From assembly GCF_055900595.2 (NCBI RefSeq), contig NZ_CM148325.1: DNA of 64,000 bases; one strand, given 5' to 3'. The notes below the pieces were generated by a model, which saw only the letters and a program-made list of their open reading frames with translations, searched no databases and was not told the DNA's origin. A program made the translations under genes and the position numbers. Positions within the stretch are counted from its first letter, which is position 1; each line of letters begins with the position of its first letter. Positions 1 through 64,000 of this stretch are shown here, piece after piece.

Positions 1-903
1 AACTGTCTACCGTCGTATGCGCTGGCGCAGTCAGCAAAAATTGTTCGCCATCCTTTTGGCTGCAATAAACAGACTCATCGGGCAAATAAACAAACAGTTG
101 CTGAACGCCTTGCTGATGCAACGCATTCACTGCGGCATTACGATCAGCATCGCGGGTTATCGGCTGGCCCCATAAAATTTCCAGCTCCGGCAAAGTGGGT
201 TTCAGAGTGTGAATATGCGCCAGCCAGTGTTTGATTTTGCCCGCTTTGAATTCTGAAACGGTATCGACAAACACCGGGATTTCATCAGCGAGGGTAAAGA
301 CCCACTCCAGCGCCTCGGCTGTCAGGTTGCAATCAGCCAGTACCACGCCCGCATGACGAAGTAAATCGCGCGACCCGTTCAGTAGTTGCGGTGTCAACTG
401 TTCCAGCAGATGGGTATCGTTAATCGCCAGCACGGTTTGATCGTCTCGATTGGCAATTGCCAGATACGTCGATGTGCTTTGACCATGTAAACGAACGCAG
501 CCGGAGACATTCACGCCGGCGCGGCGCGTTTCTTCCAGGAGCATTTCGCCATAAAAGTCATCGCCAATCACTGAAAGCAAATGGACGTCGCGGCCTAACA
601 GCGCCAGATTGTGGGCGATATTGCGTCCAACGCCGCCTGCCGAGCAATGAATTGTACCGGGATGAGAAGCCGCTTGCGGGTAACGGATATCCGCCATCCC
701 GCGAATATCCATATTGATTGTCCCCACCACTACGCAGTATTCCTGCTCGGTGAGAATGTAACCTTTGCCTTTAATCCGACCTTTGCGCATTAAATCCATA
801 ATATGCGCTGCAACACGCGAACGGCTGATTTGCAGCATATCCGCAATTTCGTTCTGCTGAATCAGCGGGTTACGCCTTAATATTGCAAGGATCTCCTTCT
901 CCC
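1..903 (-). CDS. yeiI: Sugar kinase with N-terminal HTH (YeiI), 5' portion; gene runs off window start
   Basis: Minus-strand frame translates MNNREKEILAILRRNPLIQQNEIADMLQISRSRV... from ATG complement at 901-903; position downstream of nfo as in K-12; not in ORF track because no stop in window. Confidence 0.8.
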
Positions 904-915
904 GGTTATTCATCT

Positions 916-1773
916 TCAGGCCACCGCTTTTTCAGTTTGTTGCGCTTTCAGCCAGGCGATCTCTTCTGCCCAGATATCCGGGTTGATGGTTTCAAGGATC
1001 AGCGGAATTCCGTCGAAACGGTTGTCCTGCATGATCCAGCGGAACGCATCATGACCGATATTGCCTTCACCGAGGCTATGATGGCGGTCAACGCGGCTGC
1101 CAAAGGTGCTTTTCGCATCGTTAAGGTGCATCCCGCGCAGATACTTAAAGCCGACAATACGGGCAAAATCCGCGAACGTTTTCTCGCATTCGGCTGGAGT
1201 ACGCAAATCATACCCGGCAGCGAAAGCATGGCAGGTATCAATGCAGACGCCGACGCGGGATTTATCTTCCACGCCGTCGATAATCGCCGCGAGATGTTCG
1301 AATTTAAACCCTAAGTTGCTGCCCTGACCGGCGGTATTTTCAATCACCGCTGTCACACCTTGAGTTTTATCCAGCGCAATGTTGATGGATTCGGCAATAC
1401 GCGCAAGGCAATCCTCTTCTGAAATCTGCATCAGATGGCTGCCAGGGTGGAAGTTGAGCAAAGAAAGCCCCAGCTGTTCGCAACGCTGCATTTCATCTAT
1501 AAACGCATCGCGCGATTTTTCCAGAGCTTCAGCGACCGGATGTCCGAGGTTAATCAGATAACTGTCGTGGGGAAGAATTTGCGCCGATGTGTAGTGATAT
1601 TTTTCACAGGCGGCTTTGAATTCATTGATGGTTTGCGTCGTGAGCGGTGCGGCACGCCACTGACGTTGGTTTTTGGTGAACAAGGCAAACGCGGTTGCGT
1701 CGATTTCGGCGGCGCGAATTGCGGCATTTGCCAGACCGCCAGCAGCACTAACGTGCGCTCCAATGTATTTCAT
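916..1773 (-). CDS. nfo: Endonuclease IV
   Basis: 285 aa [24 protein letters not shown]..., length and sequence match recalled Nfo; synteny. Confidence 0.95.
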
Positions 1774-1846
1774 GCGAGGACTCCTGTTAAACCCGCTGGA
1801 GGAAAACGGTAATGATAGCGGGTTAACAGGAGCAAGATGTAGTGGT

Positions 1847-2896
1847 TTATGCGATGACGCTTTGAATCACATAGTTAATCGCACCACCACCAACAATCAG
1901 CCAGGCAAACAGTACCAGAGCCATCAGCAGAGGTTTCGCCCCGGCTTTTTTCAGCGCGCTGACGTGAGTGGTCAGACCCAGCGCCGCCATCGCCATTGCC
2001 AGCAGGAAGGTATCCAGCGTTACCAGCATATTCACTACGCTCTGCGGTAACAGGTGGAACGAGTTAAAGATGGCAACGACGATGAACAAGATGGCAAACC
2101 ACGGAATAGTGATTTTGCTTTTCTCGCCGCTGTTCGCCCCAGACAGCTGTTTAACACGCGCCGCCAGCAGGATGAGGAACGGAGCCAGCATCATCACGCG
2201 CAGCATTTTGGAAATAACTGCTGCGTTTTCTGCATCCGGGCTGATGGCATGACCTGCCGCCACCACCTGCGCCACTTCGTGCACAGTAGAACCAATGTAG
2301 ATACCGAAAGTTTCCGGACTAAACCATTGAGACATCAGCGGATATATCGCCGGGTAGAGGAAAATCGCGACGGTACCGAAGATAACAACGGTTGCAACAG
2401 CCACGGTTACTTTACTGGCTTCCGCTTTCACTACCGGCTCAGTCGCCAGTACCGCGGCAGCACCACAGATACTGCTACCGGCACCGATCAACCAGCTGGT
2501 GTGCTTATCCAGACCAAACACTTTCTGCCCCAGGAAACAAGCCAGCAGGAAGGTACTGGACAGCGTCAGCACGTCAATGATGATCCCACTGATACCGACA
2601 TCGGCAATTTGCGAGAACGTCAGACGGAAGCCATAAAGAATGATACCCAGACGTAATAAATATTGCTTGGCAAACAGCACGCCACCGTCACAGCTTTTCC
2701 AGATGCGCGGATAGATGGTGTTGCCTAAAACCATCCCCAACAAGATTGCGAGGGTGAGGGCACTAAACCCGGCACCCGCAACCGCGGGAATGGAACCACC
2801 CCACAGGGCGACCCCGGTGATAACTGCACTCAGGGCTAACCCCGGAATAAAATGCCACAGTGTACGATGTTGTTTCTGTAAGGTGATATTCGTCAT
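1847..2896 (-). CDS. yeiH: Inner membrane protein YeiH (UPF0324 family)
   Basis: 349 aa hydrophobic ORF; divergent from LysR regulator yeiE as in K-12. Confidence 0.9.
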
Positions 2897-2949
2897 AACC
2901 CTCTCCTTTAACCGGGCATAAGGTTACGACTAACTGGTTTAAAAATAAA

Positions 2950-2973
2950 ATTGATTATATATTTATAATCAAT
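2950..2973. promoter_or_regulatory. Perfect 10-4-10 inverted repeat ATTGATTATA-TATT-TATAATCAAT in yeiH/yeiE divergent promoter (LysR-type T-N11-A-like site)
   Basis: Read directly in sequence; sits between divergent yeiH and LysR-family yeiE start codons. Confidence 0.55.
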
Positions 2974-2994
2974 CTTTATAAGTGGTAAGCGACT

Positions 2995-3876
2995 ATGCAC
3001 ATCACCCTCCGGCAGTTGGAAGTTTTTGCAGAAGTATTGAAAAGTGGATCAACCACCCAGGCGTCGGTGATGCTGGCGTTGTCGCAATCAGCAGTGAGCG
3101 CAGCCTTGACTGACCTGGAAGGGCAGCTTGGCGTGCAACTGTTTGATCGCGTGGGGAAAAGACTGGTTGTTAATGAACACGGGCGGCTGCTCTATCCGCG
3201 TGCGTTGGCACTGCTTGAACAGGCGATTGAAATCGAACAACTGTTTCGCGAAGACAACGGCGCGATTCGTATCTATGCCAGTAGTACTATCGGTAACTAC
3301 ATTCTGCCTGCAGTCATTGCCCGTTATCGCCATGATTATCCGCAGTTGCCGATTGAACTTAGCGTTGGGAACAGCCAGGACGTGATGCAAGCGGTGCTGG
3401 ATTTCCGCGTTGATATTGGCTTTATTGAAGGACCGTGCCACAGCACTGAAATCATCTCTGAACCGTGGCTGGAAGACGAGCTGGTGGTTTTCGCCGCGCC
3501 GACTTCGCCGTTGGCTCGTGGTCCGGTCACCTTAGAGCAGCTGGCTGCCGCGCCGTGGATCCTGCGTGAACGCGGTTCCGGCACGCGGGAGATTGTCGAT
3601 TATCTGTTGCTGTCACATTTACCGAAGTTTGAGATGGCAATGGAATTAGGTAACTCCGAGGCAATCAAACATGCGGTGCGTCATGGATTGGGAATTAGTT
3701 GCCTGTCGCGACGGGTCATTGAAGATCAATTGCAGGCAGGCACATTAAGTGAAGTTGCGGTCCCTCTGCCGCGCCTGATGCGTACGTTGTGGCGTATACA
3801 TCATCGGCAAAAACACCTTTCCAACGCGCTACGGCGCTTTCTGGACTATTGCGATCCCGCGAATGTACCGCGTTAA
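2995..3876 (+). CDS. yeiE: LysR-family transcriptional regulator YeiE
   Basis: 293 aa ORF with N-terminal HTH ([38 protein letters not shown]). Confidence 0.92.
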
Positions 3877-4080
3877 GTTGCTGTACAAGAACATGCTGGT
3901 GCTGTGTCGATTTCGTGACGCAGCGCCCGCAGCATGCATTCGCCAGAAAAGAGATTGGCTGCTTTACTTATAATCCCGGGGCGATCATGAAGGTGTCTTA
4001 TAACCGTGTATTTCTGCCGGAAGGATTGCCAATCGTCTGCTACAATCGCGCCTCATTTTTAAGATGGATAGCATTTTTGT

Positions 4081-5550
4081 ATGGTTTCCGAAACTAAAAC
4101 CACAGAAGCGCCGGGCTTACGCCGTGAATTAAAGGCGCGTCACCTGACGATGATTGCCATTGGCGGTTCCATCGGTACAGGTCTTTTTGTTGCCTCTGGC
4201 GCAACGATTTCTCAGGCAGGTCCGGGCGGGGCATTGCTCTCGTATATGTTGATTGGCCTGATGGTTTACTTCCTGATGACCAGTCTCGGTGAACTGGCCG
4301 CATATATGCCGGTTTCCGGTTCGTTTGCCACTTACGGTCAGAACTATGTTGAAGAAGGCTTTGGCTTCGCGCTGGGCTGGAACTACTGGTACAACTGGGC
4401 GGTGACTATCGCCGTTGACCTGGTTGCTGCGCAGCTGGTTATGAGCTGGTGGTTCCCGGATACACCCGGTTGGATCTGGAGTGCGCTGTTCCTCGGCGTT
4501 ATCTTCCTGCTGAACTACATTTCGGTCCGTGGCTTTGGTGAAGCAGAATACTGGTTCTCACTGATCAAGGTTACGACGGTTATTGTCTTTATTGTTGTCG
4601 GCGTGCTGATGATTATCGGTATCTTCAAAGGCGCACAGCCTGCGGGCTGGAGCAACTGGACAATCGGCGAAGCACCGTTTGCTGGTGGTTTTGCGGCGAT
4701 GATCGGCGTAGCTATGATTGTCGGCTTCTCTTTCCAGGGAACCGAGCTGATCGGTATTGCTGCAGGCGAGTCCGAAGATCCGGCGAAAAACATTCCACGC
4801 GCGGTACGTCAGGTGTTCTGGCGAATCCTGTTGTTCTATGTGTTCGCGATCCTGATCATCAGCCTGATTATTCCGTACACCGATCCGAGCCTACTGCGTA
4901 ATGATGTGAAAGACATCAGCGTCAGTCCGTTCACCCTGGTATTCCAACACGCGGGTCTGCTCTCTGCGGCGGCGGTGATGAACGCTGTTATTCTGACGGC
5001 GGTGCTGTCAGCGGGTAACTCCGGTATGTATGCGTCTACTCGTATGTTGTACACCCTGGCGTGTGACGGTAAAGCGCCGCGCATTTTCGCTAAATTGTCG
5101 CGTGGTGGCGTGCCGCGTAACGCGCTGTATGCGACGACGGTGATTGCCGGTCTGTGCTTCCTGACCTCGATGTTTGGTAACCAGACGGTATACCTGTGGT
5201 TGCTGAACACCTCTGGTATGACAGGCTTTATTGCCTGGCTGGGGATTGCGATTAGCCACTACCGCTTCCGTCGCGGTTACGTATTGCAGGGACACGACAT
5301 TAACGATCTGCCGTACCGTTCAGGCTTCTTCCCACTGGGGCCGATCTTCGCATTCATTCTGTGTCTGATTATTACTTTGGGCCAGAACTACGAAGCGTTC
5401 CTGAAAGACACCATTGACTGGGGCGGCGTAGCGGCAACATATATTGGTATCCCGCTGTTCCTGATTATCTGGTTCGGATACAAGCTGATTAAAGGAACTC
5501 ACTTCGTACGCTACAGCGAAATGAAGTTCCCGCAGAACGATAAGAAATAA
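4081..5550 (+). CDS. lysP: Lysine-specific permease (APC family)
   Basis: 489 aa ORF MVSETKTTEAPGLRRELKARHLTMIAIGGSIGTGLF...; length and sequence as recalled for LysP. Confidence 0.95.
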   Translation: MVSETKTTEAPGLRRELKARHLTMIAIGGSIGTGLFVASGATISQAGPGGALLSYMLIGLMVYFLMTSLGELAAYMPVSGSFATYGQNYVEEGFGFALGWNYWYNWAVTIAVDLVAAQLVMSWWFPDTPGWIWSALFLGVIFLLNYISVRGFGEAEYWFSLIKVTTVIVFIVVGVLMIIGIFKGAQPAGWSNWTIGEAPFAGGFAAMIGVAMIVGFSFQGTELIGIAAGESEDPAKNIPRAVRQVFWRILLFYVFAILIISLIIPYTDPSLLRNDVKDISVSPFTLVFQHAGLLSAAAVMNAVILTAVLSAGNSGMYASTRMLYTLACDGKAPRIFAKLSRGGVPRNALYATTVIAGLCFLTSMFGNQTVYLWLLNTSGMTGFIAWLGIAISHYRFRRGYVLQGHDINDLPYRSGFFPLGPIFAFILCLIITLGQNYEAFLKDTIDWGGVAATYIGIPLFLIIWFGYKLIKGTHFVRYSEMKFPQNDKK

Positions 5551-5571
5551 GTTTCCTCCCTTCTTTGCTAA

Positions 5572-5597
5572 GCCCTCTCAACCGAGAGGGCTTTTTT
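5572..5597 (+). terminator. Rho-independent terminator after lysP
   Basis: GCCCTCTC-AACC-GAGAGGGC hairpin followed by TTTTTT. Confidence 0.8.
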
Positions 5598-5648
5598 AAT
5601 TCTATTTCACTGACAAATCATGCGGATATAAATTTTAACATTTGGATT

Positions 5649-5674
5649 GATAATTGTTATCGTTTGCATTATCG
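5649..5674. promoter_or_regulatory. Fur-box-like sequence in cirA promoter region
   Basis: GATAATTGTTATCGTTTGCATTATCG resembles the GATAATGATAATCATTATC consensus; cirA is a classic Fur-repressed gene. Confidence 0.6.
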
Positions 5675-5842
5675 TTACGCCGAAATCAAAAAAGGCTGAC
5701 AAATCAGGGGCTGTTCCGGCTTTCTGGGATGATCACCTGCATACAAATAAGTCCACCGCGATGCTGCCGTACGCAAGGGGACGTGAAGAAGATGTGAGCG
5801 ATAACCCATTTTATTTTCGTAGTTACCTCATGGAGATATGGA

Positions 5843-7822
5843 ATGTTTAGGTTTAACCCCTTCGTACGGGTCGGGCTGTGTTTGTCCGCTATTTCTTGTG
5901 CATGGCCTGTGTTAGCGGTCGATGATGATGGCGAAACGATGGTTGTCACTGCATCTTCCGTTGAGCAAAACCTTAAAGATGCACCCGCCAGTATCAGCGT
6001 CATTACCCAGGAAGACCTGCAGCGAAAACCGGTACAGAATCTGAAGGATGTCCTCAAAGAAGTGCCTGGCGTACAACTGACGAACGAAGGGGATAACCGT
6101 AAGGGCGTTAGTATTCGTGGTCTTGACAGCAGCTACACCCTGATTCTCGTCGACGGTAAACGCGTTAACTCCCGCAATGCCGTCTTCCGCCACAATGATT
6201 TCGATCTGAACTGGATCCCGGTCGATTCCATCGAACGTATTGAAGTGGTCCGTGGCCCGATGTCGTCGCTGTACGGTTCCGATGCGCTCGGCGGTGTCGT
6301 GAATATCATCACCAAAAAAATCGGTCAGAAATGGTCGGGTACCGTTACTGTCGATACCACCATTCAGGAACATCGCGATCGCGGTGATACCTATAACGGT
6401 CAGTTCTTTACCAGCGGACCATTAATTGACGGCGTGCTGGGAATGAAAGCTTACGGCAGCCTGGCAAAACGTGAAAAGGATGACCCACAAAACTCAACGA
6501 CCACCGATACCGGAGAAACGCCGCGTATTGACGGATTCTCCAGCCGCGACGGCAATGTGGAATTTGCCTGGACACCGAATCAAAATCACGATTTTACTGC
6601 CGGATACGGTTTTGACCGTCAGGATCGTGATTCCGACTCGCTGGACAAAAACCGCCTGGAACGTCAGAACTACTCCGTCAGCCATAATGGGCGTTGGGAT
6701 TACGGCACCAGCGAACTGAAATACTACGGTGAGAAAGTCGAAAACAAAAATCCTGGCAACAGCAGCCCGATTACTTCCGAAAGCAATACGGTCGATGGTA
6801 AATACACGTTGCCACTGACGGCGATTAATCAGTTTGTTACGGTTGGCGGTGAATGGCGTCACGACAAACTTAGCGATGCAGTAAACCTGACCGGAGGAAC
6901 AAGCTCCAAAACGTCTGCCAGCCAGTACGCGCTGTTTGTGGAAGATGAATGGCGGATCTTCGAGCCGCTGGCGCTGACGACCGGCGTGCGTATGGACGAT
7001 CACGAAACCTACGGTGAACACTGGAGTCCTCGTGCCTACCTGGTTTACAACGCCACCGACACCGTAACGGTGAAAGGGGGCTGGGCAACGGCATTTAAAG
7101 CGCCTTCTCTGTTGCAACTTAGCCCTGACTGGACGAGCAATTCCTGCCGTGGCGCATGCAAGATTGTGGGTAGCCCGGATCTGAAACCTGAAACCAGCGA
7201 AAGTTGGGAGCTGGGGCTTTACTACATGGGTGAAGAAGGCTGGCTGGAAGGGGTTGAATCCAGCGTGACCGTTTTCCGCAACGATGTAAAAGATCGTATC
7301 AGCATCAGCCGTACGTCTGACGTCAATGCTGCTCCGGGCTACCAAAACTTTGTCGGTTTTACAGCGGACGGTGTGCCAGTATTCAGCTACTACAACGTTA
7401 ACAAAGCACGTATTCAGGGCGTGGAAACCGAACTGAAAATTCCGTTCAACGATGAATGGAAACTGTCGATCAACTACACCTACAACGATGGTCGTGATGT
7501 CAGCAACGGCGAAAACAAACCGTTGTCCGATCTGCCGTTCCATACTGCTAACGGTACGCTGGACTGGAAACCGCTGGCGCTGGAAGACTGGTCATTCTAT
7601 GTTTCCGGACACTATACCGGGCAGAAACGCGCCGACAGCGCGACGGCTAAAACTCCGGGCGGTTATACCATCTGGAATACCGGCGCGGCCTGGCAGGTGA
7701 CCAAAGACGTCAAACTGCGTGCGGGCGTGCTGAACCTTGGCGACAAGGATCTCAGTCGTGACGACTACAGCTATAACGAAGACGGACGTCGTTACTTTAT
7801 GGCAGTGGATTATCGCTTCTGA
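5843..7822 (+). CDS. cirA: TonB-dependent catecholate siderophore / colicin IA-IB receptor CirA
   Basis: 659 aa ORF with signal peptide [25 protein letters not shown], TonB-box region, C-terminal ...AVDYRF. Confidence 0.95.
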
Positions 7823-7832
7823 TGCGAAGATG

Positions 7833-7854
7833 CCCGGCGTCGATCCCGCCGGGC
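7833..7854. terminator. GC-rich hairpin after cirA (possible bidirectional terminator)
   Basis: GCCCGGCG-N6-CGCCGGGC, 8 bp stem; no strong T-run. Confidence 0.5.
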
Positions 7855-7880
7855 ATAATCCCAGAAATTCGCTTCTGGCT

Positions 7881-9203
7881 TTATAACCGATGAAATTTTG
7901 CCAGTAAGGCCAGTGAAAATGTTGTCAGCAAAATGGTAATGACTGCGTAAATATACACTCCTGACCATTCCCAACTGTTTTTCACCATAATAACTGGAAG
8001 CCCTGCCATTGCCGCGCCTAAATAACTAAACAAGCCCCTGAATCCAGTAATGGAACCTGCCGCATCTTTATGCGTAACATCAAGACACCCGACAGCGAAT
8101 AACATATGCGGTCCATACAATGCAAACCCCATGATTGTAAACAGAATAGCCGTTAATGTGTAGGAGACGTCCTGCACCAGCGGTACGAGAACGATGCAAA
8201 TACATAAAGCGATGGCAAAGATTAATCCTGTCATCCAGCGGTTACTTTTAAACATGAAATCGGACAAGTACCCCGCCAGTAATCCCCCAGCAAGTCCACC
8301 TGCTTCAAACCAGGATATAATGGAGTTCGCTTTAATCAGGCTCCAGTTATGAACCTGAGAATAATAAATTTGTGGCCAGTCATTGAGGATGGTGCGTGCA
8401 ATATAGACCGACATATCCCCGAGGATAATGAGCCAAACTAATGGGTTGGTAAGAATATATTTAACGAATATTTGCCAAAAACTGAGATCAACCGGACTTG
8501 CTTTAACTTGTGCAAGTTCTGTCGGGTCGTTGCGCCACTTACCGACGTTAGGCAAACCGAGCGTGCTGGGACGATCTTTTATCGTAAATAAGGCAACAAT
8601 CCCCATAATCAGTGAGATTACACCCGGAACATAAAAGCCCATCTTCCAGCTGCCACTAAAAGCAATAGCAAAGCTTGTCAGGAGAGGCGCAAGACTACCG
8701 CCAATATTATGCGCAGCTTCAACAACTGCCCACCAGCGTCCGCGTTCATTTTTCGAGAACCACGAGGCCATAATTTTTGCCATTGGCGGAAAACTGGTAC
8801 CCTGGAGAATAGCATTAAGGCTATACAGGATATAGAACGCAGCAACGCTGTCTGAAAAACCGAAAAGAATGTTAACAATACCGACGCCAATAAGTACGGG
8901 GCCAGTCATCGCTCGTGGGTTAATTTTATCGACTAACATGCCACCTACAAACTTCATGGAGCCATAAAGAATGTAAAAGACCGACGACATGATAGCGAAA
9001 TCTTGTGCGGTTAATGACGTATCCGTTAACATCGCTGGCATGGCCGCAGAGAAATTCTTGCGGGTTAAGTAAAATACGGCATAAGAGATAAATACAGAGG
9101 TGATGATTTCAATGCGAAATTTTTTATAAGTATGATCAACTTCTTCTTTTGGTTTGACCACCGGTTGGTCGGCCTGGCTGAAAATAAATTTTTTCAAACT
9201 CAT
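7881..9203 (-). CDS. MFS transporter of the organophosphate:Pi antiporter family (GlpT/UhpT/PgtP-like)
   Basis: 440 aa; N-terminal DHTYKKFRIEIITSVFISYAVFYLTRKNFSAAMP and WFSKNERGRWWAVVEAAHNIGGSLAPLL align by eye with the recalled GlpT sequence; not part of K-12 cirA-yeiG interval. Confidence 0.75.
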   Translation of the reverse strand: MSLKKFIFSQADQPVVKPKEEVDHTYKKFRIEIITSVFISYAVFYLTRKNFSAAMPAMLTDTSLTAQDFAIMSSVFYILYGSMKFVGGMLVDKINPRAMTGPVLIGVGIVNILFGFSDSVAAFYILYSLNAILQGTSFPPMAKIMASWFSKNERGRWWAVVEAAHNIGGSLAPLLTSFAIAFSGSWKMGFYVPGVISLIMGIVALFTIKDRPSTLGLPNVGKWRNDPTELAQVKASPVDLSFWQIFVKYILTNPLVWLIILGDMSVYIARTILNDWPQIYYSQVHNWSLIKANSIISWFEAGGLAGGLLAGYLSDFMFKSNRWMTGLIFAIALCICIVLVPLVQDVSYTLTAILFTIMGFALYGPHMLFAVGCLDVTHKDAAGSITGFRGLFSYLGAAMAGLPVIMVKNSWEWSGVYIYAVITILLTTFSLALLAKFHRL

Positions 9204-9235
9204 TGTGAGTTTCCTTTTCTGTGAACCTTATGGCG

Positions 9236-10123
9236 CTATAATTTTTCTTCTATAAAAAAGAGAAGCGACTCGAAACCATTAAAATTAATCTGGTCAGCAA
9301 TTTTTTCCCGGGTTTTAGGTTTTGCTTTCCATGCCACGCCATTTCCGGCATGCAAAAGCATAGGAATATCATTGGCACCATCTCCACAGGCAATGATGTT
9401 TTCACGGCAGATAGCTAACTCTGTCGCTAAATTTATCAGGGTTTGCTTTTTCTTTTCTGCATTCATAATAGGTAAGGTAATTGTATCAGTTAACAGATCT
9501 TCCTTAATGCGCACAGAGTTAGAAAATGCAAAATCAAGTTGATATTTTTCCTTCAATCGCTCAGTAAAAATATCCAAACCTCCAGATATAATTGCCGTCT
9601 TGAATCCTTTTTCTTTTAGTATGGGAAGAATAGTTTCAAGACCTGGTGAAAGAGTCATCTGTTCACAAACTTGATGCAATATATCTTTATGCGTTCCTTT
9701 AAGCATGGCAATTCGCCGGGTAAAACTGGTATCAAAATCGATTTTCCCTTCCATCGCTTCACGGGTCAGTGCGGTGATTTTTTCAGAGATGCCGAGTCTA
9801 CGGGCTATTTCATCGACACCTTCTTCTTCAACAAAGGTGGAATCCATATCAAAGGCAATAATTCCCTGATCCGGTAAGACCCTGGGTTTACGGAAAAAAT
9901 CAAACTGATGATTATCAGCACGGTGACGTAAACCAGCATAAAAAGCAGGGTTGGTAACATCATTTGGTAATACTAGCTTTAGATACTCTCTATTTATTTG
10001 CCTACTGTAATTCGTTGTTAGCGAAAACACCGAGGGGGAAATCTTTAAATGTTGCAGATAATCTTTCAGACATTTTTGGGTGATGTCGATGCCTGTTGGC
10101 GACAAGAAATAAATAATCGTCAT
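9236..10123 (-). CDS. HAD-superfamily phosphatase, SerB-like (phosphoserine phosphatase family)
   Basis: 295 aa; HAD motifs FDMDSTF (DxDST), ISGG, GDGANDIPML in SerB-like order; upstream of and likely co-transcribed with the transporter. Confidence 0.75.
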   Translation of the reverse strand: MTIIYFLSPTGIDITQKCLKDYLQHLKISPSVFSLTTNYSRQINREYLKLVLPNDVTNPAFYAGLRHRADNHQFDFFRKPRVLPDQGIIAFDMDSTFVEEEGVDEIARRLGISEKITALTREAMEGKIDFDTSFTRRIAMLKGTHKDILHQVCEQMTLSPGLETILPILKEKGFKTAIISGGLDIFTERLKEKYQLDFAFSNSVRIKEDLLTDTITLPIMNAEKKKQTLINLATELAICRENIIACGDGANDIPMLLHAGNGVAWKAKPKTREKIADQINFNGFESLLFFIEEKL

Positions 10124-10222
10124 TTACCGCTCCTTTTTATCTGCAATGATTATAATAAGATTTCGTAGAAGCTGATGTATCTGACAATCACAGTTGTGAA
10201 TGTTAAATAAAAGATAAAAAAG

Positions 10223-10276
10223 TACTTTTTTGATACTTTGAAATAATAAGATACTAAAAGTACCATTTTTGATATC
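10223..10276. promoter_or_regulatory. Two direct repeats GTAC(N1-2)TTTTTGATA(C/T) in divergent promoter of the islet (candidate operator)
   Basis: GTACTTTTTTGATAC at 10223-10237 and GTACCATTTTTGATATC at 10260-10276; AT-rich 209 bp intergenic region. Confidence 0.4.
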
Positions 10277-10332
10277 TTTACCAGGATATAAAGAATAACT
10301 ATTTTTCAACGTTGAAGGAATCATTTACAAAT

Positions 10333-11685
10333 ATGGAAAGCTGCATAGATATATTCAAGATAGTTATTGGTCCATCCAGTTCCCGCACAGTCGGGCCAAT
10401 GCGTGCGGCTTATAATTTTGTGTCACAATTGAAACAGCAAGAAATGTTACCTTTGTTGCGGAAAATTGATGTCGAACTTTATGGTGCGCTGTCATTAAGC
10501 CGCAAGTGCCATAATGTTGATGTGGCGATTTATCTCGGTTTGCAAGGACACTTACCTGACAGCGTTGACATTCGCATGGAAATGTCCGCCATCAGGCGTG
10601 CAGAAACTGAGGCGACGCTGGAAGTTATGCCTGGTGTCAACGTCAGTGTATCCATTCTTTCTAATCTACAAGCGCATCCGGGGCACCCTTATGCGATGAC
10701 ATTTCGTGCCAGAGATGACTGGTTTACACTTTATGAAGAAACCTGGTTTTCTATCGGCGACGGTCAAGTGCTAAAAGCAGGAGAGGCGATTATTCCTCCA
10801 TCAGTCACTCCACATCCTTTTGAATTCCAGAACGCAAACGAATTATTAAAACTTTGTCAGCAAAACGGATTATCTGTCGCGGCATTAATGATGAAAAACG
10901 AACTGCACTGCCAGACAGCAGCTTTTTTGCATGACGATCTTCATAAAAAATGGGAAGTAATGAAGGAGGCGGTTTATCGCGGGATGCATACAGAAGGATT
11001 ACTTCCAGGTCCGTTTCAGGTTAACCGTCGTGCCTGTGCTTTATATAAATCGTTGCAGTCAAAGGGGTTTTCCAATGACTTCCTGACTACGCTCAATTGG
11101 GTCAATACTTTTGCCATTGCGGTGAGCGAAGAAAATGCTGCGGGTGGACGTGTCGTGACAGCACCCACCAACGGCGCGAGCGGTATTATCCCGGCTGTAC
11201 TGTGCTGGTATGATAAATTCATTCACGAGCTTGATACATACTCCGTTACCCGCTTTTTACTGACCGCTGGTGCCATCGCCATTCTGTTCAAAAAAAATGC
11301 CTCTATTCTGGGTTCTGAAGTTGGATGTCAGGGGGAAATAGGTGTTGCCAGTTCAATGGCGGCAGCAGGATTAGCAGAACTTATGGGCGGGTCAGTGGCT
11401 CAGGTACTTAGCGCGGCAGAAATTGCGATGGAGCATCATTTAGGTTTGACCTGTGATCCAGTTGGCGGGCAGGTACAAATTCCTTGTATTGAACGAAATG
11501 CTATTTCAGCTGTGAAAGCTATCAACGCAACGACGATGGCGTTGAGTCGCATAAGCGAGCCGTGCATTACGCTGGATGAGATAATTTCCGCGATGTATGA
11601 AACCGGAAAGGATATGAGCGCTAAATACCGTGAAACTTATCATGGCTGTCTGAGCAAATTGCAGCCAAGAAAAAAGGATGCGTAA
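10333..11685 (+). CDS. L-serine dehydratase-like protein (single-chain Fe-S type, SdaA/SdaB/TdcG family)
   Basis: ORF track begins at TTG 10312; ATG at 10333 gives [23 protein letters not shown] matching recalled SdaA N-terminus [23 protein letters not shown]; about 450 aa. Confidence 0.8.
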
Positions 11686-11686
11686 G

Positions 11687-12076
11687 ATGAAATATAATAC
11701 GATGAATAACAACGAAATTATTTTATCACTGTGCGCTCGCATTAAAGAAACGCGTATCTCATTATCATTGACCCAACAGCAGTTAGCCGAGCGTGCATTG
11801 GTGGGCATAGCAACGGTCAAGCGGATTGAAAAGGGGGGAAGTTTAAATCTTGATACTCTCATTTCTCTTCTGCGCGCGCTGAATAAATTGCAAAATCTCG
11901 ATGCCATATTGTTCGAAGCAGAAATGCGTAATTTCAACGAAAATAGTTCCAGCGGCGAAGGGGCAGGGCGACTACAGGTACGCCAGCAACTGACAGATTT
12001 AAACCAGAAGTCTCCAGCCCCGCACGCAGATGACCATAATTTTAGTACGGCGCTGGAAAATACCCTCTGCTGGTGA
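11687..12076 (+). CDS. XRE-family helix-turn-helix transcriptional regulator
   Basis: 129 aa; HTH segment LSLTQQQLAERALVGIATVKRIEKG; AGGA 8 nt upstream of ATG 11687; follows sdaA-like stop directly. Confidence 0.65.
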   Translation: MKYNTMNNNEIILSLCARIKETRISLSLTQQQLAERALVGIATVKRIEKGGSLNLDTLISLLRALNKLQNLDAILFEAEMRNFNENSSSGEGAGRLQVRQQLTDLNQKSPAPHADDHNFSTALENTLCW

Positions 12077-12946
<870 letters not shown>

Positions 12947-13170
12947 TCATCATACCGTTTATTCAATGTGCTGTGAGTAACTTTCACTTCCGTATATACA
13001 TAACGATGTTTTAACATCTGCTGATGAAAGGCAGCGGCAATTACAATAATTATCGCTGTGAATACTGGATTATGTGCGCCGCCTCACGCACAATAATCAG
13101 GCTGTAAATCAGCTTAATAACTTTGCCCCCACGCAGGGCGGAGGCGTCACACCTGCAGGAGAAATCATAA

Positions 13171-13839
13171 ATGCCATCACTCAGTAAAGAAGCGGCCCTG
13201 GTTCATGAAGCGTTAGTTGCGCGAGGACTGGAAACACCGCTGCGCCCGCCCGTGCATGAAATGGATAACGAAACGCGCAAAAGCCTTATTGCTGGTCATA
13301 TGACCGAAATCATGCAGCTGCTGAATCTCGACCTGGCTGATGACAGTTTGATGGAAACGCCGCATCGCATCGCTAAAATGTATGTCGATGAAATTTTCTC
13401 CGGTCTGGATTACGCCAATTTCCCGAAAATCACCCTCATTGAAAACAAAATGAAGGTTGATGAAATGGTCACCGTGCGCGATATCACCCTGACCAGTACC
13501 TGTGAACACCATTTTGTTACCATCGATGGCAAAGCGACGGTGGCTTATATCCCGAAAGATTCGGTGATCGGTCTGTCAAAAATTAACCGTATCGTGCAGT
13601 TCTTTGCCCAGCGTCCGCAGGTGCAGGAACGTCTGACGCAGCAAATTCTCATTGCGCTACAAACGCTGCTGGGCACCAATAACGTGGCTGTCTCTATCGA
13701 TGCGGTACATTACTGCGTGAAGGCGCGCGGCATCCGCGATGCAACCAGTGCCACGACAACGACCTCTCTTGGTGGATTGTTCAAATCCAGTCAGAATACG
13801 CGCCACGAGTTTCTGCGCGCTGTGCGTCATCACAACTGA
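13171..13839 (+). CDS. folE: GTP cyclohydrolase I
   Basis: 222 aa [27 protein letters not shown]...; family signature CEHH. Confidence 0.95.
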
Positions 13840-13855
13840 TTAAAAGGCAGGAACC

Positions 13856-15013
13856 ATGGAGCGCAACGTCACGCTCGATTTTGTTCGCGGCGTCGCCATT
13901 CTGGGGATCCTGCTATTAAACATCAGCGCCTTTGGGTTACCAAAGGCGGCTTATCTCAATCCCGCCTGGTACGGCGCTATTACGCCGCAGGATGCATGGA
14001 CCTGGGCATTACTCGATCTCATCGGTCAGGTGAAATTCCTCACGCTTTTTGCGTTGCTGTTTGGTGCTGGCCTGCAAATGTTGCTACCCCGTGGCAAACG
14101 CTGGATCCAGTCGCGGTTAACACTGTTAGTCTTGTTGGGCTTTATTCACGGTTTATTGTTCTGGGACGGCGATATTCTGTTGGCTTACGGGCTGGTGGGC
14201 TTAATCTGTTGGCGGCTGGTGCGCGATGCGCCATCGGTAAAAAGCCTGTTTAATACCGGCGTCATGCTTTATCTGGTGGGGCTTGGCGTTTTGCTGTTGT
14301 TGGGGTTGATTTCAGACAGTCAGACCAGCCGCGCCTGGACGCCGGATGCATCGGCTATTTTGTATGAAAAATACTGGAAGCTTCATGGCGGCGTTGAAGC
14401 GATCGGTAACCGTGCCGATGGAGTTGGGAACAGTTTACTGGCACTGGGCGCACAGTATGGCTGGCAACTGGCAGGGATGATGCTAATTGGCGCGGCGCTG
14501 ATGCGCAGTGGCTGGCTGAAAGGGCAGTTTAGCTTGCGCCATTATCGGCGTACCGGTTTTGTGCTGGTGGCGATTGGGGTGATCATTAACCTTCCAGCGA
14601 TCGCCCTGCAATGGCGGCTGGACTGGGCATATCGCTGGTGCGCCTTCTTACTTCAGATGCCGCGGGAACTGAGTGCGCCGTTTCAGGCGGTTGGCTATGC
14701 GTCGCTGTTTTATGGTTTCTGGCCGCAATTGAGCCGCTTTAAGCTGGTGCTCGCGATCGCCTGCGTCGGACGGATGGCGCTGACCAACTATCTATTGCAA
14801 ACGCTGATTTGTACCACGCTTTTTTATCACCTCGGTTTGTTTATGCAGTTTGACCGTCTGGAATTGCTGGCGTTTGTTATTCCGGTATGGCTGGCGAATA
14901 TTCTCTTCTCTGTTATCTGGCTGCGTTACTTCCGTCATGGGCCGGTGGAATGGCTCTGGCGTCAGTTAACTTTACGTGCTGCCGGACCTGCATTATCTAA
15001 AACATCAAGATAA
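13856..15013 (+). CDS. yeiB: Inner membrane protein YeiB (DUF418)
   Basis: 385 aa polytopic membrane ORF immediately downstream of folE. Confidence 0.88.
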   Translation: MERNVTLDFVRGVAILGILLLNISAFGLPKAAYLNPAWYGAITPQDAWTWALLDLIGQVKFLTLFALLFGAGLQMLLPRGKRWIQSRLTLLVLLGFIHGLLFWDGDILLAYGLVGLICWRLVRDAPSVKSLFNTGVMLYLVGLGVLLLLGLISDSQTSRAWTPDASAILYEKYWKLHGGVEAIGNRADGVGNSLLALGAQYGWQLAGMMLIGAALMRSGWLKGQFSLRHYRRTGFVLVAIGVIINLPAIALQWRLDWAYRWCAFLLQMPRELSAPFQAVGYASLFYGFWPQLSRFKLVLAIACVGRMALTNYLLQTLICTTLFYHLGLFMQFDRLELLAFVIPVWLANILFSVIWLRYFRHGPVEWLWRQLTLRAAGPALSKTSR

Positions 15014-15154
15014 CGATCTGGATCACATTCATTAACAAAATGGTTGTAACCGTTTCCATTGCTGTGACTCGATTCACGAAGTCCTGAATTCAGTGCTGAC
15101 AAAATAGCCGCCAGCAAGCAGGCATTTACTGCAATCTCATAACAGGTAGTGAAT

Positions 15155-16195
15155 ATGATCACCATTCGTGATGTAGCGCGTCAGGCTGGCGTCTCTGTGG
15201 CAACGGTTTCCCGGGTGCTCAATAACAGCACGCTGGTCAGTGCCGACACGCGTGAAGCAGTAATGAAAGCAGTGAGCGAGCTGGATTATCGGCCAAACGC
15301 CAATGCCCAGGCGCTGGCAACTCAGGTTAGCGATACCATTGGCGTGGTGGTGATGGACGTTTCTGATGCGTTTTTCGGCGCGCTGGTAAAAGCGGTGGAT
15401 CTCGTCGCCCAGCAGCACCAGAAATATGTGCTAATAGGTAATAGCTATCATGAAGCGGAAAAAGAGCGTCATGCCATTGAGGTGTTAATTCGCCAGCGTT
15501 GTAACGCGTTGATTGTTCATTCAAAAGCGTTAAGCGATGATGAATTAGCGCAGTTTATGGATAACATTCCCGGTATGGTGTTAATCAACCGCGTTGTGCC
15601 AGGTTACGCCCATCGTTGCGTTTGCCTGGATAATCTCAGTGGTGCCCGAATGGCCACGCGCATGTTGCTCAATAATGGTCATCAACGTATTGGTTATCTT
15701 TCTTCCAGCCACGGCATTGAAGATGATGCCATGCGCAAAGCAGGCTGGATGAGTGCGTTGAAAGAGCAGGATATTATTCCGTCGGAAAGCTGGATTGGCA
15801 CTGGCACCCCGGACATGCCAGGCGGTGAGGCGGCGATGGTTGAACTGCTGGGGCGCAATCTACACCTTACCGCTGTATTTGCATACAACGACAATATGGC
15901 CGCTGGCGCACTGACGGCATTAAAAGATAATGGTATTGCGATTCCGTTACATCTCTCAATCATCGGTTTCGATGATATTCCCATCGCTCGTTACACCGAC
16001 CCACAATTAACGACCGTGCGTTATCCTATTGCTTCGATGGCAAAATTAGCTACCGAACTGGCCTTACAAGGGGCAGCAGGCAACATTGATCCTCACGCCA
16101 GCCACTGTTTTATGCCGACGTTAGTGCGTCGCCATTCTGTCGCAACGCGCCAGAATGCGGCAGCGATCACTAACTCAACAAATCAGTCGATGTAA
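15155..16195 (+). CDS. galS: LacI/GalR-family repressor GalS (mgl-gal isorepressor)
   Basis: ATG at 15155 gives [24 protein letters not shown] (346 aa); ORF track starts at GTG two codons upstream. Confidence 0.93.
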
Positions 16196-16205
16196 CCGCT
16201 TTCAA
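16190..16205. promoter_or_regulatory. GalR/GalS operator-like site overlapping galS stop codon
   Basis: ATGTAACCGCTTTCAA matches GTGKAANCGNTTNCAC core. Confidence 0.65.
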
Positions 16206-16207
16206 TC

Positions 16208-16223
16208 TGTGAGTGATTTCACA
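16208..16223. promoter_or_regulatory. CRP-binding-site consensus TGTGA-N6-TCACA upstream of mglB
   Basis: TGTGAGTGATTTCACA read directly; mgl operon is CRP-activated. Confidence 0.7.
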
Positions 16224-16474
16224 GTATATTAACAATGCGATAGCTATGATTGCACCGTTCTAACGCTGTAACCTGCATGTAACAGTGAATCATCACTTTC
16301 ACCGAGGTAATAGCGTCATAACAACAATTAAAGCCGTTTTCTGGAGCGTTACCGGGCATGGAAGAACGAATTTTAAAAAGTGAGCTTCGGCGTTCAGTAA
16401 CACTTCATTAACTCTACTGCCCCGCCGAGCATTTATCTCAAGCACTACCCTGCATAAGAAAAACCGGAGATACC

Positions 16475-17473
16475 ATGAATAAGAAGGTGTTAACCCTGTC
16501 TGCTGTAATGGCCAGTATGTTATTCGGTGCCACTGCACACGCTGCTGATACCCGTATTGGTGTAACAATCTATAAGTACGACGATAACTTTATGTCTGTT
16601 GTGCGCAAGGCTATCGAACAAGATGCGAAAGCCGCGCCAGATGTTCAGCTGCTGATGAATGATTCTCAGAATGACCAGTCCAAGCAGAACGATCAGATCG
16701 ACGTATTGCTGGCGAAAGGGGTGAAGGCACTGGCAATCAACCTGGTTGACCCGGCAGCTGCGGGTACGGTGATTGAGAAAGCGCGTGGGCAAAACGTGCC
16801 GGTGGTTTTCTTTAACAAAGAACCGTCTCGTAAGGCGCTGGATAGCTACGATAAAGCCTACTATGTTGGCACTGACTCCAAAGAGTCCGGCATTATTCAG
16901 GGCGATTTGATTGCTAAGCATTGGGCGGCAAACCAGGGTTGGGATCTCAACAAAGACGGTCAGATTCAATTCGTACTGCTGAAAGGTGAACCGGGCCATC
17001 CGGATGCAGAAGCACGCACCACTTACGTGATTAAAGAGCTGAACGACAAAGGCATCAAAACTGAACAGTTACAGTTAGATACCGCTATGTGGGATACCGC
17101 TCAGGCGAAAGATAAGATGGACGCCTGGCTGTCTGGCCCGAACGCCAACAAAATCGAAGTGGTTATCGCCAACAACGATGCGATGGCAATGGGCGCAGTA
17201 GAAGCACTGAAAGCACACAACAAGTCCAGCATTCCAGTGTTTGGTGTCGATGCGCTGCCAGAAGCTCTGGCACTGGTGAAATCCGGTGCACTGGCGGGCA
17301 CCGTATTGAACGACGCTAACAACCAGGCGAAAGCGACTTTTGATCTGGCGAAAAACCTGGCCGATGGCAAAGGTGCGGCTGATGGTACCAACTGGAAAAT
17401 CGACAACAAAGTGGTCCGCGTACCTTACGTTGGCGTAGATAAAGACAACCTGGCTGAATTCAGCAAGAAATAA
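16475..17473 (+). CDS. mglB: Galactose/glucose ABC transporter periplasmic binding protein
   Basis: 332 aa with signal peptide [23 protein letters not shown]. Confidence 0.95.
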
Positions 17474-17481
17474 GACTGATT

Positions 17482-17510
17482 GGGCGCAGTCATTTACTGC
17501 GCCCTTATTG
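17482..17510 (+). terminator. Intra-operon hairpin between mglB and mglA (partial terminator/attenuator)
   Basis: GGGCGCAGT-CATTT-ACTGCGCCC followed by TTATTG. Confidence 0.6.
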
Positions 17511-17533
17511 TATGGCCAACAAGGTAAAATTAT

Positions 17534-19054
17534 ATGGTCAGCTCAACGACTCCGTCTTCCGGGGAATACTTGTTGGAAATGAGCGGTATCAACAAGTCTT
17601 TTCCGGGTGTTAAGGCACTTGATAACGTTAATTTAAAAGTCCGGCCACATTCTATCCATGCATTAATGGGGGAAAACGGCGCAGGAAAATCAACATTATT
17701 AAAATGCCTGTTTGGTATTTATCAAAAAGACTCCGGCACCATTTTGTTCCAGGGTAAAGAGATCGATTTTCATTCTGCCAAAGAAGCACTGGAAAATGGT
17801 ATTTCGATGGTACACCAGGAATTAAACCTGGTATTACAACGTTCGGTGATGGACAACATGTGGCTGGGGCGATATCCCACCAAAGGCATGTTTGTCGATC
17901 AGGACAAAATGTACCGCGAAACCAAAGCGATTTTTGATGAGCTGGATATTGATATCGATCCGCGTGCGCGCGTCGGCACATTATCCGTTTCGCAAATGCA
18001 GATGATCGAAATCGCCAAAGCGTTTTCCTATAACGCGAAAATTGTGATTATGGATGAACCGACATCTTCGTTAACTGAAAAAGAGGTCAATCATCTTTTC
18101 ACTATTATTCGTAAATTAAAAGAGCGCGGTTGCGGTATTGTTTATATCTCGCATAAAATGGAAGAAATCTTCCAGTTATGTGATGAAGTCACCGTATTGC
18201 GCGACGGTCAGTGGATCGCTACCGAACCGCTGGCAGGGCTAACGATGGACAAGATCATCGCCATGATGGTTGGACGCTCTCTTAACCAGCGTTTCCCTGA
18301 CAAAGAAAACAAGCCGGGCGAAGTGATTCTGGAAGTGCGTAATCTGACGTCGCTGCGCCAGCCGTCGATTCGCGATGTCTCGTTTGATCTGCATAAAGGG
18401 GAGATCCTCGGTATTGCCGGTCTGGTGGGGGCGAAACGTACCGATATTGTTGAGACGTTATTTGGTATTCGCGAGAAATCGGCTGGCACCATTACGTTGC
18501 ACGGTAAAAAGATCAATAACCATAACGCTAACGAAGCCATAAACCACGGATTTGCACTGGTAACTGAAGAGCGCCGCTCAACGGGAATTTATGCCTATCT
18601 GGATATTGGCTTTAACTCGTTAATTTCCAATATCCGCAACTACAAAAATAAAGTTGGCTTGCTGGATAACTCGCGGATGAAAAGCGATACCCAGTGGGTA
18701 ATTGATTCGATGCGGGTAAAAACGCCGGGACATCGTACGCAAATTGGTTCACTCTCCGGCGGTAATCAGCAAAAGGTAATTATTGGGCGCTGGCTGCTTA
18801 CGCAACCAGAAATATTAATGCTCGATGAACCAACGCGCGGTATTGATGTCGGAGCGAAGTTTGAAATTTATCAGTTAATTGCCGAACTGGCGAAGAAAGG
18901 CAAGGGGATTATTATTATTTCCTCCGAAATGCCAGAGTTGTTAGGGATAACAGACCGTATTCTGGTCATGAGCAATGGTCTCGTTTCCGGAATTGTCGAT
19001 ACAAAAACAACAACGCAAAACGAAATTCTGCGTCTTGCGTCTTTGCACCTTTAA
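17534..19054 (+). CDS. mglA: Galactose/methyl-galactoside ABC transporter ATP-binding protein (tandem ABC domains)
   Basis: 506 aa; Walker [10 protein letters not shown] and second ABC domain. Confidence 0.95.
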
Positions 19055-19069
19055 GATTAGGGGCCTCCC

Positions 19070-20080
19070 ATGAGTGCGTTAAATAAGAAAAGTTTTCTTA
19101 CTTACCTGAAAGAGGGCGGTATTTACGTCGTTCTTTTAGTTTTGCTGGCGATTATTATTTTCCAGGACCCAACTTTTTTAAGTCTGTTGAACTTAAGTAA
19201 TATTCTCACCCAGTCATCGGTGCGTATTATTATCGCGCTTGGTGTGGCAGGATTAATTGTCACCCAGGGGACCGACCTTTCTGCGGGACGTCAGGTAGGG
19301 CTGGCAGCCGTGGTGGCAGCGACGTTATTGCAGTCCATGGATAACGCTAACAAAGTATTCCCGGAAATGGCGACGATGCCGATTGCGCTGGTAATTCTGA
19401 TTGTCTGTGCCATTGGCGCGGTGATCGGTTTGATCAACGGCCTGATTATCGCTTATCTCAACGTGACGCCATTCATTACCACGCTCGGCACGATGATTAT
19501 CGTCTACGGCATCAACTCGCTCTATTACGACTTTGTCGGGGCGTCGCCAATTTCTGGTTTTGACAGTGGTTTCTCTACCTTTGCTCAGGGCTTTGTTGCG
19601 CTGGGGAGCTTCCGTCTCTCTTACATCACTTTCTACGCGTTGATTGCGGTGGCATTCGTCTGGGTGTTGTGGAACAAAACCCGTTTCGGTAAGAACATTT
19701 TTGCCATTGGCGGTAACCCGGAAGCGGCGAAAGTTTCTGGTGTCAACGTTGGCCTGAACCTGCTGATGATCTACGCGTTGTCTGGTGTGTTCTATGCCTT
19801 TGGCGGGATGTTAGAAGCCGGCCGTATCGGCTCTGCCACCAACAACCTCGGCTTTATGTATGAGCTGGATGCTATCGCAGCGTGTGTGGTGGGCGGTGTA
19901 TCGTTCAGCGGTGGTGTAGGGACGGTGATTGGTGTGGTGACCGGGGTAATTATCTTTACCGTCATCAACTATGGCCTGACGTATATCGGCGTAAACCCAT
20001 ACTGGCAGTACATCATCAAAGGGGCGATTATTATCTTCGCCGTAGCGCTGGATTCACTGAAATACGCGCGTAAGAAATGA
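19070..20080 (+). CDS. mglC: Galactose ABC transporter permease
   Basis: 336 aa polytopic membrane ORF following mglA. Confidence 0.93.
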   Translation: MSALNKKSFLTYLKEGGIYVVLLVLLAIIIFQDPTFLSLLNLSNILTQSSVRIIIALGVAGLIVTQGTDLSAGRQVGLAAVVAATLLQSMDNANKVFPEMATMPIALVILIVCAIGAVIGLINGLIIAYLNVTPFITTLGTMIIVYGINSLYYDFVGASPISGFDSGFSTFAQGFVALGSFRLSYITFYALIAVAFVWVLWNKTRFGKNIFAIGGNPEAAKVSGVNVGLNLLMIYALSGVFYAFGGMLEAGRIGSATNNLGFMYELDAIAACVVGGVSFSGGVGTVIGVVTGVIIFTVINYGLTYIGVNPYWQYIIKGAIIIFAVALDSLKYARKK

Positions 20081-20092
20081 TGTGAATGTGGG

Positions 20093-20140
20093 TATTGCCG
20101 GATGCGCCGCATCCGGCAATCGGTGCCAAATGCCGGATGC
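20093..20140. repeat. REP-like palindromic element downstream of mglC
   Basis: GCCGGATGCGCCGCATCCGGCAA ... GCCGGATGCG motifs. Confidence 0.7.
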
Positions 20141-20150
20141 GTCTCTGATT

Positions 20151-21386
20151 TTACAACGTTACCGGGTGTTCTTTCTCTCCCTTCTTAAACTTCACTTCCC
20201 CGAGATCAATACAACCAACCGGGCAAACATGACCACAAAGCAGACAACCCACGCACTTCTCGGTATTACAATGCGGTGTGCGCGTTTTCTCGCTCCATTC
20301 CATCGCCTGGTGACCGCCGTCGTAACAGGAAATATAACAGCGTCCACAGCCAACACATTTATCGAGATTGATATGGGGATAGACGATATAGCTACGGTCT
20401 AAATCTTCCGCCGGGACAATATTGTGATTCGCCAGACCTACCATCTCCTGCAACGAATCAAATCCCTGATCGGCGAGATAATGCGATAACCCGCTCGCCA
20501 TATCTTCCACTATCCGATACCCGTACTGCATAATGCCGGTGGTCACCTGTAACGTTGCTGCGCCGAGCAATAAAAACTCCGCAGCATCTTCCCAGGTTTC
20601 AATACCGCCGATACCGCTGATCGGGAAATCGCGCAGCTCTGGATGGGTGCGCATTTGCTGAATAAAGCGTAGGGCGATCGGTTTTACCGCTTTACCGGAA
20701 TATCCGGAAATACTCGATTTACCGTTAACGATCGGCATACCAATTTTCTGATTAAGATCGATATTGGTAATGGATTTAACGGTGTTAATCGCCGCAATGC
20801 CATCTGCGCCGCCGCGTTTTGCCGCCAGCGCCACTTCGCACATATCACCGATATTTGGCGTCATCTTCGCCAGCATCGGCAGCTTAGAACCGCGTTTCAC
20901 CGCCCGACAATATTTTTCTACCAGTTCCGGGCTTTGCCCGACATCACTACCCATCGCATGAGAAGTCATTTGCGGACAGGAGAAGTTACACTCGATCATA
21001 TCGGCGCCAGCTTCTTGCACTAGCCGCGCCAGATCCTCCCACTGCTGTTCATTTTCGCCCATGATCGAAGCTATCAATACTTTGTCCGGATAATCTTCTT
21101 TCAGCCGACGCAGGGCGGCCAGATTCTCCTCCAGAGGATGTTCGGCAATCTGCTCCATATTTTTGAAGCCGATAAAACCGGTATCTTCTTTCACCAGATG
21201 ATCAAAACGTGGTGAGACTTCGTTGGCGATAAAAAAGCCGATCGTTTTAAATACCACGCCACCCCAGCCCGTGTCGTAGGCTTTGGCGCACATCTCATAG
21301 CAGTTGCCTACCGGCGAAGAAGAGAGGCAGAACGGGTTGGGAAACTTCACGCCGCAAAAGGTAATCGAAAGATCTTTCGTTAACAT
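20151..21386 (-). CDS. preA: NAD-dependent dihydropyrimidine dehydrogenase subunit PreA
   Basis: [26 protein letters not shown]...; C-terminal 4Fe-4S cysteine clusters; start taken at second Met of ORF. Confidence 0.9.
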
Positions 21387-22618
21387 GAGCAAGCTCCCTC
21401 TAAATAGTGATGAATCGCCTCGGCGGCTTCTTTCCCGGTTTTCACGGCATAAACCACGGTTTTGTCACCCTCAACAATATCGCCAGCAGCAAAGACTTGC
21501 GGGTCGCGGGTCTGGTAATTTTGTGTTTTGATGGTGTTACGCTGCGGCTCTAACTCCGCAAAGGCATCCAGTCTGGCATGCTGACCGACGGCGAGAATAA
21601 TTTTATCTGCCGCCATCGTCAGTTCGCCCGGTAAGCGTACATGCTTAAACGTGACTTTATTGCCTTCCACGGCCACTGGTGTGAATCCATCGATGATCGA
21701 AACGCCCAACTCCCGGGCGCTGGCAAACTCTTTTTCGCTTGCCGGAAACTCATCTAACTCTTCACGTGCTACGCAGGTTACCGCCTGACAGCCGAGAACT
21801 TTCAGCGTGCTGGCAACGTCCATCGCGACATCACCGCCGCCGATAATTAATGCGCTTTGTGGAATGCTGATATCGCCCTGCGCCTGCCGTGCACGTTGCA
21901 AGAAGTCGACGGCAATCTCAACGTCGCTATGCTCAAACAGCGGTAGCCCGGAACCGCCCGACAACCCTACGGTGACAAGTACTGCGCGGTTTTCCGCTTT
22001 CAGTTGCTCCAGGGTGAGTACTTTACCGATTTCGTTATTGCACTTAATGGTCACCCCCATTTTTTCGATACGGGCGATCTCTGCATCCAGCACGGTTTGC
22101 GGCAAACGAAATTGCGGAATACCGTTACACAGCCAGCCACCGGGTTGCGCTTCTTTTTCATAAATAGTGACGTCGTACCCCATATTTGTCAGCGTCACGC
22201 TGGCCTGCAATCCAGCAGGACCTGCGCCAATAATGGCGACTTTGCCGAGCGTTTTAGTACCAGGCTGATAAATTTCCATCCCGGTTTGTTGTTCAAAATC
22301 AGTGATAAAACGCTGTAAGCGACCGATATCAATGGGATCATCAACACCGGCACGGGTACAACCGCTTTGACATAATTTCTCCGTCGGGCACACTCTGGCA
22401 CAAACGGCACCGAGGGCATTATTTTCGCGAATTGTCTCGGCAGCGCCTTTAAAATTACGAAAGTAGATTGAGCGTATAAATTTCCCCGGATCGGTTTGTG
22501 CCGGGCAAGCCTGACTACAGGGCGCGTCGTGACATAATAAACAGCGAGAGGCTTCTTTAATCGCCAGTAAAGGCGTAAAAGCCGGAGTGAGTTCATCCAG
22601 ATAATTTTGTTGCGGCAT
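21380..22618 (-). CDS. preT: Dihydropyrimidine dehydrogenase subunit PreT
   Basis: 412 aa [14 protein letters not shown]...; FAD/NAD Rossmann GAGPAG; overlaps preA start (coupling). Confidence 0.9.
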
Positions 22619-22650
22619 GTGATCTTCCTTAATGCTATGAGTAATTAAGG

Positions 22651-22780
22651 CGAACGCTAAATATACTCGTCATACTTCAAGTTGCATGTGCTGCGTCTGC
22701 GTTAGCTCACCCCAGTCACTTGTCGCCTTCCTGCAACTCGAATTATTTAGAGCATAAATATTGCTTGCTGATATTAAGGC
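22651..22780. repeat. ERIC (IRU) intergenic repeat
   Basis: Contains GTCATACTTCAAGTTGCA ... GCTCACCCCAGTCACTT core recognised from ERIC consensus (reverse orientation). Confidence 0.7.
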
Positions 22781-22803
22781 TAAGCGTGTGGGGAAATTTA
22801 AAC

Positions 22804-22819
22804 TGTGAAAGCATTCACA
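22804..22819. promoter_or_regulatory. Perfect CRP half-site pair TGTGA-AAGCAT-TCACA upstream of preTA
   Basis: Read directly; about 190 bp upstream of preT start codon. Confidence 0.55.
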
Positions 22820-22904
22820 AATAGCTGCGGTTCAGAATGTTATATCCGCAGCTTATTGACTGAAGTAATAATTATTCTCAATAATTAACAGGGGAGGGAC
22901 AATA

Positions 22905-23981
<1,077 letters not shown>

Positions 23982-24013
23982 TGATGCGACGTTTATCAGT
24001 GTGTCAGACCTGA

Positions 24014-24940
<927 letters not shown>

Positions 24941-25069
24941 GGCGTTGCCTCATAATCATGTAATGGGATAACAGTTTACGAACCCGTTATGGCTTTATAT
25001 GTGATCTGAATCTCATTAATTGTGCAACGAATGAAACTTACATCAAAAATGCGCGACGCATCGCAAATT

Positions 25070-26196
<1,127 letters not shown>

Positions 26197-26290
26197 TTAA
26201 TTCGTAAAACGTGCTACCGATCACATTAAGAATTCTCAGCATAGTTGAATTACAGGGAAGTAACATCGGGCGAGTGCCCAGTTCAGCACA

Positions 26291-27199
26291 CTAATTCTGC
26301 TGTAAAAAGTGCAGAAACTGACTTAAAGCATAAGAAGGCGTTTCGTTATTACGCCAAAACACACCGACGCTGCCTTTCTGTTCAATCTTTGGCAGGTTGA
26401 GGATCACCAGTTGCCCCTGGCTGGCATAACGTTGCGCCAGGCGTAATGACAAAATAGAGATCATATTGCTGCTTTGTAACAGGTTGGTACTGACGTTCAT
26501 CGACGCCGACTCAATCGTGTTTTCTGGCAGCATCACGCCGTGGTCTACCAGCGCATTATCAATGCTGATGCGGATGGGGGTACCTGTCGGCCAGACTATC
26601 CACCGCCAGTTAGCAAGATCATTCCAGCTGAGGGTGGCGTATTTCGCCAGTGGATGCTCAGGACGGGCGACAAAGCATACCGGCTCGGTGTAGAGCACGC
26701 GATAATTCAGCGGCAGCTGCAACGCGCGACCGCCAATTCGCCCAACCACCACATCGATAGAACCTGCCAACAGATCTTGCAGCAATGGGGTCATCACCTT
26801 CTCTTCGATATTCAGGTGTAGAGTTGGCATCTCCTTGAGCAAATGCAAAATCGCCTGGGATACGCAGTCAGTGGCGACGGGAGAACAGCCAATTTTCAGA
26901 CTGCCGACCAGTCCACCTTGTTTAAAGCGAGCCAGTTCATATTGCGATCTTTCCATGTCATTGATTAACCGTTGGGCATGTTGCAATAACAATTTGCCGC
27001 CTTCAGTAGGACGAAGTCCTTTGCTGTGCCGCTCAAAAAGTGTGAGTTCGATCTCATCTTCGAGTTGTGACAACCATTTCGACAGCGCAGGCTGGGTGAT
27101 ATTCATCATCCGCGCGACATGGGTCAGATTGCCCTGTTCACCCAGCGCCACCAGCATTTGCAGGTGATGTAGTTTTAGTTTTTGCGCCCAGTTCGCCAT
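26291..27199 (-). CDS. mhbR: LysR-family regulator of the 3-hydroxybenzoate/gentisate cluster
   Basis: HTH LTHVARMMNITQPALSKWLSQLE; start placed at MANWAQ (ATG 27197-27199) preceded by GGAGG; divergent from catabolic operon. Confidence 0.75.
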   Translation of the reverse strand: MANWAQKLKLHHLQMLVALGEQGNLTHVARMMNITQPALSKWLSQLEDEIELTLFERHSKGLRPTEGGKLLLQHAQRLINDMERSQYELARFKQGGLVGSLKIGCSPVATDCVSQAILHLLKEMPTLHLNIEEKVMTPLLQDLLAGSIDVVVGRIGGRALQLPLNYRVLYTEPVCFVARPEHPLAKYATLSWNDLANWRWIVWPTGTPIRISIDNALVDHGVMLPENTIESASMNVSTNLLQSSNMISILSLRLAQRYASQGQLVILNLPKIEQKGSVGVFWRNNETPSYALSQFLHFLQQN

Positions 27200-27325
27200 T
27201 TGCCATAACCTCCAGGTTATCTCTCTGTCCGAAATGCCATTGTACATCTCATCTCTTTAATTACATTATCGCAACATACATAAAACAAAAGAAACATCTA
27301 CCTTACCTGCACTGAGGCATTTACT

Positions 27326-28684
27326 ATGACTCAACGACGTGATTTACAAGCACTGATCGATGCTGCTCCGGTCGGCAAGATGCAGTGGCGCGTTATCATC
27401 TGCTGTTTTCTGGTGGTAATGCTCGATGGTTTTGACACCGCGGCTATCGGATTTATCGCCCCTGATATTCGCACTCACTGGCAACTCACCGCAGGCGATC
27501 TCGCCCCGCTTTTTGGCGCGGGTCTGCTGGGATTAACCGCAGGCGCACTGCTTTGTGGCCCGTTGTCCGATCGCTTTGGTCGCAAGCGGGTGATTGAGCT
27601 GTGCGTCTTTTTGTTTGGCGCGTTAAGCCTCGCCTCGGCTTTCTCACCGGATCTGCAAACGCTGGTCTTCCTGCGCTTTCTCACCGGCCTGGGTCTGGGC
27701 GGCGCGATGCCGAACACCATCACCATGACCTCGGAATATCTGCCTGCCCGCCGCCGAGGCGCGCTGGTGACGCTGATGTTTTGCGGCTTTACGCTGGGTT
27801 CGGCGTTTGGCGGGATTGTCAGCGCACAGCTGGTGCCGGTGATTGGCTGGCACGGCATTCTGGTGTTGGGTGGCGTGTTACCGCTGATGCTGTTTGTCGC
27901 ACTGCTGGTAGTTCTGCCGGAATCGCCACGCTGGCAGGTGCGCCGCCAGCTACCGCAGGCGGTGATTGCGAAAACCGTCAGCGCCATCACCCGCGAGCGT
28001 TATGTCGATACCCACTTTTATCTCATTGAATCAGCCTCCGTTACAAAAGGCAGCATTCGTCAACTGTTTATGGGACGTCAGTTACCCATCACGTTGATGT
28101 TGTGGGTAGTGTTCTTTATGAGCCTGCTGATTATTTACCTGCTCTCAAGCTGGATGCCGACGCTACTGAACCATCGCGGCATCGACCTGCAACACGCGTC
28201 CTGGGTCACCGCCGCGTTCCAGATTGGTGGTACGTTAGGCGCGCTGGCGCTGGGCGTGCTGATGGATAAGTTCAATCCTTTCCGCGTGCTGGCGCTGAGC
28301 TATGCCGTAGGCGCTGTATGCATCGTGATGATTGGCTTAAGCCAGGATGGATTATGGCTGATGGCGCTGGCGATTTTCGGCACCGGCATTGGCATTAGCG
28401 GATCTCAGGTGGGGTTGAACGCGTTGACCGCAACGCTCTACCCAACGCAAAGCCGCGCCACGGGCGTGAGCTGGTCAAACGCCGTAGGCCGCTGCGGCGC
28501 GATTGTCGGCTCGCTTTCTGGCGGCCTGATGATGGCGATGAATTTCTCTTTCGACACCCTGTTTTTCATTATCGCTGTGCCCGCGGCGATCAGTGCGGTG
28601 ATGTTAAGCCTGCTGATCACCGTGGTTCGCCAGTCGACCTCTGTCCCTGACTCACTGCCTCGCGCAGGCATTGTGAACGAATAA
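27326..28684 (+). CDS. mhbT: MFS aromatic-acid transporter (3-hydroxybenzoate/gentisate transporter-like)
   Basis: 452 aa; MFS signature [12 protein letters not shown]; first gene of operon. Confidence 0.75.
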
Positions 28685-28695
28685 GGAGCATCCTA

Positions 28696-29724
28696 ATGAC
28701 TGATAACAATCAAAAAAGCCGCGAGCAATTTTATCAGCATATTTCCGGGCAAAACCTGACCCCGCTGTGGGAGTCACTGCACCACCTGGTGCCGAAAACG
28801 CCCAACGCCAACTGTGCGCCAGCGTACTGGAATTATCAGGAGATCCGCCCGCTGCTGCTGGAGAGCGGCAGCCTGATTGGCGCGAAAGAAGCTGTGCGTC
28901 GTGTGCTGGTACTGGAAAACCCGGCGCTGCGCGGGCAGTCTTCCATCACCGCGACTTTGTATGCTGGTTTGCAACTGATCATGCCGGGCGAAGTGGCACC
29001 GAGTCATCGTCATAACCAATCGGCGCTGCGTTTTATTGTTGAAGGCAAAGGGGCATTTACCGCCGTTGATGGCGAACGCACGCCAATGAATGAGGGCGAT
29101 TTTATCCTGACCCCACAATGGCGCTGGCACGATCACGGTAACCCTGGCGACGAACCGGTTATCTGGCTCGATGGGCTGGATCTGCCATTAGTGAACACTC
29201 TGGGCTGCGGTTTTGCCGAAGATTACCCGGAAGAGCAACAACCGGTAACGCGTAAAGAGGGCGATTATCTGCCACGTTACGCTGCCAATATGTTGCCGCT
29301 GCGCCATCAGACCGGGAACTCCTCACCCATCTTTAACTACCGTTATGACCGTAGCCGCGAAGTGCTGCACGATTTAACCCGCCTGGGCGATGCCGATGAG
29401 TGGGATGGCTACAAAATGCGCTACGTCAACCCGGTCACCGGCGGCTATCCGATGCCGTCGATGGGCGCTTTCCTGCAACTGCTGCCGAAAGGGTTCGCCT
29501 CACGCGTGGCGCGTACTACTGACAGCACCATCTATCACGTGGTGGAAGGCGACGGGCAGGTCACTATCGGCAATGAAACCTTCAGCTTTAGTGCAAAAGA
29601 TCTCTTTGTGGTGCCGACCTGGCACGGCGTGTCGTTCCAGACCACGCAAGATACCGTTTTATTCAGTTTTTCGGACAGACCGGTACAAGAAGCCCTGGGG
29701 CTGTTCCGCGAAGCGCGTTATTAA
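28696..29724 (+). CDS. mhbD: Gentisate 1,2-dioxygenase (bicupin)
   Basis: 342 aa; cupin His motifs ([13 protein letters not shown]..., [10 protein letters not shown]); RBS AAGGAG. Confidence 0.8.
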
Positions 29725-29739
29725 TTTGGGAGAGAGAAA

Positions 29740-30441
29740 ATGACTCAATATGTATTCGAACCACAAGCGCCCGTTACCGTACCGGTTGTTGGCGGTGATG
29801 AACAATTCCCCGTGCGCCGCGTTTACTGCGTCGGGCGTAACTATGCCGCCCACGCCCGCGAAATGGGCTTTGATCCGGATCGTGAACCCCCCTTCTTCTT
29901 CTGCAAACCAGCAGATGCCGTTGTTCCGGTCGCCGCTGGCGAAACGCTGGCGCTGCCGTATCCGGCGCAGACCGATAACTATCATTACGAAATTGAACTG
30001 GTGGTGGCGATTGGTAAAAAGGGCAGCGATATCCCACTGGAAAAGGCCCATGAATATGTCTGGGGTTATGCCACAGGCCTTGATATGACGCGCCGGGACC
30101 GTCAAATGGAAATGCGTCAGATGGGCCGCCCGTGGGAAATCGGCAAAGCATTTGATCTCTCGGCCCCCATCGCACCGCTGCACAAAGCCAGCGAAACCGG
30201 CGGTATTGATAACGCACCAATCTGGTTACAGGTAAACGGTGAAGATCACCAGCGCAGCGATATTCGTCATCTCATCTGGTCAGTGAATGAAACCATCAGC
30301 TACCTGTCAGGCTTCTTTGAACTGCAACCGGGCGATCTGATCTTCACTGGTACGCCAGAAGGGGTGGGCCCGGTAGTGAAAGGTGATGTGATCACGGGCA
30401 ACGTCGAGGGCTTAACCCCTATCGCGGTGAAGATTGTCTGA
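29740..30441 (+). CDS. mhbH: Fumarylpyruvate hydrolase (FAH family)
   Basis: 233 aa FAH-family protein [41 protein letters not shown]. Confidence 0.75.
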
Positions 30442-30446
30442 GGTGC

Positions 30447-31094
30447 ATGATGAAGCTGTACAGTTTTTTTAATAGTTCAGCATCGTACCGGGTACGCATT
30501 GCGCTGGCGCTGAAAGGCATTAATTACCAGACCGAAGGGGTGAATATCCGTATTGGTCAGCAAAATGAACTGGCCTATCGGCGGATGAATCCTGTCGGGC
30601 TGGTGCCGACGCTGCTGACTGACGAGGGCGAGTCACTCGGTCAGTCGCTGGCGATTATTGACTGGCTGGATCGTCACTACCCGCAAGTTCCGCTGGTGCC
30701 GCAGGAAGAACCGGCCCGCAACAAGGTGCTGGAAATTGTCTATGCCATCGCTTGTGATATTCATCCATTGAATAACCTGCGCGTGCTGCGCTACCTGACC
30801 GAAGAGCTGAACGTCAGTGAAGAAGAGAAAAAACGCTGGTATGCGCACTGGATCCAGCAAGGGTTAAGCGCGGTGGAACAGCTACTGCGCCAGAGCCAGT
30901 CGGGGCAATTTTGTGTGGGTGAGACGCCGACGCTGGCAGACTGCTGCCTTGTTCCGCAGTGGGCGAACGCGCTACGTATGAACTGCGATCTGAGTGGATA
31001 TCCGCGCTGCAAAGCGGTGTACGACGCCTGCACACAACTGCCAGCGTTCATTGCCGCAGCGCCAGAAAATCAACAAGATAAAATTTCAGCCTGA
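30447..31094 (+). CDS. mhbI: Maleylpyruvate isomerase (GST-zeta-like)
   Basis: about 214 aa GST-fold MKLYSFFNSSASYRVRIALALKGINY; start could be 30447 or 30450. Confidence 0.75.
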   Translation: MMKLYSFFNSSASYRVRIALALKGINYQTEGVNIRIGQQNELAYRRMNPVGLVPTLLTDEGESLGQSLAIIDWLDRHYPQVPLVPQEEPARNKVLEIVYAIACDIHPLNNLRVLRYLTEELNVSEEEKKRWYAHWIQQGLSAVEQLLRQSQSGQFCVGETPTLADCCLVPQWANALRMNCDLSGYPRCKAVYDACTQLPAFIAAAPENQQDKISA

Positions 31095-31108
31095 CCAGGA
31101 GAACCATA

Positions 31109-32302
31109 ATGACTAAAGTGACACGCGCAGTAATTGTGGGAGGCGGGATCGGCGGTGCGGCAACTGCGCTGTCACTGGCCCGCCAGGGGATCAAAGTGGT
31201 GCTGCTGGAAAAGGCGCATGAGATCGGTGAGATCGGCGCAGGCATCCAGTTGGGGCCAAACGCGTTTTCGGCGTTGGATAGTCTTGGTGTTGGCGAAATC
31301 GCCCGCCAGCGCGCGGTGTTTACCGATCACATCACCATGATGGATGCGGTGAACGCCGAAGAAGTGGTGCGTATTGAAACCGGGCAGGCCTTTCGTGACC
31401 ATTTCGGCGGCCCTTACGCGGTGATCCATCGCGTTGATATTCATGCCTCGGTATGGGAAGCGGTACTGACGCATCCGGACGTGGAGTATCACACCTCCAC
31501 AAACGTCGTTGATATTCGCGAGACGCCGGACGATGTCACCGTTTTCGACGATCGAGGTAATAGCTGGAGCGGCGATATTTTGATTGGCTGTGATGGCGTG
31601 AAGTCAGTGGTGCGCCAGAGCTTATTAGGCGATGCGCCGCGCGTCACCGGTCATGTGGTCTACCGTGCGGTTATCGATTGTGCGGATATGCCGGAAGATT
31701 TACGTATTAATGCGCCGGTATTGTGGGCGGGTCCGCACTGTCACCTGGTGCATTATCCTTTGCGCGGCGGCAAGCAGTATAACCTGGTGGTGACATTCCA
31801 CAGTCGCCACCAGGAAGAGTGGGGCGTGAAGGATGGCAGTAAAGAGGAAGTGCTCTCTTACTTTGAAGGGATTCACCCCCGTCCGCGCCAGATGCTGGAT
31901 AAACCGACTTCATGGCGACGCTGGTCAACCGCTGACCGTGAACCGGTGGCGAAGTGGGGAACGAAGCGCATAACGCTTGTGGGCGATGCGGCTCATCCGG
32001 TGGCGCAATATATGGCACAAGGTGCCTGTATGGCGCTGGAAGATGCAGTAACGCTGGGTAAGGCGCTGGCGCAGTGTGAGGGTGATGCGGCGCAAGCTTT
32101 TGCGCTGTATGAGTCGGTACGTATTCCGCGTACCGCGCGCATCGTCTGGTCGACCCGTGAAATGGGGCGGGTTTATCACGCCGCAGGGGTAGAACGTCAG
32201 GTACGTAATCTGCTGTGGAAAGGGAAATCGCAGGCAGAGTTTTATCGCGGCATGGAGTGGCTGTACGGCTGGAAAGAAGATAACTGTCTGCAACCACGCT
32301 GA
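31109..32302 (+). CDS. mhbM: 3-hydroxybenzoate 6-hydroxylase (FAD-dependent aromatic monooxygenase)
   Basis: 397 aa; FAD-binding VIVGGGIGGAATALSLARQGIKVVLLEK and GDAAHP motif. Confidence 0.8.
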   Translation: MTKVTRAVIVGGGIGGAATALSLARQGIKVVLLEKAHEIGEIGAGIQLGPNAFSALDSLGVGEIARQRAVFTDHITMMDAVNAEEVVRIETGQAFRDHFGGPYAVIHRVDIHASVWEAVLTHPDVEYHTSTNVVDIRETPDDVTVFDDRGNSWSGDILIGCDGVKSVVRQSLLGDAPRVTGHVVYRAVIDCADMPEDLRINAPVLWAGPHCHLVHYPLRGGKQYNLVVTFHSRHQEEWGVKDGSKEEVLSYFEGIHPRPRQMLDKPTSWRRWSTADREPVAKWGTKRITLVGDAAHPVAQYMAQGACMALEDAVTLGKALAQCEGDAAQAFALYESVRIPRTARIVWSTREMGRVYHAAGVERQVRNLLWKGKSQAEFYRGMEWLYGWKEDNCLQPR

Positions 32303-32317
32303 GTACTTCTTACCCAA

Positions 32318-32378
32318 TCAGGTGCACGGACGGTCCCCTCGCCCCTTTGGGGAGAGGGTTAGGGTGAGGGGAAAAATC
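32318..32378. repeat. GC-rich imperfect palindromic repeat (BoxC-like)
   Basis: CCCCTCGCCCCTTTGGGGAGAGGGTTAGGGTGAGGGG; family assignment from memory only. Confidence 0.35.
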
Positions 32379-32420
32379 TTGCCCGAATTAATCAGTAAGT
32401 CAGTTTGTCTGCAAACACCA

Positions 32421-32448
32421 GAGGCGCTAACATAGCGCCTCATTTTTG
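32421..32448 (+). terminator. Hairpin plus T-run (terminator of mhb operon and/or IS200 left-end read-through terminator)
   Basis: GAGGCGCT-AACAT-AGCGCCTC followed by ATTTTTG. Confidence 0.65.
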
Positions 32449-32590
32449 TGCACAGAAAACCCCCAGCTAGGCTGGGGGTTCCGGAAAGCTTTCAGCTTTG
32501 AGCCAGTTATTAAAACCCCTTTTGATTTGTTAAAACACCTTGCGGTCTGGCAACTGCAAGTGTCAAACAAGAAATCAAAAGGGGGTCCCA

Positions 32591-33049
32591 ATGGGGGACG
32601 AAAAGAGCTTAGCGCACACCCGCTGGAACTGTAAATATCACATAGTTTTTGCGCCGAAATACCGAAGACTGGCGTTTTACGGAGAGAAGCGTAGGGCGAT
32701 AGGCAGTATTTTGAGAAAGCTGTGTGAGTGGAAAAGCGTACGGATTCTGGAAGCAGAGTGCTGCGCAGATCATATCCATATGCTTGTGGAAATCCCACCC
32801 AAAATGAGCGTATCCGGCTTTATGGGATATCTGAAAGGGAAAAGCAGTCTGATGCTTTACGAGCAGTTTGGGGATTTGAAATTCAAATACAGAAACAGGG
32901 AGTTCTGGTGCCGAGGGTACTATGTCGATACGGTGGGTAAGAACACGGCGAAGATACAGGACTACATAAAGCACCAGCTTGAAGAGGATAAAATGGGGGA
33001 GCAGTTATCGATTCCATATCCGGGCAGCCCGTTTACGGGCCGTAAGTAA
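32591..33049 (+). CDS. tnpA: IS200 transposase TnpA (HUH/Y1)
   Basis: MGDEKSLAHTRWNCKYHIVFAPKYRRLAFYGEKRRAIGSILRKLCEWKSVRILEAECCADHIHMLVEIPPK...; ORF track start lies further upstream. Confidence 0.9.
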   Translation: MGDEKSLAHTRWNCKYHIVFAPKYRRLAFYGEKRRAIGSILRKLCEWKSVRILEAECCADHIHMLVEIPPKMSVSGFMGYLKGKSSLMLYEQFGDLKFKYRNREFWCRGYYVDTVGKNTAKIQDYIKHQLEEDKMGEQLSIPYPGSPFTGRK

Positions 33050-33173
33050 CGAAGTTGAATGCAAATGTCAGATCGTATGCGCCTGTTAGGGCACGGCTGG
33101 TAACAGAGCCTTACAGGCGCATTTGAAAAACCTCCGGCTATGCCGGAGGATATTTATTTTTGCGGGTGATGAT

Positions 33174-34121
33174 ATGCGTGTGTTACTGGCACCGATGGAG
33201 GGTGTACTCGACTCTCTGGTGCGTGAATTGCTGACCGAAGTTAACGACTACGATCTGTGCATCACCGAGTTTGTCCGCGTGGTGGATCAACTGCTGCCGG
33301 TAAAAGTTTTTCATCGCATTTGCCCGGAGCTACAAAACGCCAGCCGAACGCCATCCGGTACGCTGGTGCGCGTGCAATTGCTGGGGCAGTTCCCACAATG
33401 GCTGGCAGAGAACGCCGCCCGTGCGGTGGAGTTAGGTTCCTGGGGTGTGGATCTTAATTGCGGCTGTCCGTCGAAAACGGTTAACGGTAGCGGCGGCGGG
33501 GCGACACTACTCAAAGATCCTGAACTCATCTACCAGGGTGCAAAAGCGATGCGTGAAGTTGTACCGGCGCATTTGCCCGTCAGTGTGAAAGTGCGTCTGG
33601 GCTGGGACAGCGGTGAGAAGAAATTTGAAATCGCCGATGCGGTTCAACAGGCTGGCGCTACGGAGTTGGTGGTGCATGGGCGGACAAAAGAGCAGGGGTA
33701 CCGCGCGGAGCATATTGACTGGCAGGCGATTGGCGAGATTCGCCAACGGCTGAATATTCCGGTGATTGCCAACGGTGAAATCTGGGACTGGCAGAGCGCG
33801 CAACAGTGTATGGCGATCAGCGGCTGTGACGCGGTGATGATTGGTCGCGGAGCGCTCAATATTCCCAATCTGAGCCGAGTGGTAAAATATAACGAACCGC
33901 GAATGCCGTGGCCGGAGGTGGTTGCTTTGCTACAAAAATATACCCGTCTGGAAAAGCAGGGCGATACTGGGTTATATCACGTTGCGCGGATTAAACAGTG
34001 GTTGAGTTATTTGCGTAAAGAATACGATGAAGCAACGGAATTATTTCAGCATGTTCGGGTGTTGAATAATTCCCTTGATATTGCAAGGGCTATTCAGACC
34101 ATTGATATCGAGAAACTCTAA
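33174..34121 (+). CDS. dusC: tRNA-dihydrouridine synthase C
   Basis: [36 protein letters not shown]... (315 aa from ATG 33174); Dus family. Confidence 0.92.
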
Positions 34122-34493
34122 GAAACCATAGTGATGTTTTTTGACAATGTGTTAGCTCTTTATCAATAGGCCGCACGGTTGTTTGGTGGCGTCAAAATCG
34201 CCGAGGCGTTCCCTGAAGGCCGGGGCAGCCCATATGGATGTGGGCTGAGGGCGCGTTTTACAGGGATGTTACCTCGCGCCCGACCCGGTAGCCGTAAGGG
34301 ATAAGCCGAGGGCACCGCGCAGCGGCGATTTTGTTCGCCAGAGCCCGGGGGTGCAGGGGGCGGCGGCGACTGGTCGCCCCCTGCGCGCTCCTTGCGCTAG
34401 TGATTATATGAAGCAATGCACATGACAGGAGCGCAACAGGATGAGAGACTGAAATATTCTCGTTATTTTCGGATCTGATGACGTTAATTAATT

Positions 34494-34577
34494 TTAAAAT
34501 ATCATCTTAAATACGCCAGTCACCACCAGTAGTCCAATCAGGAAAATAATCAATACAGCCCAGAGTATAATTTTCAT
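34494..34577 (-). CDS. yohP: Small membrane protein YohP (27 aa)
   Basis: Minus-strand ATG..TAA encodes MKIILWAVLIIFLIGLLVVTGVFKMIF, matching the recalled YohP sequence; below ORF-track size cutoff. Confidence 0.85.
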   Translation of the reverse strand: MKIILWAVLIIFLIGLLVVTGVFKMIF

Positions 34578-34800
34578 TGGCGTTCCTTTATTTGTGAGTG
34601 TCGAATAAGTATAGGAAAAAACGAAGCCCTTTGCCGTTACTCATAAGTGATTAAGATAAATCGGAGAATATCATTCACTTACTGTATATTTTTCTGAATA
34701 TGTCGTTTTATTGCCACTGATGTATTGCCACGCGAAACTAAAAAATATATTGCATCACACGGTAATCTCCGCGCACCTTTTCTTACCTGACTATTCCTCC

Positions 34801-36237
34801 ATGAATCGTGATTCCTTTTACCCAGCCATCGCCTGTTTTCCTCTGTTACTGATGCTGGCCGGGTGTGCGCCTATGCATGAAACCCGCCAGGCGTTAAGCC
34901 AGCAAACACCCGCTGCGCAAGTTGACACCGCATTACCTACGGCGCTGAAAAATGGTTGGCCAGACAGCCAATGGTGGCTGGAGTATCACGATAATCAACT
35001 CACTTCATTAATTAACTATGCACTGCAGAACGCACCGGATATGCAGGTGGCTGAACAGCGCATTCAGCTGGCTGAAGCCCAGGCGAAGGCAGTTGCCACT
35101 CAGGATGGCCCTCAGATCGATTTTTCTGCGGATATGGAGCGGCAAAAAATGTCGGCAGAAGGGCTAATGGGGCCGTTTGCTCTGAACGATCCTGCCGCAG
35201 GTACGACCGGTCCGTGGTACACCAACGGTACTTTTGGCTTAACGGCGGGCTGGCATCTCGATATCTGGGGAAAGAATCGGGCGGAGGTAACTGCTCGCCT
35301 GGGTACGGTTAAAGCACGAGCGGCGGAACGCGAGCAAACCCGCCAATTGCTGGCTGGCAGCGTTGCCCGCCTTTACTGGGAGTGGCAAACCCAGGCAGCG
35401 TTAAACACTGTTTTGCAGCAAATCGAAAAAGAGCAGAACACCATTATCGCGACCGATCGCCAGCTATATCAGAACGGGATTACTTCTTCAGTTGAAGGTG
35501 TGGAAACCGATATTAATGCCAGCAAGACCCGGCAGCAGCTCAACGATGTCGTGGGAAAAATGAAAATTATTGAGGCACGGTTAAGCGCACTTACAAATCA
35601 CCAGATAAAGTCATTGAAGCTTAAACCGGTTGAGTTGCCGAAAGTGGCAAGTCAGCTTCCTGATGAACTGGGGTATTCATTGCTGGCACGGCGGGCAGAT
35701 TTGCAGGCAGCGCATTGGTACGTTGAGTCATCGTTAAGCACCATTGATGCGGCAAAAGCGGCATTTTACCCTGACATCAACCTGATGGCCTTCCTGCAAC
35801 AGGATGCGTTGCACTTAAGCGATTTGTTCCGTCATTCCGCGCAGCAAATGGGCGTTACGGCAGGCCTGACGCTACCCATTTTCGATAGTGGTCGTCTTAA
35901 CGCCAACCTCGATATTGCAAAAGCCGAAAGCAACTTGTCTATCGCCAGCTACAACAAAGCGGTGGTTGAAGCGGTGAATGACGTGGCGCGGGCAGCCAGT
36001 CAGGTTCAGACGCTGGTGGAGAAAAACCAGCATCAGGCGCAAATTGAGCGCGATGCCTTGCGTGTGGTAGGTCTTGCGCAGGCCCGCTTTAACGCGGGTA
36101 TCATTGCTGGTTCCCGCGTCAGCGAAGCCAGGATCCCGGCGCTGCGTGAGCGGGCCAATGGCCTGTTATTGCAAGGGCAGTGGCTGGATGCCTCCATTCA
36201 ACTCACTGGTGCGTTGGGCGGGGGGTACAAACGCTGA
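34801..36237 (+). CDS. mdtQ: Outer-membrane efflux lipoprotein (NodT/OprM family); uninterrupted here
   Basis: Start taken at MNRDSFYPAIACFPLLLMLAGC (lipobox LAGC); weak RBS so start uncertain; ORF track starts at TTG 34711. Confidence 0.75.
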   Translation: MNRDSFYPAIACFPLLLMLAGCAPMHETRQALSQQTPAAQVDTALPTALKNGWPDSQWWLEYHDNQLTSLINYALQNAPDMQVAEQRIQLAEAQAKAVATQDGPQIDFSADMERQKMSAEGLMGPFALNDPAAGTTGPWYTNGTFGLTAGWHLDIWGKNRAEVTARLGTVKARAAEREQTRQLLAGSVARLYWEWQTQAALNTVLQQIEKEQNTIIATDRQLYQNGITSSVEGVETDINASKTRQQLNDVVGKMKIIEARLSALTNHQIKSLKLKPVELPKVASQLPDELGYSLLARRADLQAAHWYVESSLSTIDAAKAAFYPDINLMAFLQQDALHLSDLFRHSAQQMGVTAGLTLPIFDSGRLNANLDIAKAESNLSIASYNKAVVEAVNDVARAASQVQTLVEKNQHQAQIERDALRVVGLAQARFNAGIIAGSRVSEARIPALRERANGLLLQGQWLDASIQLTGALGGGYKR

Positions 36238-36289
36238 TGATATACGCCTTCTATACTTAACGTTTATTCAGCGTTAAGTGGAGAACTCG

Positions 36290-37051
36290 ATGGTACAGGT
36301 CGCGATTATTACCGCTTCCGATTCGGGGATCGGCAAAGAGTGCGCGTTATTACTGGCGCAGCAGGGTTTTGATATTGGTATTACCTGGCACTCAGATGAA
36401 GAAGGGGCAAAAGATACCGCGCGTGAGGTGGTTAGCCACGGCGTACGTGCGGAGATGGTGCAGCTCGATCTCGGTAAACTGCCAGAGGGGGCACTGGCGC
36501 TGGAGAAACTTATTCAACGGCTGGGGCGCATCGATGTACTCGTGAATAATGCGGGCACAATGACCAAAGCGCCGTTTCTTGATATGGCTTTCGATGAGTG
36601 GCGCAAGATTTTTACCGTTGATGTTGATGGTGCATTTTTATGCTCGCAAATTGCGGCCCGCCAGATGGTGAAACAAGGGCAGGGCGGTCGCATCATCAAC
36701 ATTACGTCGGTACATGAGCATACGCCGCTGCCGGATGCCAGCGCCTATACAGCTGCTAAACATGCACTCGGTGGGCTAACCAAAGCGATGGCGCTTGAGC
36801 TGGTCAGGTATAAGATTTTGGTGAATGCAGTCGCGCCTGGGGCTATCGCCACACCAATGAATGGCATGGATGACGGCGACGTGAAGCCCGACGCGGAGCC
36901 TTCGATTCCCCTGCGGCGTTTCGGCGCAACGCATGAGATTGCCAGCCTGGTGGCGTGGTTATGCTCTGAAGGCGCAAATTACACCACCGGGCAGTCGTTA
37001 ATTGTCGATGGTGGCTTTATGCTGGCGAATCCGCAGTTCAACCCAGAATAG
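36290..37051 (+). CDS. yohF: Short-chain dehydrogenase/reductase YohF
   Basis: MVQVAIITASDSGIGKECALLLAQQGF...; SDR motifs TASDSGIG and YxxxK. Confidence 0.9.
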   Translation: MVQVAIITASDSGIGKECALLLAQQGFDIGITWHSDEEGAKDTAREVVSHGVRAEMVQLDLGKLPEGALALEKLIQRLGRIDVLVNNAGTMTKAPFLDMAFDEWRKIFTVDVDGAFLCSQIAARQMVKQGQGGRIINITSVHEHTPLPDASAYTAAKHALGGLTKAMALELVRYKILVNAVAPGAIATPMNGMDDGDVKPDAEPSIPLRRFGATHEIASLVAWLCSEGANYTTGQSLIVDGGFMLANPQFNPE

Positions 37052-37091
37052 CACAGTGAGGTGCGTGGTTATTTCAATGGGTAATATTTGG

Positions 37092-37175
37092 TAGGCATGA
37101 TAAGACGTGCAAGCGTCGCATCAGGCATGGTGCGACGGATGTCGGATGCGGCGCAAACCGCCTTATCCGAGGCAA
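37092..37175. repeat. REP-like palindromic elements between yohF and yohD
   Basis: GCATCAGGCATGGTGCGACGGATGTCGGATGCGGCGCAAACCGCCTTATCCGAGGC. Confidence 0.65.
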
Positions 37176-37180
37176 TGGTT

Positions 37181-37759
37181 TTACGCCTGATCATCCGGCT
37201 TTTTCTTCCCGCGCCGTTTCAGCCACCAGCGCACGCCAACCACCAGAACCACGACCAGAATCAACCAGACCCAGTGCTTCAAATGCTGGTCGAGATTGTG
37301 CAACCACGGCGCAATCACCTGACCACCAGCATAACCGATAGTGGTAAAAATCAACGCCCAGGCAAATGCGCCGAGAATATTCAGCGGCAGAAAGATTTTC
37401 GGCGGCAGCTGGCTGGCACCAATCAGCGTCGGGCCAATGACCCGAAAGCCATACATAAAACGCGTACCAATGACAAACAGATACGGATGGCGCTGGATAA
37501 GTTTCTGCGCCCGCTCAATTTTATCCTGATGTTTCGAGAAACGGCGTAATAGCTTGCCGCCAAAGCGCCGCCCGCACAGATAAAGCACCTGGTCGCCAAT
37601 CATGCCGCCAAGCGCCACAGAAAGTACCACCAGCGGGAACTTTAATAACCCCTGATGTGCCGCAACGCCTCCCAGCAACGTCACGGTTTCACCTTCCGCC
37701 AGACTTCCGAGCACCAGCGCAGCATAACCATATTGTGAGATGAGTGTATTGAGATCCAT
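37181..37759 (-). CDS. yohD: DedA-family inner membrane protein YohD
   Basis: MDLNTLISQYGYAALVLGSLAEGETV... (192 aa from internal ATG). Confidence 0.88.
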   Translation of the reverse strand: MDLNTLISQYGYAALVLGSLAEGETVTLLGGVAAHQGLLKFPLVVLSVALGGMIGDQVLYLCGRRFGGKLLRRFSKHQDKIERAQKLIQRHPYLFVIGTRFMYGFRVIGPTLIGASQLPPKIFLPLNILGAFAWALIFTTIGYAGGQVIAPWLHNLDQHLKHWVWLILVVVLVVGVRWWLKRRGKKKPDDQA

Positions 37760-37928
37760 AGGCCCGTCTGTCTCCCTTTGGTTGCTTGTAAGCATACACC
37801 CTGTGAATCATTCACGCTGAAAAAGGACGCTCATCAGACGGTGCAAATTCTATGAATGCACAAAAAATAATCACAAGCTGACTTATACTTGAACTGTCAG
37901 GTTCATGAACTCACAACAAGGGGGCGGT

Positions 37929-38516
37929 ATGAGCCATGTCTGGGGACTGTTTTCCCATCCCGATCGTGAAATGCAGGTGATTAATCGCGAAAACGAAACG
38001 ATTTCTCACCATTACACCCACCACGTTTTGCTGATGGCGGCGATTCCGGTGATTTGCGCCTTCATTGGCACCACACAAATTGGCTGGAATTTTGGCGATG
38101 GCACCATCCTGAAGTTATCCTGGTTTACCGGACTGGCGCTGGCCGTCTTGTTTTATGGCGTTATGCTGGCTGGGGTCGCGGTGATGGGGCGGGTCATCTG
38201 GTGGATGGCGCGCAATTATCCGCAGCGTCCGTCACTTGCGCACTGCATGGTCTTTGCGGGCTACGTTGCAACTCCGCTGTTTTTAAGCGGTCTGGTGGCG
38301 CTTTATCCGCTGGTCTGGTTGTGTGCGCTGGTCGGCACGGTGGCGCTGTTTTACACCGGCTACCTGCTTTATCTCGGTATTCCGAGCTTCCTGAATATCA
38401 ACAAAGAGGAAGGCCTTAGCTTCTCCAGTTCGACGCTGGCGATTGGCGTGCTGGTACTGGAAGTGCTGCTCGCCCTTACCGTTATACTATGGGGCTACGG
38501 TTATCGTTTGTTCTAG
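37929..38516 (+). CDS. yohC: Yip1-family inner membrane protein YohC
   Basis: MSHVWGLFSHPDREMQVINRENETISHHY... (195 aa). Confidence 0.88.
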   Translation: MSHVWGLFSHPDREMQVINRENETISHHYTHHVLLMAAIPVICAFIGTTQIGWNFGDGTILKLSWFTGLALAVLFYGVMLAGVAVMGRVIWWMARNYPQRPSLAHCMVFAGYVATPLFLSGLVALYPLVWLCALVGTVALFYTGYLLYLGIPSFLNINKEEGLSFSSSTLAIGVLVLEVLLALTVILWGYGYRLF

Positions 38517-38689
38517 CAAGTTCTTTTGCGTTGCATTGCTGGCGTAAATGTCAGCAATGCAGCATTTCCTCACGATTCTCCTTTGACGATCGCACTTTTT
38601 GCTCGTTATGATGGCGTTGCTAGCCTCAGTAAATCCTTACTCCGGCGGTGCGCAACCTGTGCGCGTGAACCACTATCTGAATGCTCATC

Positions 38690-39622
38690 ATGCCGAAATT
38701 TCGAGTTTCTTTATTTAGCCTGGCCCTGATGCTGGCTGTGCCTTTTGCACCGCAGGCCGTTGCGAAAACGGCAGCCGCTACCACCGCTTCACAGCCGGAA
38801 ATTGCCTCCGGTAGCGCGATGATTGTTGATCTGAATACCAACAAAGTGATCTATTCGAACCACCCGGATTTGGTGCGTCCGATTGCGTCTATCAGTAAAT
38901 TAATGACCGCGATGGTTGTGCTGGATGCACGATTGCCGCTGGATGAAAAACTGAAAGTGGATATCAGCCAGACGCCGGAGATGAAAGGGGTCTATTCGCG
39001 CGTACGACTGAACAGCGAAATCAGCCGTAAAGATATGCTGTTGCTGGCGCTGATGTCTTCAGAAAACCGCGCGGCGGCAAGCCTTGCGCACCATTATCCC
39101 GGTGGTTACAAAGCCTTTATTAAGGCGATGAATGCGAAAGCGAAATCGCTCGGAATGAACAACACGCGCTTTGTTGAACCGACCGGATTGTCGGTGCATA
39201 ACGTTTCAACTGCCCGTGACTTAACCAAACTGCTCATTGCCAGCAAACAATATCCGTTGATTGGTCAGTTAAGTACTACCAGGGAAGATATGGCAACCTT
39301 CTCTAACCCGACGTATACGCTGCCGTTCCGCAATACTAACCATCTGGTGTATCGCGATAACTGGAATATTCAGTTAACCAAAACGGGCTTTACCAATGCG
39401 GCGGGCCATTGTCTGGTGATGCGTACGGTTATCAATAATAAACCGGTAGCGTTGGTGGTGATGGACGCGTTTGGCAAATATACCCATTTTGCCGATGCCA
39501 GCCGCCTGCGTACCTGGATTGAAACCGGTAAAGTGATGCCTGTTCCGGCAGCAGCGTTGAGCTATAAAAAACAAAAAGCCGCCCAGATGGCGGCGGCGGG
39601 GCAGACGGCACAGAACGATTAA
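38690..39622 (+). CDS. pbpG: D-alanyl-D-alanine endopeptidase (PBP7)
   Basis: [25 protein letters not shown] signal peptide; SxxK motif [14 protein letters not shown]; 310 aa. Confidence 0.92.
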
Positions 39623-39624
39623 GG

Positions 39625-39795
39625 GTAGGCAGGATAAGGCGTTTACGCCGCATCAGGCATTCGGAGCACAATGCCTGATGCGATGCTTGCGCATCTTATC
39701 AGGCCTACAAACGTGACGCGTCCGTAGGCAGGATAAGGCGTTCACGCCGCATCCGGCATTCGGTGCACGATGCCTGATGCGATGCTTCTATTTGC
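39625..39795. repeat. Cluster of REP elements (BIME-like) between pbpG and dld
   Basis: Repeated GCCTGATGCGATGCTT / GGCAGGATAAGGCGTTTACGCCGCATC units in alternating orientation. Confidence 0.85.
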
Positions 39796-39814
39796 ATCAG
39801 GCATCCAGCCGTAT

Positions 39815-41530
39815 TTACTCCACTTCCTGCCAGTTTTTCCGCTTACTGGTTTTACCGATCCCCGGATTCATGCTGTTGGTCGGATCGTTCTCGCGATAGA
39901 ACTTCTGCAACGTCTCCGGTGCTTTATACAAATGACCGACGTTATGCTCGGCAGGGTATTGCGCGCCGCGCTGCTGTAGCAGTTCCAGCATCTGTTCTTT
40001 CAACGCATGCACATCCACGCCTTTTTTAACGATGTAATCCTGATGGAAGACATAGCACATAAAATGGCCGTAATAGAGCTTGTGCACCAACTGACTGTCG
40101 ATCTCCGGCGGTAAATGCTCATACCACTCGGTGTCGTTACGCCGCAGAGCGATATCCAGCGCCAGAATGTCTTCGACTTCATCGGAATGCACCGCCTGAT
40201 AACGAATTGCTGCGCCCGCAGCGGCGAAACGGTGTAAAAACGCTTTGCTGCCTTCCTCCGGCGTACAGACAAAGAAATCGCCCTCGGCCTGTTTGAAATA
40301 ATCCACCAGCCACGATTTTGCTTCACCGACGCCATCGCCCGCCATTTTTAACAGCAGATGATGTTCATATTTATCGCGCCAGTTTTTCATGCGCGGCGGT
40401 AAATGGCTGGGGAACAGGTGACCGAATTTTTGCATCGCACGGTCGGTAAAATGCGGACGGAAGAATTTCACTTTCTCCAGCATCGCATCGGTGCGTCCCT
40501 TGAGATTAAAGAAGAACGGCATCTTGTCGGTGCCTAACTTATCAATCATCAGGAAGGTGTCTTTGCCGTATTTTTCCGCAATATCGTAGATATCCCGGTG
40601 CATATATTCCCCGGCAACCGGCAGATTTTCGAAATTAGCCAGAATATGACGGCGGATTTCGGTCAGTACTTCCGGCTGGTTGGTGCCGATATAAAACACC
40701 TGCTGATTTTTTTCTGCTTCGAAGGTATCAAGACGTACCGCAAAGACGGCCAGTTTACCGGCGCAACCGGAGGATTCAAACAGGCGATCCGGGTCGGCGT
40801 TATAACGTGCTGGTGTGTCGGCTTCAATATCACGAACGCGGTGGACATAGTCATAATCGTGGGCGTGACGACCATCGTGGCGCACATCGTCATCTTTGAT
40901 GCGATCGTCATCCAGCTTGCTAAGGATCTGCTCCGGCGTTTCGCCGAGATCAATCCCCAGATGGTTCACCAGCGTCAGTTTGCCGTCTTCATTTATACGC
41001 GCGAATAACGACATTTCGGTATACGCCGGGCCACGCTGTACCAGCGAGCCGCCGGAGTTGTTACAAATACCGCCGATGACTGATGCGCCTATACACGATG
41101 ATCCAATCACTGAGTGCGGTTCGCGTCCCAGCGGTTTGAGAGCTTTTTCCAGCGAATAGAGTGTGGTGCCAGGATATGCCAGCACCTGTTCGCCCTTGCC
41201 GAGAACATGTAGTTTGTCGAGACGCAGGGTGCTGATGATCACGATATCGCGATCATAGTCGTTACCGTTTGGCGTCGAGCCTTCGGTCAGGCCGGTATTA
41301 GCGGCTTGCATCAGAATAATTTTGTCGGCGGTGACGCAGGCTTTCAGCACCCGCCACAATTCCAGTAGTGAGCCAGGGAAAACGACAGCCAGCGCGTCGC
41401 CCTGACCAGAACGGAAGCCCTTGCGATAGCGGGCCGTTTTTGCGGGATCGGTGAGCAGGTGTGAATGACCGACCAGACGGGCAAGTTCATTCAAAAAGGC
41501 TTTATTATCAGTTGTTGTCATGGAAGACAT
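39815..41530 (-). CDS. dld: FAD-dependent membrane D-lactate dehydrogenase
   Basis: MSSMTTTDNKAFLNELARLVG... 571 aa from internal ATG; matches recalled Dld. Confidence 0.93.
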   Translation of the reverse strand: MSSMTTTDNKAFLNELARLVGHSHLLTDPAKTARYRKGFRSGQGDALAVVFPGSLLELWRVLKACVTADKIILMQAANTGLTEGSTPNGNDYDRDIVIISTLRLDKLHVLGKGEQVLAYPGTTLYSLEKALKPLGREPHSVIGSSCIGASVIGGICNNSGGSLVQRGPAYTEMSLFARINEDGKLTLVNHLGIDLGETPEQILSKLDDDRIKDDDVRHDGRHAHDYDYVHRVRDIEADTPARYNADPDRLFESSGCAGKLAVFAVRLDTFEAEKNQQVFYIGTNQPEVLTEIRRHILANFENLPVAGEYMHRDIYDIAEKYGKDTFLMIDKLGTDKMPFFFNLKGRTDAMLEKVKFFRPHFTDRAMQKFGHLFPSHLPPRMKNWRDKYEHHLLLKMAGDGVGEAKSWLVDYFKQAEGDFFVCTPEEGSKAFLHRFAAAGAAIRYQAVHSDEVEDILALDIALRRNDTEWYEHLPPEIDSQLVHKLYYGHFMCYVFHQDYIVKKGVDVHALKEQMLELLQQRGAQYPAEHNVGHLYKAPETLQKFYRENDPTNSMNPGIGKTSKRKNWQEVE

Positions 41531-41725
41531 TTTCCACTCCTTGTGGTGGCGAAAAAATATCACAAACTAGCATAGCGCCTTGTATGACAATTCAGCGAGT
41601 GAATATTTTGAAAATTCAGACAATAAACTGAGCATTCTTTTTCTCTCTCCATCATGCTTATGGCAAACTACGGTTTTTGCACCATTTTCGCTGCCTCGTC
41701 GGGCAACAGAGGAAGAATAATCCAT

Positions 41726-44023
41726 ATGAAATGGCTATGTTCAGTAGGTATCGCGGTGAGTCTGGCCCTGCAACCAGCACTGGCGGATGATTTATTCGGT
41801 AACCATCCATTAACGCCTGAAGCGCGTGATGCGTTCGTCACCGAACTGCTCAAGAAAATGACAGTTGATGAGAAAATTGGTCAGCTGCGCTTAATCAGCG
41901 TCGGCCCGGATAACCCGAAAGAGGCGATCCGCGAGATGATCAAAGACGGGCAGGTTGGAGCGATTTTCAACACCGTAACCCGTCAGGATATCCGCGCCAT
42001 GCAGGATCAGGTGATGGAACTGAGCCGCCTGAAAATTCCTCTTTTCTTTGCTTACGACGTGCTGCACGGTCAGCGCACGGTGTTCCCGATTAGCCTCGGT
42101 CTGGCCTCGTCTTTTAACCTCGATGCGGTGAAAACGGTCGGGCGTGTCTCTGCTTATGAAGCCGCAGATGATGGCCTGAACATGACCTGGGCACCGATGG
42201 TCGATGTCTCGCGCGATCCGCGCTGGGGACGTGCTTCCGAAGGTTTTGGGGAAGATACGTATCTCACTTCGATTATGGGTAAGACTATGGTGGAAGCGAT
42301 GCAGGGTAAAAGCCCGGCAGATCGCTACTCGGTGATGACCAGCGTCAAACACTTTGCCGCTTACGGCGCGGTAGAAGGTGGTAAAGAGTACAACACCGTC
42401 GATATGAGTCCGCAGCGCCTGTTTAACGACTATATGCCGCCGTACAAAGCGGGGCTGGATGCAGGCAGCGGCGCGGTGATGGTGGCGCTGAACTCGCTGA
42501 ACGGCACGCCAGCCACCTCCGACTCTTGGCTGCTGAAAGATGTTCTGCGCGACCAGTGGGGCTTTAAAGGCATCACCGTTTCCGATCACGGCGCAATCAA
42601 AGAGCTGATTAAACATGGCACGGCGGCAGACCCGGAAGATGCGGTGCGCGTGGCACTGAAATCCGGCATCAACATGAGTATGAGCGACGAGTATTACTCG
42701 AAGTATCTGCCTGGGTTGATCAAATCCGGCAAAGTGACGATGGAAGAGCTGGATGACGCTGCCCGTCATGTACTGAACGTGAAATATGATATGGGGTTGT
42801 TTAACGACCCGTACAGCCATCTCGGTCCGAAAGAGTCTGACCCGGTGGATACCAATGCCGAAAGCCGCCTGCACCGCAAAGAAGCGCGTGAAGTGGCACG
42901 CGAAAGCCTGGTGTTGCTGAAAAACCGTCTCGAAACGTTACCGCTGAAAAAATCAGCCACCATTGCGGTGGTTGGGCCACTGGCGGACAGCAAACGTGAC
43001 GTGATGGGCAGCTGGTCCGCAGCCGGTGTTGCCGATCAATCCGTGACCGTACTGACCGGGATTAAAAATGCCGTCGGTGAAAACGGTAAAGTGCTGTACG
43101 CCAAAGGGGCGAACGTTACCAGTGACAAAGGCATTATCGATTTCCTGAATCAGTATGAAGAGGCGGTCAAAGTCGATCCGCGTTCGCCCCAAGAGATGAT
43201 TGATGAAGCGGTGCAAACCGCAAAACAATCTGATGTGGTGGTGGCTGTGGTCGGTGAAGCTCAGGGGATGGCGCACGAGGCTTCCAGCCGTACCGATATT
43301 ACTATTCCACAAAGCCAACGTGACTTGATTGCGGCGCTGAAAGCCACCGGTAAACCGCTGGTGCTGGTGCTGATGAACGGACGTCCACTGGCGCTGGTGA
43401 AAGAAGATCAGCAGGCTGATGCGATTCTGGAAACCTGGTTTGCGGGGACTGAAGGCGGTAATGCGATTGCCGATGTGTTGTTTGGCGATTACAACCCGTC
43501 GGGCAAGCTGCCGATGTCCTTCCCGCGTTCTGTCGGGCAGATCCCGGTGTACTACAGCCATCTGAATACCGGTCGGCCGTATAATGCCGACAAGCCGAAC
43601 AAATACACTTCGCGTTATTTTGATGAAGCTAACGGGGCGCTGTATCCGTTCGGCTATGGTCTGAGCTATACCACCTTCACCGTCTCTGATGTGAAACTTT
43701 CTGCGCCGACCATGAAGCGTGACGGCAAAGTGACCGCCAGTGTGCAGGTGACGAACACCGGTAAGCGCGAAGGGGCGACGGTAGTGCAGATGTACTTGCA
43801 GGATGTGACCGCTTCCATGAGTCGTCCGGTGAAGCAACTGAAAGGCTTTGAGAAAATCACCCTGAAACCGGGCGAAACTCAGACCGTCAGCTTCCCGATC
43901 GATATTGAGGCGCTGAAGTTCTGGAATCAACAGATGAAATATGACGCCGAGCCTGGCAAGTTCAATGTCTTCATCGGCACCGATTCCGCGCGCGTTAAGA
44001 AAGGCGAGTTTGAATTGCTGTAA
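41726..44023 (+). CDS. bglX: Periplasmic beta-glucosidase (GH3)
   Basis: MKWLCSVGIAVSLALQPALA signal peptide; 765 aa GH3. Confidence 0.93.
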   Translation: MKWLCSVGIAVSLALQPALADDLFGNHPLTPEARDAFVTELLKKMTVDEKIGQLRLISVGPDNPKEAIREMIKDGQVGAIFNTVTRQDIRAMQDQVMELSRLKIPLFFAYDVLHGQRTVFPISLGLASSFNLDAVKTVGRVSAYEAADDGLNMTWAPMVDVSRDPRWGRASEGFGEDTYLTSIMGKTMVEAMQGKSPADRYSVMTSVKHFAAYGAVEGGKEYNTVDMSPQRLFNDYMPPYKAGLDAGSGAVMVALNSLNGTPATSDSWLLKDVLRDQWGFKGITVSDHGAIKELIKHGTAADPEDAVRVALKSGINMSMSDEYYSKYLPGLIKSGKVTMEELDDAARHVLNVKYDMGLFNDPYSHLGPKESDPVDTNAESRLHRKEAREVARESLVLLKNRLETLPLKKSATIAVVGPLADSKRDVMGSWSAAGVADQSVTVLTGIKNAVGENGKVLYAKGANVTSDKGIIDFLNQYEEAVKVDPRSPQEMIDEAVQTAKQSDVVVAVVGEAQGMAHEASSRTDITIPQSQRDLIAALKATGKPLVLVLMNGRPLALVKEDQQADAILETWFAGTEGGNAIADVLFGDYNPSGKLPMSFPRSVGQIPVYYSHLNTGRPYNADKPNKYTSRYFDEANGALYPFGYGLSYTTFTVSDVKLSAPTMKRDGKVTASVQVTNTGKREGATVVQMYLQDVTASMSRPVKQLKGFEKITLKPGETQTVSFPIDIEALKFWNQQMKYDAEPGKFNVFIGTDSARVKKGEFELL

Positions 44024-44029
44024 TGCTTT

Positions 44030-44160
44030 AGTCAGGGCGCGACGTCTGCGCCCTTTGCCTGATGCGTTGCGCTTATCAGGCCTTCAGGGGTTTTTAACCT
44101 CTTGAATTTTCGCTGTTTGTAGGCTGGATAAGGCGTTTACGCCGCATCCGGCAAGAAACG
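44030..44160. repeat. Terminator hairpin plus REP elements downstream of bglX
   Basis: GGGCGCGACGTCTGCGCCC hairpin; CCTGATGCGTTGCGCTTATCAGGCC; GTAGGCTGGATAAGGCGTTTACGCCGCATCCGGCA. Confidence 0.8.
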
Positions 44161-44295
44161 ACGGGCAAAATATGCCCTTTAAGTATTTATCTGATTCTGC
44201 AACTGAATCCTTCCGCTCAGGCTAACCCCGCCATTATCAACTATGCTTTTCTCTTAATTCGCTGAAAACAACAGTAAAAGAATGAGGAAAGCATC

Positions 44296-45213
44296 ATGCC
44301 ACTCTCAAAGCTCTGGGCAGGTTCACTGGTTTTGTTGGCAGCCGTGAGCCTGCCGCTACAGGCGGCTTCCCCCGTTAAAGTCGGTTCGAAAATCGATACC
44401 GAAGGCGCGCTACTCGGCAACATTATTTTGCAAGTGCTGGAAAGCCACGGCGTACCGACGGTGAATAAAGTCCAGTTGGGAACCACGCCGGTGGTGCGCG
44501 GGGCGATTACTTCCGGTGAACTGGATATCTATCCGGAATATACCGGCAATGGCGCGTTTTTCTTTAAAGATGAAAACGATGCGGCGTGGAAAAATGCCGG
44601 GCAAGGCTACGAGAAAGTCAAAAAGCTCGATGCAGAACAAAACAAGTTAATCTGGCTGACGCCTGCGCCTGCAAATAACACCTGGACCATCGCCGTGCGT
44701 CAGGATGTTGCAGAGAAAAACAAACTCACTTCGCTTGCCGACCTGAGTCGTTATCTGAAAGACGGTGGCACCTTCAAACTGGCGGCCTCAGCAGAGTTTA
44801 TCGAACGCGCCGATGCCTTACCCGCTTTTGAAAAAGCCTATGGCTTTAAGCTCAGTCAGGATCAGTTGCTGTCACTGGCCGGTGGCGACACTGCGGTGAC
44901 AATCAAAGCTGCTGCCCAGCAAACATCCGGCGTTAATGCGGCGATGGCTTACGGCACTGACGGCCCGGTCGCGGCGCTGGGGCTGCAAACCTTAAGCGAT
45001 CCGCAAGGCGTGCAACCTATCTACGCGCCTGCACCAGTGGTGCGTGAATCGGTGTTGAAGGAGTATCCGCAAATGGCACAGTGGCTACAGCCAGTCTTCG
45101 CCAGCCTCGATGCAAAAACATTGCAGCAACTGAATGCCAGCATTGCTGTGGAAGGTCTGGATGCCAAAAAAGTGGCTGCCGACTACCTGAAACAAAAAGG
45201 GTGGACGAAGTAA
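44296..45213 (+). CDS. osmF: Glycine betaine ABC transporter periplasmic binding protein
   Basis: 305 aa with signal peptide; first gene of osmF-yehYXW operon. Confidence 0.9.
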   Translation: MPLSKLWAGSLVLLAAVSLPLQAASPVKVGSKIDTEGALLGNIILQVLESHGVPTVNKVQLGTTPVVRGAITSGELDIYPEYTGNGAFFFKDENDAAWKNAGQGYEKVKKLDAEQNKLIWLTPAPANNTWTIAVRQDVAEKNKLTSLADLSRYLKDGGTFKLAASAEFIERADALPAFEKAYGFKLSQDQLLSLAGGDTAVTIKAAAQQTSGVNAAMAYGTDGPVAALGLQTLSDPQGVQPIYAPAPVVRESVLKEYPQMAQWLQPVFASLDAKTLQQLNASIAVEGLDAKKVAADYLKQKGWTK

Positions 45214-45219
45214 TTTCCC

Positions 45220-46377
45220 GTGACTTATTTCCGTATTAATCCTGTTCTGGCGCTGCTGCTGTTGCTGACGGCAATCGCAGCGGCGCTGCCGTTTATCAGT
45301 TACGCGCCTAATCGTTTAGTCTCTGGTGAGGGGCGTCATCTCTGGCAGTTGTGGCCGCAAACGATCTGGATGCTGGTGGGCGTATGTTGCGCCTGGCTGA
45401 CAGCCTGTTTTATTCCCGGTAGAAAAGGCAGCATTTTTGCACTCATCCTGGCGCAACTCGTCTTCGTGTTGCTGGTATGGGGGGCAGGAAAGGCGGCGAC
45501 ACAACTGGCGCAAAATGGCAGTGCGCTGGCGCGTACCAGCCTCGGCAGTGGTTTCTGGCTGGCTGCGGCGCTGGCACTGCTGGCCTGTAGCGATGCCATC
45601 CGCCGAATTTCCACGCATCCGCTGTGGCGCTGGTTGTTGCATATGCAGATTACCATCATTCCGCTGTGGTTGCTGTACTCCGGCACGCTTAACGATCTTT
45701 CGCTAATGAAAGAATACGCCAACCGTCAGGATGTGTTTAATGACGCGCTGGCGCAACATCTGACGTTGCTGTTTGGTGCGGTGCTGCCTGCGTTAGTGAT
45801 TGGTGTGCCGCTGGGCGTCTGGTGCTACTTTTCCACTGCGCGGCAGGGGGCGATTTTTTCTCTGCTGAATGTCATTCAGACCGTGCCTTCGGTGGCGCTC
45901 TTTGGCCTGTTGATTGCGCCGCTTGCCGCGCTGGTTACGGCCTTTCCGTGGCTGGGTAAGCTCGGCATAGCAGGAACCGGAATGACACCCGCACTGATTG
46001 CGCTGGTGCTCTATGCCTTGCTGCCGCTGGTGCGCGGTGTGGTAGTCGGCTTGAACCAGATCCCGCGCGATGTGCTGGAGAGCGCCAGAGCGATGGGCAT
46101 GAGCGGGGCGCAGCGATTCCTGCATGTTCAGTTACCGCTGGCGTTACCGGTATTTCTGCGCAGCCTGCGGGTGGTGATGGTGCAAACCGTCGGCATGGCG
46201 GTGATTGCGGCGTTAATCGGCGCAGGCGGTTTTGGTGCGCTGGTTTTCCAGGGGCTGCTAAGCAGTGCCATTGATTTAGTGTTGCTGGGGGTGATCCCGG
46301 TAATTGTTCTGGCGGTGCTGATCGACGCGCTGTTCGATTTGCTTATCGCACTGCTGAAGGTGAAACGTAATGATTGA
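45220..46377 (+). CDS. yehY: Glycine betaine ABC transporter permease
   Basis: 385 aa polytopic; GTG start. Confidence 0.88.
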
Positions 46378-47296
46378 ATTTAGCCATGTCAGCAAACTGT
46401 TCGGCACACAAAAAGCCGTTAACGATCTCAATCTCAATTTTCAGGAGGGGAGTTTTTCGGTGCTGATTGGTACATCAGGCTCCGGTAAATCCACCACTCT
46501 GAAAATGATTAACCGCCTGGTGGAGCATGACAGTGGCGTGATCCGCTTTGCCGGAGAAGAAATTCGCTCGCTGCCAGTGCTGGAGTTACGCCGCCGGATG
46601 GGCTATGCCATTCAATCTATTGGCCTGTTTCCCCACTGGAGCGTGGCGCAAAACATTGCTACTGTGCCGCAATTACAAAAATGGCCTCGGGCGCGGATCG
46701 ACGACCGTATTGACGAATTAATGGCGCTACTGGGGCTGGAGCCAAATTTGCGTGAGCGTTATCCGCATCAGCTTTCCGGCGGTCAGCAGCAACGTGTGGG
46801 AGTGGCGCGCGCACTGGCTGCCGATCCGCAAGTCTTATTGATGGATGAACCCTTTGGCGCACTGGACCCGGTAACGCGCGGCGCGTTGCAACAAGAGATG
46901 ACGCGTATTCACCGTTTGTTGGGGCGTACCATTGTGCTGGTCACTCATGATATTGATGAGGCGCTACGGCTGGCAGAACATCTGGTATTGATGGATCACG
47001 GTGAAGTGGTGCAGCAGGGCAATCCGCTGACGATGCTGACTCGTCCGGCGAATGATTTCGTCCGCCAGTTTTTTGGGCATAGTGAACTGGGGGTCCGCCT
47101 GCTTTCGTTACGTAGCGTGGCGGATTACGTGCGTCGCGAAGAACGGGCAGAAGGTGAGGCACTGGCAGAAGAGATGACGCTACGCGATGCGCTCTCCCTG
47201 TTTGTCGCGCGGGGTTGTGAAGTGCTGCCGGTGGTGAACACGCAGGGCGAGCCTTGCGGCACGCTGCATTTTCAGGATCTGCTGGTGGAGGCGTAA
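46370..47296 (+). CDS. yehX: Glycine betaine ABC transporter ATP-binding protein
   Basis: 308 aa; Walker [10 protein letters not shown]; 8 nt overlap with yehY. Confidence 0.92.
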
Positions 47297-47300
47297 GCGT

Positions 47301-48032
47301 ATGAAGATGTTGCGCGATCCGCTGTTCTGGCTCATTGCTTTGTTTGTGGCACTGATTTTCTGGCTGCCTTACAGCCAGCCGCTGTTTTCTGCCTTGTTCC
47401 CACAACTGCCACGCCCCGTTTATCAGCAAGAAAGTTTTGCTGCTCTGGCACTGGCTCATTTCTGGCTGGTGGGAATTTCGAGTTTGTTTGCGGTGATCAT
47501 TGGCACAGGTGCCGGAATTATTGTTACTCGCCCGTGGGGCGCGGAATTTCGCCCACTGGTGGAAACTATTGCCGCCGTTGGGCAGACTTTTCCGCCCGTT
47601 GCGGTGCTGGCGATTGCCGTTCCGGTGATTGGGTTTGGTCTGCAACCCGCGATTATCGCCTTGATCCTGTACGGTGTGCTGCCCGTCCTGCAGGCGACAC
47701 TTGCCGGGCTGGGAGCGATTGATGCCAGCGTGACAGAAGTTGCTAAGGGTATGGGAATGAGCCGTGGACAGCAACTGCGTAAGGTCGAGCTACCGCTGGC
47801 GGCTCCGGTGATTCTGGCGGGTGTGCGAACTTCGGTGATTATCAACATTGGTACGGCGACGATCGCCTCAACGGTAGGGGCCAGCACGCTGGGTACGCCC
47901 ATCATCATCGGGCTTAGCGGATTTAATACCGCGTATGTGATCCAGGGGGCGTTACTGGTGGCACTGGCGGCGATCATCGCAGACCGCCTGTTTGAAAGGC
48001 TGGTGCAGGCGCTTAGCCAGCACGCAAAATAA
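47301..48032 (+). CDS. yehW: Glycine betaine ABC transporter permease
   Basis: 243 aa membrane ORF. Confidence 0.9.
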
Positions 48033-48120
48033 AGGTATAACCTGCGAGCATGACGCCACCAATTCCGCCTAACGCCATAAAAAGGAACAGGGCGATGACC
48101 CCAATTTTAGCTATGCGCAT
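48013..48120 (-). CDS. yohO: Small membrane protein YohO (35 aa)
   Basis: Minus strand encodes [35 protein letters not shown]; 3' end overlaps yehW 3' end by 20 nt; below ORF-track cutoff. Confidence 0.75.
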
Positions 48121-48179
48121 AATGCACTCCTTATGTTAACGAAAGGATTGTACAGTAAAGCGCATTTGTTAACGAATCA

Positions 48180-48911
48180 TTAAATGCCGAGTGGGAAAAT
48201 ATCATGGCCTTGTTCCTGCCAACTGGTAAGTTGCTGCTGTTGGGCAGAGGTTCGATTTTCACCGCACCACACCAGCAATGTACGGCCTTCGAACAGTTCA
48301 GGGCGTAGTTGATTGAGCGAGTGGGCGAGGACATCAATGCGCCATCCTTGTTGACTGGCAATCCAGCCCTCTAGCCACAGACGGGTGGTATCCTGAATAT
48401 TCCAGCCAACCACCAGCGCATCTTTACCTTGTTTTTTACGTGCCGAAGCCAGACAAATGGCGATGTAGTTGATCAGTACGCCGTCGAGGATCGCCAGCAG
48501 CGCCTGGAGAGTCGGTTGTTGGCACTGAAGTCGTCGGCGCAGAGGAATAAACAGGTGCGTGGTGAGTGTCTGGGCGGGGTAATCCTGACCGCGCTCTTTG
48601 ATCCACGTTCGCAGGCTATGCAGATTGCCGCTTTGCAGGTAAGTCAGTAATGTTTCTTGCTGATCGCGCCAGCCGTTCTGCACATCAACATTTTCATTAC
48701 TGAGCAGCATTTTAACTTTGCTGACCTGCACGCCGTTGTCGATCCAGCGTTTGATCTCGCGGATCCGGTCAATATCGGCATCATTGAACAGCCGATGACC
48801 GCCGTCTGTCCGTTGCGGTTTCAGCAATCCGTAACGCCTCTGCCACGCGCGTAACGTGACAGGGTTAATATCACAAAGCAACGCCACTTCACCAATTGTG
48901 TAAAGCGCCAT
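48180..48911 (-). CDS. mlrA: MerR-family regulator MlrA (csgD activator)
   Basis: 243 aa MALYTIGEVALLCDINPVTLRAWQRRYGLLKPQRTDGGHRLF... Confidence 0.92.
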   Translation of the reverse strand: MALYTIGEVALLCDINPVTLRAWQRRYGLLKPQRTDGGHRLFNDADIDRIREIKRWIDNGVQVSKVKMLLSNENVDVQNGWRDQQETLLTYLQSGNLHSLRTWIKERGQDYPAQTLTTHLFIPLRRRLQCQQPTLQALLAILDGVLINYIAICLASARKKQGKDALVVGWNIQDTTRLWLEGWIASQQGWRIDVLAHSLNQLRPELFEGRTLLVWCGENRTSAQQQQLTSWQEQGHDIFPLGI

Positions 48912-49132
48912 CGTCTCACCCTTGCTCGCGAGGTCCCAGTTTAACTTTAGACGCAGTTTTGCGAACCAGGTAGTTTTGCCCGTTTTTTGTTCATCTATAG
49001 GGTGATTTTATTTTTGCCAGGCGATTTTGAGTGATCGTACTCACGAATTCTCATTTTTCTGCAAGAGTTCAAAGAAAGTTAAACGCAGGCAATGTATGTT
49101 ACGCGTTTTAAAGGGAAGTGTGGTTTGCGGGT

Positions 49133-50818
49133 ATGTACGATTTTAATCTGGTGTTGCTGCTGCTTCAGCAGATGTGCGTTTTTTTAGTCATTGCGTGGTT
49201 AATGAGTAAAACGCCATTATTCATACCGTTAATGCAGGTCACGGTTCGTCTGCCGCATAAATTTCTCTGCTACATCGTCTTTTCCATCTTCTGCATCATG
49301 GGCACCTGGTTTGGGCTGCATATTGACGATTCTATTGCCAATACCCGTGCGATAGGCGCGGTAATGGGCGGCTTACTCGGCGGTCCGGTCGTCGGTGGGC
49401 TGGTTGGTCTGACCGGCGGGTTACATCGATATTCGATGGGGGGCATGACCGCGCTAAGTTGCATGATCTCGACCATCGTTGAAGGATTGCTCGGCGGCCT
49501 GGTACACAGCATCCTGATCCGTCGCGGGCGCACTGATAAAGTCTTTAACCCCATTACCGCCGGTGCCGTCACGTTCGTCGCTGAAATGGTGCAAATGTTG
49601 ATCATCCTGGCGATCGCCCGACCTTATGAAGATGCGGTGCGTCTGGTGAGTAATATTGCTGCGCCAATGATGGTCACCAATACCGTCGGCGCGGCGCTGT
49701 TTATGCGTATATTGCTCGATAAACGCGCGATGTTTGAAAAATACACTTCGGCTTTTTCTGCTACTGCGCTGAAAGTGGCTGCCTCGACGGAAGGCATTTT
49801 GCGCCAGGGGTTTAACGAAGTGAACAGCATGAAAGTGGCACAGGTGCTGTATCAGGAGCTGGATATTGGTGCAGTCGCGATTACCGATCGAGAGAAATTG
49901 CTGGCCTTTACCGGAATTGGTGACGACCACCATTTACCCGGCAAACCGATTTCTTCGACTTATACCTTAAAAGCGATTGAAACCGGTGAAGTGGTCTACG
50001 CCGATGGCAACGAAGTGCCTTACCGTTGCTCGTTGCATCCGCAATGCAAACTGGGTTCGACGCTGGTAATTCCGTTGCGTGGTGAAAATCAGCGGGTGAT
50101 GGGTACCATCAAATTGTATGAAGCCAAAAACCGTTTATTCAGTTCAATCAACCGCACGCTGGGCGAGGGGATTGCGCAACTGCTTTCGGCGCAGATCCTC
50201 GCCGGGCAATATGAGCGGCAAAAAGCGATGCTCACCCAGTCAGAGATCAAACTGCTTCACGCCCAGGTGAACCCCCATTTTCTGTTCAATGCGCTTAACA
50301 CCATTAAAGCGGTGATCCGACGCGACAGCGAACAGGCCAGTCAGCTGGTGCAGTATCTTTCCACTTTTTTCCGTAAAAACTTAAAGCGGCCTTCGGAGTT
50401 TGTTACTCTCGCCGACGAAATTGAACATGTGAACGCTTATCTGCAAATTGAAAAGGAGCGCTTCCAGTCGCGGTTGCAGGTCAGCATTGCTATTCCGCAA
50501 GAATTATCCCAGCAGCAATTGCCCGCGTTTACCCTGCAACCGATTGTGGAAAACGCCATTAAACATGGGACATCACAACTGCTGGATACAGGGCGAGTAG
50601 CAATCAGCGCCCGACGTGAGGGGCAACATTTGATGCTGGAGATCGAAGACAATGCTGGCTTGTATCAACCGGTAACCAATGCCAGCGGGCTGGGGATGAA
50701 TCTGGTGGATAAGCGTTTACGTGAACGGTTTGGCGATGACTATGGGATAAGCGTCGCCTGTGAACCTGATAATTACACCCGAATAACGTTACGACTGCCA
50801 TGGAGGGACGAGGCATGA
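49133..50818 (+). CDS. btsS: LytS-type sensor histidine kinase (pyruvate-sensing BtsS/YehU)
   Basis: [26 protein letters not shown]...; 5TM-LytS, GAF, His kinase. Confidence 0.9.
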
Positions 50819-51534
50819 TTAAAGTCTTAATTGTCGATGACGAACCGTTAGCACGGGAGAACCTGCGCGTATTTTTGCAGGAGCAGAGTGATATTGAAAT
50901 TGTCGGCGAGTGTTCAAACGCTGTAGAAGGGATCGGCGCGGTGCATAAACTGCGCCCGGACGTGCTGTTCCTCGATATCCAGATGCCGCGCATCAGTGGT
51001 CTGGAAATGGTGGGAATGCTCGACCCGGAACATCGTCCGTATATCGTTTTTCTCACCGCGTTTGACGAATACGCCATTAAAGCCTTTGAAGAACATGCAT
51101 TTGATTATCTCCTGAAGCCAATTGATGAAGCGCGGCTGGAGAAAACGCTGGCGCGTTTGCGTCAGGAGCGCAGCAAGCAGGATGTTTCGCTGTTACCGGA
51201 AAATCAACAGGCGCTGAAATTTATCCCTTGTACGGGGCATAGTCGGATTTATTTGCTGCAAATGAGAGATGTAGCATTTGTCAGCAGTCGGATGAGCGGT
51301 GTCTACGTTACCAGCCACGAAGGGAAAGAAGGTTTTACCGAACTGACTTTGCGCACCCTGGAGAGCCGTACACCACTACTGCGCTGCCATCGTCAGTATC
51401 TGGTTAACCTCGCGCATTTACAGGAGATTCGCCTGGAAGATAACGGTCAGGCTGAGTTGATTTTGCGTAATGGTTTAACCGTCCCTGTCAGCCGCCGCTA
51501 TCTGAAAAGTTTAAAAGAGGCGATTGGCCTGTAA
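50815..51534 (+). CDS. btsR: LytTR-family response regulator BtsR/YehT
   Basis: [18 protein letters not shown]...; 4 nt overlap with btsS. Confidence 0.92.
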
Positions 51535-51580
51535 AAGACTGCTAAAATGGCTTTTTGCCTCATCAACACCTGAAGGCCTC

Positions 51581-52051
51581 ATGCTTAGTAATGATATTCT
51601 GCGCAGCGTGCGCTACATTTTGAAAGCCAATAATAACGACCTGGTGCGCATTCTGGCGCTGGGTAATGTCGAAGCCACTGCGGAACAGATCGCCGTCTGG
51701 CTACGCAAAGAAGACGAAGAAGGGTTTCAGCGTTGTCCGGACATTGTTCTGTCTTCATTCCTGAATGGCCTGATTTATGAAAAACGTGGCAAGGATGAGT
51801 CAGCGCCGGCACTGGAGCCGGAACGTCGCATTAATAACAACATCGTGCTGAAAAAATTACGTATCGCGTTTTCGCTGAAAACTGATGATATTCTGGCGAT
51901 CCTTACCGAACAGCAGTTCCGCGTTTCGATGCCGGAAATTACGGCGATGATGCGTGCACCGGATCATAAAAACTTCCGCGAATGCGGCGATCAATTTTTA
52001 CGTTATTTTTTGCGTGGACTGGCAGCGCGCCAGCATGTGAAGAAAAGCTAA
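51581..52051 (+). CDS. yehS: DUF1456 protein YehS
   Basis: MLSNDILRSVRYILKANNNDLVRILALG... (156 aa from internal ATG). Confidence 0.85.
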   Translation: MLSNDILRSVRYILKANNNDLVRILALGNVEATAEQIAVWLRKEDEEGFQRCPDIVLSSFLNGLIYEKRGKDESAPALEPERRINNNIVLKKLRIAFSLKTDDILAILTEQQFRVSMPEITAMMRAPDHKNFRECGDQFLRYFLRGLAARQHVKKS

Positions 52052-52060
52052 GACGGGCAT

Positions 52061-52087
52061 GGCGGCCATGCGAAAAACATGGCCGCC
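52061..52087. terminator. Bidirectional hairpin terminator between convergent yehS and yehR
   Basis: GGCGGCCATG-CGAAAAA-CATGGCCGCC, perfect 10 bp stem. Confidence 0.75.
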
Positions 52088-52093
52088 GACAGA

Positions 52094-52555
52094 TTATTTC
52101 ACTTCTTTAAAACCAGCGGCTTTCATCACCAGTTCCATTTGCGCCATAGTGATACCTTTTTTGGCATCTTCAGCAGAAACGTTGATACCTGAAATACCCT
52201 GCAGGGCTTTAAAATCAACTTTTTCCATATCGATAGTCACGTTTTCCTGAGCATAAGTATCGGTAAAGGTTAATTTTTCTTCAACGCCAGGGATATTTTT
52301 ATATTTGGCACTTAACGGCTCAAGTGTCTTGGCAGCATCTTCTTTGGTGGTTGCACCAATGGAGGCAAATTGAATTTTGGTTTCAGAAGATTGCTTAAGA
52401 ACCTTGTCACCTTTGTAGACATAGGTAATAGCAATTTCAGTACCGTTCAGATTAGCGCTAAATTTCTTCGATTCTTCTTTGTCACCGCAGCCAGCAAGAG
52501 AGAAAACCAGAACAGATGCAACAACAAGGGAAAACAGCTTATTGAAAGCCTTCAT
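52094..52555 (-). CDS. yehR: Lipoprotein YehR (DUF1307)
   Basis: MKAFNKLFSLVVASVLVFSLAGC (lipobox) ...; 153 aa. Confidence 0.88.
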   Translation of the reverse strand: MKAFNKLFSLVVASVLVFSLAGCGDKEESKKFSANLNGTEIAITYVYKGDKVLKQSSETKIQFASIGATTKEDAAKTLEPLSAKYKNIPGVEEKLTFTDTYAQENVTIDMEKVDFKALQGISGINVSAEDAKKGITMAQMELVMKAAGFKEVK

Positions 52556-52686
52556 GTAAAACTCCATTTTATTTAATCAAGGAACTGGTGACCACACCAG
52601 GGGCCATATAGGATATGCCTAATACCTTGGCGTGAGCAGTCCGGAACTGGAGTAGAACTCTTTGTAAAAAGCACTATTTGTCCTTG

Positions 52687-55051
52687 TTACTCAAGCAAGG
52701 TTAATAATTGTTCGCAAAGCAAAACGCAGTTATTCATTGCATCTCCCCGTGCCTCGCCTTCTGTATTACGAAATTGTCCCAACACATGTGCCAGCCGATA
52801 AAAACCCACCGCAGTGAGGTCATTCGCCAGCAACTCTGCCTGACCAATAGCACTCTGTTCCTGATAGCGCCAGCCGTTATGGAGCAGTTGAATAAGTAAC
52901 GCCTGGCAGCGCATCAGCAACTGATGAGCGGTAGACGGCACAGGCAAAACGCTGGCAGAAGGTAGCGGTGCCACAGGCGCAGTTTCTGCGTCCAGCGCCC
53001 AGGCGAGGGTTTGCGTCATCATTACTCGTGGTTCCAGTGTCAATTGCCCCTCAGCAAAATTGATAAACCCAGAAACCAGACTAACGGGATCTTCTGTTTG
53101 TTGTAACAGAGCTGCCATGCGTTCAACAGCAAAGGGCGCACTGGCTGAAGCTGGCAGTGATAACGTCAGCACATTATCTTCACCTTCGCCACTGATTACC
53201 TGCGCATTCTGCTTTCAGCGCGGGGAAATCGAAACGTAACAGGGCCTCAACTGCGCTTTGTGGCATTATTTTTTTTTCGTATTGTTCTTCTCCGGTTCTG
53301 CTCCATTCCTTAAACCCCAGTAGCCAAAGGATTTGCTGTTCTGGCGTTAAAGGGATGAAAGACGTTTCCCAGCTTTCCTTTTCAATTAGTGGCAGATCGG
53401 TAAATAAGGTTTGCTGTGATGCCTGATATTTCGCGATTTCACTGAATCTGGATATGTCAGTGTGACTGATTAACTCTGTAATTCCAGGTGTGATGTCAGT
53501 GACGGAAGGGATGGGAAGTACCGGTAAATCAAATACGGGTATTACATTCTTTTTCTTATTTATTGCCCACGGTGGAGCGACAAGCAGCTCTGGCAACATA
53601 TCCGCAGTGGCATACTCACATTCTTCAGCGACTGACTGAGGACGACATTCAGATAATATGCCTGCCGCCTTAGCATTAACCCAGGGAATGACGTCGCATA
53701 CTAACTCTGGCGTGACGGTAACCAGTTTGACAAGCGCGTTGCGCCACTGTGCGTCTTCATGTATTGCCAGCAAAGTTGCATAAGCGGCAATAGCCGCAGC
53801 GGGATGTTTTTGGCAGGCTTTGCTTAAGTATTCCAGGTGCTTTTTCTTGCTATTTACACCGAGGATCAGAATTTGAATCGCATCCGGGTGATTCGTTTTC
53901 CATAGCCATTTGACAAGATCTTCAGTCTCGCTGATGCGCTCGAAGAGATAAGTGGGATTGTCAGAATGCTCTTCCACAAACTCAGTAAGTATCCGGCTTA
54001 CACCGCGCACGCCATTATTCGCCAGCAACATTGCCAGATAAGCGCGAAAATCACGATGCAATGGTGGGAAGTCGTATTTTTCGGTTGTAGTGGGAGCAGC
54101 GTCATTGGTTACCACCAGTCTTAACCAGGTCATCGCAGGGACGTTTTGATCTGCATAATGTAGCGCCATAGCATTGGCAATATCCGGGCGTTCAGGGATC
54201 AGTAATGCAGCAAAAGGTTGCCGTGCGGGGGATAGCGTCGGAATAGCAGTAAGCACTTTATCCACACAGCGTTGCCACTCATCTTCTGAAGCGAGTGAAA
54301 GATGATGACATAGACGTTGATGCCAACTCGGTAGCGATTCTGCTTCGTGATTAGGTGGAATGATGGTGGTTACTGCGCCTTTTACTGGTTTATATTTGAG
54401 TTGAAGAGCGAGAAGGGCGATTTCAACGGCACTTTCCAGACCACAGCGAATGACTAAGTCATCGACCAGTTCATCTTGAGAGTAAGAGTTCCAAAAGCCC
54501 CAGAGCAATGCTGCATCAGATTGCGCACTCCCTGTCGGTTGATTACCCTGAACTCGCATTTGTAACTCAGCAAAAGCCTGCTGCCAGTTTTCTGGATAAG
54601 AGCGGTAATTATTGTCGGGGTCATATGCCCTCGTGTTATTCGCGATGCGCTTCCATATTTGGCCATCTTTGTGCAGATAATTGATATCTCTGGGGCGAGA
54701 GCGATGTGGAAAAGCAAATCGGTTAATATCGTCGGTTAGCGGAATGGCTGCATCATCAGCCAGCCATGGGCGTTTGTTTTTACTCTCAGGTGAAGTTTCA
54801 ACTTCAGGAGTGACTTTGGTGACGGGGGGGATATGTACGTTTGCCGAAGCGTCTTCCACATAGCCTTTTTTCGTTTTCTCAGCGATAAGCTTCAGTTCCG
54901 CTTTTTCCGCCGCCGCAGCATCCGCAAAGCTTTTTATCTGGCTTTGCCCTTGGGTGCCAACTTTTCCCCAACTGATATGCAACTCGTTACCTTGCTGCCC
55001 CACCGCCCAGAATTTATGCGATTTTTCGTCCTGATAGATATAACTCTTCAT
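52687..55051 (-). pseudogene. molR/yehQ-like gene with N-terminal WGR domain, split into 623 aa and 161 aa ORFs by an apparent +1 frameshift near 53173-53205
   Basis: N-terminus SHKFWAVGQQGNELHISWGKVGTQGQ is WGR-like; two same-strand ORFs overlap in different frames with a 30 nt window where a single indel would fuse them. Confidence 0.55.
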
Positions 55052-55191
55052 CCGCGTTCCCTGTATTTATATCCAGTTATAAGCGGATGCTAGCAGTTAA
55101 TGAAAAAAATTAAGAGCGTTGAACAAACAAGAAAACAACTTTAGGAATTCATAAAGAAAAGGCGCTGTCGATGCAGCGCCTTGAAGGGGGA

Positions 55192-57225
55192 TTATTTCAC
55201 CTGATGGCCCGGTTTAGCACCGGCATCCGGGCTTAGCAGGAAGATATCTTTCCCGCCAGGACCGGCAGCCATCACCATGCCTTCGGAGATACCGAAGCGC
55301 ATTTTACGTGGTGCCAGGTTAGCCACCATAATGGTGTGACGACCAATCAGTGCCTGCGGATCCGGGTAAGCAGAACGAATGCCGGAGAAGACATTGCGTT
55401 TTTCACCGCCGAGATCCAGCGTCAGGCGCAGCAGTTTGTCAGAACCTTCAACAAACTCTGCGTTTTCGATCAACGCCACGCGCAGGTCAACTTTGGCGAA
55501 GTCGTCAAAGGTGATGGTTTCCTGAATCGGATCATCTGCCAGCGGGCCAGTAACTGGTGCGGCAGTGGCTTTCACTTCTTCTTTAGATGCTTCCACCAGT
55601 GCTTCAACCTGCTTCATGTCAATACGGTTATACAGCGCCTTGAACGGATTCACTTTGTGGCCCAGCAGCGGTTGCTGGATACCATGCCAGGTCAGTTCCG
55701 TATTGAGGAATGCTTCTGCACGCTCGGTCAGTTTCGGCAGTACCGGCTTCAGGTAAGTCATCAGCACGCGGAACAGGTTTATGCCCATCGAGCAAATTGC
55801 CTGCAGGTCGGCATCGCGGCCTTCCTGTTTCGCCACCACCCACGGAGCCTGTTCATCGACATAGCGGTTAGCCAGATCAGCCAGCGCCATAATTTCGCGC
55901 ACTGCTTTACCAAATTCGCGGCTTTCCCATGCTTCACCAATCACTTCAGCGGCATCCGTGAAGGTTTTGTACAACTGCGGGTCAGCCAGTTCGCTTGCCA
56001 ACACGCCGTCAAAACGCTTGTTGATAAAGCCCGCGTTACGGGATGCCAGGTTTACAACCTTATTAACGATATCGGCATTCACGCGCTGGACGAAATCCTC
56101 GAGGTTGAGATCGATATCATCAATGCGCGAAGAGAGTTTCGCAGTGTAGTAGTAACGCAGGCTGTCAGCGTCAAAATGATTCAGCCAGGTGCTGGCTTTA
56201 ATAAAGGTGCCGCGAGACTTGGACATCTTCGCGCCGTTCACCGTTACATAGCCGTGAACAAACAGGTTGGTCGGCTTGCGGAAGTTGCTACCTTCCAACA
56301 TGGCAGGCCAGAACAGGCTGTGGAAGTAAACAATATCTTTACCGATGAAGTGGTACAGCTCGGCGGTGGAGTCTTTCTTCCAGTATTCATCGAAGCTTAC
56401 GCTGTCGCCGCGCTTGTCACACAGATTCTTGAAAGAACCCATGTAGCCAATCGGTGCGTCCAGCCAGACGTAGAAATATTTGCCCGGCGCGTTCGGAATT
56501 TCAAAACCGAAGTAAGGGGCGTCGCGGGAGATATCCCATTGTTGCAGGCCAGATTCAAACCACTCCTGCATTTTGTTTGCCACCTGCTCCTGCAACGCAC
56601 CGCTGCGGGTCCATGCCTGCAGCATTTCGCTGAAAGAGGGCAGATCAAAGAAGAAGTGTTCAGAATCACGCATTACCGGGGTAGCGCCAGAAACCACCGA
56701 TTTCGGCTCGATCAGTTCAGTCGGGCTGTAGGTCGCGCCGCAGACTTCGCAGTTATCGCCGTATTGATCCGGGGATTTACATTTCGGGCAGGTGCCTTTT
56801 ACAAAACGGTCCGGCAGGAACATGCCTTTTTCCGGATCGTACAGCTGAGAGATGGTGCGGTTTTTAATAAAACCGTTTTCTTTCAGGCGAGAGTAGATAA
56901 GTTCTGACAACTGGCGGTTCTCTTCGCTGTGCGTCGAGTGATAGTTGTCATAGCTGATGTTAAAGCCTGCGAAATCAGTCTGATGCTCCTGACTCATTTC
57001 GCCAATCATCTGCTCCGGAGTGATACCAAGCTGCTGAGCTTTCAACATGATTGGTGTACCGTGGGCATCGTCGGCGCAGATGAAGTTGACCTCGTGGCCG
57101 CGCATTCGCTGGTAACGGACCCAGACATCAGCCTGGATGTGCTCCAGCATATGGCCGAGGTGGATTGAGCCGTTAGCGTACGGCAGTGCGCACGTCACCA
57201 GAATTTTCTTCGCGACTTGAGTCAT
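55192..57225 (-). CDS. metG: Methionyl-tRNA synthetase
   Basis: [28 protein letters not shown]... (HIGH motif), KMSKS present; 677 aa. Confidence 0.96.
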
Positions 57226-57356
57226 AGTAGGCATTACTTCTTAATAGTGAAAAGGGGTTAGATAGTACCAAATGGGAAAATGTTAAGTAAGTACTTCTCT
57301 ATATTCTTCAGGTAAACTATCAGCTGATGGTTTATCTATACAAAAAAGGAGTCGGG

Positions 57357-58466
57357 ATGAACGAACAATCCCAGGCCAAATCACCAGAAGCCTTGCGCGC
57401 AATGGTCGCCGGGACACTGGCCAATTTTCAGCACCCAACCCTGAAGCATAACCTCACCACGCTGAAAGCGTTGCACCATGTCGCCTGGATGGACGACACG
57501 TTGCATGTGGAACTGGTTATGCCATTCGTCTGGCATAGCGCGTTCGAAGAGTTAAAAGAGCAATGTAGCGCTGAACTGCTGCGCATCACCGGGGCGAAAG
57601 CTATCGACTGGAAACTGTCGCACAATATCGCCACCTTAAAACGCGTGAAGAATCAGCCGGGAATTAACGGCGTGAAGAACATCATTGCGGTCAGCTCCGG
57701 TAAAGGCGGCGTGGGTAAATCCTCCACGGCGGTAAATCTGGCGCTGGCACTGGCGGCGGAAGGGGCGAAAGTCGGCATTCTGGACGCCGATATCTACGGC
57801 CCATCAATACCCACCATGCTGGGCGCAGAAAATCAGCGTCCAACTTCGCCGGACGGTACCCATATGGCACCGATTATGTCTCATGGACTGGCAACCAATT
57901 CAATTGGTTATCTGGTCACTGACGACAATGCGATGGTGTGGCGTGGTCCGATGGCGAGCAAGGCGTTAATGCAGATGTTGCAGGAAACCTTGTGGCCGGA
58001 TCTCGACTATCTGGTGCTTGATATGCCGCCAGGCACCGGTGACATTCAATTGACACTGGCACAAAACATTCCAGTAACTGGCGCGGTAGTGGTCACCACC
58101 CCGCAGGACATTGCGTTGATCGATGCGAAAAAAGGCATTGTGATGTTCGAGAAAGTCGAGGTTCCGGTGCTCGGTATTGTCGAGAACATGAGTGTGCATA
58201 TTTGCAGTAACTGTGGTCACCATGAACCGATTTTCGGTACCGGTGGTGCAGAGAAACTGGCCGAGAAATACCACACGCAGTTGCTGGGGCAGATGCCGTT
58301 ACACATCTCCTTACGTGAAGATCTCGATAAAGGCACGCCAACGGTTATCAGCCGTCCGGAGAGCGAATTTACTGCTATCTACCGCCAGCTGGCTGACCGC
58401 GTTGCAGCCCAGCTTTATTGGCAGGGAGAAGTCATTCCTGGCGAGATTTCCTTCCGCGCGGTCTGA
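57357..58466 (+). CDS. apbC: Fe-S cluster carrier ATPase ApbC/Mrp
   Basis: MNEQSQAKSPEALRAMV...; P-loop SGKGGVGKSS; CxxC motif. Confidence 0.93.
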   Translation: MNEQSQAKSPEALRAMVAGTLANFQHPTLKHNLTTLKALHHVAWMDDTLHVELVMPFVWHSAFEELKEQCSAELLRITGAKAIDWKLSHNIATLKRVKNQPGINGVKNIIAVSSGKGGVGKSSTAVNLALALAAEGAKVGILDADIYGPSIPTMLGAENQRPTSPDGTHMAPIMSHGLATNSIGYLVTDDNAMVWRGPMASKALMQMLQETLWPDLDYLVLDMPPGTGDIQLTLAQNIPVTGAVVVTTPQDIALIDAKKGIVMFEKVEVPVLGIVENMSVHICSNCGHHEPIFGTGGAEKLAEKYHTQLLGQMPLHISLREDLDKGTPTVISRPESEFTAIYRQLADRVAAQLYWQGEVIPGEISFRAV

Positions 58467-58496
58467 CGCGTATTAACCTTTTTGGTTGTTTTTCGT

Positions 58497-58537
58497 ACAC
58501 CGCAGAGATGTTACATTGATGCGGTGTATTTGTTTTT
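58497..58537 (+). terminator. Rho-independent terminator after apbC
   Basis: ACACCGCA-N15-TGCGGTGT followed by ATTTGTTTTT. Confidence 0.7.
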
Positions 58538-58728
58538 GCCGCATTAATGAACACTTATTTAATGCTGCGAATATTCTGCGGACCTTCGTCCGAAACTCTA
58601 TAAAGTCGATTGATTGTACAGGCAATGCTTCATTATCATCCTTCGTGGCTGTGTAGTGGATGTACAGCTATAGTTTGTTATGCACTCATTCTATCCAGGC
58701 ATAACCTTTACTACAGGGATAACGTTCA

Positions 58729-59010
58729 ATGAATAAGTACTGGCTGTCAGGAATTATTTTTCTTGCCTATGGAATGGCTTCTCCCGCGTTCTCTTTACAG
58801 ACTGCCACATTAACGATTAATGGCAGGATCAGTCCCCCAACATGCAGTATGGCAATGGTTAATGGTCAACCTCAACAGCATTGTGGTCAGTTAACGTATA
58901 ATGTTGATACTCGTCATCAGGTTTCTTCGCCAGTTAAAGGTGTGACGACAGAAGTGGTTGTTGCAGGTAGTGATAGCAAACGTCGAATCGTGTTAAATCG
59001 CTACGATTAA
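58729..59010 (+). CDS. yehE: DUF2574 small secreted protein YehE
   Basis: 93 aa with signal peptide MNKYWLSGIIFLAYGMASPAFS. Confidence 0.8.
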   Translation: MNKYWLSGIIFLAYGMASPAFSLQTATLTINGRISPPTCSMAMVNGQPQQHCGQLTYNVDTRHQVSSPVKGVTTEVVVAGSDSKRRIVLNRYD

Positions 59011-59305
59011 TTTGCCACCCTGGTTTTTTAAGCGGATTTAGAAAGCTGAAATCATTCGTGTGAATGATTTAAGCTTTTTTATTGATATTAATAATACCAT
59101 TTAAAAAAATCTGCATTAATTAATAGATGTGATAAATATTTAATATGCTTAAGTATTTGTTGTATTTATATTGCAATAGTTAATTTGTTTTAAATCAATA
59201 AAACAATATGTTTACATTGCGGCAACTTTTTTGATGTGAGAAATTTGTTTCCAAGAGATACAGACTCTTAACAACCAAAAAATAAATTTTATTAAGGAAC
59301 ATATT

Positions 59306-59848
59306 ATGAAACGTTCAATTATTGCTGCCGCTGTCTTTTCTTCTTTTTTTATGAGCGCTGGGGTATTTGCCGCAGACGTTGATACCGGAACATTAACCAT
59401 TAAAGGGAATATTGCAGAATCTCCGTGTAAATTCGAAGCGGGTGGTGATTCAGTAAGTATTAATATGCCAACTGTACCAACCACTGTCTTTGAAGGTAAA
59501 GCTAAATACTCGACCTATGATGATGCAGTCGGTGTAACCAGCAGCATGTTAAAAATTAGCTGTCCGAAAGAAGTTGCTGGTGTAAAACTCTCGTTGATTA
59601 CCAACGATAAAATAACCGGAAACGATAAGGCGATAGCCAGTAGCAACGATACCGTGGGGTACTATCTCTATTTAGGTGATAACAGCGATGTCCTGGATGT
59701 TTCTGCACCTTTTAACATTGAGAGTTATAAAACAGCGGAAGGTCAATATGCTATTCCGTTTAAAGCAAAATACCTGAAGCTGACAGATAATTCAGTGCAA
59801 TCAGGTGATGTGTTATCTTCTCTGGTTATGCGTGTGGCGCAGGATTAA
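59306..59848 (+). CDS. yehD: Fimbrial major subunit (chaperone-usher Yeh fimbriae)
   Basis: 180 aa; signal peptide MKRSIIAAAVFSSFFMSAGVFA; fimbrin-like. Confidence 0.85.
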   Translation: MKRSIIAAAVFSSFFMSAGVFAADVDTGTLTIKGNIAESPCKFEAGGDSVSINMPTVPTTVFEGKAKYSTYDDAVGVTSSMLKISCPKEVAGVKLSLITNDKITGNDKAIASSNDTVGYYLYLGDNSDVLDVSAPFNIESYKTAEGQYAIPFKAKYLKLTDNSVQSGDVLSSLVMRVAQD

Positions 59849-59884
59849 TAAATAAAATTTCAAATTTCTCCAGGTAATAAACAT

Positions 59885-59910
59885 GGCCGCTATCCCCATG
59901 GCGGCCTTTT
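59885..59910 (+). terminator. Hairpin plus T-run after yehD (attenuator before chaperone/usher genes)
   Basis: GGCCGC-N10-GCGGCC followed by TTTT. Confidence 0.6.
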
Positions 59911-59928
59911 AATTTAAGAGGCATTAAG

Positions 59929-60603
59929 ATGAAAGGATTATTAGCTTTACTCATTTCTTCTATGGTCCTTCCTGCGCATGCCGGAATTGTTATCTACGGG
60001 ACGCGCATTATTTACCCGGCAGAAAATAAAGAAGTGATGGTGCAGTTGATGAACCAGGGAAACCGTTCTTCGCTGCTGCAGGCGTGGATTGATGATGGCG
60101 ATACGTCGTTACCACCAGAAAAAATTCAGGTTCCTTTCATGTTAACGCCACCAGTGGCCAAAATAGGGGCAAATTCCGGGCAGCAAGTAAAAATCAAAAT
60201 TATGTCGAATAAACTGCCCACTAATAAAGAGAGCATTTTTTATCTGAATGTTCTGGATATTCCACCAAATAGTCCAGAGCAAGAGGGCAAGAATGCACTG
60301 AAATTTGCAATGCAAAACAGAATCAAATTGTTTTACCGGCCTGCGGGTATTGCACCGGTAAATAAAGCGACATTTAAAAAGTTACTGGTAAATCGCAGTG
60401 GCAATGGATTGGTGATAAAAAATGACTCAGCAAATTGGGTAACGATTTCGGATGTCAAAGCTAATAATGTCAAAGTCAATTATGAAACTATTATGATTGC
60501 CCCCTTAGAAAGTCAGAGTATTAATGTCAAAAGTAATAATGCGAATAACTGGTATCTGACCATTATCGATGACCATGGCAACTATATTAGTGACAAAATT
60601 TAA
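59929..60603 (+). CDS. yehC: Periplasmic fimbrial chaperone (PapD-like)
   Basis: 224 aa; signal peptide; RBS AAGAGG. Confidence 0.85.
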   Translation: MKGLLALLISSMVLPAHAGIVIYGTRIIYPAENKEVMVQLMNQGNRSSLLQAWIDDGDTSLPPEKIQVPFMLTPPVAKIGANSGQQVKIKIMSNKLPTNKESIFYLNVLDIPPNSPEQEGKNALKFAMQNRIKLFYRPAGIAPVNKATFKKLLVNRSGNGLVIKNDSANWVTISDVKANNVKVNYETIMIAPLESQSINVKSNNANNWYLTIIDDHGNYISDKI

Positions 60604-60618
60604 TTGCAGGAGCTGCCT

Positions 60619-63099
60619 ATGTTGAGAATGACCCCACTTGCATCAGCAATCGTAGCGTTATTGCTCGGCATTGAAGCTTATGCAGCTGAAGAAACCTTTG
60701 ATACCCATTTTATGATAGGTGGAATGAAAGACCAGCAGGTTGCAAATATTCGTCTTGATGATAATCAACCCTTGCCGGGGCAGTATGACATCGATATTTA
60801 TGTCAATAAGCAATGGCGCGGGAAATATGAGATTATTGTTAAAGACAACCCGCAAGAAACATGTTTATCAAGGGAAATTATCAAGCGGTTAGGCATTAAT
60901 ACCGATAACTTTGCCAGCGGTAAGCAATGTTTAACATTTGAGCAACTTGTTCACGGTGGGAGCTATACCTGGGATATCGGAGTTTTTCGTCTCGATTTCA
61001 GTGTACCGCAGGCGTGGGTGGAAGAACTGGAAAGTGGCTATGTTCCACCGGAAAACTGGGAGCGGGGTATTAATGCGTTTTATACCTCTTATTATGTGAG
61101 TCAGTATTACAGCGACTATAAAGCGTCGGGTAATAGCAAGAGTACATATGTACGTTTTAACAGCGGGTTAAACTTACTGGGGTGGCAACTGCATTCTGAT
61201 GCCAGTTTAAGTAAAACAAATAGCAATCCAGGGGTGTGGAAAAGCAATACCCTGTATCTGGAACGTGGATTTGCCCAACTTCTCGGCACGCTTCGCGTGG
61301 GTGATATGTACACATCAAGCGATATTTTTGATTCTGTTCGCTTCAGCGGTGTGCGGTTGTTTCGTGATATGCAGATGTTGCCTAACTCGAAACAAAATTT
61401 TACTCCACGGGTGCAGGGGATTGCTCAGAGTAACGCGCTGGTAACTATTGAACAGAACGGTTTTGTGGTTTATCAGAAAGAGGTTCCTCCTGGCCCGTTT
61501 GCGATTACAGATTTGCAGTTGGCCGGTGGTGGAGCAGATCTTGATGTCAGCGTGAAAGAGGCGGACGGTTCGGTAACCACCTATCTGGTGCCTTATGCAG
61601 CAGTGCCGAATATGCTGCAACCCGGCGTGTCGAAATATGATTTTGCGGCAGGTCGTAGCCATATTGAAGGGGCGAGCAAACAAAGTGATTTTGTTCAGGC
61701 GGGTTATCAGTATGGTTTTAATAACTTATTGACGCTGTATGGCGGATCGATGGTCGCGAATAATTATTACGCGTTCACTTTGGGGACTGGCTGGAATACA
61801 CGCATTGGTGCCATTTCCGTCGATGCCACGAAGTCGCATAGTAAACAAGACAACGGCGATGTGTTTGACGGGCAAAGTTATCAAATTGCCTACAACAAAT
61901 TTGTGAGCCAAACGTCGACGCGTTTTGGTCTGGCGGCCTGGCGTTATTCGTCGCGTGATTACCGGACATTTAACGATCACGTTTGGGCAAACAATAAAGA
62001 TAATTATCGCCGTGATGAAAACGATATCTATGACATTGCCGATTATTACCAGAACGATTTTGGCCGTAAAAATAGCTTTTCTGCCAATATGAGCCAGTCA
62101 TTGCCAGAAGGCTGGGGTTCTGTGTCCTTAAGTACGTTATGGCGAGATTACTGGGGGCGTAGCGGCAGCAGTAAGGATTATCAGTTGAGTTATTCCAACA
62201 ACCTGCGACGGATAAGCTATACCCTCGCGGCAAGCCAGGCTTATGACGAGAATCATCATGAAGAGAAACGTTTTAATATTTTTATAGCGATTCCCTTTGA
62301 TTGGGGTGATGACGTTACGACGCCTCGTCGGCAAATATATATATCTAACTCAACGACGTTTGATGATCAGGGGTTTGCCTCAAATAATACGGGATTATCG
62401 GGAACCGTTGGAAGCCGGGATCAATTTAACTATGGGGTCAACTTAAGTCATCAGCATCAGGGAAATGAAACGACAGCTGGCGCGAATTTGACCTGGAACG
62501 CGCCGGTTGCGACAGTGAATGGCAGTTATAGTCAGTCGAGTGCTTATCGACAAGCTGGAGCCAGTATTTCAGGGGGCATTGTCGCCTGGTCGGGTGGCGT
62601 TAATCTGGCGAACCGTCTTTCCGAAACGTTTGCTGTGATGAATGCGCCAGGAATTAAAGATGCTTATGTCAATGGGCAAAAATATCGCACAACAAACCGT
62701 AATGGAGTGGTGGTATACGACGGAATGACACCTTATCGGGAAAATCACCTGATGCTGGATGTGTCGCAAAGCGATAGCGAAGCAGAATTACGTGGCAACC
62801 GGAACATTGCCGCCCCTTTTCGCGGCGCGGTTGTACTGGTTAATTTTGATACCGATCAGCGCAAGCCCTGGTTTATAAAAGCGTTAAGAACGGATGGGCA
62901 ACCATTAACGTTTGGTTATGAAGTCAATGATATCCATGGTCATAATATTGGCGTTGTCGGCCAGGGAAGCCAGTTATTTATTCGCACCAATGAAGTACCG
63001 CCATCGGTTAATGTAGCAATTGATAAGCAACAAGGGCTTTCATGCACAATCACCTTCGGTAAAGAGATTGATGAAAGTAGAAATTATATTTGCCAGTAA
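60619..63099 (+). CDS. yehB: Fimbrial outer-membrane usher
   Basis: MLRMTPLASAIVALLLGIEAYA...; 826 aa usher. Confidence 0.9.
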   Translation: MLRMTPLASAIVALLLGIEAYAAEETFDTHFMIGGMKDQQVANIRLDDNQPLPGQYDIDIYVNKQWRGKYEIIVKDNPQETCLSREIIKRLGINTDNFASGKQCLTFEQLVHGGSYTWDIGVFRLDFSVPQAWVEELESGYVPPENWERGINAFYTSYYVSQYYSDYKASGNSKSTYVRFNSGLNLLGWQLHSDASLSKTNSNPGVWKSNTLYLERGFAQLLGTLRVGDMYTSSDIFDSVRFSGVRLFRDMQMLPNSKQNFTPRVQGIAQSNALVTIEQNGFVVYQKEVPPGPFAITDLQLAGGGADLDVSVKEADGSVTTYLVPYAAVPNMLQPGVSKYDFAAGRSHIEGASKQSDFVQAGYQYGFNNLLTLYGGSMVANNYYAFTLGTGWNTRIGAISVDATKSHSKQDNGDVFDGQSYQIAYNKFVSQTSTRFGLAAWRYSSRDYRTFNDHVWANNKDNYRRDENDIYDIADYYQNDFGRKNSFSANMSQSLPEGWGSVSLSTLWRDYWGRSGSSKDYQLSYSNNLRRISYTLAASQAYDENHHEEKRFNIFIAIPFDWGDDVTTPRRQIYISNSTTFDDQGFASNNTGLSGTVGSRDQFNYGVNLSHQHQGNETTAGANLTWNAPVATVNGSYSQSSAYRQAGASISGGIVAWSGGVNLANRLSETFAVMNAPGIKDAYVNGQKYRTTNRNGVVVYDGMTPYRENHLMLDVSQSDSEAELRGNRNIAAPFRGAVVLVNFDTDQRKPWFIKALRTDGQPLTFGYEVNDIHGHNIGVVGQGSQLFIRTNEVPPSVNVAIDKQQGLSCTITFGKEIDESRNYICQ

Positions 63100-63114
63100 T
63101 AGTCAGGTGGTTCT

Positions 63115-64000
63115 ATGAAAATTCGCATAATGCTATTTATATTAACGATGATGGTTATGCCTGTGAGCTATGCAGCATGTTATAGTGAGTTATCTGTTCA
63201 GCACAATTTGATTGTTCAGGGGGATTTTGCACTTACTCAAACACAAATGGCAACATATGAGCATAATTTTAATGATTCGTCATGCGTGAGTACAAATACT
63301 ATCACCCCTATGAGCCCGTCGGATGTTATTGTTGGACTTTATAACGATACCATTAAATTAAATTTACATTTTGAATGGACCAATAAAAACAACATCACGT
63401 TGTCAAATAATCAGACCAGTTTCACCAATGGTTATTCGGTAACGGTGACACCTGCGGCCAGTAATGCAAAAGTGAATGTTTCTGCGGGGGGCGGCGGTTC
63501 AGTGATGATTAATGGTGTTGCGACATTATCCAGTGCTTCATCATCGACACGCGGGAGTGCTGCAGTACAATTTTTACTGTGTTTATTCGGTGGCAAGTCA
63601 TGGGATGCATGTGTAAATAGCTACAGAAATGCATTGGCACAAAATGCAGGTGTCTATTCCTTTAATCTGACATTGTCATACAACCCGATAACCACAACCT
63701 GCAAACCGGACGATTTATTAATTACTTTAGAGAGTATTCCCGTTTCACAATTACCTGCTACAGGTAACAAAGCAACAATAAATAGTAACAAAGGGGATAT
63801 TGTTCTGCGTTGTAAAAACTTATTAGGTCAACAAAATCAAACATCACGGAAAATGCAGGTGTATTTATCAAGTTCTGACTTGTTAACCAACAGCAACACA
63901 ATACTGAAAGGTGCGGAAGATAATGGTGTAGGATTTATTCTTGAAAGTAATGGTTCTCCAGTCACACTTTTAAATATCACTAACAGCAGTAAAGAATACA
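63115..64000 (+). CDS. yehA: Fimbrial adhesin-like subunit YehA, 5' portion (runs off window end)
   Basis: MKIRIMLFILTMMVMPVSYA signal peptide; no stop within window. Confidence 0.8.
   Translation, partial: MKIRIMLFILTMMVMPVSYAACYSELSVQHNLIVQGDFALTQTQMATYEHNFNDSSCVSTNTITPMSPSDVIVGLYNDTIKLNLHFEWTNKNNITLSNNQTSFTNGYSVTVTPAASNAKVNVSAGGGGSVMINGVATLSSASSSTRGSAAVQFLLCLFGGKSWDACVNSYRNALAQNAGVYSFNLTLSYNPITTTCKPDDLLITLESIPVSQLPATGNKATINSNKGDIVLRCKNLLGQQNQTSRKMQVYLSSSDLLTNSNTILKGAEDNGVGFILESNGSPVTLLNITNSSKEY

Follow-up and report, generated by a model that had tools for sequence, protein, structure and literature searches.

Convergent gene pairs are a minority among the overlapping genes of Escherichia coli, in which a survey of 4047 adjacent pairs identified 663 overlapping ones, with 75 of these arranged convergently (about 11% of the overlapping and about 1.9% of all adjacent pairs; PMC4161906). 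Across 338 genomes, the same arrangement accounted for 7% of well-characterised overlaps (PMC2478687). The register in which codon position 2 of one gene stands opposite position 3 of its partner, termed phase 1, is the most frequent phase in nature and comprises nearly half of convergent overlaps when 4-nt overlaps are excluded (bioRxiv 10.1101/2025.11.07.687268). At the transcript level, a compilation of the MG1655 excludome, which admits pairs whose transcripts overlap in 50% or more of 58 transcriptomes, lists 165 convergent excludons, the yohO-yehW pair among them (PMC12288877). Such a listing follows almost automatically for any two expressed genes with overlapping coding sequences. Small membrane proteins such as KdpF, AcrZ, MgtS, MgrB and CydX provide a second point of reference, having demonstrated partners with which they are usually co-transcribed or co-regulated, and type I toxin-antitoxin systems, with a dedicated antisense sRNA and often with multiple copies, provide a third. 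The UPF0387 family, finally, has the YohO protein of E. coli K-12 as its type member; in NCBIfam (NF010225) it also goes by the identifier PRK13681.

The locus compared here with these systems lies in a 64,000-nt stretch of DNA (the window; RefSeq assembly GCF_055900595.2, contig NZ_CM148325.1). On the plus strand, yehW (47301..48032) encodes a permease of 243 residues, named glycine betaine ABC transporter permease YehW in RefSeq, with a Pfam BPD_transp_1 domain spanning residues 68-239, and is the final gene of the osmF-yehYXW operon, which encodes an ABC transporter. On the minus strand, yohO (48013..48120) runs from an ATG start codon through 35 codons to a TAA stop and encodes a hydrophobic, single-helix small protein of the UPF0387 family. 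Upstream of it, 59 nt away and on the same strand, lies mlrA (48180..48911, minus strand), which encodes a MerR-type regulator matching NCBIfam NF011617 with 550 bits. The coding sequences of yohO and yehW therefore share 20 nt tail to tail (48013..48032, both strands), in a register in which yehW codon positions 1/2/3 face yohO positions 1/3/2. On the plus strand, the sequence around the overlap reads GCG CTT AGC CAG CAC GCA AAA TAA, encoding the YehW terminus A-L-S-Q-H-A-K, and on the minus strand ACC TTT ATT TTG CGT GCT GGC TAA, encoding the YohO terminus T-F-I-L-R-A-G. Since both stop codons fall within the overlap, 14 of its 20 nt are sense in both genes, and the doubly sense codons are S239-K243 of YehW and F30/I31-G35 of YohO. 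This register, which we take to correspond to phase 123:132, was reported by Rogozin et al. 2002 (Trends Genet) to be enriched among conserved convergent overlaps.

These coordinates bear out the original prediction of a 35-codon minus-strand reading frame, named yohO, in a convergent overlap of about 20 nt with yehW. The same prediction described convergent coding overlap as uncommon, which stands insofar as the class is a minority one, representing about 11% of E. coli overlaps; within that class, however, yohO-yehW is a typical member and displays the most frequent phase. Like other conserved prokaryotic convergent overlaps, it joins two genes 3' to 3' over a short stretch, longer than 15 nt, and recurs in several genomes. 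It differs from them in that one partner is only 35 residues long, with about 15% of its codons overlapped, and in that the constraint is strongly asymmetric toward this small gene.

A chance reading frame, or a yehW gene that in fact ends earlier, would leave no true overlap to explain, and two observations lend this reading some substance: short frames are abundant, with 53 ORFs of at least 25 residues in the surrounding 4 kb, so that the length of yohO is not significant by itself, and the tail of YehW is poorly conserved. Nonetheless, the predicted YohO protein matches the NCBIfam equivalog NF010225 from end to end (residues 1-35 on model positions 1-35) and scores 80.1 bits where the cutoff is 57, with an E-value of 8.8e-23, a match that also supports the gene name, and its orthologues carry precomputed Pfam PF27791 (UPF0387_membrane) matches. 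A Shine-Dalgarno sequence, AAGGAG (48127..48132, minus strand), lies 6 nt before the ATG and is kept as (A/C)AGGAG in nearly every orthologous locus. Together with the period-3 pattern of variation described below and an identical RefSeq annotation in K-12, the family match and the Shine-Dalgarno sequence identify yohO as a real gene. The end of yehW is likewise secure, as the reading frame and not a prediction sets its stop codon, with no other in-frame stop before it. Furthermore, published Ribo-seq data support translation of YohO in the correct frame (bioRxiv 10.1101/2020.05.05.079178), and the same source credits Hemm 2008 with evidence for both its translation and its membrane insertion. 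The Shine-Dalgarno sequence and the period-3 pattern agree indirectly with translation. The protein has also been detected by top-down mass spectrometry in normally growing cells, with a sequence coverage below 50% (PMC12529367). An annotation artefact is refuted by the family match, the period-3 entropy, the Ribo-seq and the mass spectrometry, and we consider this reading practically untenable.

The gene is thus an already catalogued one, and its overlap with yehW, its translation and its listing as an excludon are likewise on record. The peptide encoded in the window is identical to UniProt YOHO_ECOLI (UPF0387 membrane protein YohO), and hence to the K-12 type member, in length, helix, conserved core and genomic position; this sequence occurs on more than 1000 contigs in public collections. 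Nothing distinguishes the YohO of the window beyond its non-K-12 E. coli background. Comparison with the MG1655 RefSeq annotation reveals the same gene in the same geometry, with yehY, yehX and yehW on one strand, yohO overlapping the end of yehW on the other, and mlrA and btsS following. Of 5426 complete E. coli genomes, 5423 contain a 451-nt region of this locus, in a single place each (median 1), with 100% identity to strain Z0117EC0005 and 98.9% identity to MG1655.

Conservation extends well beyond E. coli. Using YehW as query against GTDB representative genomes, we collected 80 species-level loci, which include Escherichia, Salmonella, Citrobacter, Enterobacter, Klebsiella, Kosakonia and Leclercia, and further Lelliottia, Buttiauxella, Cedecea, Trabulsiella, Phytobacter and one Pantoea. 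An orthologue of yohO was found in 79 of the 80, every time convergent with yehW and overlapping it. The length of the overlap is 26 nt (n=41), 20 nt (n=36), 17 nt (n=2) or 14 nt (n=1), and the phase is constant, because all four lengths equal 2 modulo 3. The 20-nt and 26-nt clades are separated by a 6-nt indel within the overlap, which extends YohO from 35 to 37 residues and YehW from 243 to 245. The small reading frame is conserved across strains and genera and its translation has been reported, in agreement with the original prediction.

Of the 79 yohO-bearing loci, 74 encode a relative of MlrA upstream on the yohO strand, 69 of them at a distance of 51-109 nt, and four loci (L034, L050, L055 and L080) carry yohO without mlrA. 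In Mangrovibacter and Shimwellia blattae, which encode divergent YohO proteins, the 20-nt overlap with yehW is kept, and the upstream position of mlrA is taken by metG or an HTH_5 regulator in one and by a TonB-dependent receptor gene in the other. Similarly, the overlap is kept in all 10 of the E. coli contexts listed, two of which have a phage integrase at the 5' end of mlrA. Because the overlap persists where the upstream neighbour differs, the invariant unit is the yohO-yehW junction and not the mlrA-yohO tandem.

The YohO family is restricted to the Enterobacteriaceae and close allies. A phmmer search with YohO against 1.84 billion proteins returned 17 representatives, and since most of these are frameshifted or fused variants of yohO, the family is a narrow one. 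The overlap appears to be old, with a distribution that would place its origin before the split of Escherichia, Salmonella, Citrobacter, Enterobacter, Klebsiella and others. Its age and origin are only bounded, because the single yohO-less relative recovered, Enterobacterales bacterium CwR94 (locus L077), is itself rearranged, with a convergent pta gene downstream of yehW; all YehW homologues listed were at least 77% identical and comprised no outgroups.

To characterise constraint along both genes, site entropy was calculated by codon position over distinct orthologous sequences, the values for the overlap referring to 14-20 nt and all values to related sequences with kinship ignored. Outside the overlap, yohO shows the period-3 pattern of coding DNA under purifying selection, with entropies at positions 1/2/3 of 0.45/0.21/1.06 in the 20-nt clade and of 0.44/0.08/1.11 in the 26-nt clade, and the core codons of yehW are normal, ranging between 0.03 and 0.04 at position 2 and between 0.99 and 1.17 at position 3. 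In the 24 nt of yehW immediately before the overlap, by comparison, every position is relaxed, with position 2 at about 0.70. Within the overlap, entropy reaches 0.74-0.83 at the sites that are position 3 for yohO and position 2 for yehW, and remains at 0.09-0.51 at those that are position 3 for yehW and position 2 for yohO. As variation in the overlap concentrates at the wobble sites of yohO, the selected side is the C-terminus of YohO.

Several observations accompany this asymmetry. In the 26-nt clade, 9 of the final 10 residues of YohO are invariant, whereas the final 10 of YehW vary. The yohO-less CwR94 locus encodes a YehW of 241 residues with an unrelated tail beyond the conserved FER motif, and the alignment of YehW with OpuA (7AHC), the nearest relative of known structure, stops at residue 234. 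The C-terminal F-I-[LV]-[RH]-... segment of YohO appears to be under selection, and the last 5-8 residues of YehW would be a passenger antisense reading of it. The original prediction had proposed constrained co-evolution of the two genes. The overlap is indeed less variable than the yehW codons that precede it (mean entropy 0.31-0.57 versus 0.89-0.91), but this constraint is one-sided, with the YohO frame dominant.

The reading that we favour, with a probability of roughly 0.85, is that a known small-protein gene is held in an ancient, self-locking tail-to-tail overlap in which the YohO frame dominates and 3' antisense transcription is obligatory. The overlap is self-locking because separating yohO and yehW would damage a 3' end. 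Selection would act on the YohO C-terminus, and the YehW tail beyond the conserved permease core would follow it. The discovery value of this locus is small, as yohO-yehW is an ordinary pair and the increments reported here (how widely the overlap is conserved, the asymmetry of its constraint, the lack of terminators throughout the family and a palindrome conserved at the promoter) would not surprise a specialist. It nevertheless provides a worked example of a short tail-to-tail overlap, maintained throughout a family, in which a gene of 35 codons sets the sequence to which the C-terminal tail of a large gene conforms.

The YohO protein itself consists of little more than one hydrophobic segment of transmembrane length, with a Kyte-Doolittle 19-residue mean of up to 2.41 (residues 8-26), flanked by its only charged residues, R2, K5 and R33. 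Among 49 distinct orthologues, G19, G22, V23, M24, L25, G27 and Y28 are invariant, and 48 of the 49 share K5, M15, A16 and I20; the YohO of the window has every one of these core residues. The core, M-A-x-[GS]-G-I-[GS]-G-V-M-L-x-G-Y, contains a small-xxx-small-xxx-small face at positions 18, 22 and 26 ([GS]18-G22-A26). Small-residue helix faces of this kind usually mediate helix-helix packing, and their invariance in YohO suggests packing of its helix with a membrane partner or with itself. The PDB contains no solved structure that includes YohO.

A packing surface of this type raises the possibility that YohO belongs to the YehZYXW transporter as an accessory or regulatory transmembrane subunit, comparable to KdpF, AcrZ or MgtS. 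Like KdpF, AcrZ, MgtS, MgrB and CydX, YohO has fewer than 50 residues and a single transmembrane helix with a conserved face, and its gene adjoins a transporter operon. This adjacency holds in every yohO locus found, whether from YehW or from divergent YohO queries, and even where the other neighbour has changed; on this reading it would stem from a common function. The linkage is nonetheless confounded, since the overlap itself locks the two genes together. Unlike the genes for those small proteins, moreover, yohO is not co-transcribed with the transporter, because it occupies the opposite strand and has a conserved promoter block to itself. On balance, a role of YohO as a transporter subunit seems unlikely.

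The small size and hydrophobicity of YohO, a single helix of 35 residues, together with a yehW transcript that is necessarily antisense to yohO, are also reminiscent of type I toxin-antitoxin systems, in which the mRNA for a hydrophobic peptide is controlled by an overlapping antisense RNA. The features of such systems, a dedicated antisense sRNA and, often, multiple copies, were not found at yohO by Rfam search or copy count. The gene is single-copy, with a median of one place per genome over 5423 E. coli genomes, and shows vertical inheritance with fixed synteny across genera; Rfam returned neither an antitoxin sRNA nor any other RNA family within 1.1 kb (no family at E<=1 in 47500..48600). 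The scan gave no dedicated promoter for an antisense sRNA, the sole promoter-like match on the plus strand being a weak one (9 of 12 positions, with 1.2 such matches expected by chance), and the detection of YohO in normally growing cells (PMC12529367) also argues against a toxin. This reading was rejected on the basis of copy number and the Rfam search, and we regard it as highly improbable.

For the favoured reading, yohO would be transcribed from a conserved promoter of its own just downstream of mlrA, converging on yehW. An alignment of 78 distinct upstream sequences yielded the consensus TTAATGGTTCATTAACA-N14-TATAAT-N~10-TAACA(T/A)AAGGAG-N6-ATG. Within this block, in which conservation is at least 90%, the window presents a putative -10 hexamer, TACAAT (48147..48152, minus strand), that reads TATAAT in most species and would imply a transcription start near 48140. 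A sigma-70 scan made no call here because the -35 element is weak, and the assignment remains putative owing to this poor -35 and the missing call; the conserved block may represent a promoter dependent on an activator or on sigma-S. The -35 region of yohO and the stop codon of mlrA are spanned by a palindrome, TTAATGATTCGTTAA (48169..48183; consensus TTAATGGTTCATTAA), which is a possible operator and persists in the four mlrA-less loci. This pattern occurs once in the whole window against 0.67 occurrences expected, a count no higher than chance, so that its weight comes only from conservation across species. An exact 10-nt repeat, TTCGTTAACA, is found at 48167-48176 and again at 48134-48143.

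At the 3' ends, the window scan revealed no site resembling an intrinsic terminator between yohO and yehW, Rho-dependent and unusual terminators being invisible to such a scan. By the same rule for intrinsic terminators, a terminator-like site appears in none of the 79 loci over the 250 nt that follow yohO, and in 6 of the 79, each time a weak one, over the 300 nt that follow yehW. The single terminator-like hairpin on the yohO strand (48103..48088) was discarded as a candidate: it falls inside the yohO coding sequence and includes three G-U pairs, and three hairpins were found where 2.1 are expected by chance. With no intrinsic terminator after yohO and at most weak ones after yehW, both transcripts must run into the partner gene; moreover, complete yohO and yehW mRNAs must overlap because their coding sequences share 20 nt. 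The two transcripts would hence form an obligatory 3' antisense overlap with the geometry of a convergent excludon, and their ends would probably be generated by Rho or by processing. The C/G ratio is about 1.45 in the first 100 nt of both untranslated 3' extensions, a C-richness compatible with Rho-dependent ends.

The yohO-yehW pair thus resembles the convergent excludons reported with ExcludonFinder (PMC12288877) in its convergent orientation, in its overlapping transcripts and in having no terminator between the genes. It differs from other convergent excludons in that the coding sequences overlap and not the UTRs only, and mutually exclusive expression or RNase III processing, the hallmark of a functional excludon, is putative here. 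The transcriptional interference put forward in the original prediction persists in a weaker form: the terminator survey and the excludome listing are in agreement with transcripts that invade the opposite gene, and a regulatory effect is putative.

A stronger version of this proposal would hold that the terminator-less tail-to-tail layout is under selection because transcription of yohO from its conserved, possibly regulated promoter represses osmF-yehYXW and vice versa, through colliding polymerases or through cleavage of the paired 3' RNAs by RNase III, resulting in mutually exclusive expression of the small protein and the transporter. It draws on the contrast between the 79 yohO-bearing loci, none of which has an intrinsic terminator after yohO, and the yohO-less CwR94 locus, in which a hairpin of 7 pairs (6 of them G-C) directly 3' of yehW is strongly terminator-like on both strands. 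It also draws on the presence of the pair among the 165 convergent MG1655 excludons, on the conserved palindrome at the yohO promoter, which suggests regulated transcription, and on the maintenance of the arrangement across genera. However, coding constraint and the physical lock suffice to explain the conservation of the overlap, antisense control does not need 20 nt of overlapping coding sequence, and the RNA folds of the two 3' extensions are no better than those of shuffled sequences (z-scores of -1.35 and -1.31). We therefore view a regulatory function of the overlap as unlikely. Extended to the Enterobacteriaceae as a whole, the palindrome-bearing promoter would drive terminator-less transcription of yohO into the 3' end of osmF-yehYXW and operate as a regulated antisense switch between this transporter and the small membrane protein YohO, which may also act on the transporter; this more elaborate scheme is quite unlikely.

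Compared with these regulatory proposals, the self-locking overlap with a dominant YohO frame remains the preferred reading, and the same features, a missing terminator and a promoter palindrome, make yohO-yehW a testable locus for the regulation of a transporter operon by convergent overlap. As regards expression in other species, an RNA-seq table for Shigella flexneri that lists genes affected by anaerobiosis/FNR gives yohO a value of -2.96 (PMC4229854).

The yehYXW transporter operon has an 8-nt co-directional overlap between yehY and yehX (window 46370-46377) and a 4-nt gap between yehX and yehW (window 47296-47301), an ordinary translational-coupling geometry that contrasts with the convergent yehW/yohO overlap at the end of the operon. 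Comparison of the species-level loci collected through YehW revealed that a 6-nt indel within the coding stretch shared by yohO and yehW divides a clade with a 20-nt overlap, formed by Escherichia/Citrobacter/Salmonella-type loci (L002-L011), from a clade with a 26-nt overlap, formed by Enterobacter/Klebsiella/Kosakonia-type loci (L012, L017 and L019, together with others). This single indel extends both proteins together, from 35 to 37 aa for YohO and from 243 to 245 aa for YehW.

Only one of the 80 species-level loci, that of Enterobacterales bacterium CwR94 (L077), bears yehW without yohO. Directly 3' of yehW, this locus presents a classic hairpin of 7 pairs, 6 of them G-C (positions 3249-3266 of the locus), which is terminator-like on either strand and is followed by a convergent pta gene. 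The locus may offer a picture of the yehW junction without yohO, but it is itself rearranged.

On the minus strand, the region between the mlrA stop codon and the yohO ATG holds a block (window 48134-48183) that is highly conserved across 78 distinct upstream sequences, including those of loci lacking mlrA. It contains a palindrome, TTAATGATTCGTTAA (48169-48183), with the mlrA stop codon inside it, an exact 10-nt direct repeat, TTCGTTAACA, with copies at 48167-48176 and 48134-48143 (spacing of 33 nt), and a minus-strand -10-like hexamer, TACAAT (48147-48152), which reads TATAAT in most species. In E. coli K-12 W3110, genomic SELEX has located an RpoE-holoenzyme peak of type D and intensity 4.0 within yehW (coordinate 2214150), with yohO and yehX as its flanking genes (PMC5493296).

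Two E. coli assemblies (GCA_012463465.1 and GCA_012100835.2; L093 and L095) carry a phage integrase gene (Phage_integrase and Arm-DNA-bind_2 domains; locus positions 433-1719) adjoining the upstream side of mlrA, which is shortened to 233 aa in both; a prophage has therefore inserted at the 5' end of mlrA. Both yohO and its overlap with yehW are intact in these assemblies. Among complete E. coli genomes, a single one, BY68, matched just 76% of the yohO-region query, split over two places, a pattern that suggests a break between yohO and mlrA. Of the matches to the yohO region, two sit on records typed as plasmids.

The contig of a record titled Chryseobacterium sp. 18061 (L078) harbors enterobacterial yehW, yohO and mlrA genes, with YehW and MlrA showing 74% and 76% identity to E. 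coli, and probably represents a mislabelled or contaminated assembly. In Citrobacter amalonaticus AUH_CA_2023_1 (L007), yohO is frameshifted by one surplus T within a T-run (about 3260-3290 of the locus). This frameshift is likely a homopolymer assembly error, and not the mark of a pseudogene, because the frame downstream of it still encodes the conserved C-terminal part of YohO.

Follow-up and report, generated by a model that had tools for sequence, protein, structure and literature searches.

RavA-ViaA and NorQ-NorD are described pairs of a MoxR ATPase and a VWA protein, and two products of the Escherichia coli yeh cluster, YehL (AAA_5/MoxR) and YehP (VWA), constitute such a pair. Their partners, which carry DUF5682, SWIM and WGR/DUF4132 domains, differ from those of RavA or NorQ, and we know of no substrate or phenotype for YehL/YehP. 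NCBIfam models gave only weak, subthreshold domain-level matches (GvpN, MadB, cobaltochelatase), in agreement with a MoxR/VWA pair, and YehL has lent its name to one of seven MoxR subfamilies (PMC3893208). Disruption of the region has been described in Shigella sonnei lineage 2/3, which bears an approximately 7 kb deletion of yehM-yehL-zorO (PMC12795559), and in ST131 L1a, in which the transposon TnMB1860 is inserted in the metG/DUF4132/yeh region (PMC9334617). Our search of the literature on the yeh genes, DUF4132 and DUF5682 returned these two disruption reports, gene lists, the naming of the MoxR subfamily and the zorO paper, and nothing else. In the window, by which we mean the whole stretch of 64,000 nucleotides analyzed here, the pair is absent, and what is left of the cluster is very probably the scar of a chromosomal deletion.

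The window and the K-12 metG-yehR locus share the same chromosomal position and the same flanking genes, and the apbC-metG and yehR-yehS-btsRS flanks are collinear with K-12 and other genomes. The metG-yehR gap (52568-55191) measures 2,624 bp, in line with the spacing of about 2.6 kb given in an earlier note on this DNA, vs. 14,891 bp in a K-12 derivative (locus L002), a difference of 12,267 bp. K-12 has the long arrangement: between metG and yehR lie a molR′ pseudogene, yehI, yehK, yehL, yehM, yehP and yehQ, the genes that the note had listed, although its figure of about 10 kb fell short of the interval found. Its further claim that yehI-yehQ is missing holds for yehI-yehP and for most of yehQ, but the yehQ 3′ end (52687-53207) has been kept. 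YehK, YehL, YehM and YehP gave zero tblastn matches across the whole 64-kb window, so that a MoxR-class AAA+ ATPase with a VWA partner was not found at the locus, and the Yeh MoxR/VWA module would be unable to function in the window's strain. An Rfam scan of the whole window gave no match within the scar. The gap holds two open reading frames (ORFs), both on the minus strand, of 623 aa (53180-55051) and 161 aa (52687-53172). In the flanking genes, metG shows dN/dS values of 0.01-0.03 against other strains, and the start chosen for yehR by PGAP in relatives yields 153 aa. The native molR promoter presumably lies in the metG-molR spacer; a consensus sigma-70 promoter scan found no molR site, a result uninformative as to the presence of a promoter. 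With the native molR upstream region intact, the strain could still produce a 623-aa polypeptide containing WGR.

Features of the metG-yehR interval and its flanks in the window
Feature	Coordinates	Strand	Evidence or remark
yehR, YehR family lipoprotein, intact left flank	52094..52567	-	ORF and annotation
yehQ-yehR spacer, kept	52568..52686	.	Collinear with K-12 and other loci
yehQ 3′ remnant, codons ~492-663 plus stop	52687..53207	-	172 in-frame codons from 53205
Patch in yehQ remnant, 17 differences from the 8 junction-sharing complete genomes	52809..52996	.	Mismatch map, three-way comparison
Tail of 623-aa ORF, 9 wrong-frame codons of yehQ-derived sequence (CAGNQWRR)	53180..53207	-	Translation across junction
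Deletion junction (probable), out-of-frame	53207..53210	.	BLAST boundary 53207/53208; ambiguous within AT dinucleotide 53209-53210
molR-type (yehH) 5′ remnant, codons 1-614 of about 1,265	53208..55051	-	Megablast, BLASTP, Pfam
A9 homopolymer (T9 on plus strand) in molR remnant	53269..53277	-	A8 variant elsewhere gives 594-aa ORF
metG-molR spacer, fully kept	55052..55191	-	Collinear with intact loci
metG intrinsic terminator, stem-loop	55159-55182		Terminator-like site inside metG-molR spacer
metG, methionine-tRNA ligase, intact right flank	55192..57234	-	ORF; metG annotation in collinear loci

The metG-proximal piece derives from molR. Its megablast matches are metG-adjacent genes annotated as "DUF4132 domain-containing protein" in thousands of genomes, and the 623-aa ORF is 94.8% identical in amino acid sequence, over residues 1-617, to the intact 1,265-aa MolR of locus L003. 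A molR-like gene with an N-terminal WGR domain next to metG, as the note had described it, is indeed present: Pfam places WGR (PF05406) at residues 8-69 (E = 7e-18). DUF4132 (PF13569) gave no Pfam match in the 623-aa ORF; in intact MolR it occupies residues 385-568 of the C-terminal 651 aa, the half that is deleted in the window. The allele itself is too diverged from that of K-12 for blastn alignment over most of its length. Intact molR alleles are functional genes, kept under purifying selection (dN/dS 0.19-0.23). A sequence search of the PDB returned, as its sole match, the WGR domain of an uncharacterized Bacteroides protein (2ra8), and none for YehQ.

The yehR-proximal piece derives from yehQ. 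It is 91-92% identical in nucleotide sequence to yehQ 3′ ends in thousands of genomes, and 89% identical in amino acid sequence to YehQ residues ~492-663 (of 666); a dN of 0.27 against K-12 clashes with this identity, probably through a slicing or alignment error, and was not used. The SWIM zinc finger (PF04434) lies at residues 56-88 of intact YehQ and is gone from the remnant, which starts at ~492. The 161-aa ORF is part of this remnant rather than an independent gene: it is the portion 3′ of the first in-frame GTG (53170-53172), a GTG that encodes the Val of the YehQ motif GEDNVLTLS, and, apart from this chance internal codon, the yehQ stump lacks a start.

The two pieces meet abruptly. With the interval as query, every match to positions 1-640 was a yehQ 3′ end and every match to positions 641-2624 was the metG-proximal DUF4132 gene (5,424 genomes). 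Because the join is out of frame, the molR frame ends 9 codons past the junction, and the 623-aa ORF consists of MolR residues 1-614 followed by 9 out-of-frame codons up to a stop at 53180-53182. Compared base by base with intact alleles of molR and yehQ, the junction showed a microhomology of at most ~2 nt, a value that could be off by 1-2 bases, since the parental breakpoint sequence is deduced from closest intact alleles that are themselves diverged. A search for a closer intact parental haplotype found none above ~96% on the molR side or ~92% on the yehQ side, the best being MFDS1022581 (95.8%) and IMT16316 (92.4%), respectively, and within the 90% protein cluster the intact members reach just 86-89% identity. 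A gapped reading with a 6-nt microhomology, TGCGCA, was rejected; it predicts two A's more than the window has.

Collectively, these data argue strongly that a chromosomal deletion, in the simplest case one event, joined molR codon 614 to approximately codon 492 of yehQ. The likely route is illegitimate recombination, at a site where the otherwise dissimilar molR and yehQ have a microhomology of no more than ~2 nt. [quoted passage not shown] The deletion probably also took a third DUF4132 paralogue and the type I toxin-antitoxin locus zorO-orzO. Measured against K-12, the net loss would amount to 12.3 kb; against the most similar of the intact loci, to about 16.6 kb. A series of two or more nested deletions would leave a sequence indistinguishable from that of a single event. 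The molR and yehQ stumps are both pseudogenes, and the 623-aa product would be nonfunctional.

The frame change noted earlier at about 53.2 kb is where it was said to be, but its cause is the deletion junction at ~53207-53210 rather than an indel within one gene. Had a single molR-like gene suffered a small frameshift, be it a true indel or a sequencing error, its repair would restore a WGR protein of ~790 aa, and the two ORFs do lie on the same strand only ~10 nt apart. Yet the 3′ ORF matches YehQ 492-663, with MolR, the second paralogue and YehI showing no significant similarity to it, and the DNA matches flip from yehQ to molR at 53207/53208 across thousands of genomes; the one split gene of the earlier note is thus a piece of MolR (1-614) and a piece of YehQ (~492-663), two unrelated genes. 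A sequencing indel is at odds with an identical junction in eight complete genomes and hundreds of other assemblies, and we give a frameshift within one gene, of either origin, virtually no credence. The note had also proposed a recombinational fusion of paralogues, in which homologous recombination among molR, yehI and yehQ would have looped out the intervening DNA. Tandem paralogues do exist at the locus, MolR sharing 32% identity with a second WGR/DUF4132 protein and 27% with YehI; however, MolR and its partner at the junction, YehQ, are not paralogues (best BLASTP E = 0.2), the intact molR and yehQ alleles have only ~2 nt in common at the breakpoint, and crossing-over between aligned paralogues would not be expected to produce an out-of-frame join. 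This route is highly improbable.

Nor does the note's remaining suggestion, an ancestral short form, agree with the structure of the remnants; the K-12-type block would then be an insertion gained by most other E. coli. The region is unusually diverse, and the window is 94-96% identical to K-12 here, as might be seen near an exchange hotspot. The stumps, however, are internal truncations, of molR without its C-terminal DUF4132 and of yehQ without its N-terminal SWIM domain, and their join creates a premature stop. Moreover, the long form is the rule: coverage of yehL-yehP reaches at least 80% in 5,213 of the 5,426 complete genomes (96%), with no match in 89, the long arrangement is present in K-12, MFDS1022581, an ST131-type strain and four draft genomes, and intact full-length MolR homologues (1,273 aa) occur in E. 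fergusonii. An ancestral short form is accordingly vanishingly improbable, and the short locus appears to be derived, with the long form as the common or ancestral state. A different kind of alternative accepts the deletion but holds that it was adaptive rather than neutral decay, and that the 623-aa WGR-containing MolR fragment is under selection as a functional neo-protein. In favor of this, the fragment retains its native upstream spacer, hundreds of contigs carry the ORF without change, and the repeated loss or disruption of the locus in other lineages (PMC12795559; PMC9334617) could reflect a cost of carriage. Against this, a frameshifted 594-aa form is common (123 blocks, with the 623-aa form in 453) and is seen with either left flank, the partner genes are all gone, and a recent origin of the allele accounts for the identity of its copies, with 0 differences over 5 kb; we regard this reading as very improbable. 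That the loss of the cluster together with zorO-orzO was itself selected, for example as the shedding of a costly conflict system or mobile-DNA barrier, and that the MolR fragment is expressed with an activity of its own, is likewise improbable.

The scar is not private to the window. The same molR::yehQ junction, without gaps, was found in 8 of 5,426 complete E. coli genomes, each with one place matching the scar sequence; there PGAP annotates two partial pseudogenes, a [quoted passage not shown] for the molR stump and a [quoted passage not shown] for the yehQ stump. The exact 623-aa ORF is present on 348 contigs and indexed in 453 blocks of the collection, and over 9,872 bp L012 (GCA_964249055.1) matches the window at 100% identity. 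The deletion allele is thus inherited, a marker for a set of E. coli lineages, and recombination has since placed it on different left-flank backgrounds. The window's version of the patch in the yehQ remnant is K-12-like, and the patch marks a breakpoint of recombination immediately to the left of the junction.

Copies of the allele show 0 differences over 5 kb, flanking genes included, an identity that its recent origin explains. Apart from its A-run, the molR remnant does not vary among the copies compared, and selection on it is for this reason not measurable. The A-run is A9 in the window and in L012-L014 and A8 in L010 and L011; the resulting 594-aa variant is 100% identical over its own length, is indexed in 123 blocks of the collection and is found on both left-flank backgrounds. 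The deletion allele is therefore decaying further, by homopolymer slippage from A9 to A8.

As a clean, lineage-marking deletion the scar could serve as a typing marker, and strains that bear it are natural knock-outs for yehLMPQ and the molR/yehI paralogues, a cluster without known function. The locus has been inactivated repeatedly, by point mutations in K-12, by IS1 replacement, by a transposon in ST131, by deletions in S. sonnei and KFu022 and by the deletion in the window. This repeated inactivation, combined with purifying selection where the genes are intact, implies that the cluster is conditionally dispensable. The recurrent-loss pattern may be more useful than the window's scar, which matters little by itself: conditional dispensability is relevant to tests of a conflict or defense function for the cluster, a role that the present findings do not establish.

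The cluster resembles vWA-MoxR ternary conflict systems in combining a MoxR ATPase and a vWA protein with extra large variable proteins, and it also shares with conflict systems a high allelic diversity of its WGR/DUF4132 genes (dS 0.13-0.38) and repeated loss. Its gene-wide dN/dS of about 0.2, however, shows no diversifying selection. The statement in the earlier note that the K-12 genes had been proposed to form a conflict-type system found no confirmation: Kaur et al. 2020 (PMC7159879), on vWA-MoxR conflict systems, nowhere mentions Yeh, SWIM, WGR or DUF4132, and PADLOC v2 gave no usable match. [quoted passage not shown] A conflict or defense role of the Yeh cluster is thus a conjecture, unconfirmed here.

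Compared with the other altered forms of the locus, the window is an instance of ordinary gene loss, of a scar type that public annotation (PGAP) already flags. The K-12 locus is also decayed, with molR frameshifted and interrupted by an internal stop and yehQ likewise bearing an internal stop, but K-12 physically keeps all of the genes (14.9 kb), whereas in the window 1.84 kb of molR, fused to 0.52 kb of yehQ, is all that is left. A scar of the same type is the molR::yehP fusion of KFu022, in which a 5′ WGR stump is joined to what remains of the 3′ part of a downstream gene; there, too, PGAP annotates two partial pseudogenes. In KTa005, by contrast, IS1 has replaced molR-yehR, a mechanism different from that in the window. 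The losses in KFu022, KTa005, S. sonnei and ST131 are independent inactivations with breakpoints and mechanisms of their own, and the molR::yehQ junction is specific to the window's own lineages (8 of 5,426 complete genomes).

The metG–yehR interval of the window is made up of the stumps of two unrelated genes, molR and yehQ. The compact arrangement described in the earlier note, in which metG and yehR lie 2,624 bp apart with a 623-aa and a 161-aa ORF between them, was borne out by the ORF list and the raw sequence. The 623-aa ORF carries a WGR domain at residues 8-69 (E = 7e-18) and no other significant Pfam domain. When the interval was queried by megablast against 5,426 complete Escherichia coli genomes, positions 1-640 (window 52568-53207) matched only the yehQ 3′ end and the yehQ–yehR spacer (thousands of genomes; 91-92% identity), and positions 641-2624 (window 53208-55191) matched only the 5′ part of the metG-adjoining DUF4132-family gene and the metG spacer, at 80-96% identity; the whole query was covered in one piece in just eight genomes, at 99.2-99.3% identity. 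In protein comparisons, the 623-aa ORF is 32% identical to the second tandem paralogue and 27% to YehI, none of MolR, the second paralogue and YehI is a significant match for the yehQ-frame stretch, and relatedness between intact MolR and intact YehQ is undetectable (best E = 0.2). All three Rfam matches in the window lie outside the scar; the Peptidase-S11 RNA is just upstream of a 313-aa ORF (38681-39622) at the position that pbpG occupies in the collinear stretch of K-12.

Coordinates of features in the window and in the intact loci compared (L003, locus of MFDS1022581; L004 and L006, other intact loci)
Feature	Position	Strand	Basis or comparison
metG	55192-57234	-	ORF list and raw sequence
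metG terminator hairpin	55159-55182		
623-aa ORF	53180-55051	-	ORF list and raw sequence; best match residues 1-617 of intact 1,265-aa MolR, MFDS1022581, 94.8% identity
161-aa ORF	52687-53172	-	ORF list and raw sequence
yehQ-frame stretch			Best match YehQ 492-663, 89% identity
yehR	52094-52567	-	ORF list and raw sequence
Window segment	53000-58000		0 differences from 8 complete genomes
Window segment	52682-52996		19 differences from 8 complete genomes
Window segment	46.5-53 kb		~1.3% divergence from 8 complete genomes
Window segment	40-52 kb		98.1% identity to 8 complete genomes
STnc490 Hfq-binding sRNA	32458-32581		Rfam gathering-level match
Peptidase-S11 cis-regulatory RNA	38605-38685		Rfam gathering-level match
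naRNA4 (CssrE)	39628-39705		Rfam gathering-level match
Three-paralogue array	L003 10240-17844		
Three-paralogue array	L004 8282-15856		
Three-paralogue array	L006 10001-17584		
zorO	L003 5853-5942		
zorO	L004 3992-4078		
zorO	L006 21675-21761, 22278-22364		

The earlier note had rightly recognized that a large block is missing and that a molR-like WGR stump is kept, and had seen in the remnant a single frameshifted gene, possibly formed by exchange between paralogues. The reading frame does change at the junction, which we compared with intact molR (L003, L004 and L006) and intact yehQ (K-12 and L005) alleles. The coding strand there reads ...CCC GCG CTG AAA GCA GAA / TGC GCA GGT AAT CAG TGG CGA AGG TGA, such that the MolR portion stops at Glu614 (...FDFPALKAE), where intact alleles continue FAKYHN..., and is followed by nine codons of yehQ-derived DNA out of frame (CAGNQWRR), with the stop at 53180-53182. 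The yehQ frame gives ...DAQVISGEGEDNVLTLS... for these bases, and it is within this motif that the GTG (Val) start of the 161-aa ORF is found. Since MolR and YehQ are unrelated and the matches are split between them, one frameshifted gene is ruled out, and the remnant is two stumps of two genes. The breakpoint falls inside an AT dinucleotide at 53209-53210 (BLAST boundary between 53207 and 53208), and molR and yehQ have ~2 nt in common there, with the parental sequence inferred because identity to the closest intact alleles reaches only 96% for molR and 92% for yehQ. So short a common sequence identifies the join as a product of illegitimate recombination, not of crossing-over between paralogues. 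A sequencing artefact is likewise excluded: the identical, gap-free junction is present in eight complete genomes, where PGAP annotates a [quoted passage not shown] adjoining a [quoted passage not shown] and the exact 623-aa sequence occurs on 348 contigs and is indexed in 453 assembly-collection blocks. Across 9,872 bp, the assembly GCA_964249055.1 matches the window at 100% identity.

Between 36348 and 56954 the window is only ~94.8-96.4% identical to K-12, the housekeeping gene metG included; nothing among the 5,426 complete genomes matches its left flank (40000-52000) above 98.5%, and the eight scar-bearing genomes match its right flank (57300-64000) at 99.8-99.9% identity. The haplotype is a mosaic. 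A 594-aa derivative of the ORF, found in 123 blocks of the assembly collection, has lost one A from an A9 run (53269-53277, coding strand), producing an immediate stop; the resulting A8 run is carried by two of the assemblies compared (L010 and L011). With copies on both left-flank backgrounds, this variant is the result of recurrent slippage, of recombination or of miscalled homopolymers. Divergence from the eight genomes changes abruptly along the window, and at 52800-52999 the window resembles K-12, with 2-3 mismatches per 100 bp, whereas the eight genomes have 10 per 100 bp relative to K-12. The deletion allele has thus come to lie on different left flanks, with a recombination breakpoint within the yehQ stump immediately to the left of the junction.

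As the earlier note had stated, the K-12 locus is long: in a K-12 derivative metG and yehR are separated by 14,891 bp containing molR (frameshifted, with an internal stop), yehI, yehK, yehL, yehM, yehP and yehQ (with an internal stop), making the window interval 12,267 bp shorter. Relative to the nearest intact loci (MFDS1022581, an ST131-type strain and four draft genomes), which have three tandem WGR/DUF4132 paralogues, the loss is ~16.6 kb. Three such paralogues stand beside metG in many E. coli; K-12 has two (molR′ and yehI). Domain mapping places DUF4132 in the C-terminal half of MolR and the SWIM finger at residues 56-88 of YehQ, both of them deleted, leaving the stumps with WGR at most, and YehK, YehL, YehM and YehP have no tblastn match within the 64-kb window. 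Between yehK and yehL, the nearest intact loci also encode the 29-aa type I toxin ZorO (MDTLTQKLTVLIAVLELLVALLRLIDLLK; PMC2887945), one or two copies of which occur in intact non-K-12 loci. Neither K-12 nor the window has it, and a toxin–antitoxin module was thus probably lost in the deletion too.

Among the 5,426 complete genomes, coverage of the yehL–yehM–yehP block reaches at least 80% in 5,213, 89 have no match to it at all, and the window's scar is confined to 8. The locus has been lost independently in KFu022, which has a molR(5′)::yehP(3′) fusion scar and a frameshifted yehQ (L015 5001-6656), and in KTa005, where an IS1X2 element replaces everything from molR through yehR (L016 5248-5945); K-12 itself carries point-mutation pseudogenes. 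Elsewhere, Shigella sonnei lineages 2 and 3 have a ~7 kb deletion taking yehM, yehL and zorO (PMC12795559), ST131 sublineage L1a has a resistance transposon in the “metG/DUF4132/yeh region” (PMC9334617), and the whole block was deliberately removed from the reduced-genome strain DGF-298 (PMC10652928). Intact molR alleles are under purifying selection (dN/dS 0.19-0.29; metG, 0.01-0.03), and the metG-proximal alleles show deep synonymous divergence between strains (dS 0.13-0.38). The Yeh cluster looks functional but conditionally dispensable. The observation in the earlier note was correct and its interpretation right in part only; the scar is an ordinary, already annotated deletion polymorphism, and neither activity of the retained WGR fragment nor selection for the loss is likely.

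The statement in the earlier note that these genes have been proposed to form a conflict system found no backing in the vWA–MoxR conflict-system paper, where neither the genes nor their domains appear. No PADLOC model matched the cluster proteins, NCBIfam gave only sub-threshold matches to GvpN, MadB and cobaltochelatase, the PDB matched only an unrelated WGR-domain structure, and the literature searched gave no phenotype or substrate for the cluster. A conflict role would fit the high allelic diversity and the repeated loss, and both are just as much to be expected of any accessory cluster in this chromosomal region, a recombination-rich segment near the O-antigen (rfb) locus where the window is only 94-96% identical to K-12. 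Of the seven MoxR AAA+ subfamilies, one has YehL as its type member (PMC3893208). Together with the VWA protein YehP, YehL makes up the usual MoxR/VWA pair, partnered here by DUF5682 (YehM), SWIM (YehQ) and WGR/DUF4132 proteins.

Follow-up and report, generated by a model that had tools for sequence, protein, structure and literature searches.

In the pap, fim and K99 chaperone-usher operons, the major pilin gene (papA, fimA and fanC, respectively) is followed by a stem-loop. The chaperone-usher operon yehDCBA of Escherichia coli K-12 is called cryptic and H-NS-repressed and is included in the H-NS regulon list (PMC5797941, where Korea 2010 is cited for the H-NS repression of yeh). In anaerobic H-NS ChIP-chip data for K-12, one region of 7,487 bp (2184205-2191692) spans yehA to yehE including the spacer between yehE and yehD (PMC3688515, Tables S3, S6 and S7), and H-NS binding at the yehD spacer is present in the Kahramanoglou and the Oshima datasets (PMC5797941, PMC3661553). 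The K-12 spacer is also one of 78 promoter islands (yehD/yehE, 2190229, 357 bp), that is, stretches of at least 300 bp with an exceptional density of overlapping promoter-like sites as scored by PlatProm; it is H-NS-bound in two datasets, and the upstream regions of the other K-12 chaperone-usher operons are likewise H-NS-bound promoter islands (PMC3661553). Furthermore, yehDCBA lies within an extended protein-occupancy domain, and the loss of protein occupancy alone does not induce it (PMC12266141). Over-expression of SlyA increased yehDCBA 3.6-fold in array data (PMC5797941), a yehD-gfp fusion gave no robust response to SlyA, and over-expression of BolA increased yehD and yehC.

Other regulators have been placed at the same DNA. 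An FNR site with a high predicted score (14.06) lies at K-12 yehD under the H-NS ChIP signal and gives no FNR peak in the wild type (Myers et al., 2013; PMC3688515). FNR ChIP-chip gives a peak at yehD solely in the Δhns ΔstpA strain, where the value goes from 0.10 to a significant 0.32 (PMC3688515, Tables S6 and S7); yehD is absent from Tables S8-S11 of that paper, and FNR-dependent regulation of it is not reported there. An ArcA-P box with direct repeats at 2190324, 2190335, 2190346 and 2190357 within AAGTTGCCGCAATGTAAACACATTGTTTTATTGATTTAAAACA was described in K-12 by Park et al. (2013; PMC3798270), together with an ArcA ChIP-seq peak at 2190299 (3.9-fold, in one of two replicates), a 5.4-fold increase of yehDCBA in the arcA mutant under anaerobic conditions (supplements of the same paper) and, as the entry for the start site of yehDCBA, "no TSS". 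In EHEC, CsrA binds the yehD 5′-UTR at the GGA adjoining the start codon, as seen by EMSA with a GG-to-CC control, and in EHEC 86-24 it promotes YehD expression (PMC11287998). The H-NS occupancy, the unmasking of the FNR site, the binding and repression by ArcA and the binding of CsrA are thus results obtained by others. All of these experiments concern K-12 or EHEC, and the distal spacer of the strain analysed here is ~15% different from that of K-12.

The DNA that we analysed, hereafter the window, is a stretch of 64,000 nucleotides of an E. coli chromosome, in which the yeh locus has the gene order apbC-yehE-yehD-yehC-yehB-yehA. The spacer at 59011-59305 is the complete yehE-yehD intergenic DNA of 295 bp: position 59011 directly follows the yehE stop codon and position 59305 directly precedes the yehD ATG, so that the limits given in the initial annotation were exact. 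On the plus strand, yehE (58729-59010; ORF, annotated as yehE, Pfam DUF2574 with E = 7e-51) is the upstream neighbour and encodes a 93-aa protein with a signal peptide, yehD (59306-59848; ORF, annotation, Pfam Fimbrial) encodes the major fimbrial subunit, and yehC (59929-60603; ORF, annotation, Pfam) encodes a periplasmic chaperone. The window also holds metG on the minus strand, apbC/mrp on the plus strand with its end at 58466, yehB and the beginning of yehA. By Megablast, a 1.5-kb yeh stretch was present in 5,422 of 5,426 complete E. coli genomes, where it is always annotated as yehE, fimbrial protein YehD and chaperone YehC; only 10 genomes reach at least 99% identity to it, and K-12 stands at ~95%. 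With respect to the parts of the spacer defined below, the K-12 ortholog is identical to the window at 42 of 43 positions of the ArcA/FNR core, at 97% of the conserved block and at 85% of the distal part. Window positions (p) were converted to K-12 coordinates (U00096.2) as c = 2190321 + (59228 - p).

Several features of the neighbouring genes were recorded along the way. Just 3′ of apbC, a strong hairpin at 58495-58529 (-21.8 kcal/mol, z = -4.0), followed by TTTGTTTTT, is probably the apbC terminator, and the block that contains it is ~90% conserved across genera. YehE (DUF2574, 93 aa), conserved beside the operon in four genera and followed by a terminator of its own, is similar to the N-terminal region of YehD, the pilin: YehD residues 1-44 are matched by the DUF2574 profile as well, with E = 8e-4, under the Pfam cut-off, and a 17-nt direct repeat (88% identical) is found in yehE (58807-58823, TLTINGR) and in yehD (59390-59406, TLTIKGN). 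YehE may be a truncated pilin-like protein. Elsewhere in the window, an intact 623-aa ORF on the minus strand (53180-55051) has as its counterpart a frameshifted WGR-domain pseudogene in the closest genome and the fragment yehF in K-12.

About 300 bp of very AT-rich DNA, dense in A/T tracts, had been described ahead of yehDCBA in the initial annotation, and the base composition bears this out. The spacer has a GC content of 0.241 compared to 0.501 for the whole window, the lowest of any 295-bp stretch in the 64 kb; ~0.1% of all 295-bp stretches are equally low, every one of them overlapping the yehE-yehD spacer locus, and the next-lowest value elsewhere is 0.281 (10039-10333). TpA steps are 2.3 times as frequent as the window average, and there are nine A/T-only runs of at least 8 bases. 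Homopolymer A or T tracts of at least 4 bases number 8, which is high and not extreme, as 4% of stretches of this length have as many. The A+T content is far above average over at least 200 bp, as expected of promoters silenced by H-NS/StpA. The second most AT-rich stretch of the window (9000-10600) belongs to an accessory segment that just 89 of 5,426 E. coli genomes carry, with genes annotated as a serB-like phosphoserine phosphatase, an L-serine ammonia-lyase and an MFS transporter.

For the comparative analysis, one genome per species was scanned with a YehC query, which gave 24 usable syntenic loci, all arranged as (apbC-)yehE-pilin-chaperone, in Escherichia, Salmonella, Citrobacter and Superficieibacter. 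The length of the spacer (~272-319 bp) and its AT-richness (GC 0.24-0.32) are kept in all 24, where the nearby apbC has a GC content of 0.53-0.57. The alignment and the conservation profile divided the spacer into four parts, namely a terminator, a distal segment, a conserved block and a leader.

The terminator is the Rho-independent terminator of yehE (59040-59083, plus strand), which consists of a hairpin at 59040-59079 (core 59044-59075) and a T6 run at 59075-59080. Its folding energy is -17.1 kcal/mol (z = -5.4; none of 200 shuffles was as stable), and among the 24 sequences both-side changes were found in 10 of 17 pairs with 45 compensated cells, a level reached by none of 500 shuffles. 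Moreover, 86% of cells were paired, compared to 38-51% when the partners were slid, and two compensatory changes distinguish the window from K-12. A stable hairpin with a U-run and compensatory change, the marks of a Rho-independent terminator, are both present at 59040-59083; the scan had overlooked it, as the stem contains a mismatch. The segment is the terminator of yehE and not regulatory DNA of yehD. The view of the whole spacer as yehD regulatory DNA, taken in the initial annotation, consequently has to be given up for the first ~73 bp, which hold the yehE 3′ end and this terminator, and stands for the remainder.

The distal AT-rich segment (59084-59155) keeps its composition and not its sequence, which is 39-57% identical to that of the other genera, and it is a candidate for H-NS loading or for flexible DNA. 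The H-NS high-affinity motif TCGATAAATT is not enriched in the window (76 matches with up to 2 mismatches versus 69 expected), and only two matches touch the spacer, each with 2 mismatches. A high-affinity nucleation motif is not obligatory for H-NS binding. The reading of the spacer as an H-NS-silenced cryptic fimbrial promoter, which the initial annotation had put forward, is supported because experiments have been published on the K-12 ortholog, in which the H-NS ChIP region, the promoter island and the FNR site unmasked in Δhns ΔstpA all agree with it.

The next part, the cis-regulatory block at 59156-59244, is 74-87% identical to Salmonella, Citrobacter and Superficieibacter, over the same distances at which the third codon positions of yehC are saturated (36-45% identity). 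Within it, the columns of a core at 59185-59228 are at least 90% conserved in the 24 loci of the four genera. Judging from this comparison, the ~90-bp block is under strong purifying selection. These data bear on the idea that the AT-richness is a leftover of a horizontally acquired low-GC island, to which H-NS would bind non-specifically and in which no specific regulatory sites would exist. The entire yeh cluster is indeed low in GC (0.37-0.46, compared to 0.53-0.55 for apbC), the sequence of the distal 72 bp is not conserved and no H-NS nucleation motif is enriched; however, the core is conserved at 90% or more over four genera while synonymous sites are saturated, and it coincides at base level with experimentally supported ArcA and FNR sites. 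Furthermore, synteny of the locus extends over Escherichia, Salmonella and Citrobacter, which indicates that it is old and not recently acquired. Conservation largely refutes the leftover explanation, and we regard it as very unlikely.

The core carries an FNR-type site and an ArcA operator. The FNR-type site TTGTTTTAAATCAA (59185-59198) matches the palindrome TTGAT-N4-ATCAA at 9 of 10 positions (TTGTT-TTAA-ATCAA) and is the left part of a longer palindrome, TTGTTTTA-N6-TAAAACAA (59185-59206); its reverse complement is the published predicted FNR site of K-12, TTGATTTAAAACAA at 2190351 (PMC3688515), and its TTG-N8-CAA is present in 24 of 24 orthologs. The ArcA-P box (59186-59228, minus strand) has four direct repeats with 11-bp phasing, where at least two TGTTA-like repeats at 11 bp centre-to-centre define an ArcA-P operator. 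It shares 42 of 43 bases with the K-12 ArcA site at 2190321-2190363: but for one substitution, AAGTTGCCGCAATGTAAACACATTGTTTTATTGATTTAAAACA is the reverse complement of window 59186-59228. The strongest repeats, DR2 (TGTAA, 59212-59216) and DR3 (TGTTT, 59201-59205), are invariant in all 24 orthologs.

The closest genome (E. coli E400634, locus L001, 99.7% identical) has a 3-bp deletion in this otherwise invariant core, at about 6725-6735 of L001, which aligns to window 59197-59200. The deletion leaves the FNR half-sites in place, alters the DR3-DR4 spacing and moves the FNR site by 3 bp relative to the promoter predicted below; it could be a natural regulatory variant.

At the end of the conserved block, the sequence suggests a weak TG-extended sigma-70 promoter (59217-59245, plus strand) with a -35 TTGCGG (59217-59222), a 17-bp spacer, a TG (59237-59238) and a -10 GAAATT (59240-59245), from which transcription would start at ~59252-59254. 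Although the match is weak, with 3 of 6 bases in each hexamer plus the TG, it was the sole promoter-like site that a PWM scan with an AT-rich background found at one and the same alignment position in 23 of the 24 orthologs. Counted from the predicted start, the ArcA repeats would extend from about -63 to -26 and the centre of the FNR site (59191.5) would be at -61.5, a class I position. In the K-12 wild type there is no sigma-70 ChIP peak at the yehD promoter, the nearest one lying in the 5′ part of yehE at 2190736 (PMC3688515); this fits a weak, occluded promoter, without being proof of one.

Other candidates in the spacer were rejected. The single promoter-like match of the consensus scan (59082-59110) is not conserved in the orthologs, and each of the other placements considered, with TATATT (59167-59172), with TTTACA as a -35 or with FNR at -41.5, had no partner element at a proper distance or none that recurred in the orthologs. 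Three small ORFs of 20-90 aa on the minus strand of the spacer are supported by nothing.

The same sigma-70 data, in which the ChIP-seq peak lies near the yehE 5′ end and none is seen at yehD, could be taken to mean that yehEDCBA, as the unit is named in one paper, is a single operon. The spacer would then be an internal untranslated region, the hairpin would only attenuate read-through, and yehD would have no promoter of its own. Such an arrangement is hard to reconcile with the covariation-supported hairpin and T6 directly after yehE, with the ArcA operator and FNR site lying 80-120 bp upstream of yehD next to a promoter-like element found in 23 of 24 orthologs, and with the complementation of a deletion by a plasmid carrying yehD-yehA with the "native promoter" (Z3276-Z3279; PMC11287998). 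We consider a single operon unlikely; partial read-through from yehE could occur alongside a yehD promoter.

The leader (59245-59305) contains a near-invariant AAGGAA at 59294-59299 (plus strand), which is the Shine-Dalgarno sequence and the published CsrA GGA site. With the predicted start, a leader of ~53 nt would begin with a possible 5′-terminal hairpin, AAGAG-N7-CTCTT (59253-59269, plus strand), whose support is weak: 89% of cells were paired, compared to 42-60% when slid, and both-side changes occurred in 3 pairs.

This hairpin, which is mostly maintained, and the rank of 21st given to K-12 2190295-2190394 in a computational structural-entropy screen (PMC4448311) would be in line with the conserved block being a structured RNA leader or a riboswitch-like element. 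Yet RNAalifold on the last 150 nt before yehD in the 24 sequences gave -1.78 kcal/mol with essentially no covariation, and this lack of conserved RNA structure argues that the block is conserved at the DNA level. In addition, it is the primary sequence that is conserved, matching the protein-binding sites, and most of the segment flagged by the screen would lie upstream of the predicted start. With no Rfam match at E up to 1 and no conserved covarying structure, a known RNA family or riboswitch was rejected for the spacer, and an RNA element of this kind is highly improbable.

Many fimbrial operons are phase-variable, and we also considered that the spacer might switch phase, by inversion as fimS does or through Dam/Lrp methylation as in pap. 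An imperfect inverted repeat (59077-59091 and 59189-59203, 87% complementary) does bracket 97 bp of the spacer, but its left arm is not conserved in other species, and such repeats are expected by chance in DNA of 76% A+T. Conserved flanking repeats, an adjacent recombinase gene and GATC sites, of which there are zero in 59011-59305, are what the fimS- and pap-type switches have and this locus, searched over the spacer and the adjacent genes, does not. We rejected the invertible element and the Dam switch, and a switch of either type is extremely improbable here.

Downstream of yehD, the initial annotation had reported a hairpin attenuator. The hairpin exists: a GC-rich intercistronic stem-loop with the tail TTTTAATTTA is found at 59885-59916 (plus strand), with a stem at 59885-59906 of 9 pairs (6 of them G-C), a loop of 4 and a stability of -15.7 kcal/mol (z = -2.2). 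GC-rich hairpins of differing sequence, with 6-13 pairs, occupy the pilin-chaperone spacer of 24 of 24 orthologs (mean z = -3.3; 21 of 24 below -2). The T-rich tail is present in E. coli and absent from the E. albertii, E. whittamii, E1V33 and MOD1-EC7003 loci, and RT-PCR in EHEC showed the yeh locus to be a single transcript across the operon junctions (PMC11287998). Since the hairpin is kept in all orthologs while the tail has been lost in some and the EHEC operon is one transcript, the hairpin itself is the selected feature. For the same two reasons, the variable tail and the co-transcription, its function as an attenuator is plausible only; partial termination and stabilisation of the 3′ end of the yehD transcript are both plausible.

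The annotated start of yehC differs among genomes at this place. In K-12 (L002, 4927-5646), yehC is annotated with 239 aa from an ATG within the post-yehD hairpin, whereas RefSeq PGAP genomes use the start of a 224-aa product, which corresponds to window 59929. In the window (59883-59931), the hairpin loop is one C longer, which shifts the frame of the upstream ATG and makes it run into a stop codon; the 239-aa start of K-12 is therefore probably an over-extension.

In the syntenic loci L008-L036, most of the Salmonella and Citrobacter pilins have only 27-39% identity to the YehD of the window (59306-59848). Identity of the chaperone is 56-71%, and hardly any change is seen in the signal peptide or the upstream operator. 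Such a pattern suggests that the mature pilin has been under diversifying selection or has been replaced as a cassette.

Taken together, we propose that the spacer is very likely a composite control region of the cryptic yehDCBA chaperone-usher operon under H-NS/StpA. The 5′ quarter holds the yehE 3′ end and the Rho-independent terminator that separates yehE from yehD, and the AT-rich rest would lie within an H-NS/StpA filament that extends for several kilobases along the low-GC yeh cluster and excludes RNA polymerase and site-specific regulators. In the ~90-bp conserved block, the four-repeat ArcA-P operator overlaps the FNR-type site and the -35 of the predicted weak TG-extended sigma-70 promoter, with ArcA-P repressing anaerobically by covering the -35 and the region upstream, and with FNR binding only once H-NS is removed. 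CsrA binds the ribosome-binding site in the predicted ~53-nt leader, and the GC-rich hairpin after yehD most likely would lower or stabilise transcripts, leading to an excess of pilin over chaperone, usher and adhesin. Silencing is not by H-NS alone, as ArcA, the masked FNR site and CsrA also act at the spacer.

The overlapping FNR and ArcA sites, invariant in four genera in which the pilin has diverged to ~30% identity, lead us to a tentative and rather doubtful suggestion, that Yeh/Stc-type fimbriae are controlled by an ancient oxygen gate made up of these sites, where FNR at about -61.5 would activate the weak TG-extended promoter, ArcA-P would compete with FNR for the DNA that both sites share and H-NS would be the master lock. 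If this were true, the fimbriae would be made only in a narrow redox window, e.g., near the gut epithelium. A literature search on the regulation of Salmonella stcA gave nothing useful. Yeh fimbriae are encoded in almost all E. coli (5,422 of 5,426 genomes), are silent in the laboratory and affect virulence gene expression in EHEC (PMC11287998). The dissection of the spacer into terminator, non-specific H-NS stretch, ArcA/FNR operator and candidate promoter points to the bases to mutate in the search for the condition that naturally induces the operon.

The feature is real, was rightly interpreted and is already described in the literature for K-12, and the mechanism is of a known kind; the contribution made here is incremental comparative detail. 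It consists of the subdivision of the spacer with its base composition, the covariation of the yehE terminator, the finding that the ArcA/FNR core is conserved across genera at the DNA level, the candidate promoter and the comparison of the post-pilin hairpins. With pap (papA), fim (fimA) and K99 (fanC), yeh shares a GC-rich stem-loop that immediately follows the major subunit gene and precedes those of the chaperone and usher; it differs in that the T-rich tail is missing in several Escherichia species and in that the EHEC operon is one transcript across the junctions. With the promoter islands of the cryptic K-12 chaperone-usher operons (sfmA, yadN, ybgD, elfA, yfcV, yraH and fimA; Panyukov and Ozoline, 2013), the yehD spacer shares its AT-richness, its transcriptional silence and its place in a low-GC cluster. 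Unlike those islands, it has no enrichment of promoter-like sites in a simple consensus scan (2 versus 5.4 in shuffled sequence, where the island definition rests on PlatProm), and part of the yehD/yehE "island" is actually the yehE terminator.

Myers et al. (2013) described silent FNR sites, such as those at hlyE and fimE, that are covered by extended H-NS regions, and the one they list for yehD is identical to the site at 59185-59198. In contrast to hlyE, no O2-dependent change of expression is reported for yehD after unmasking; the yehD site also overlaps an ArcA operator. As in the multi-repeat ArcA-P operators over sigma-70 promoters described by Park et al. (2013), yehD has four repeats at 11 bp and anaerobic repression, and, if the predicted yehD promoter is right, the repeats span the -35 and the region upstream. 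The yehD operator differs from the others of that study in having a ChIP peak in one replicate and the entry "no TSS"; its conservation across genera, which lay outside that study, is shown here.
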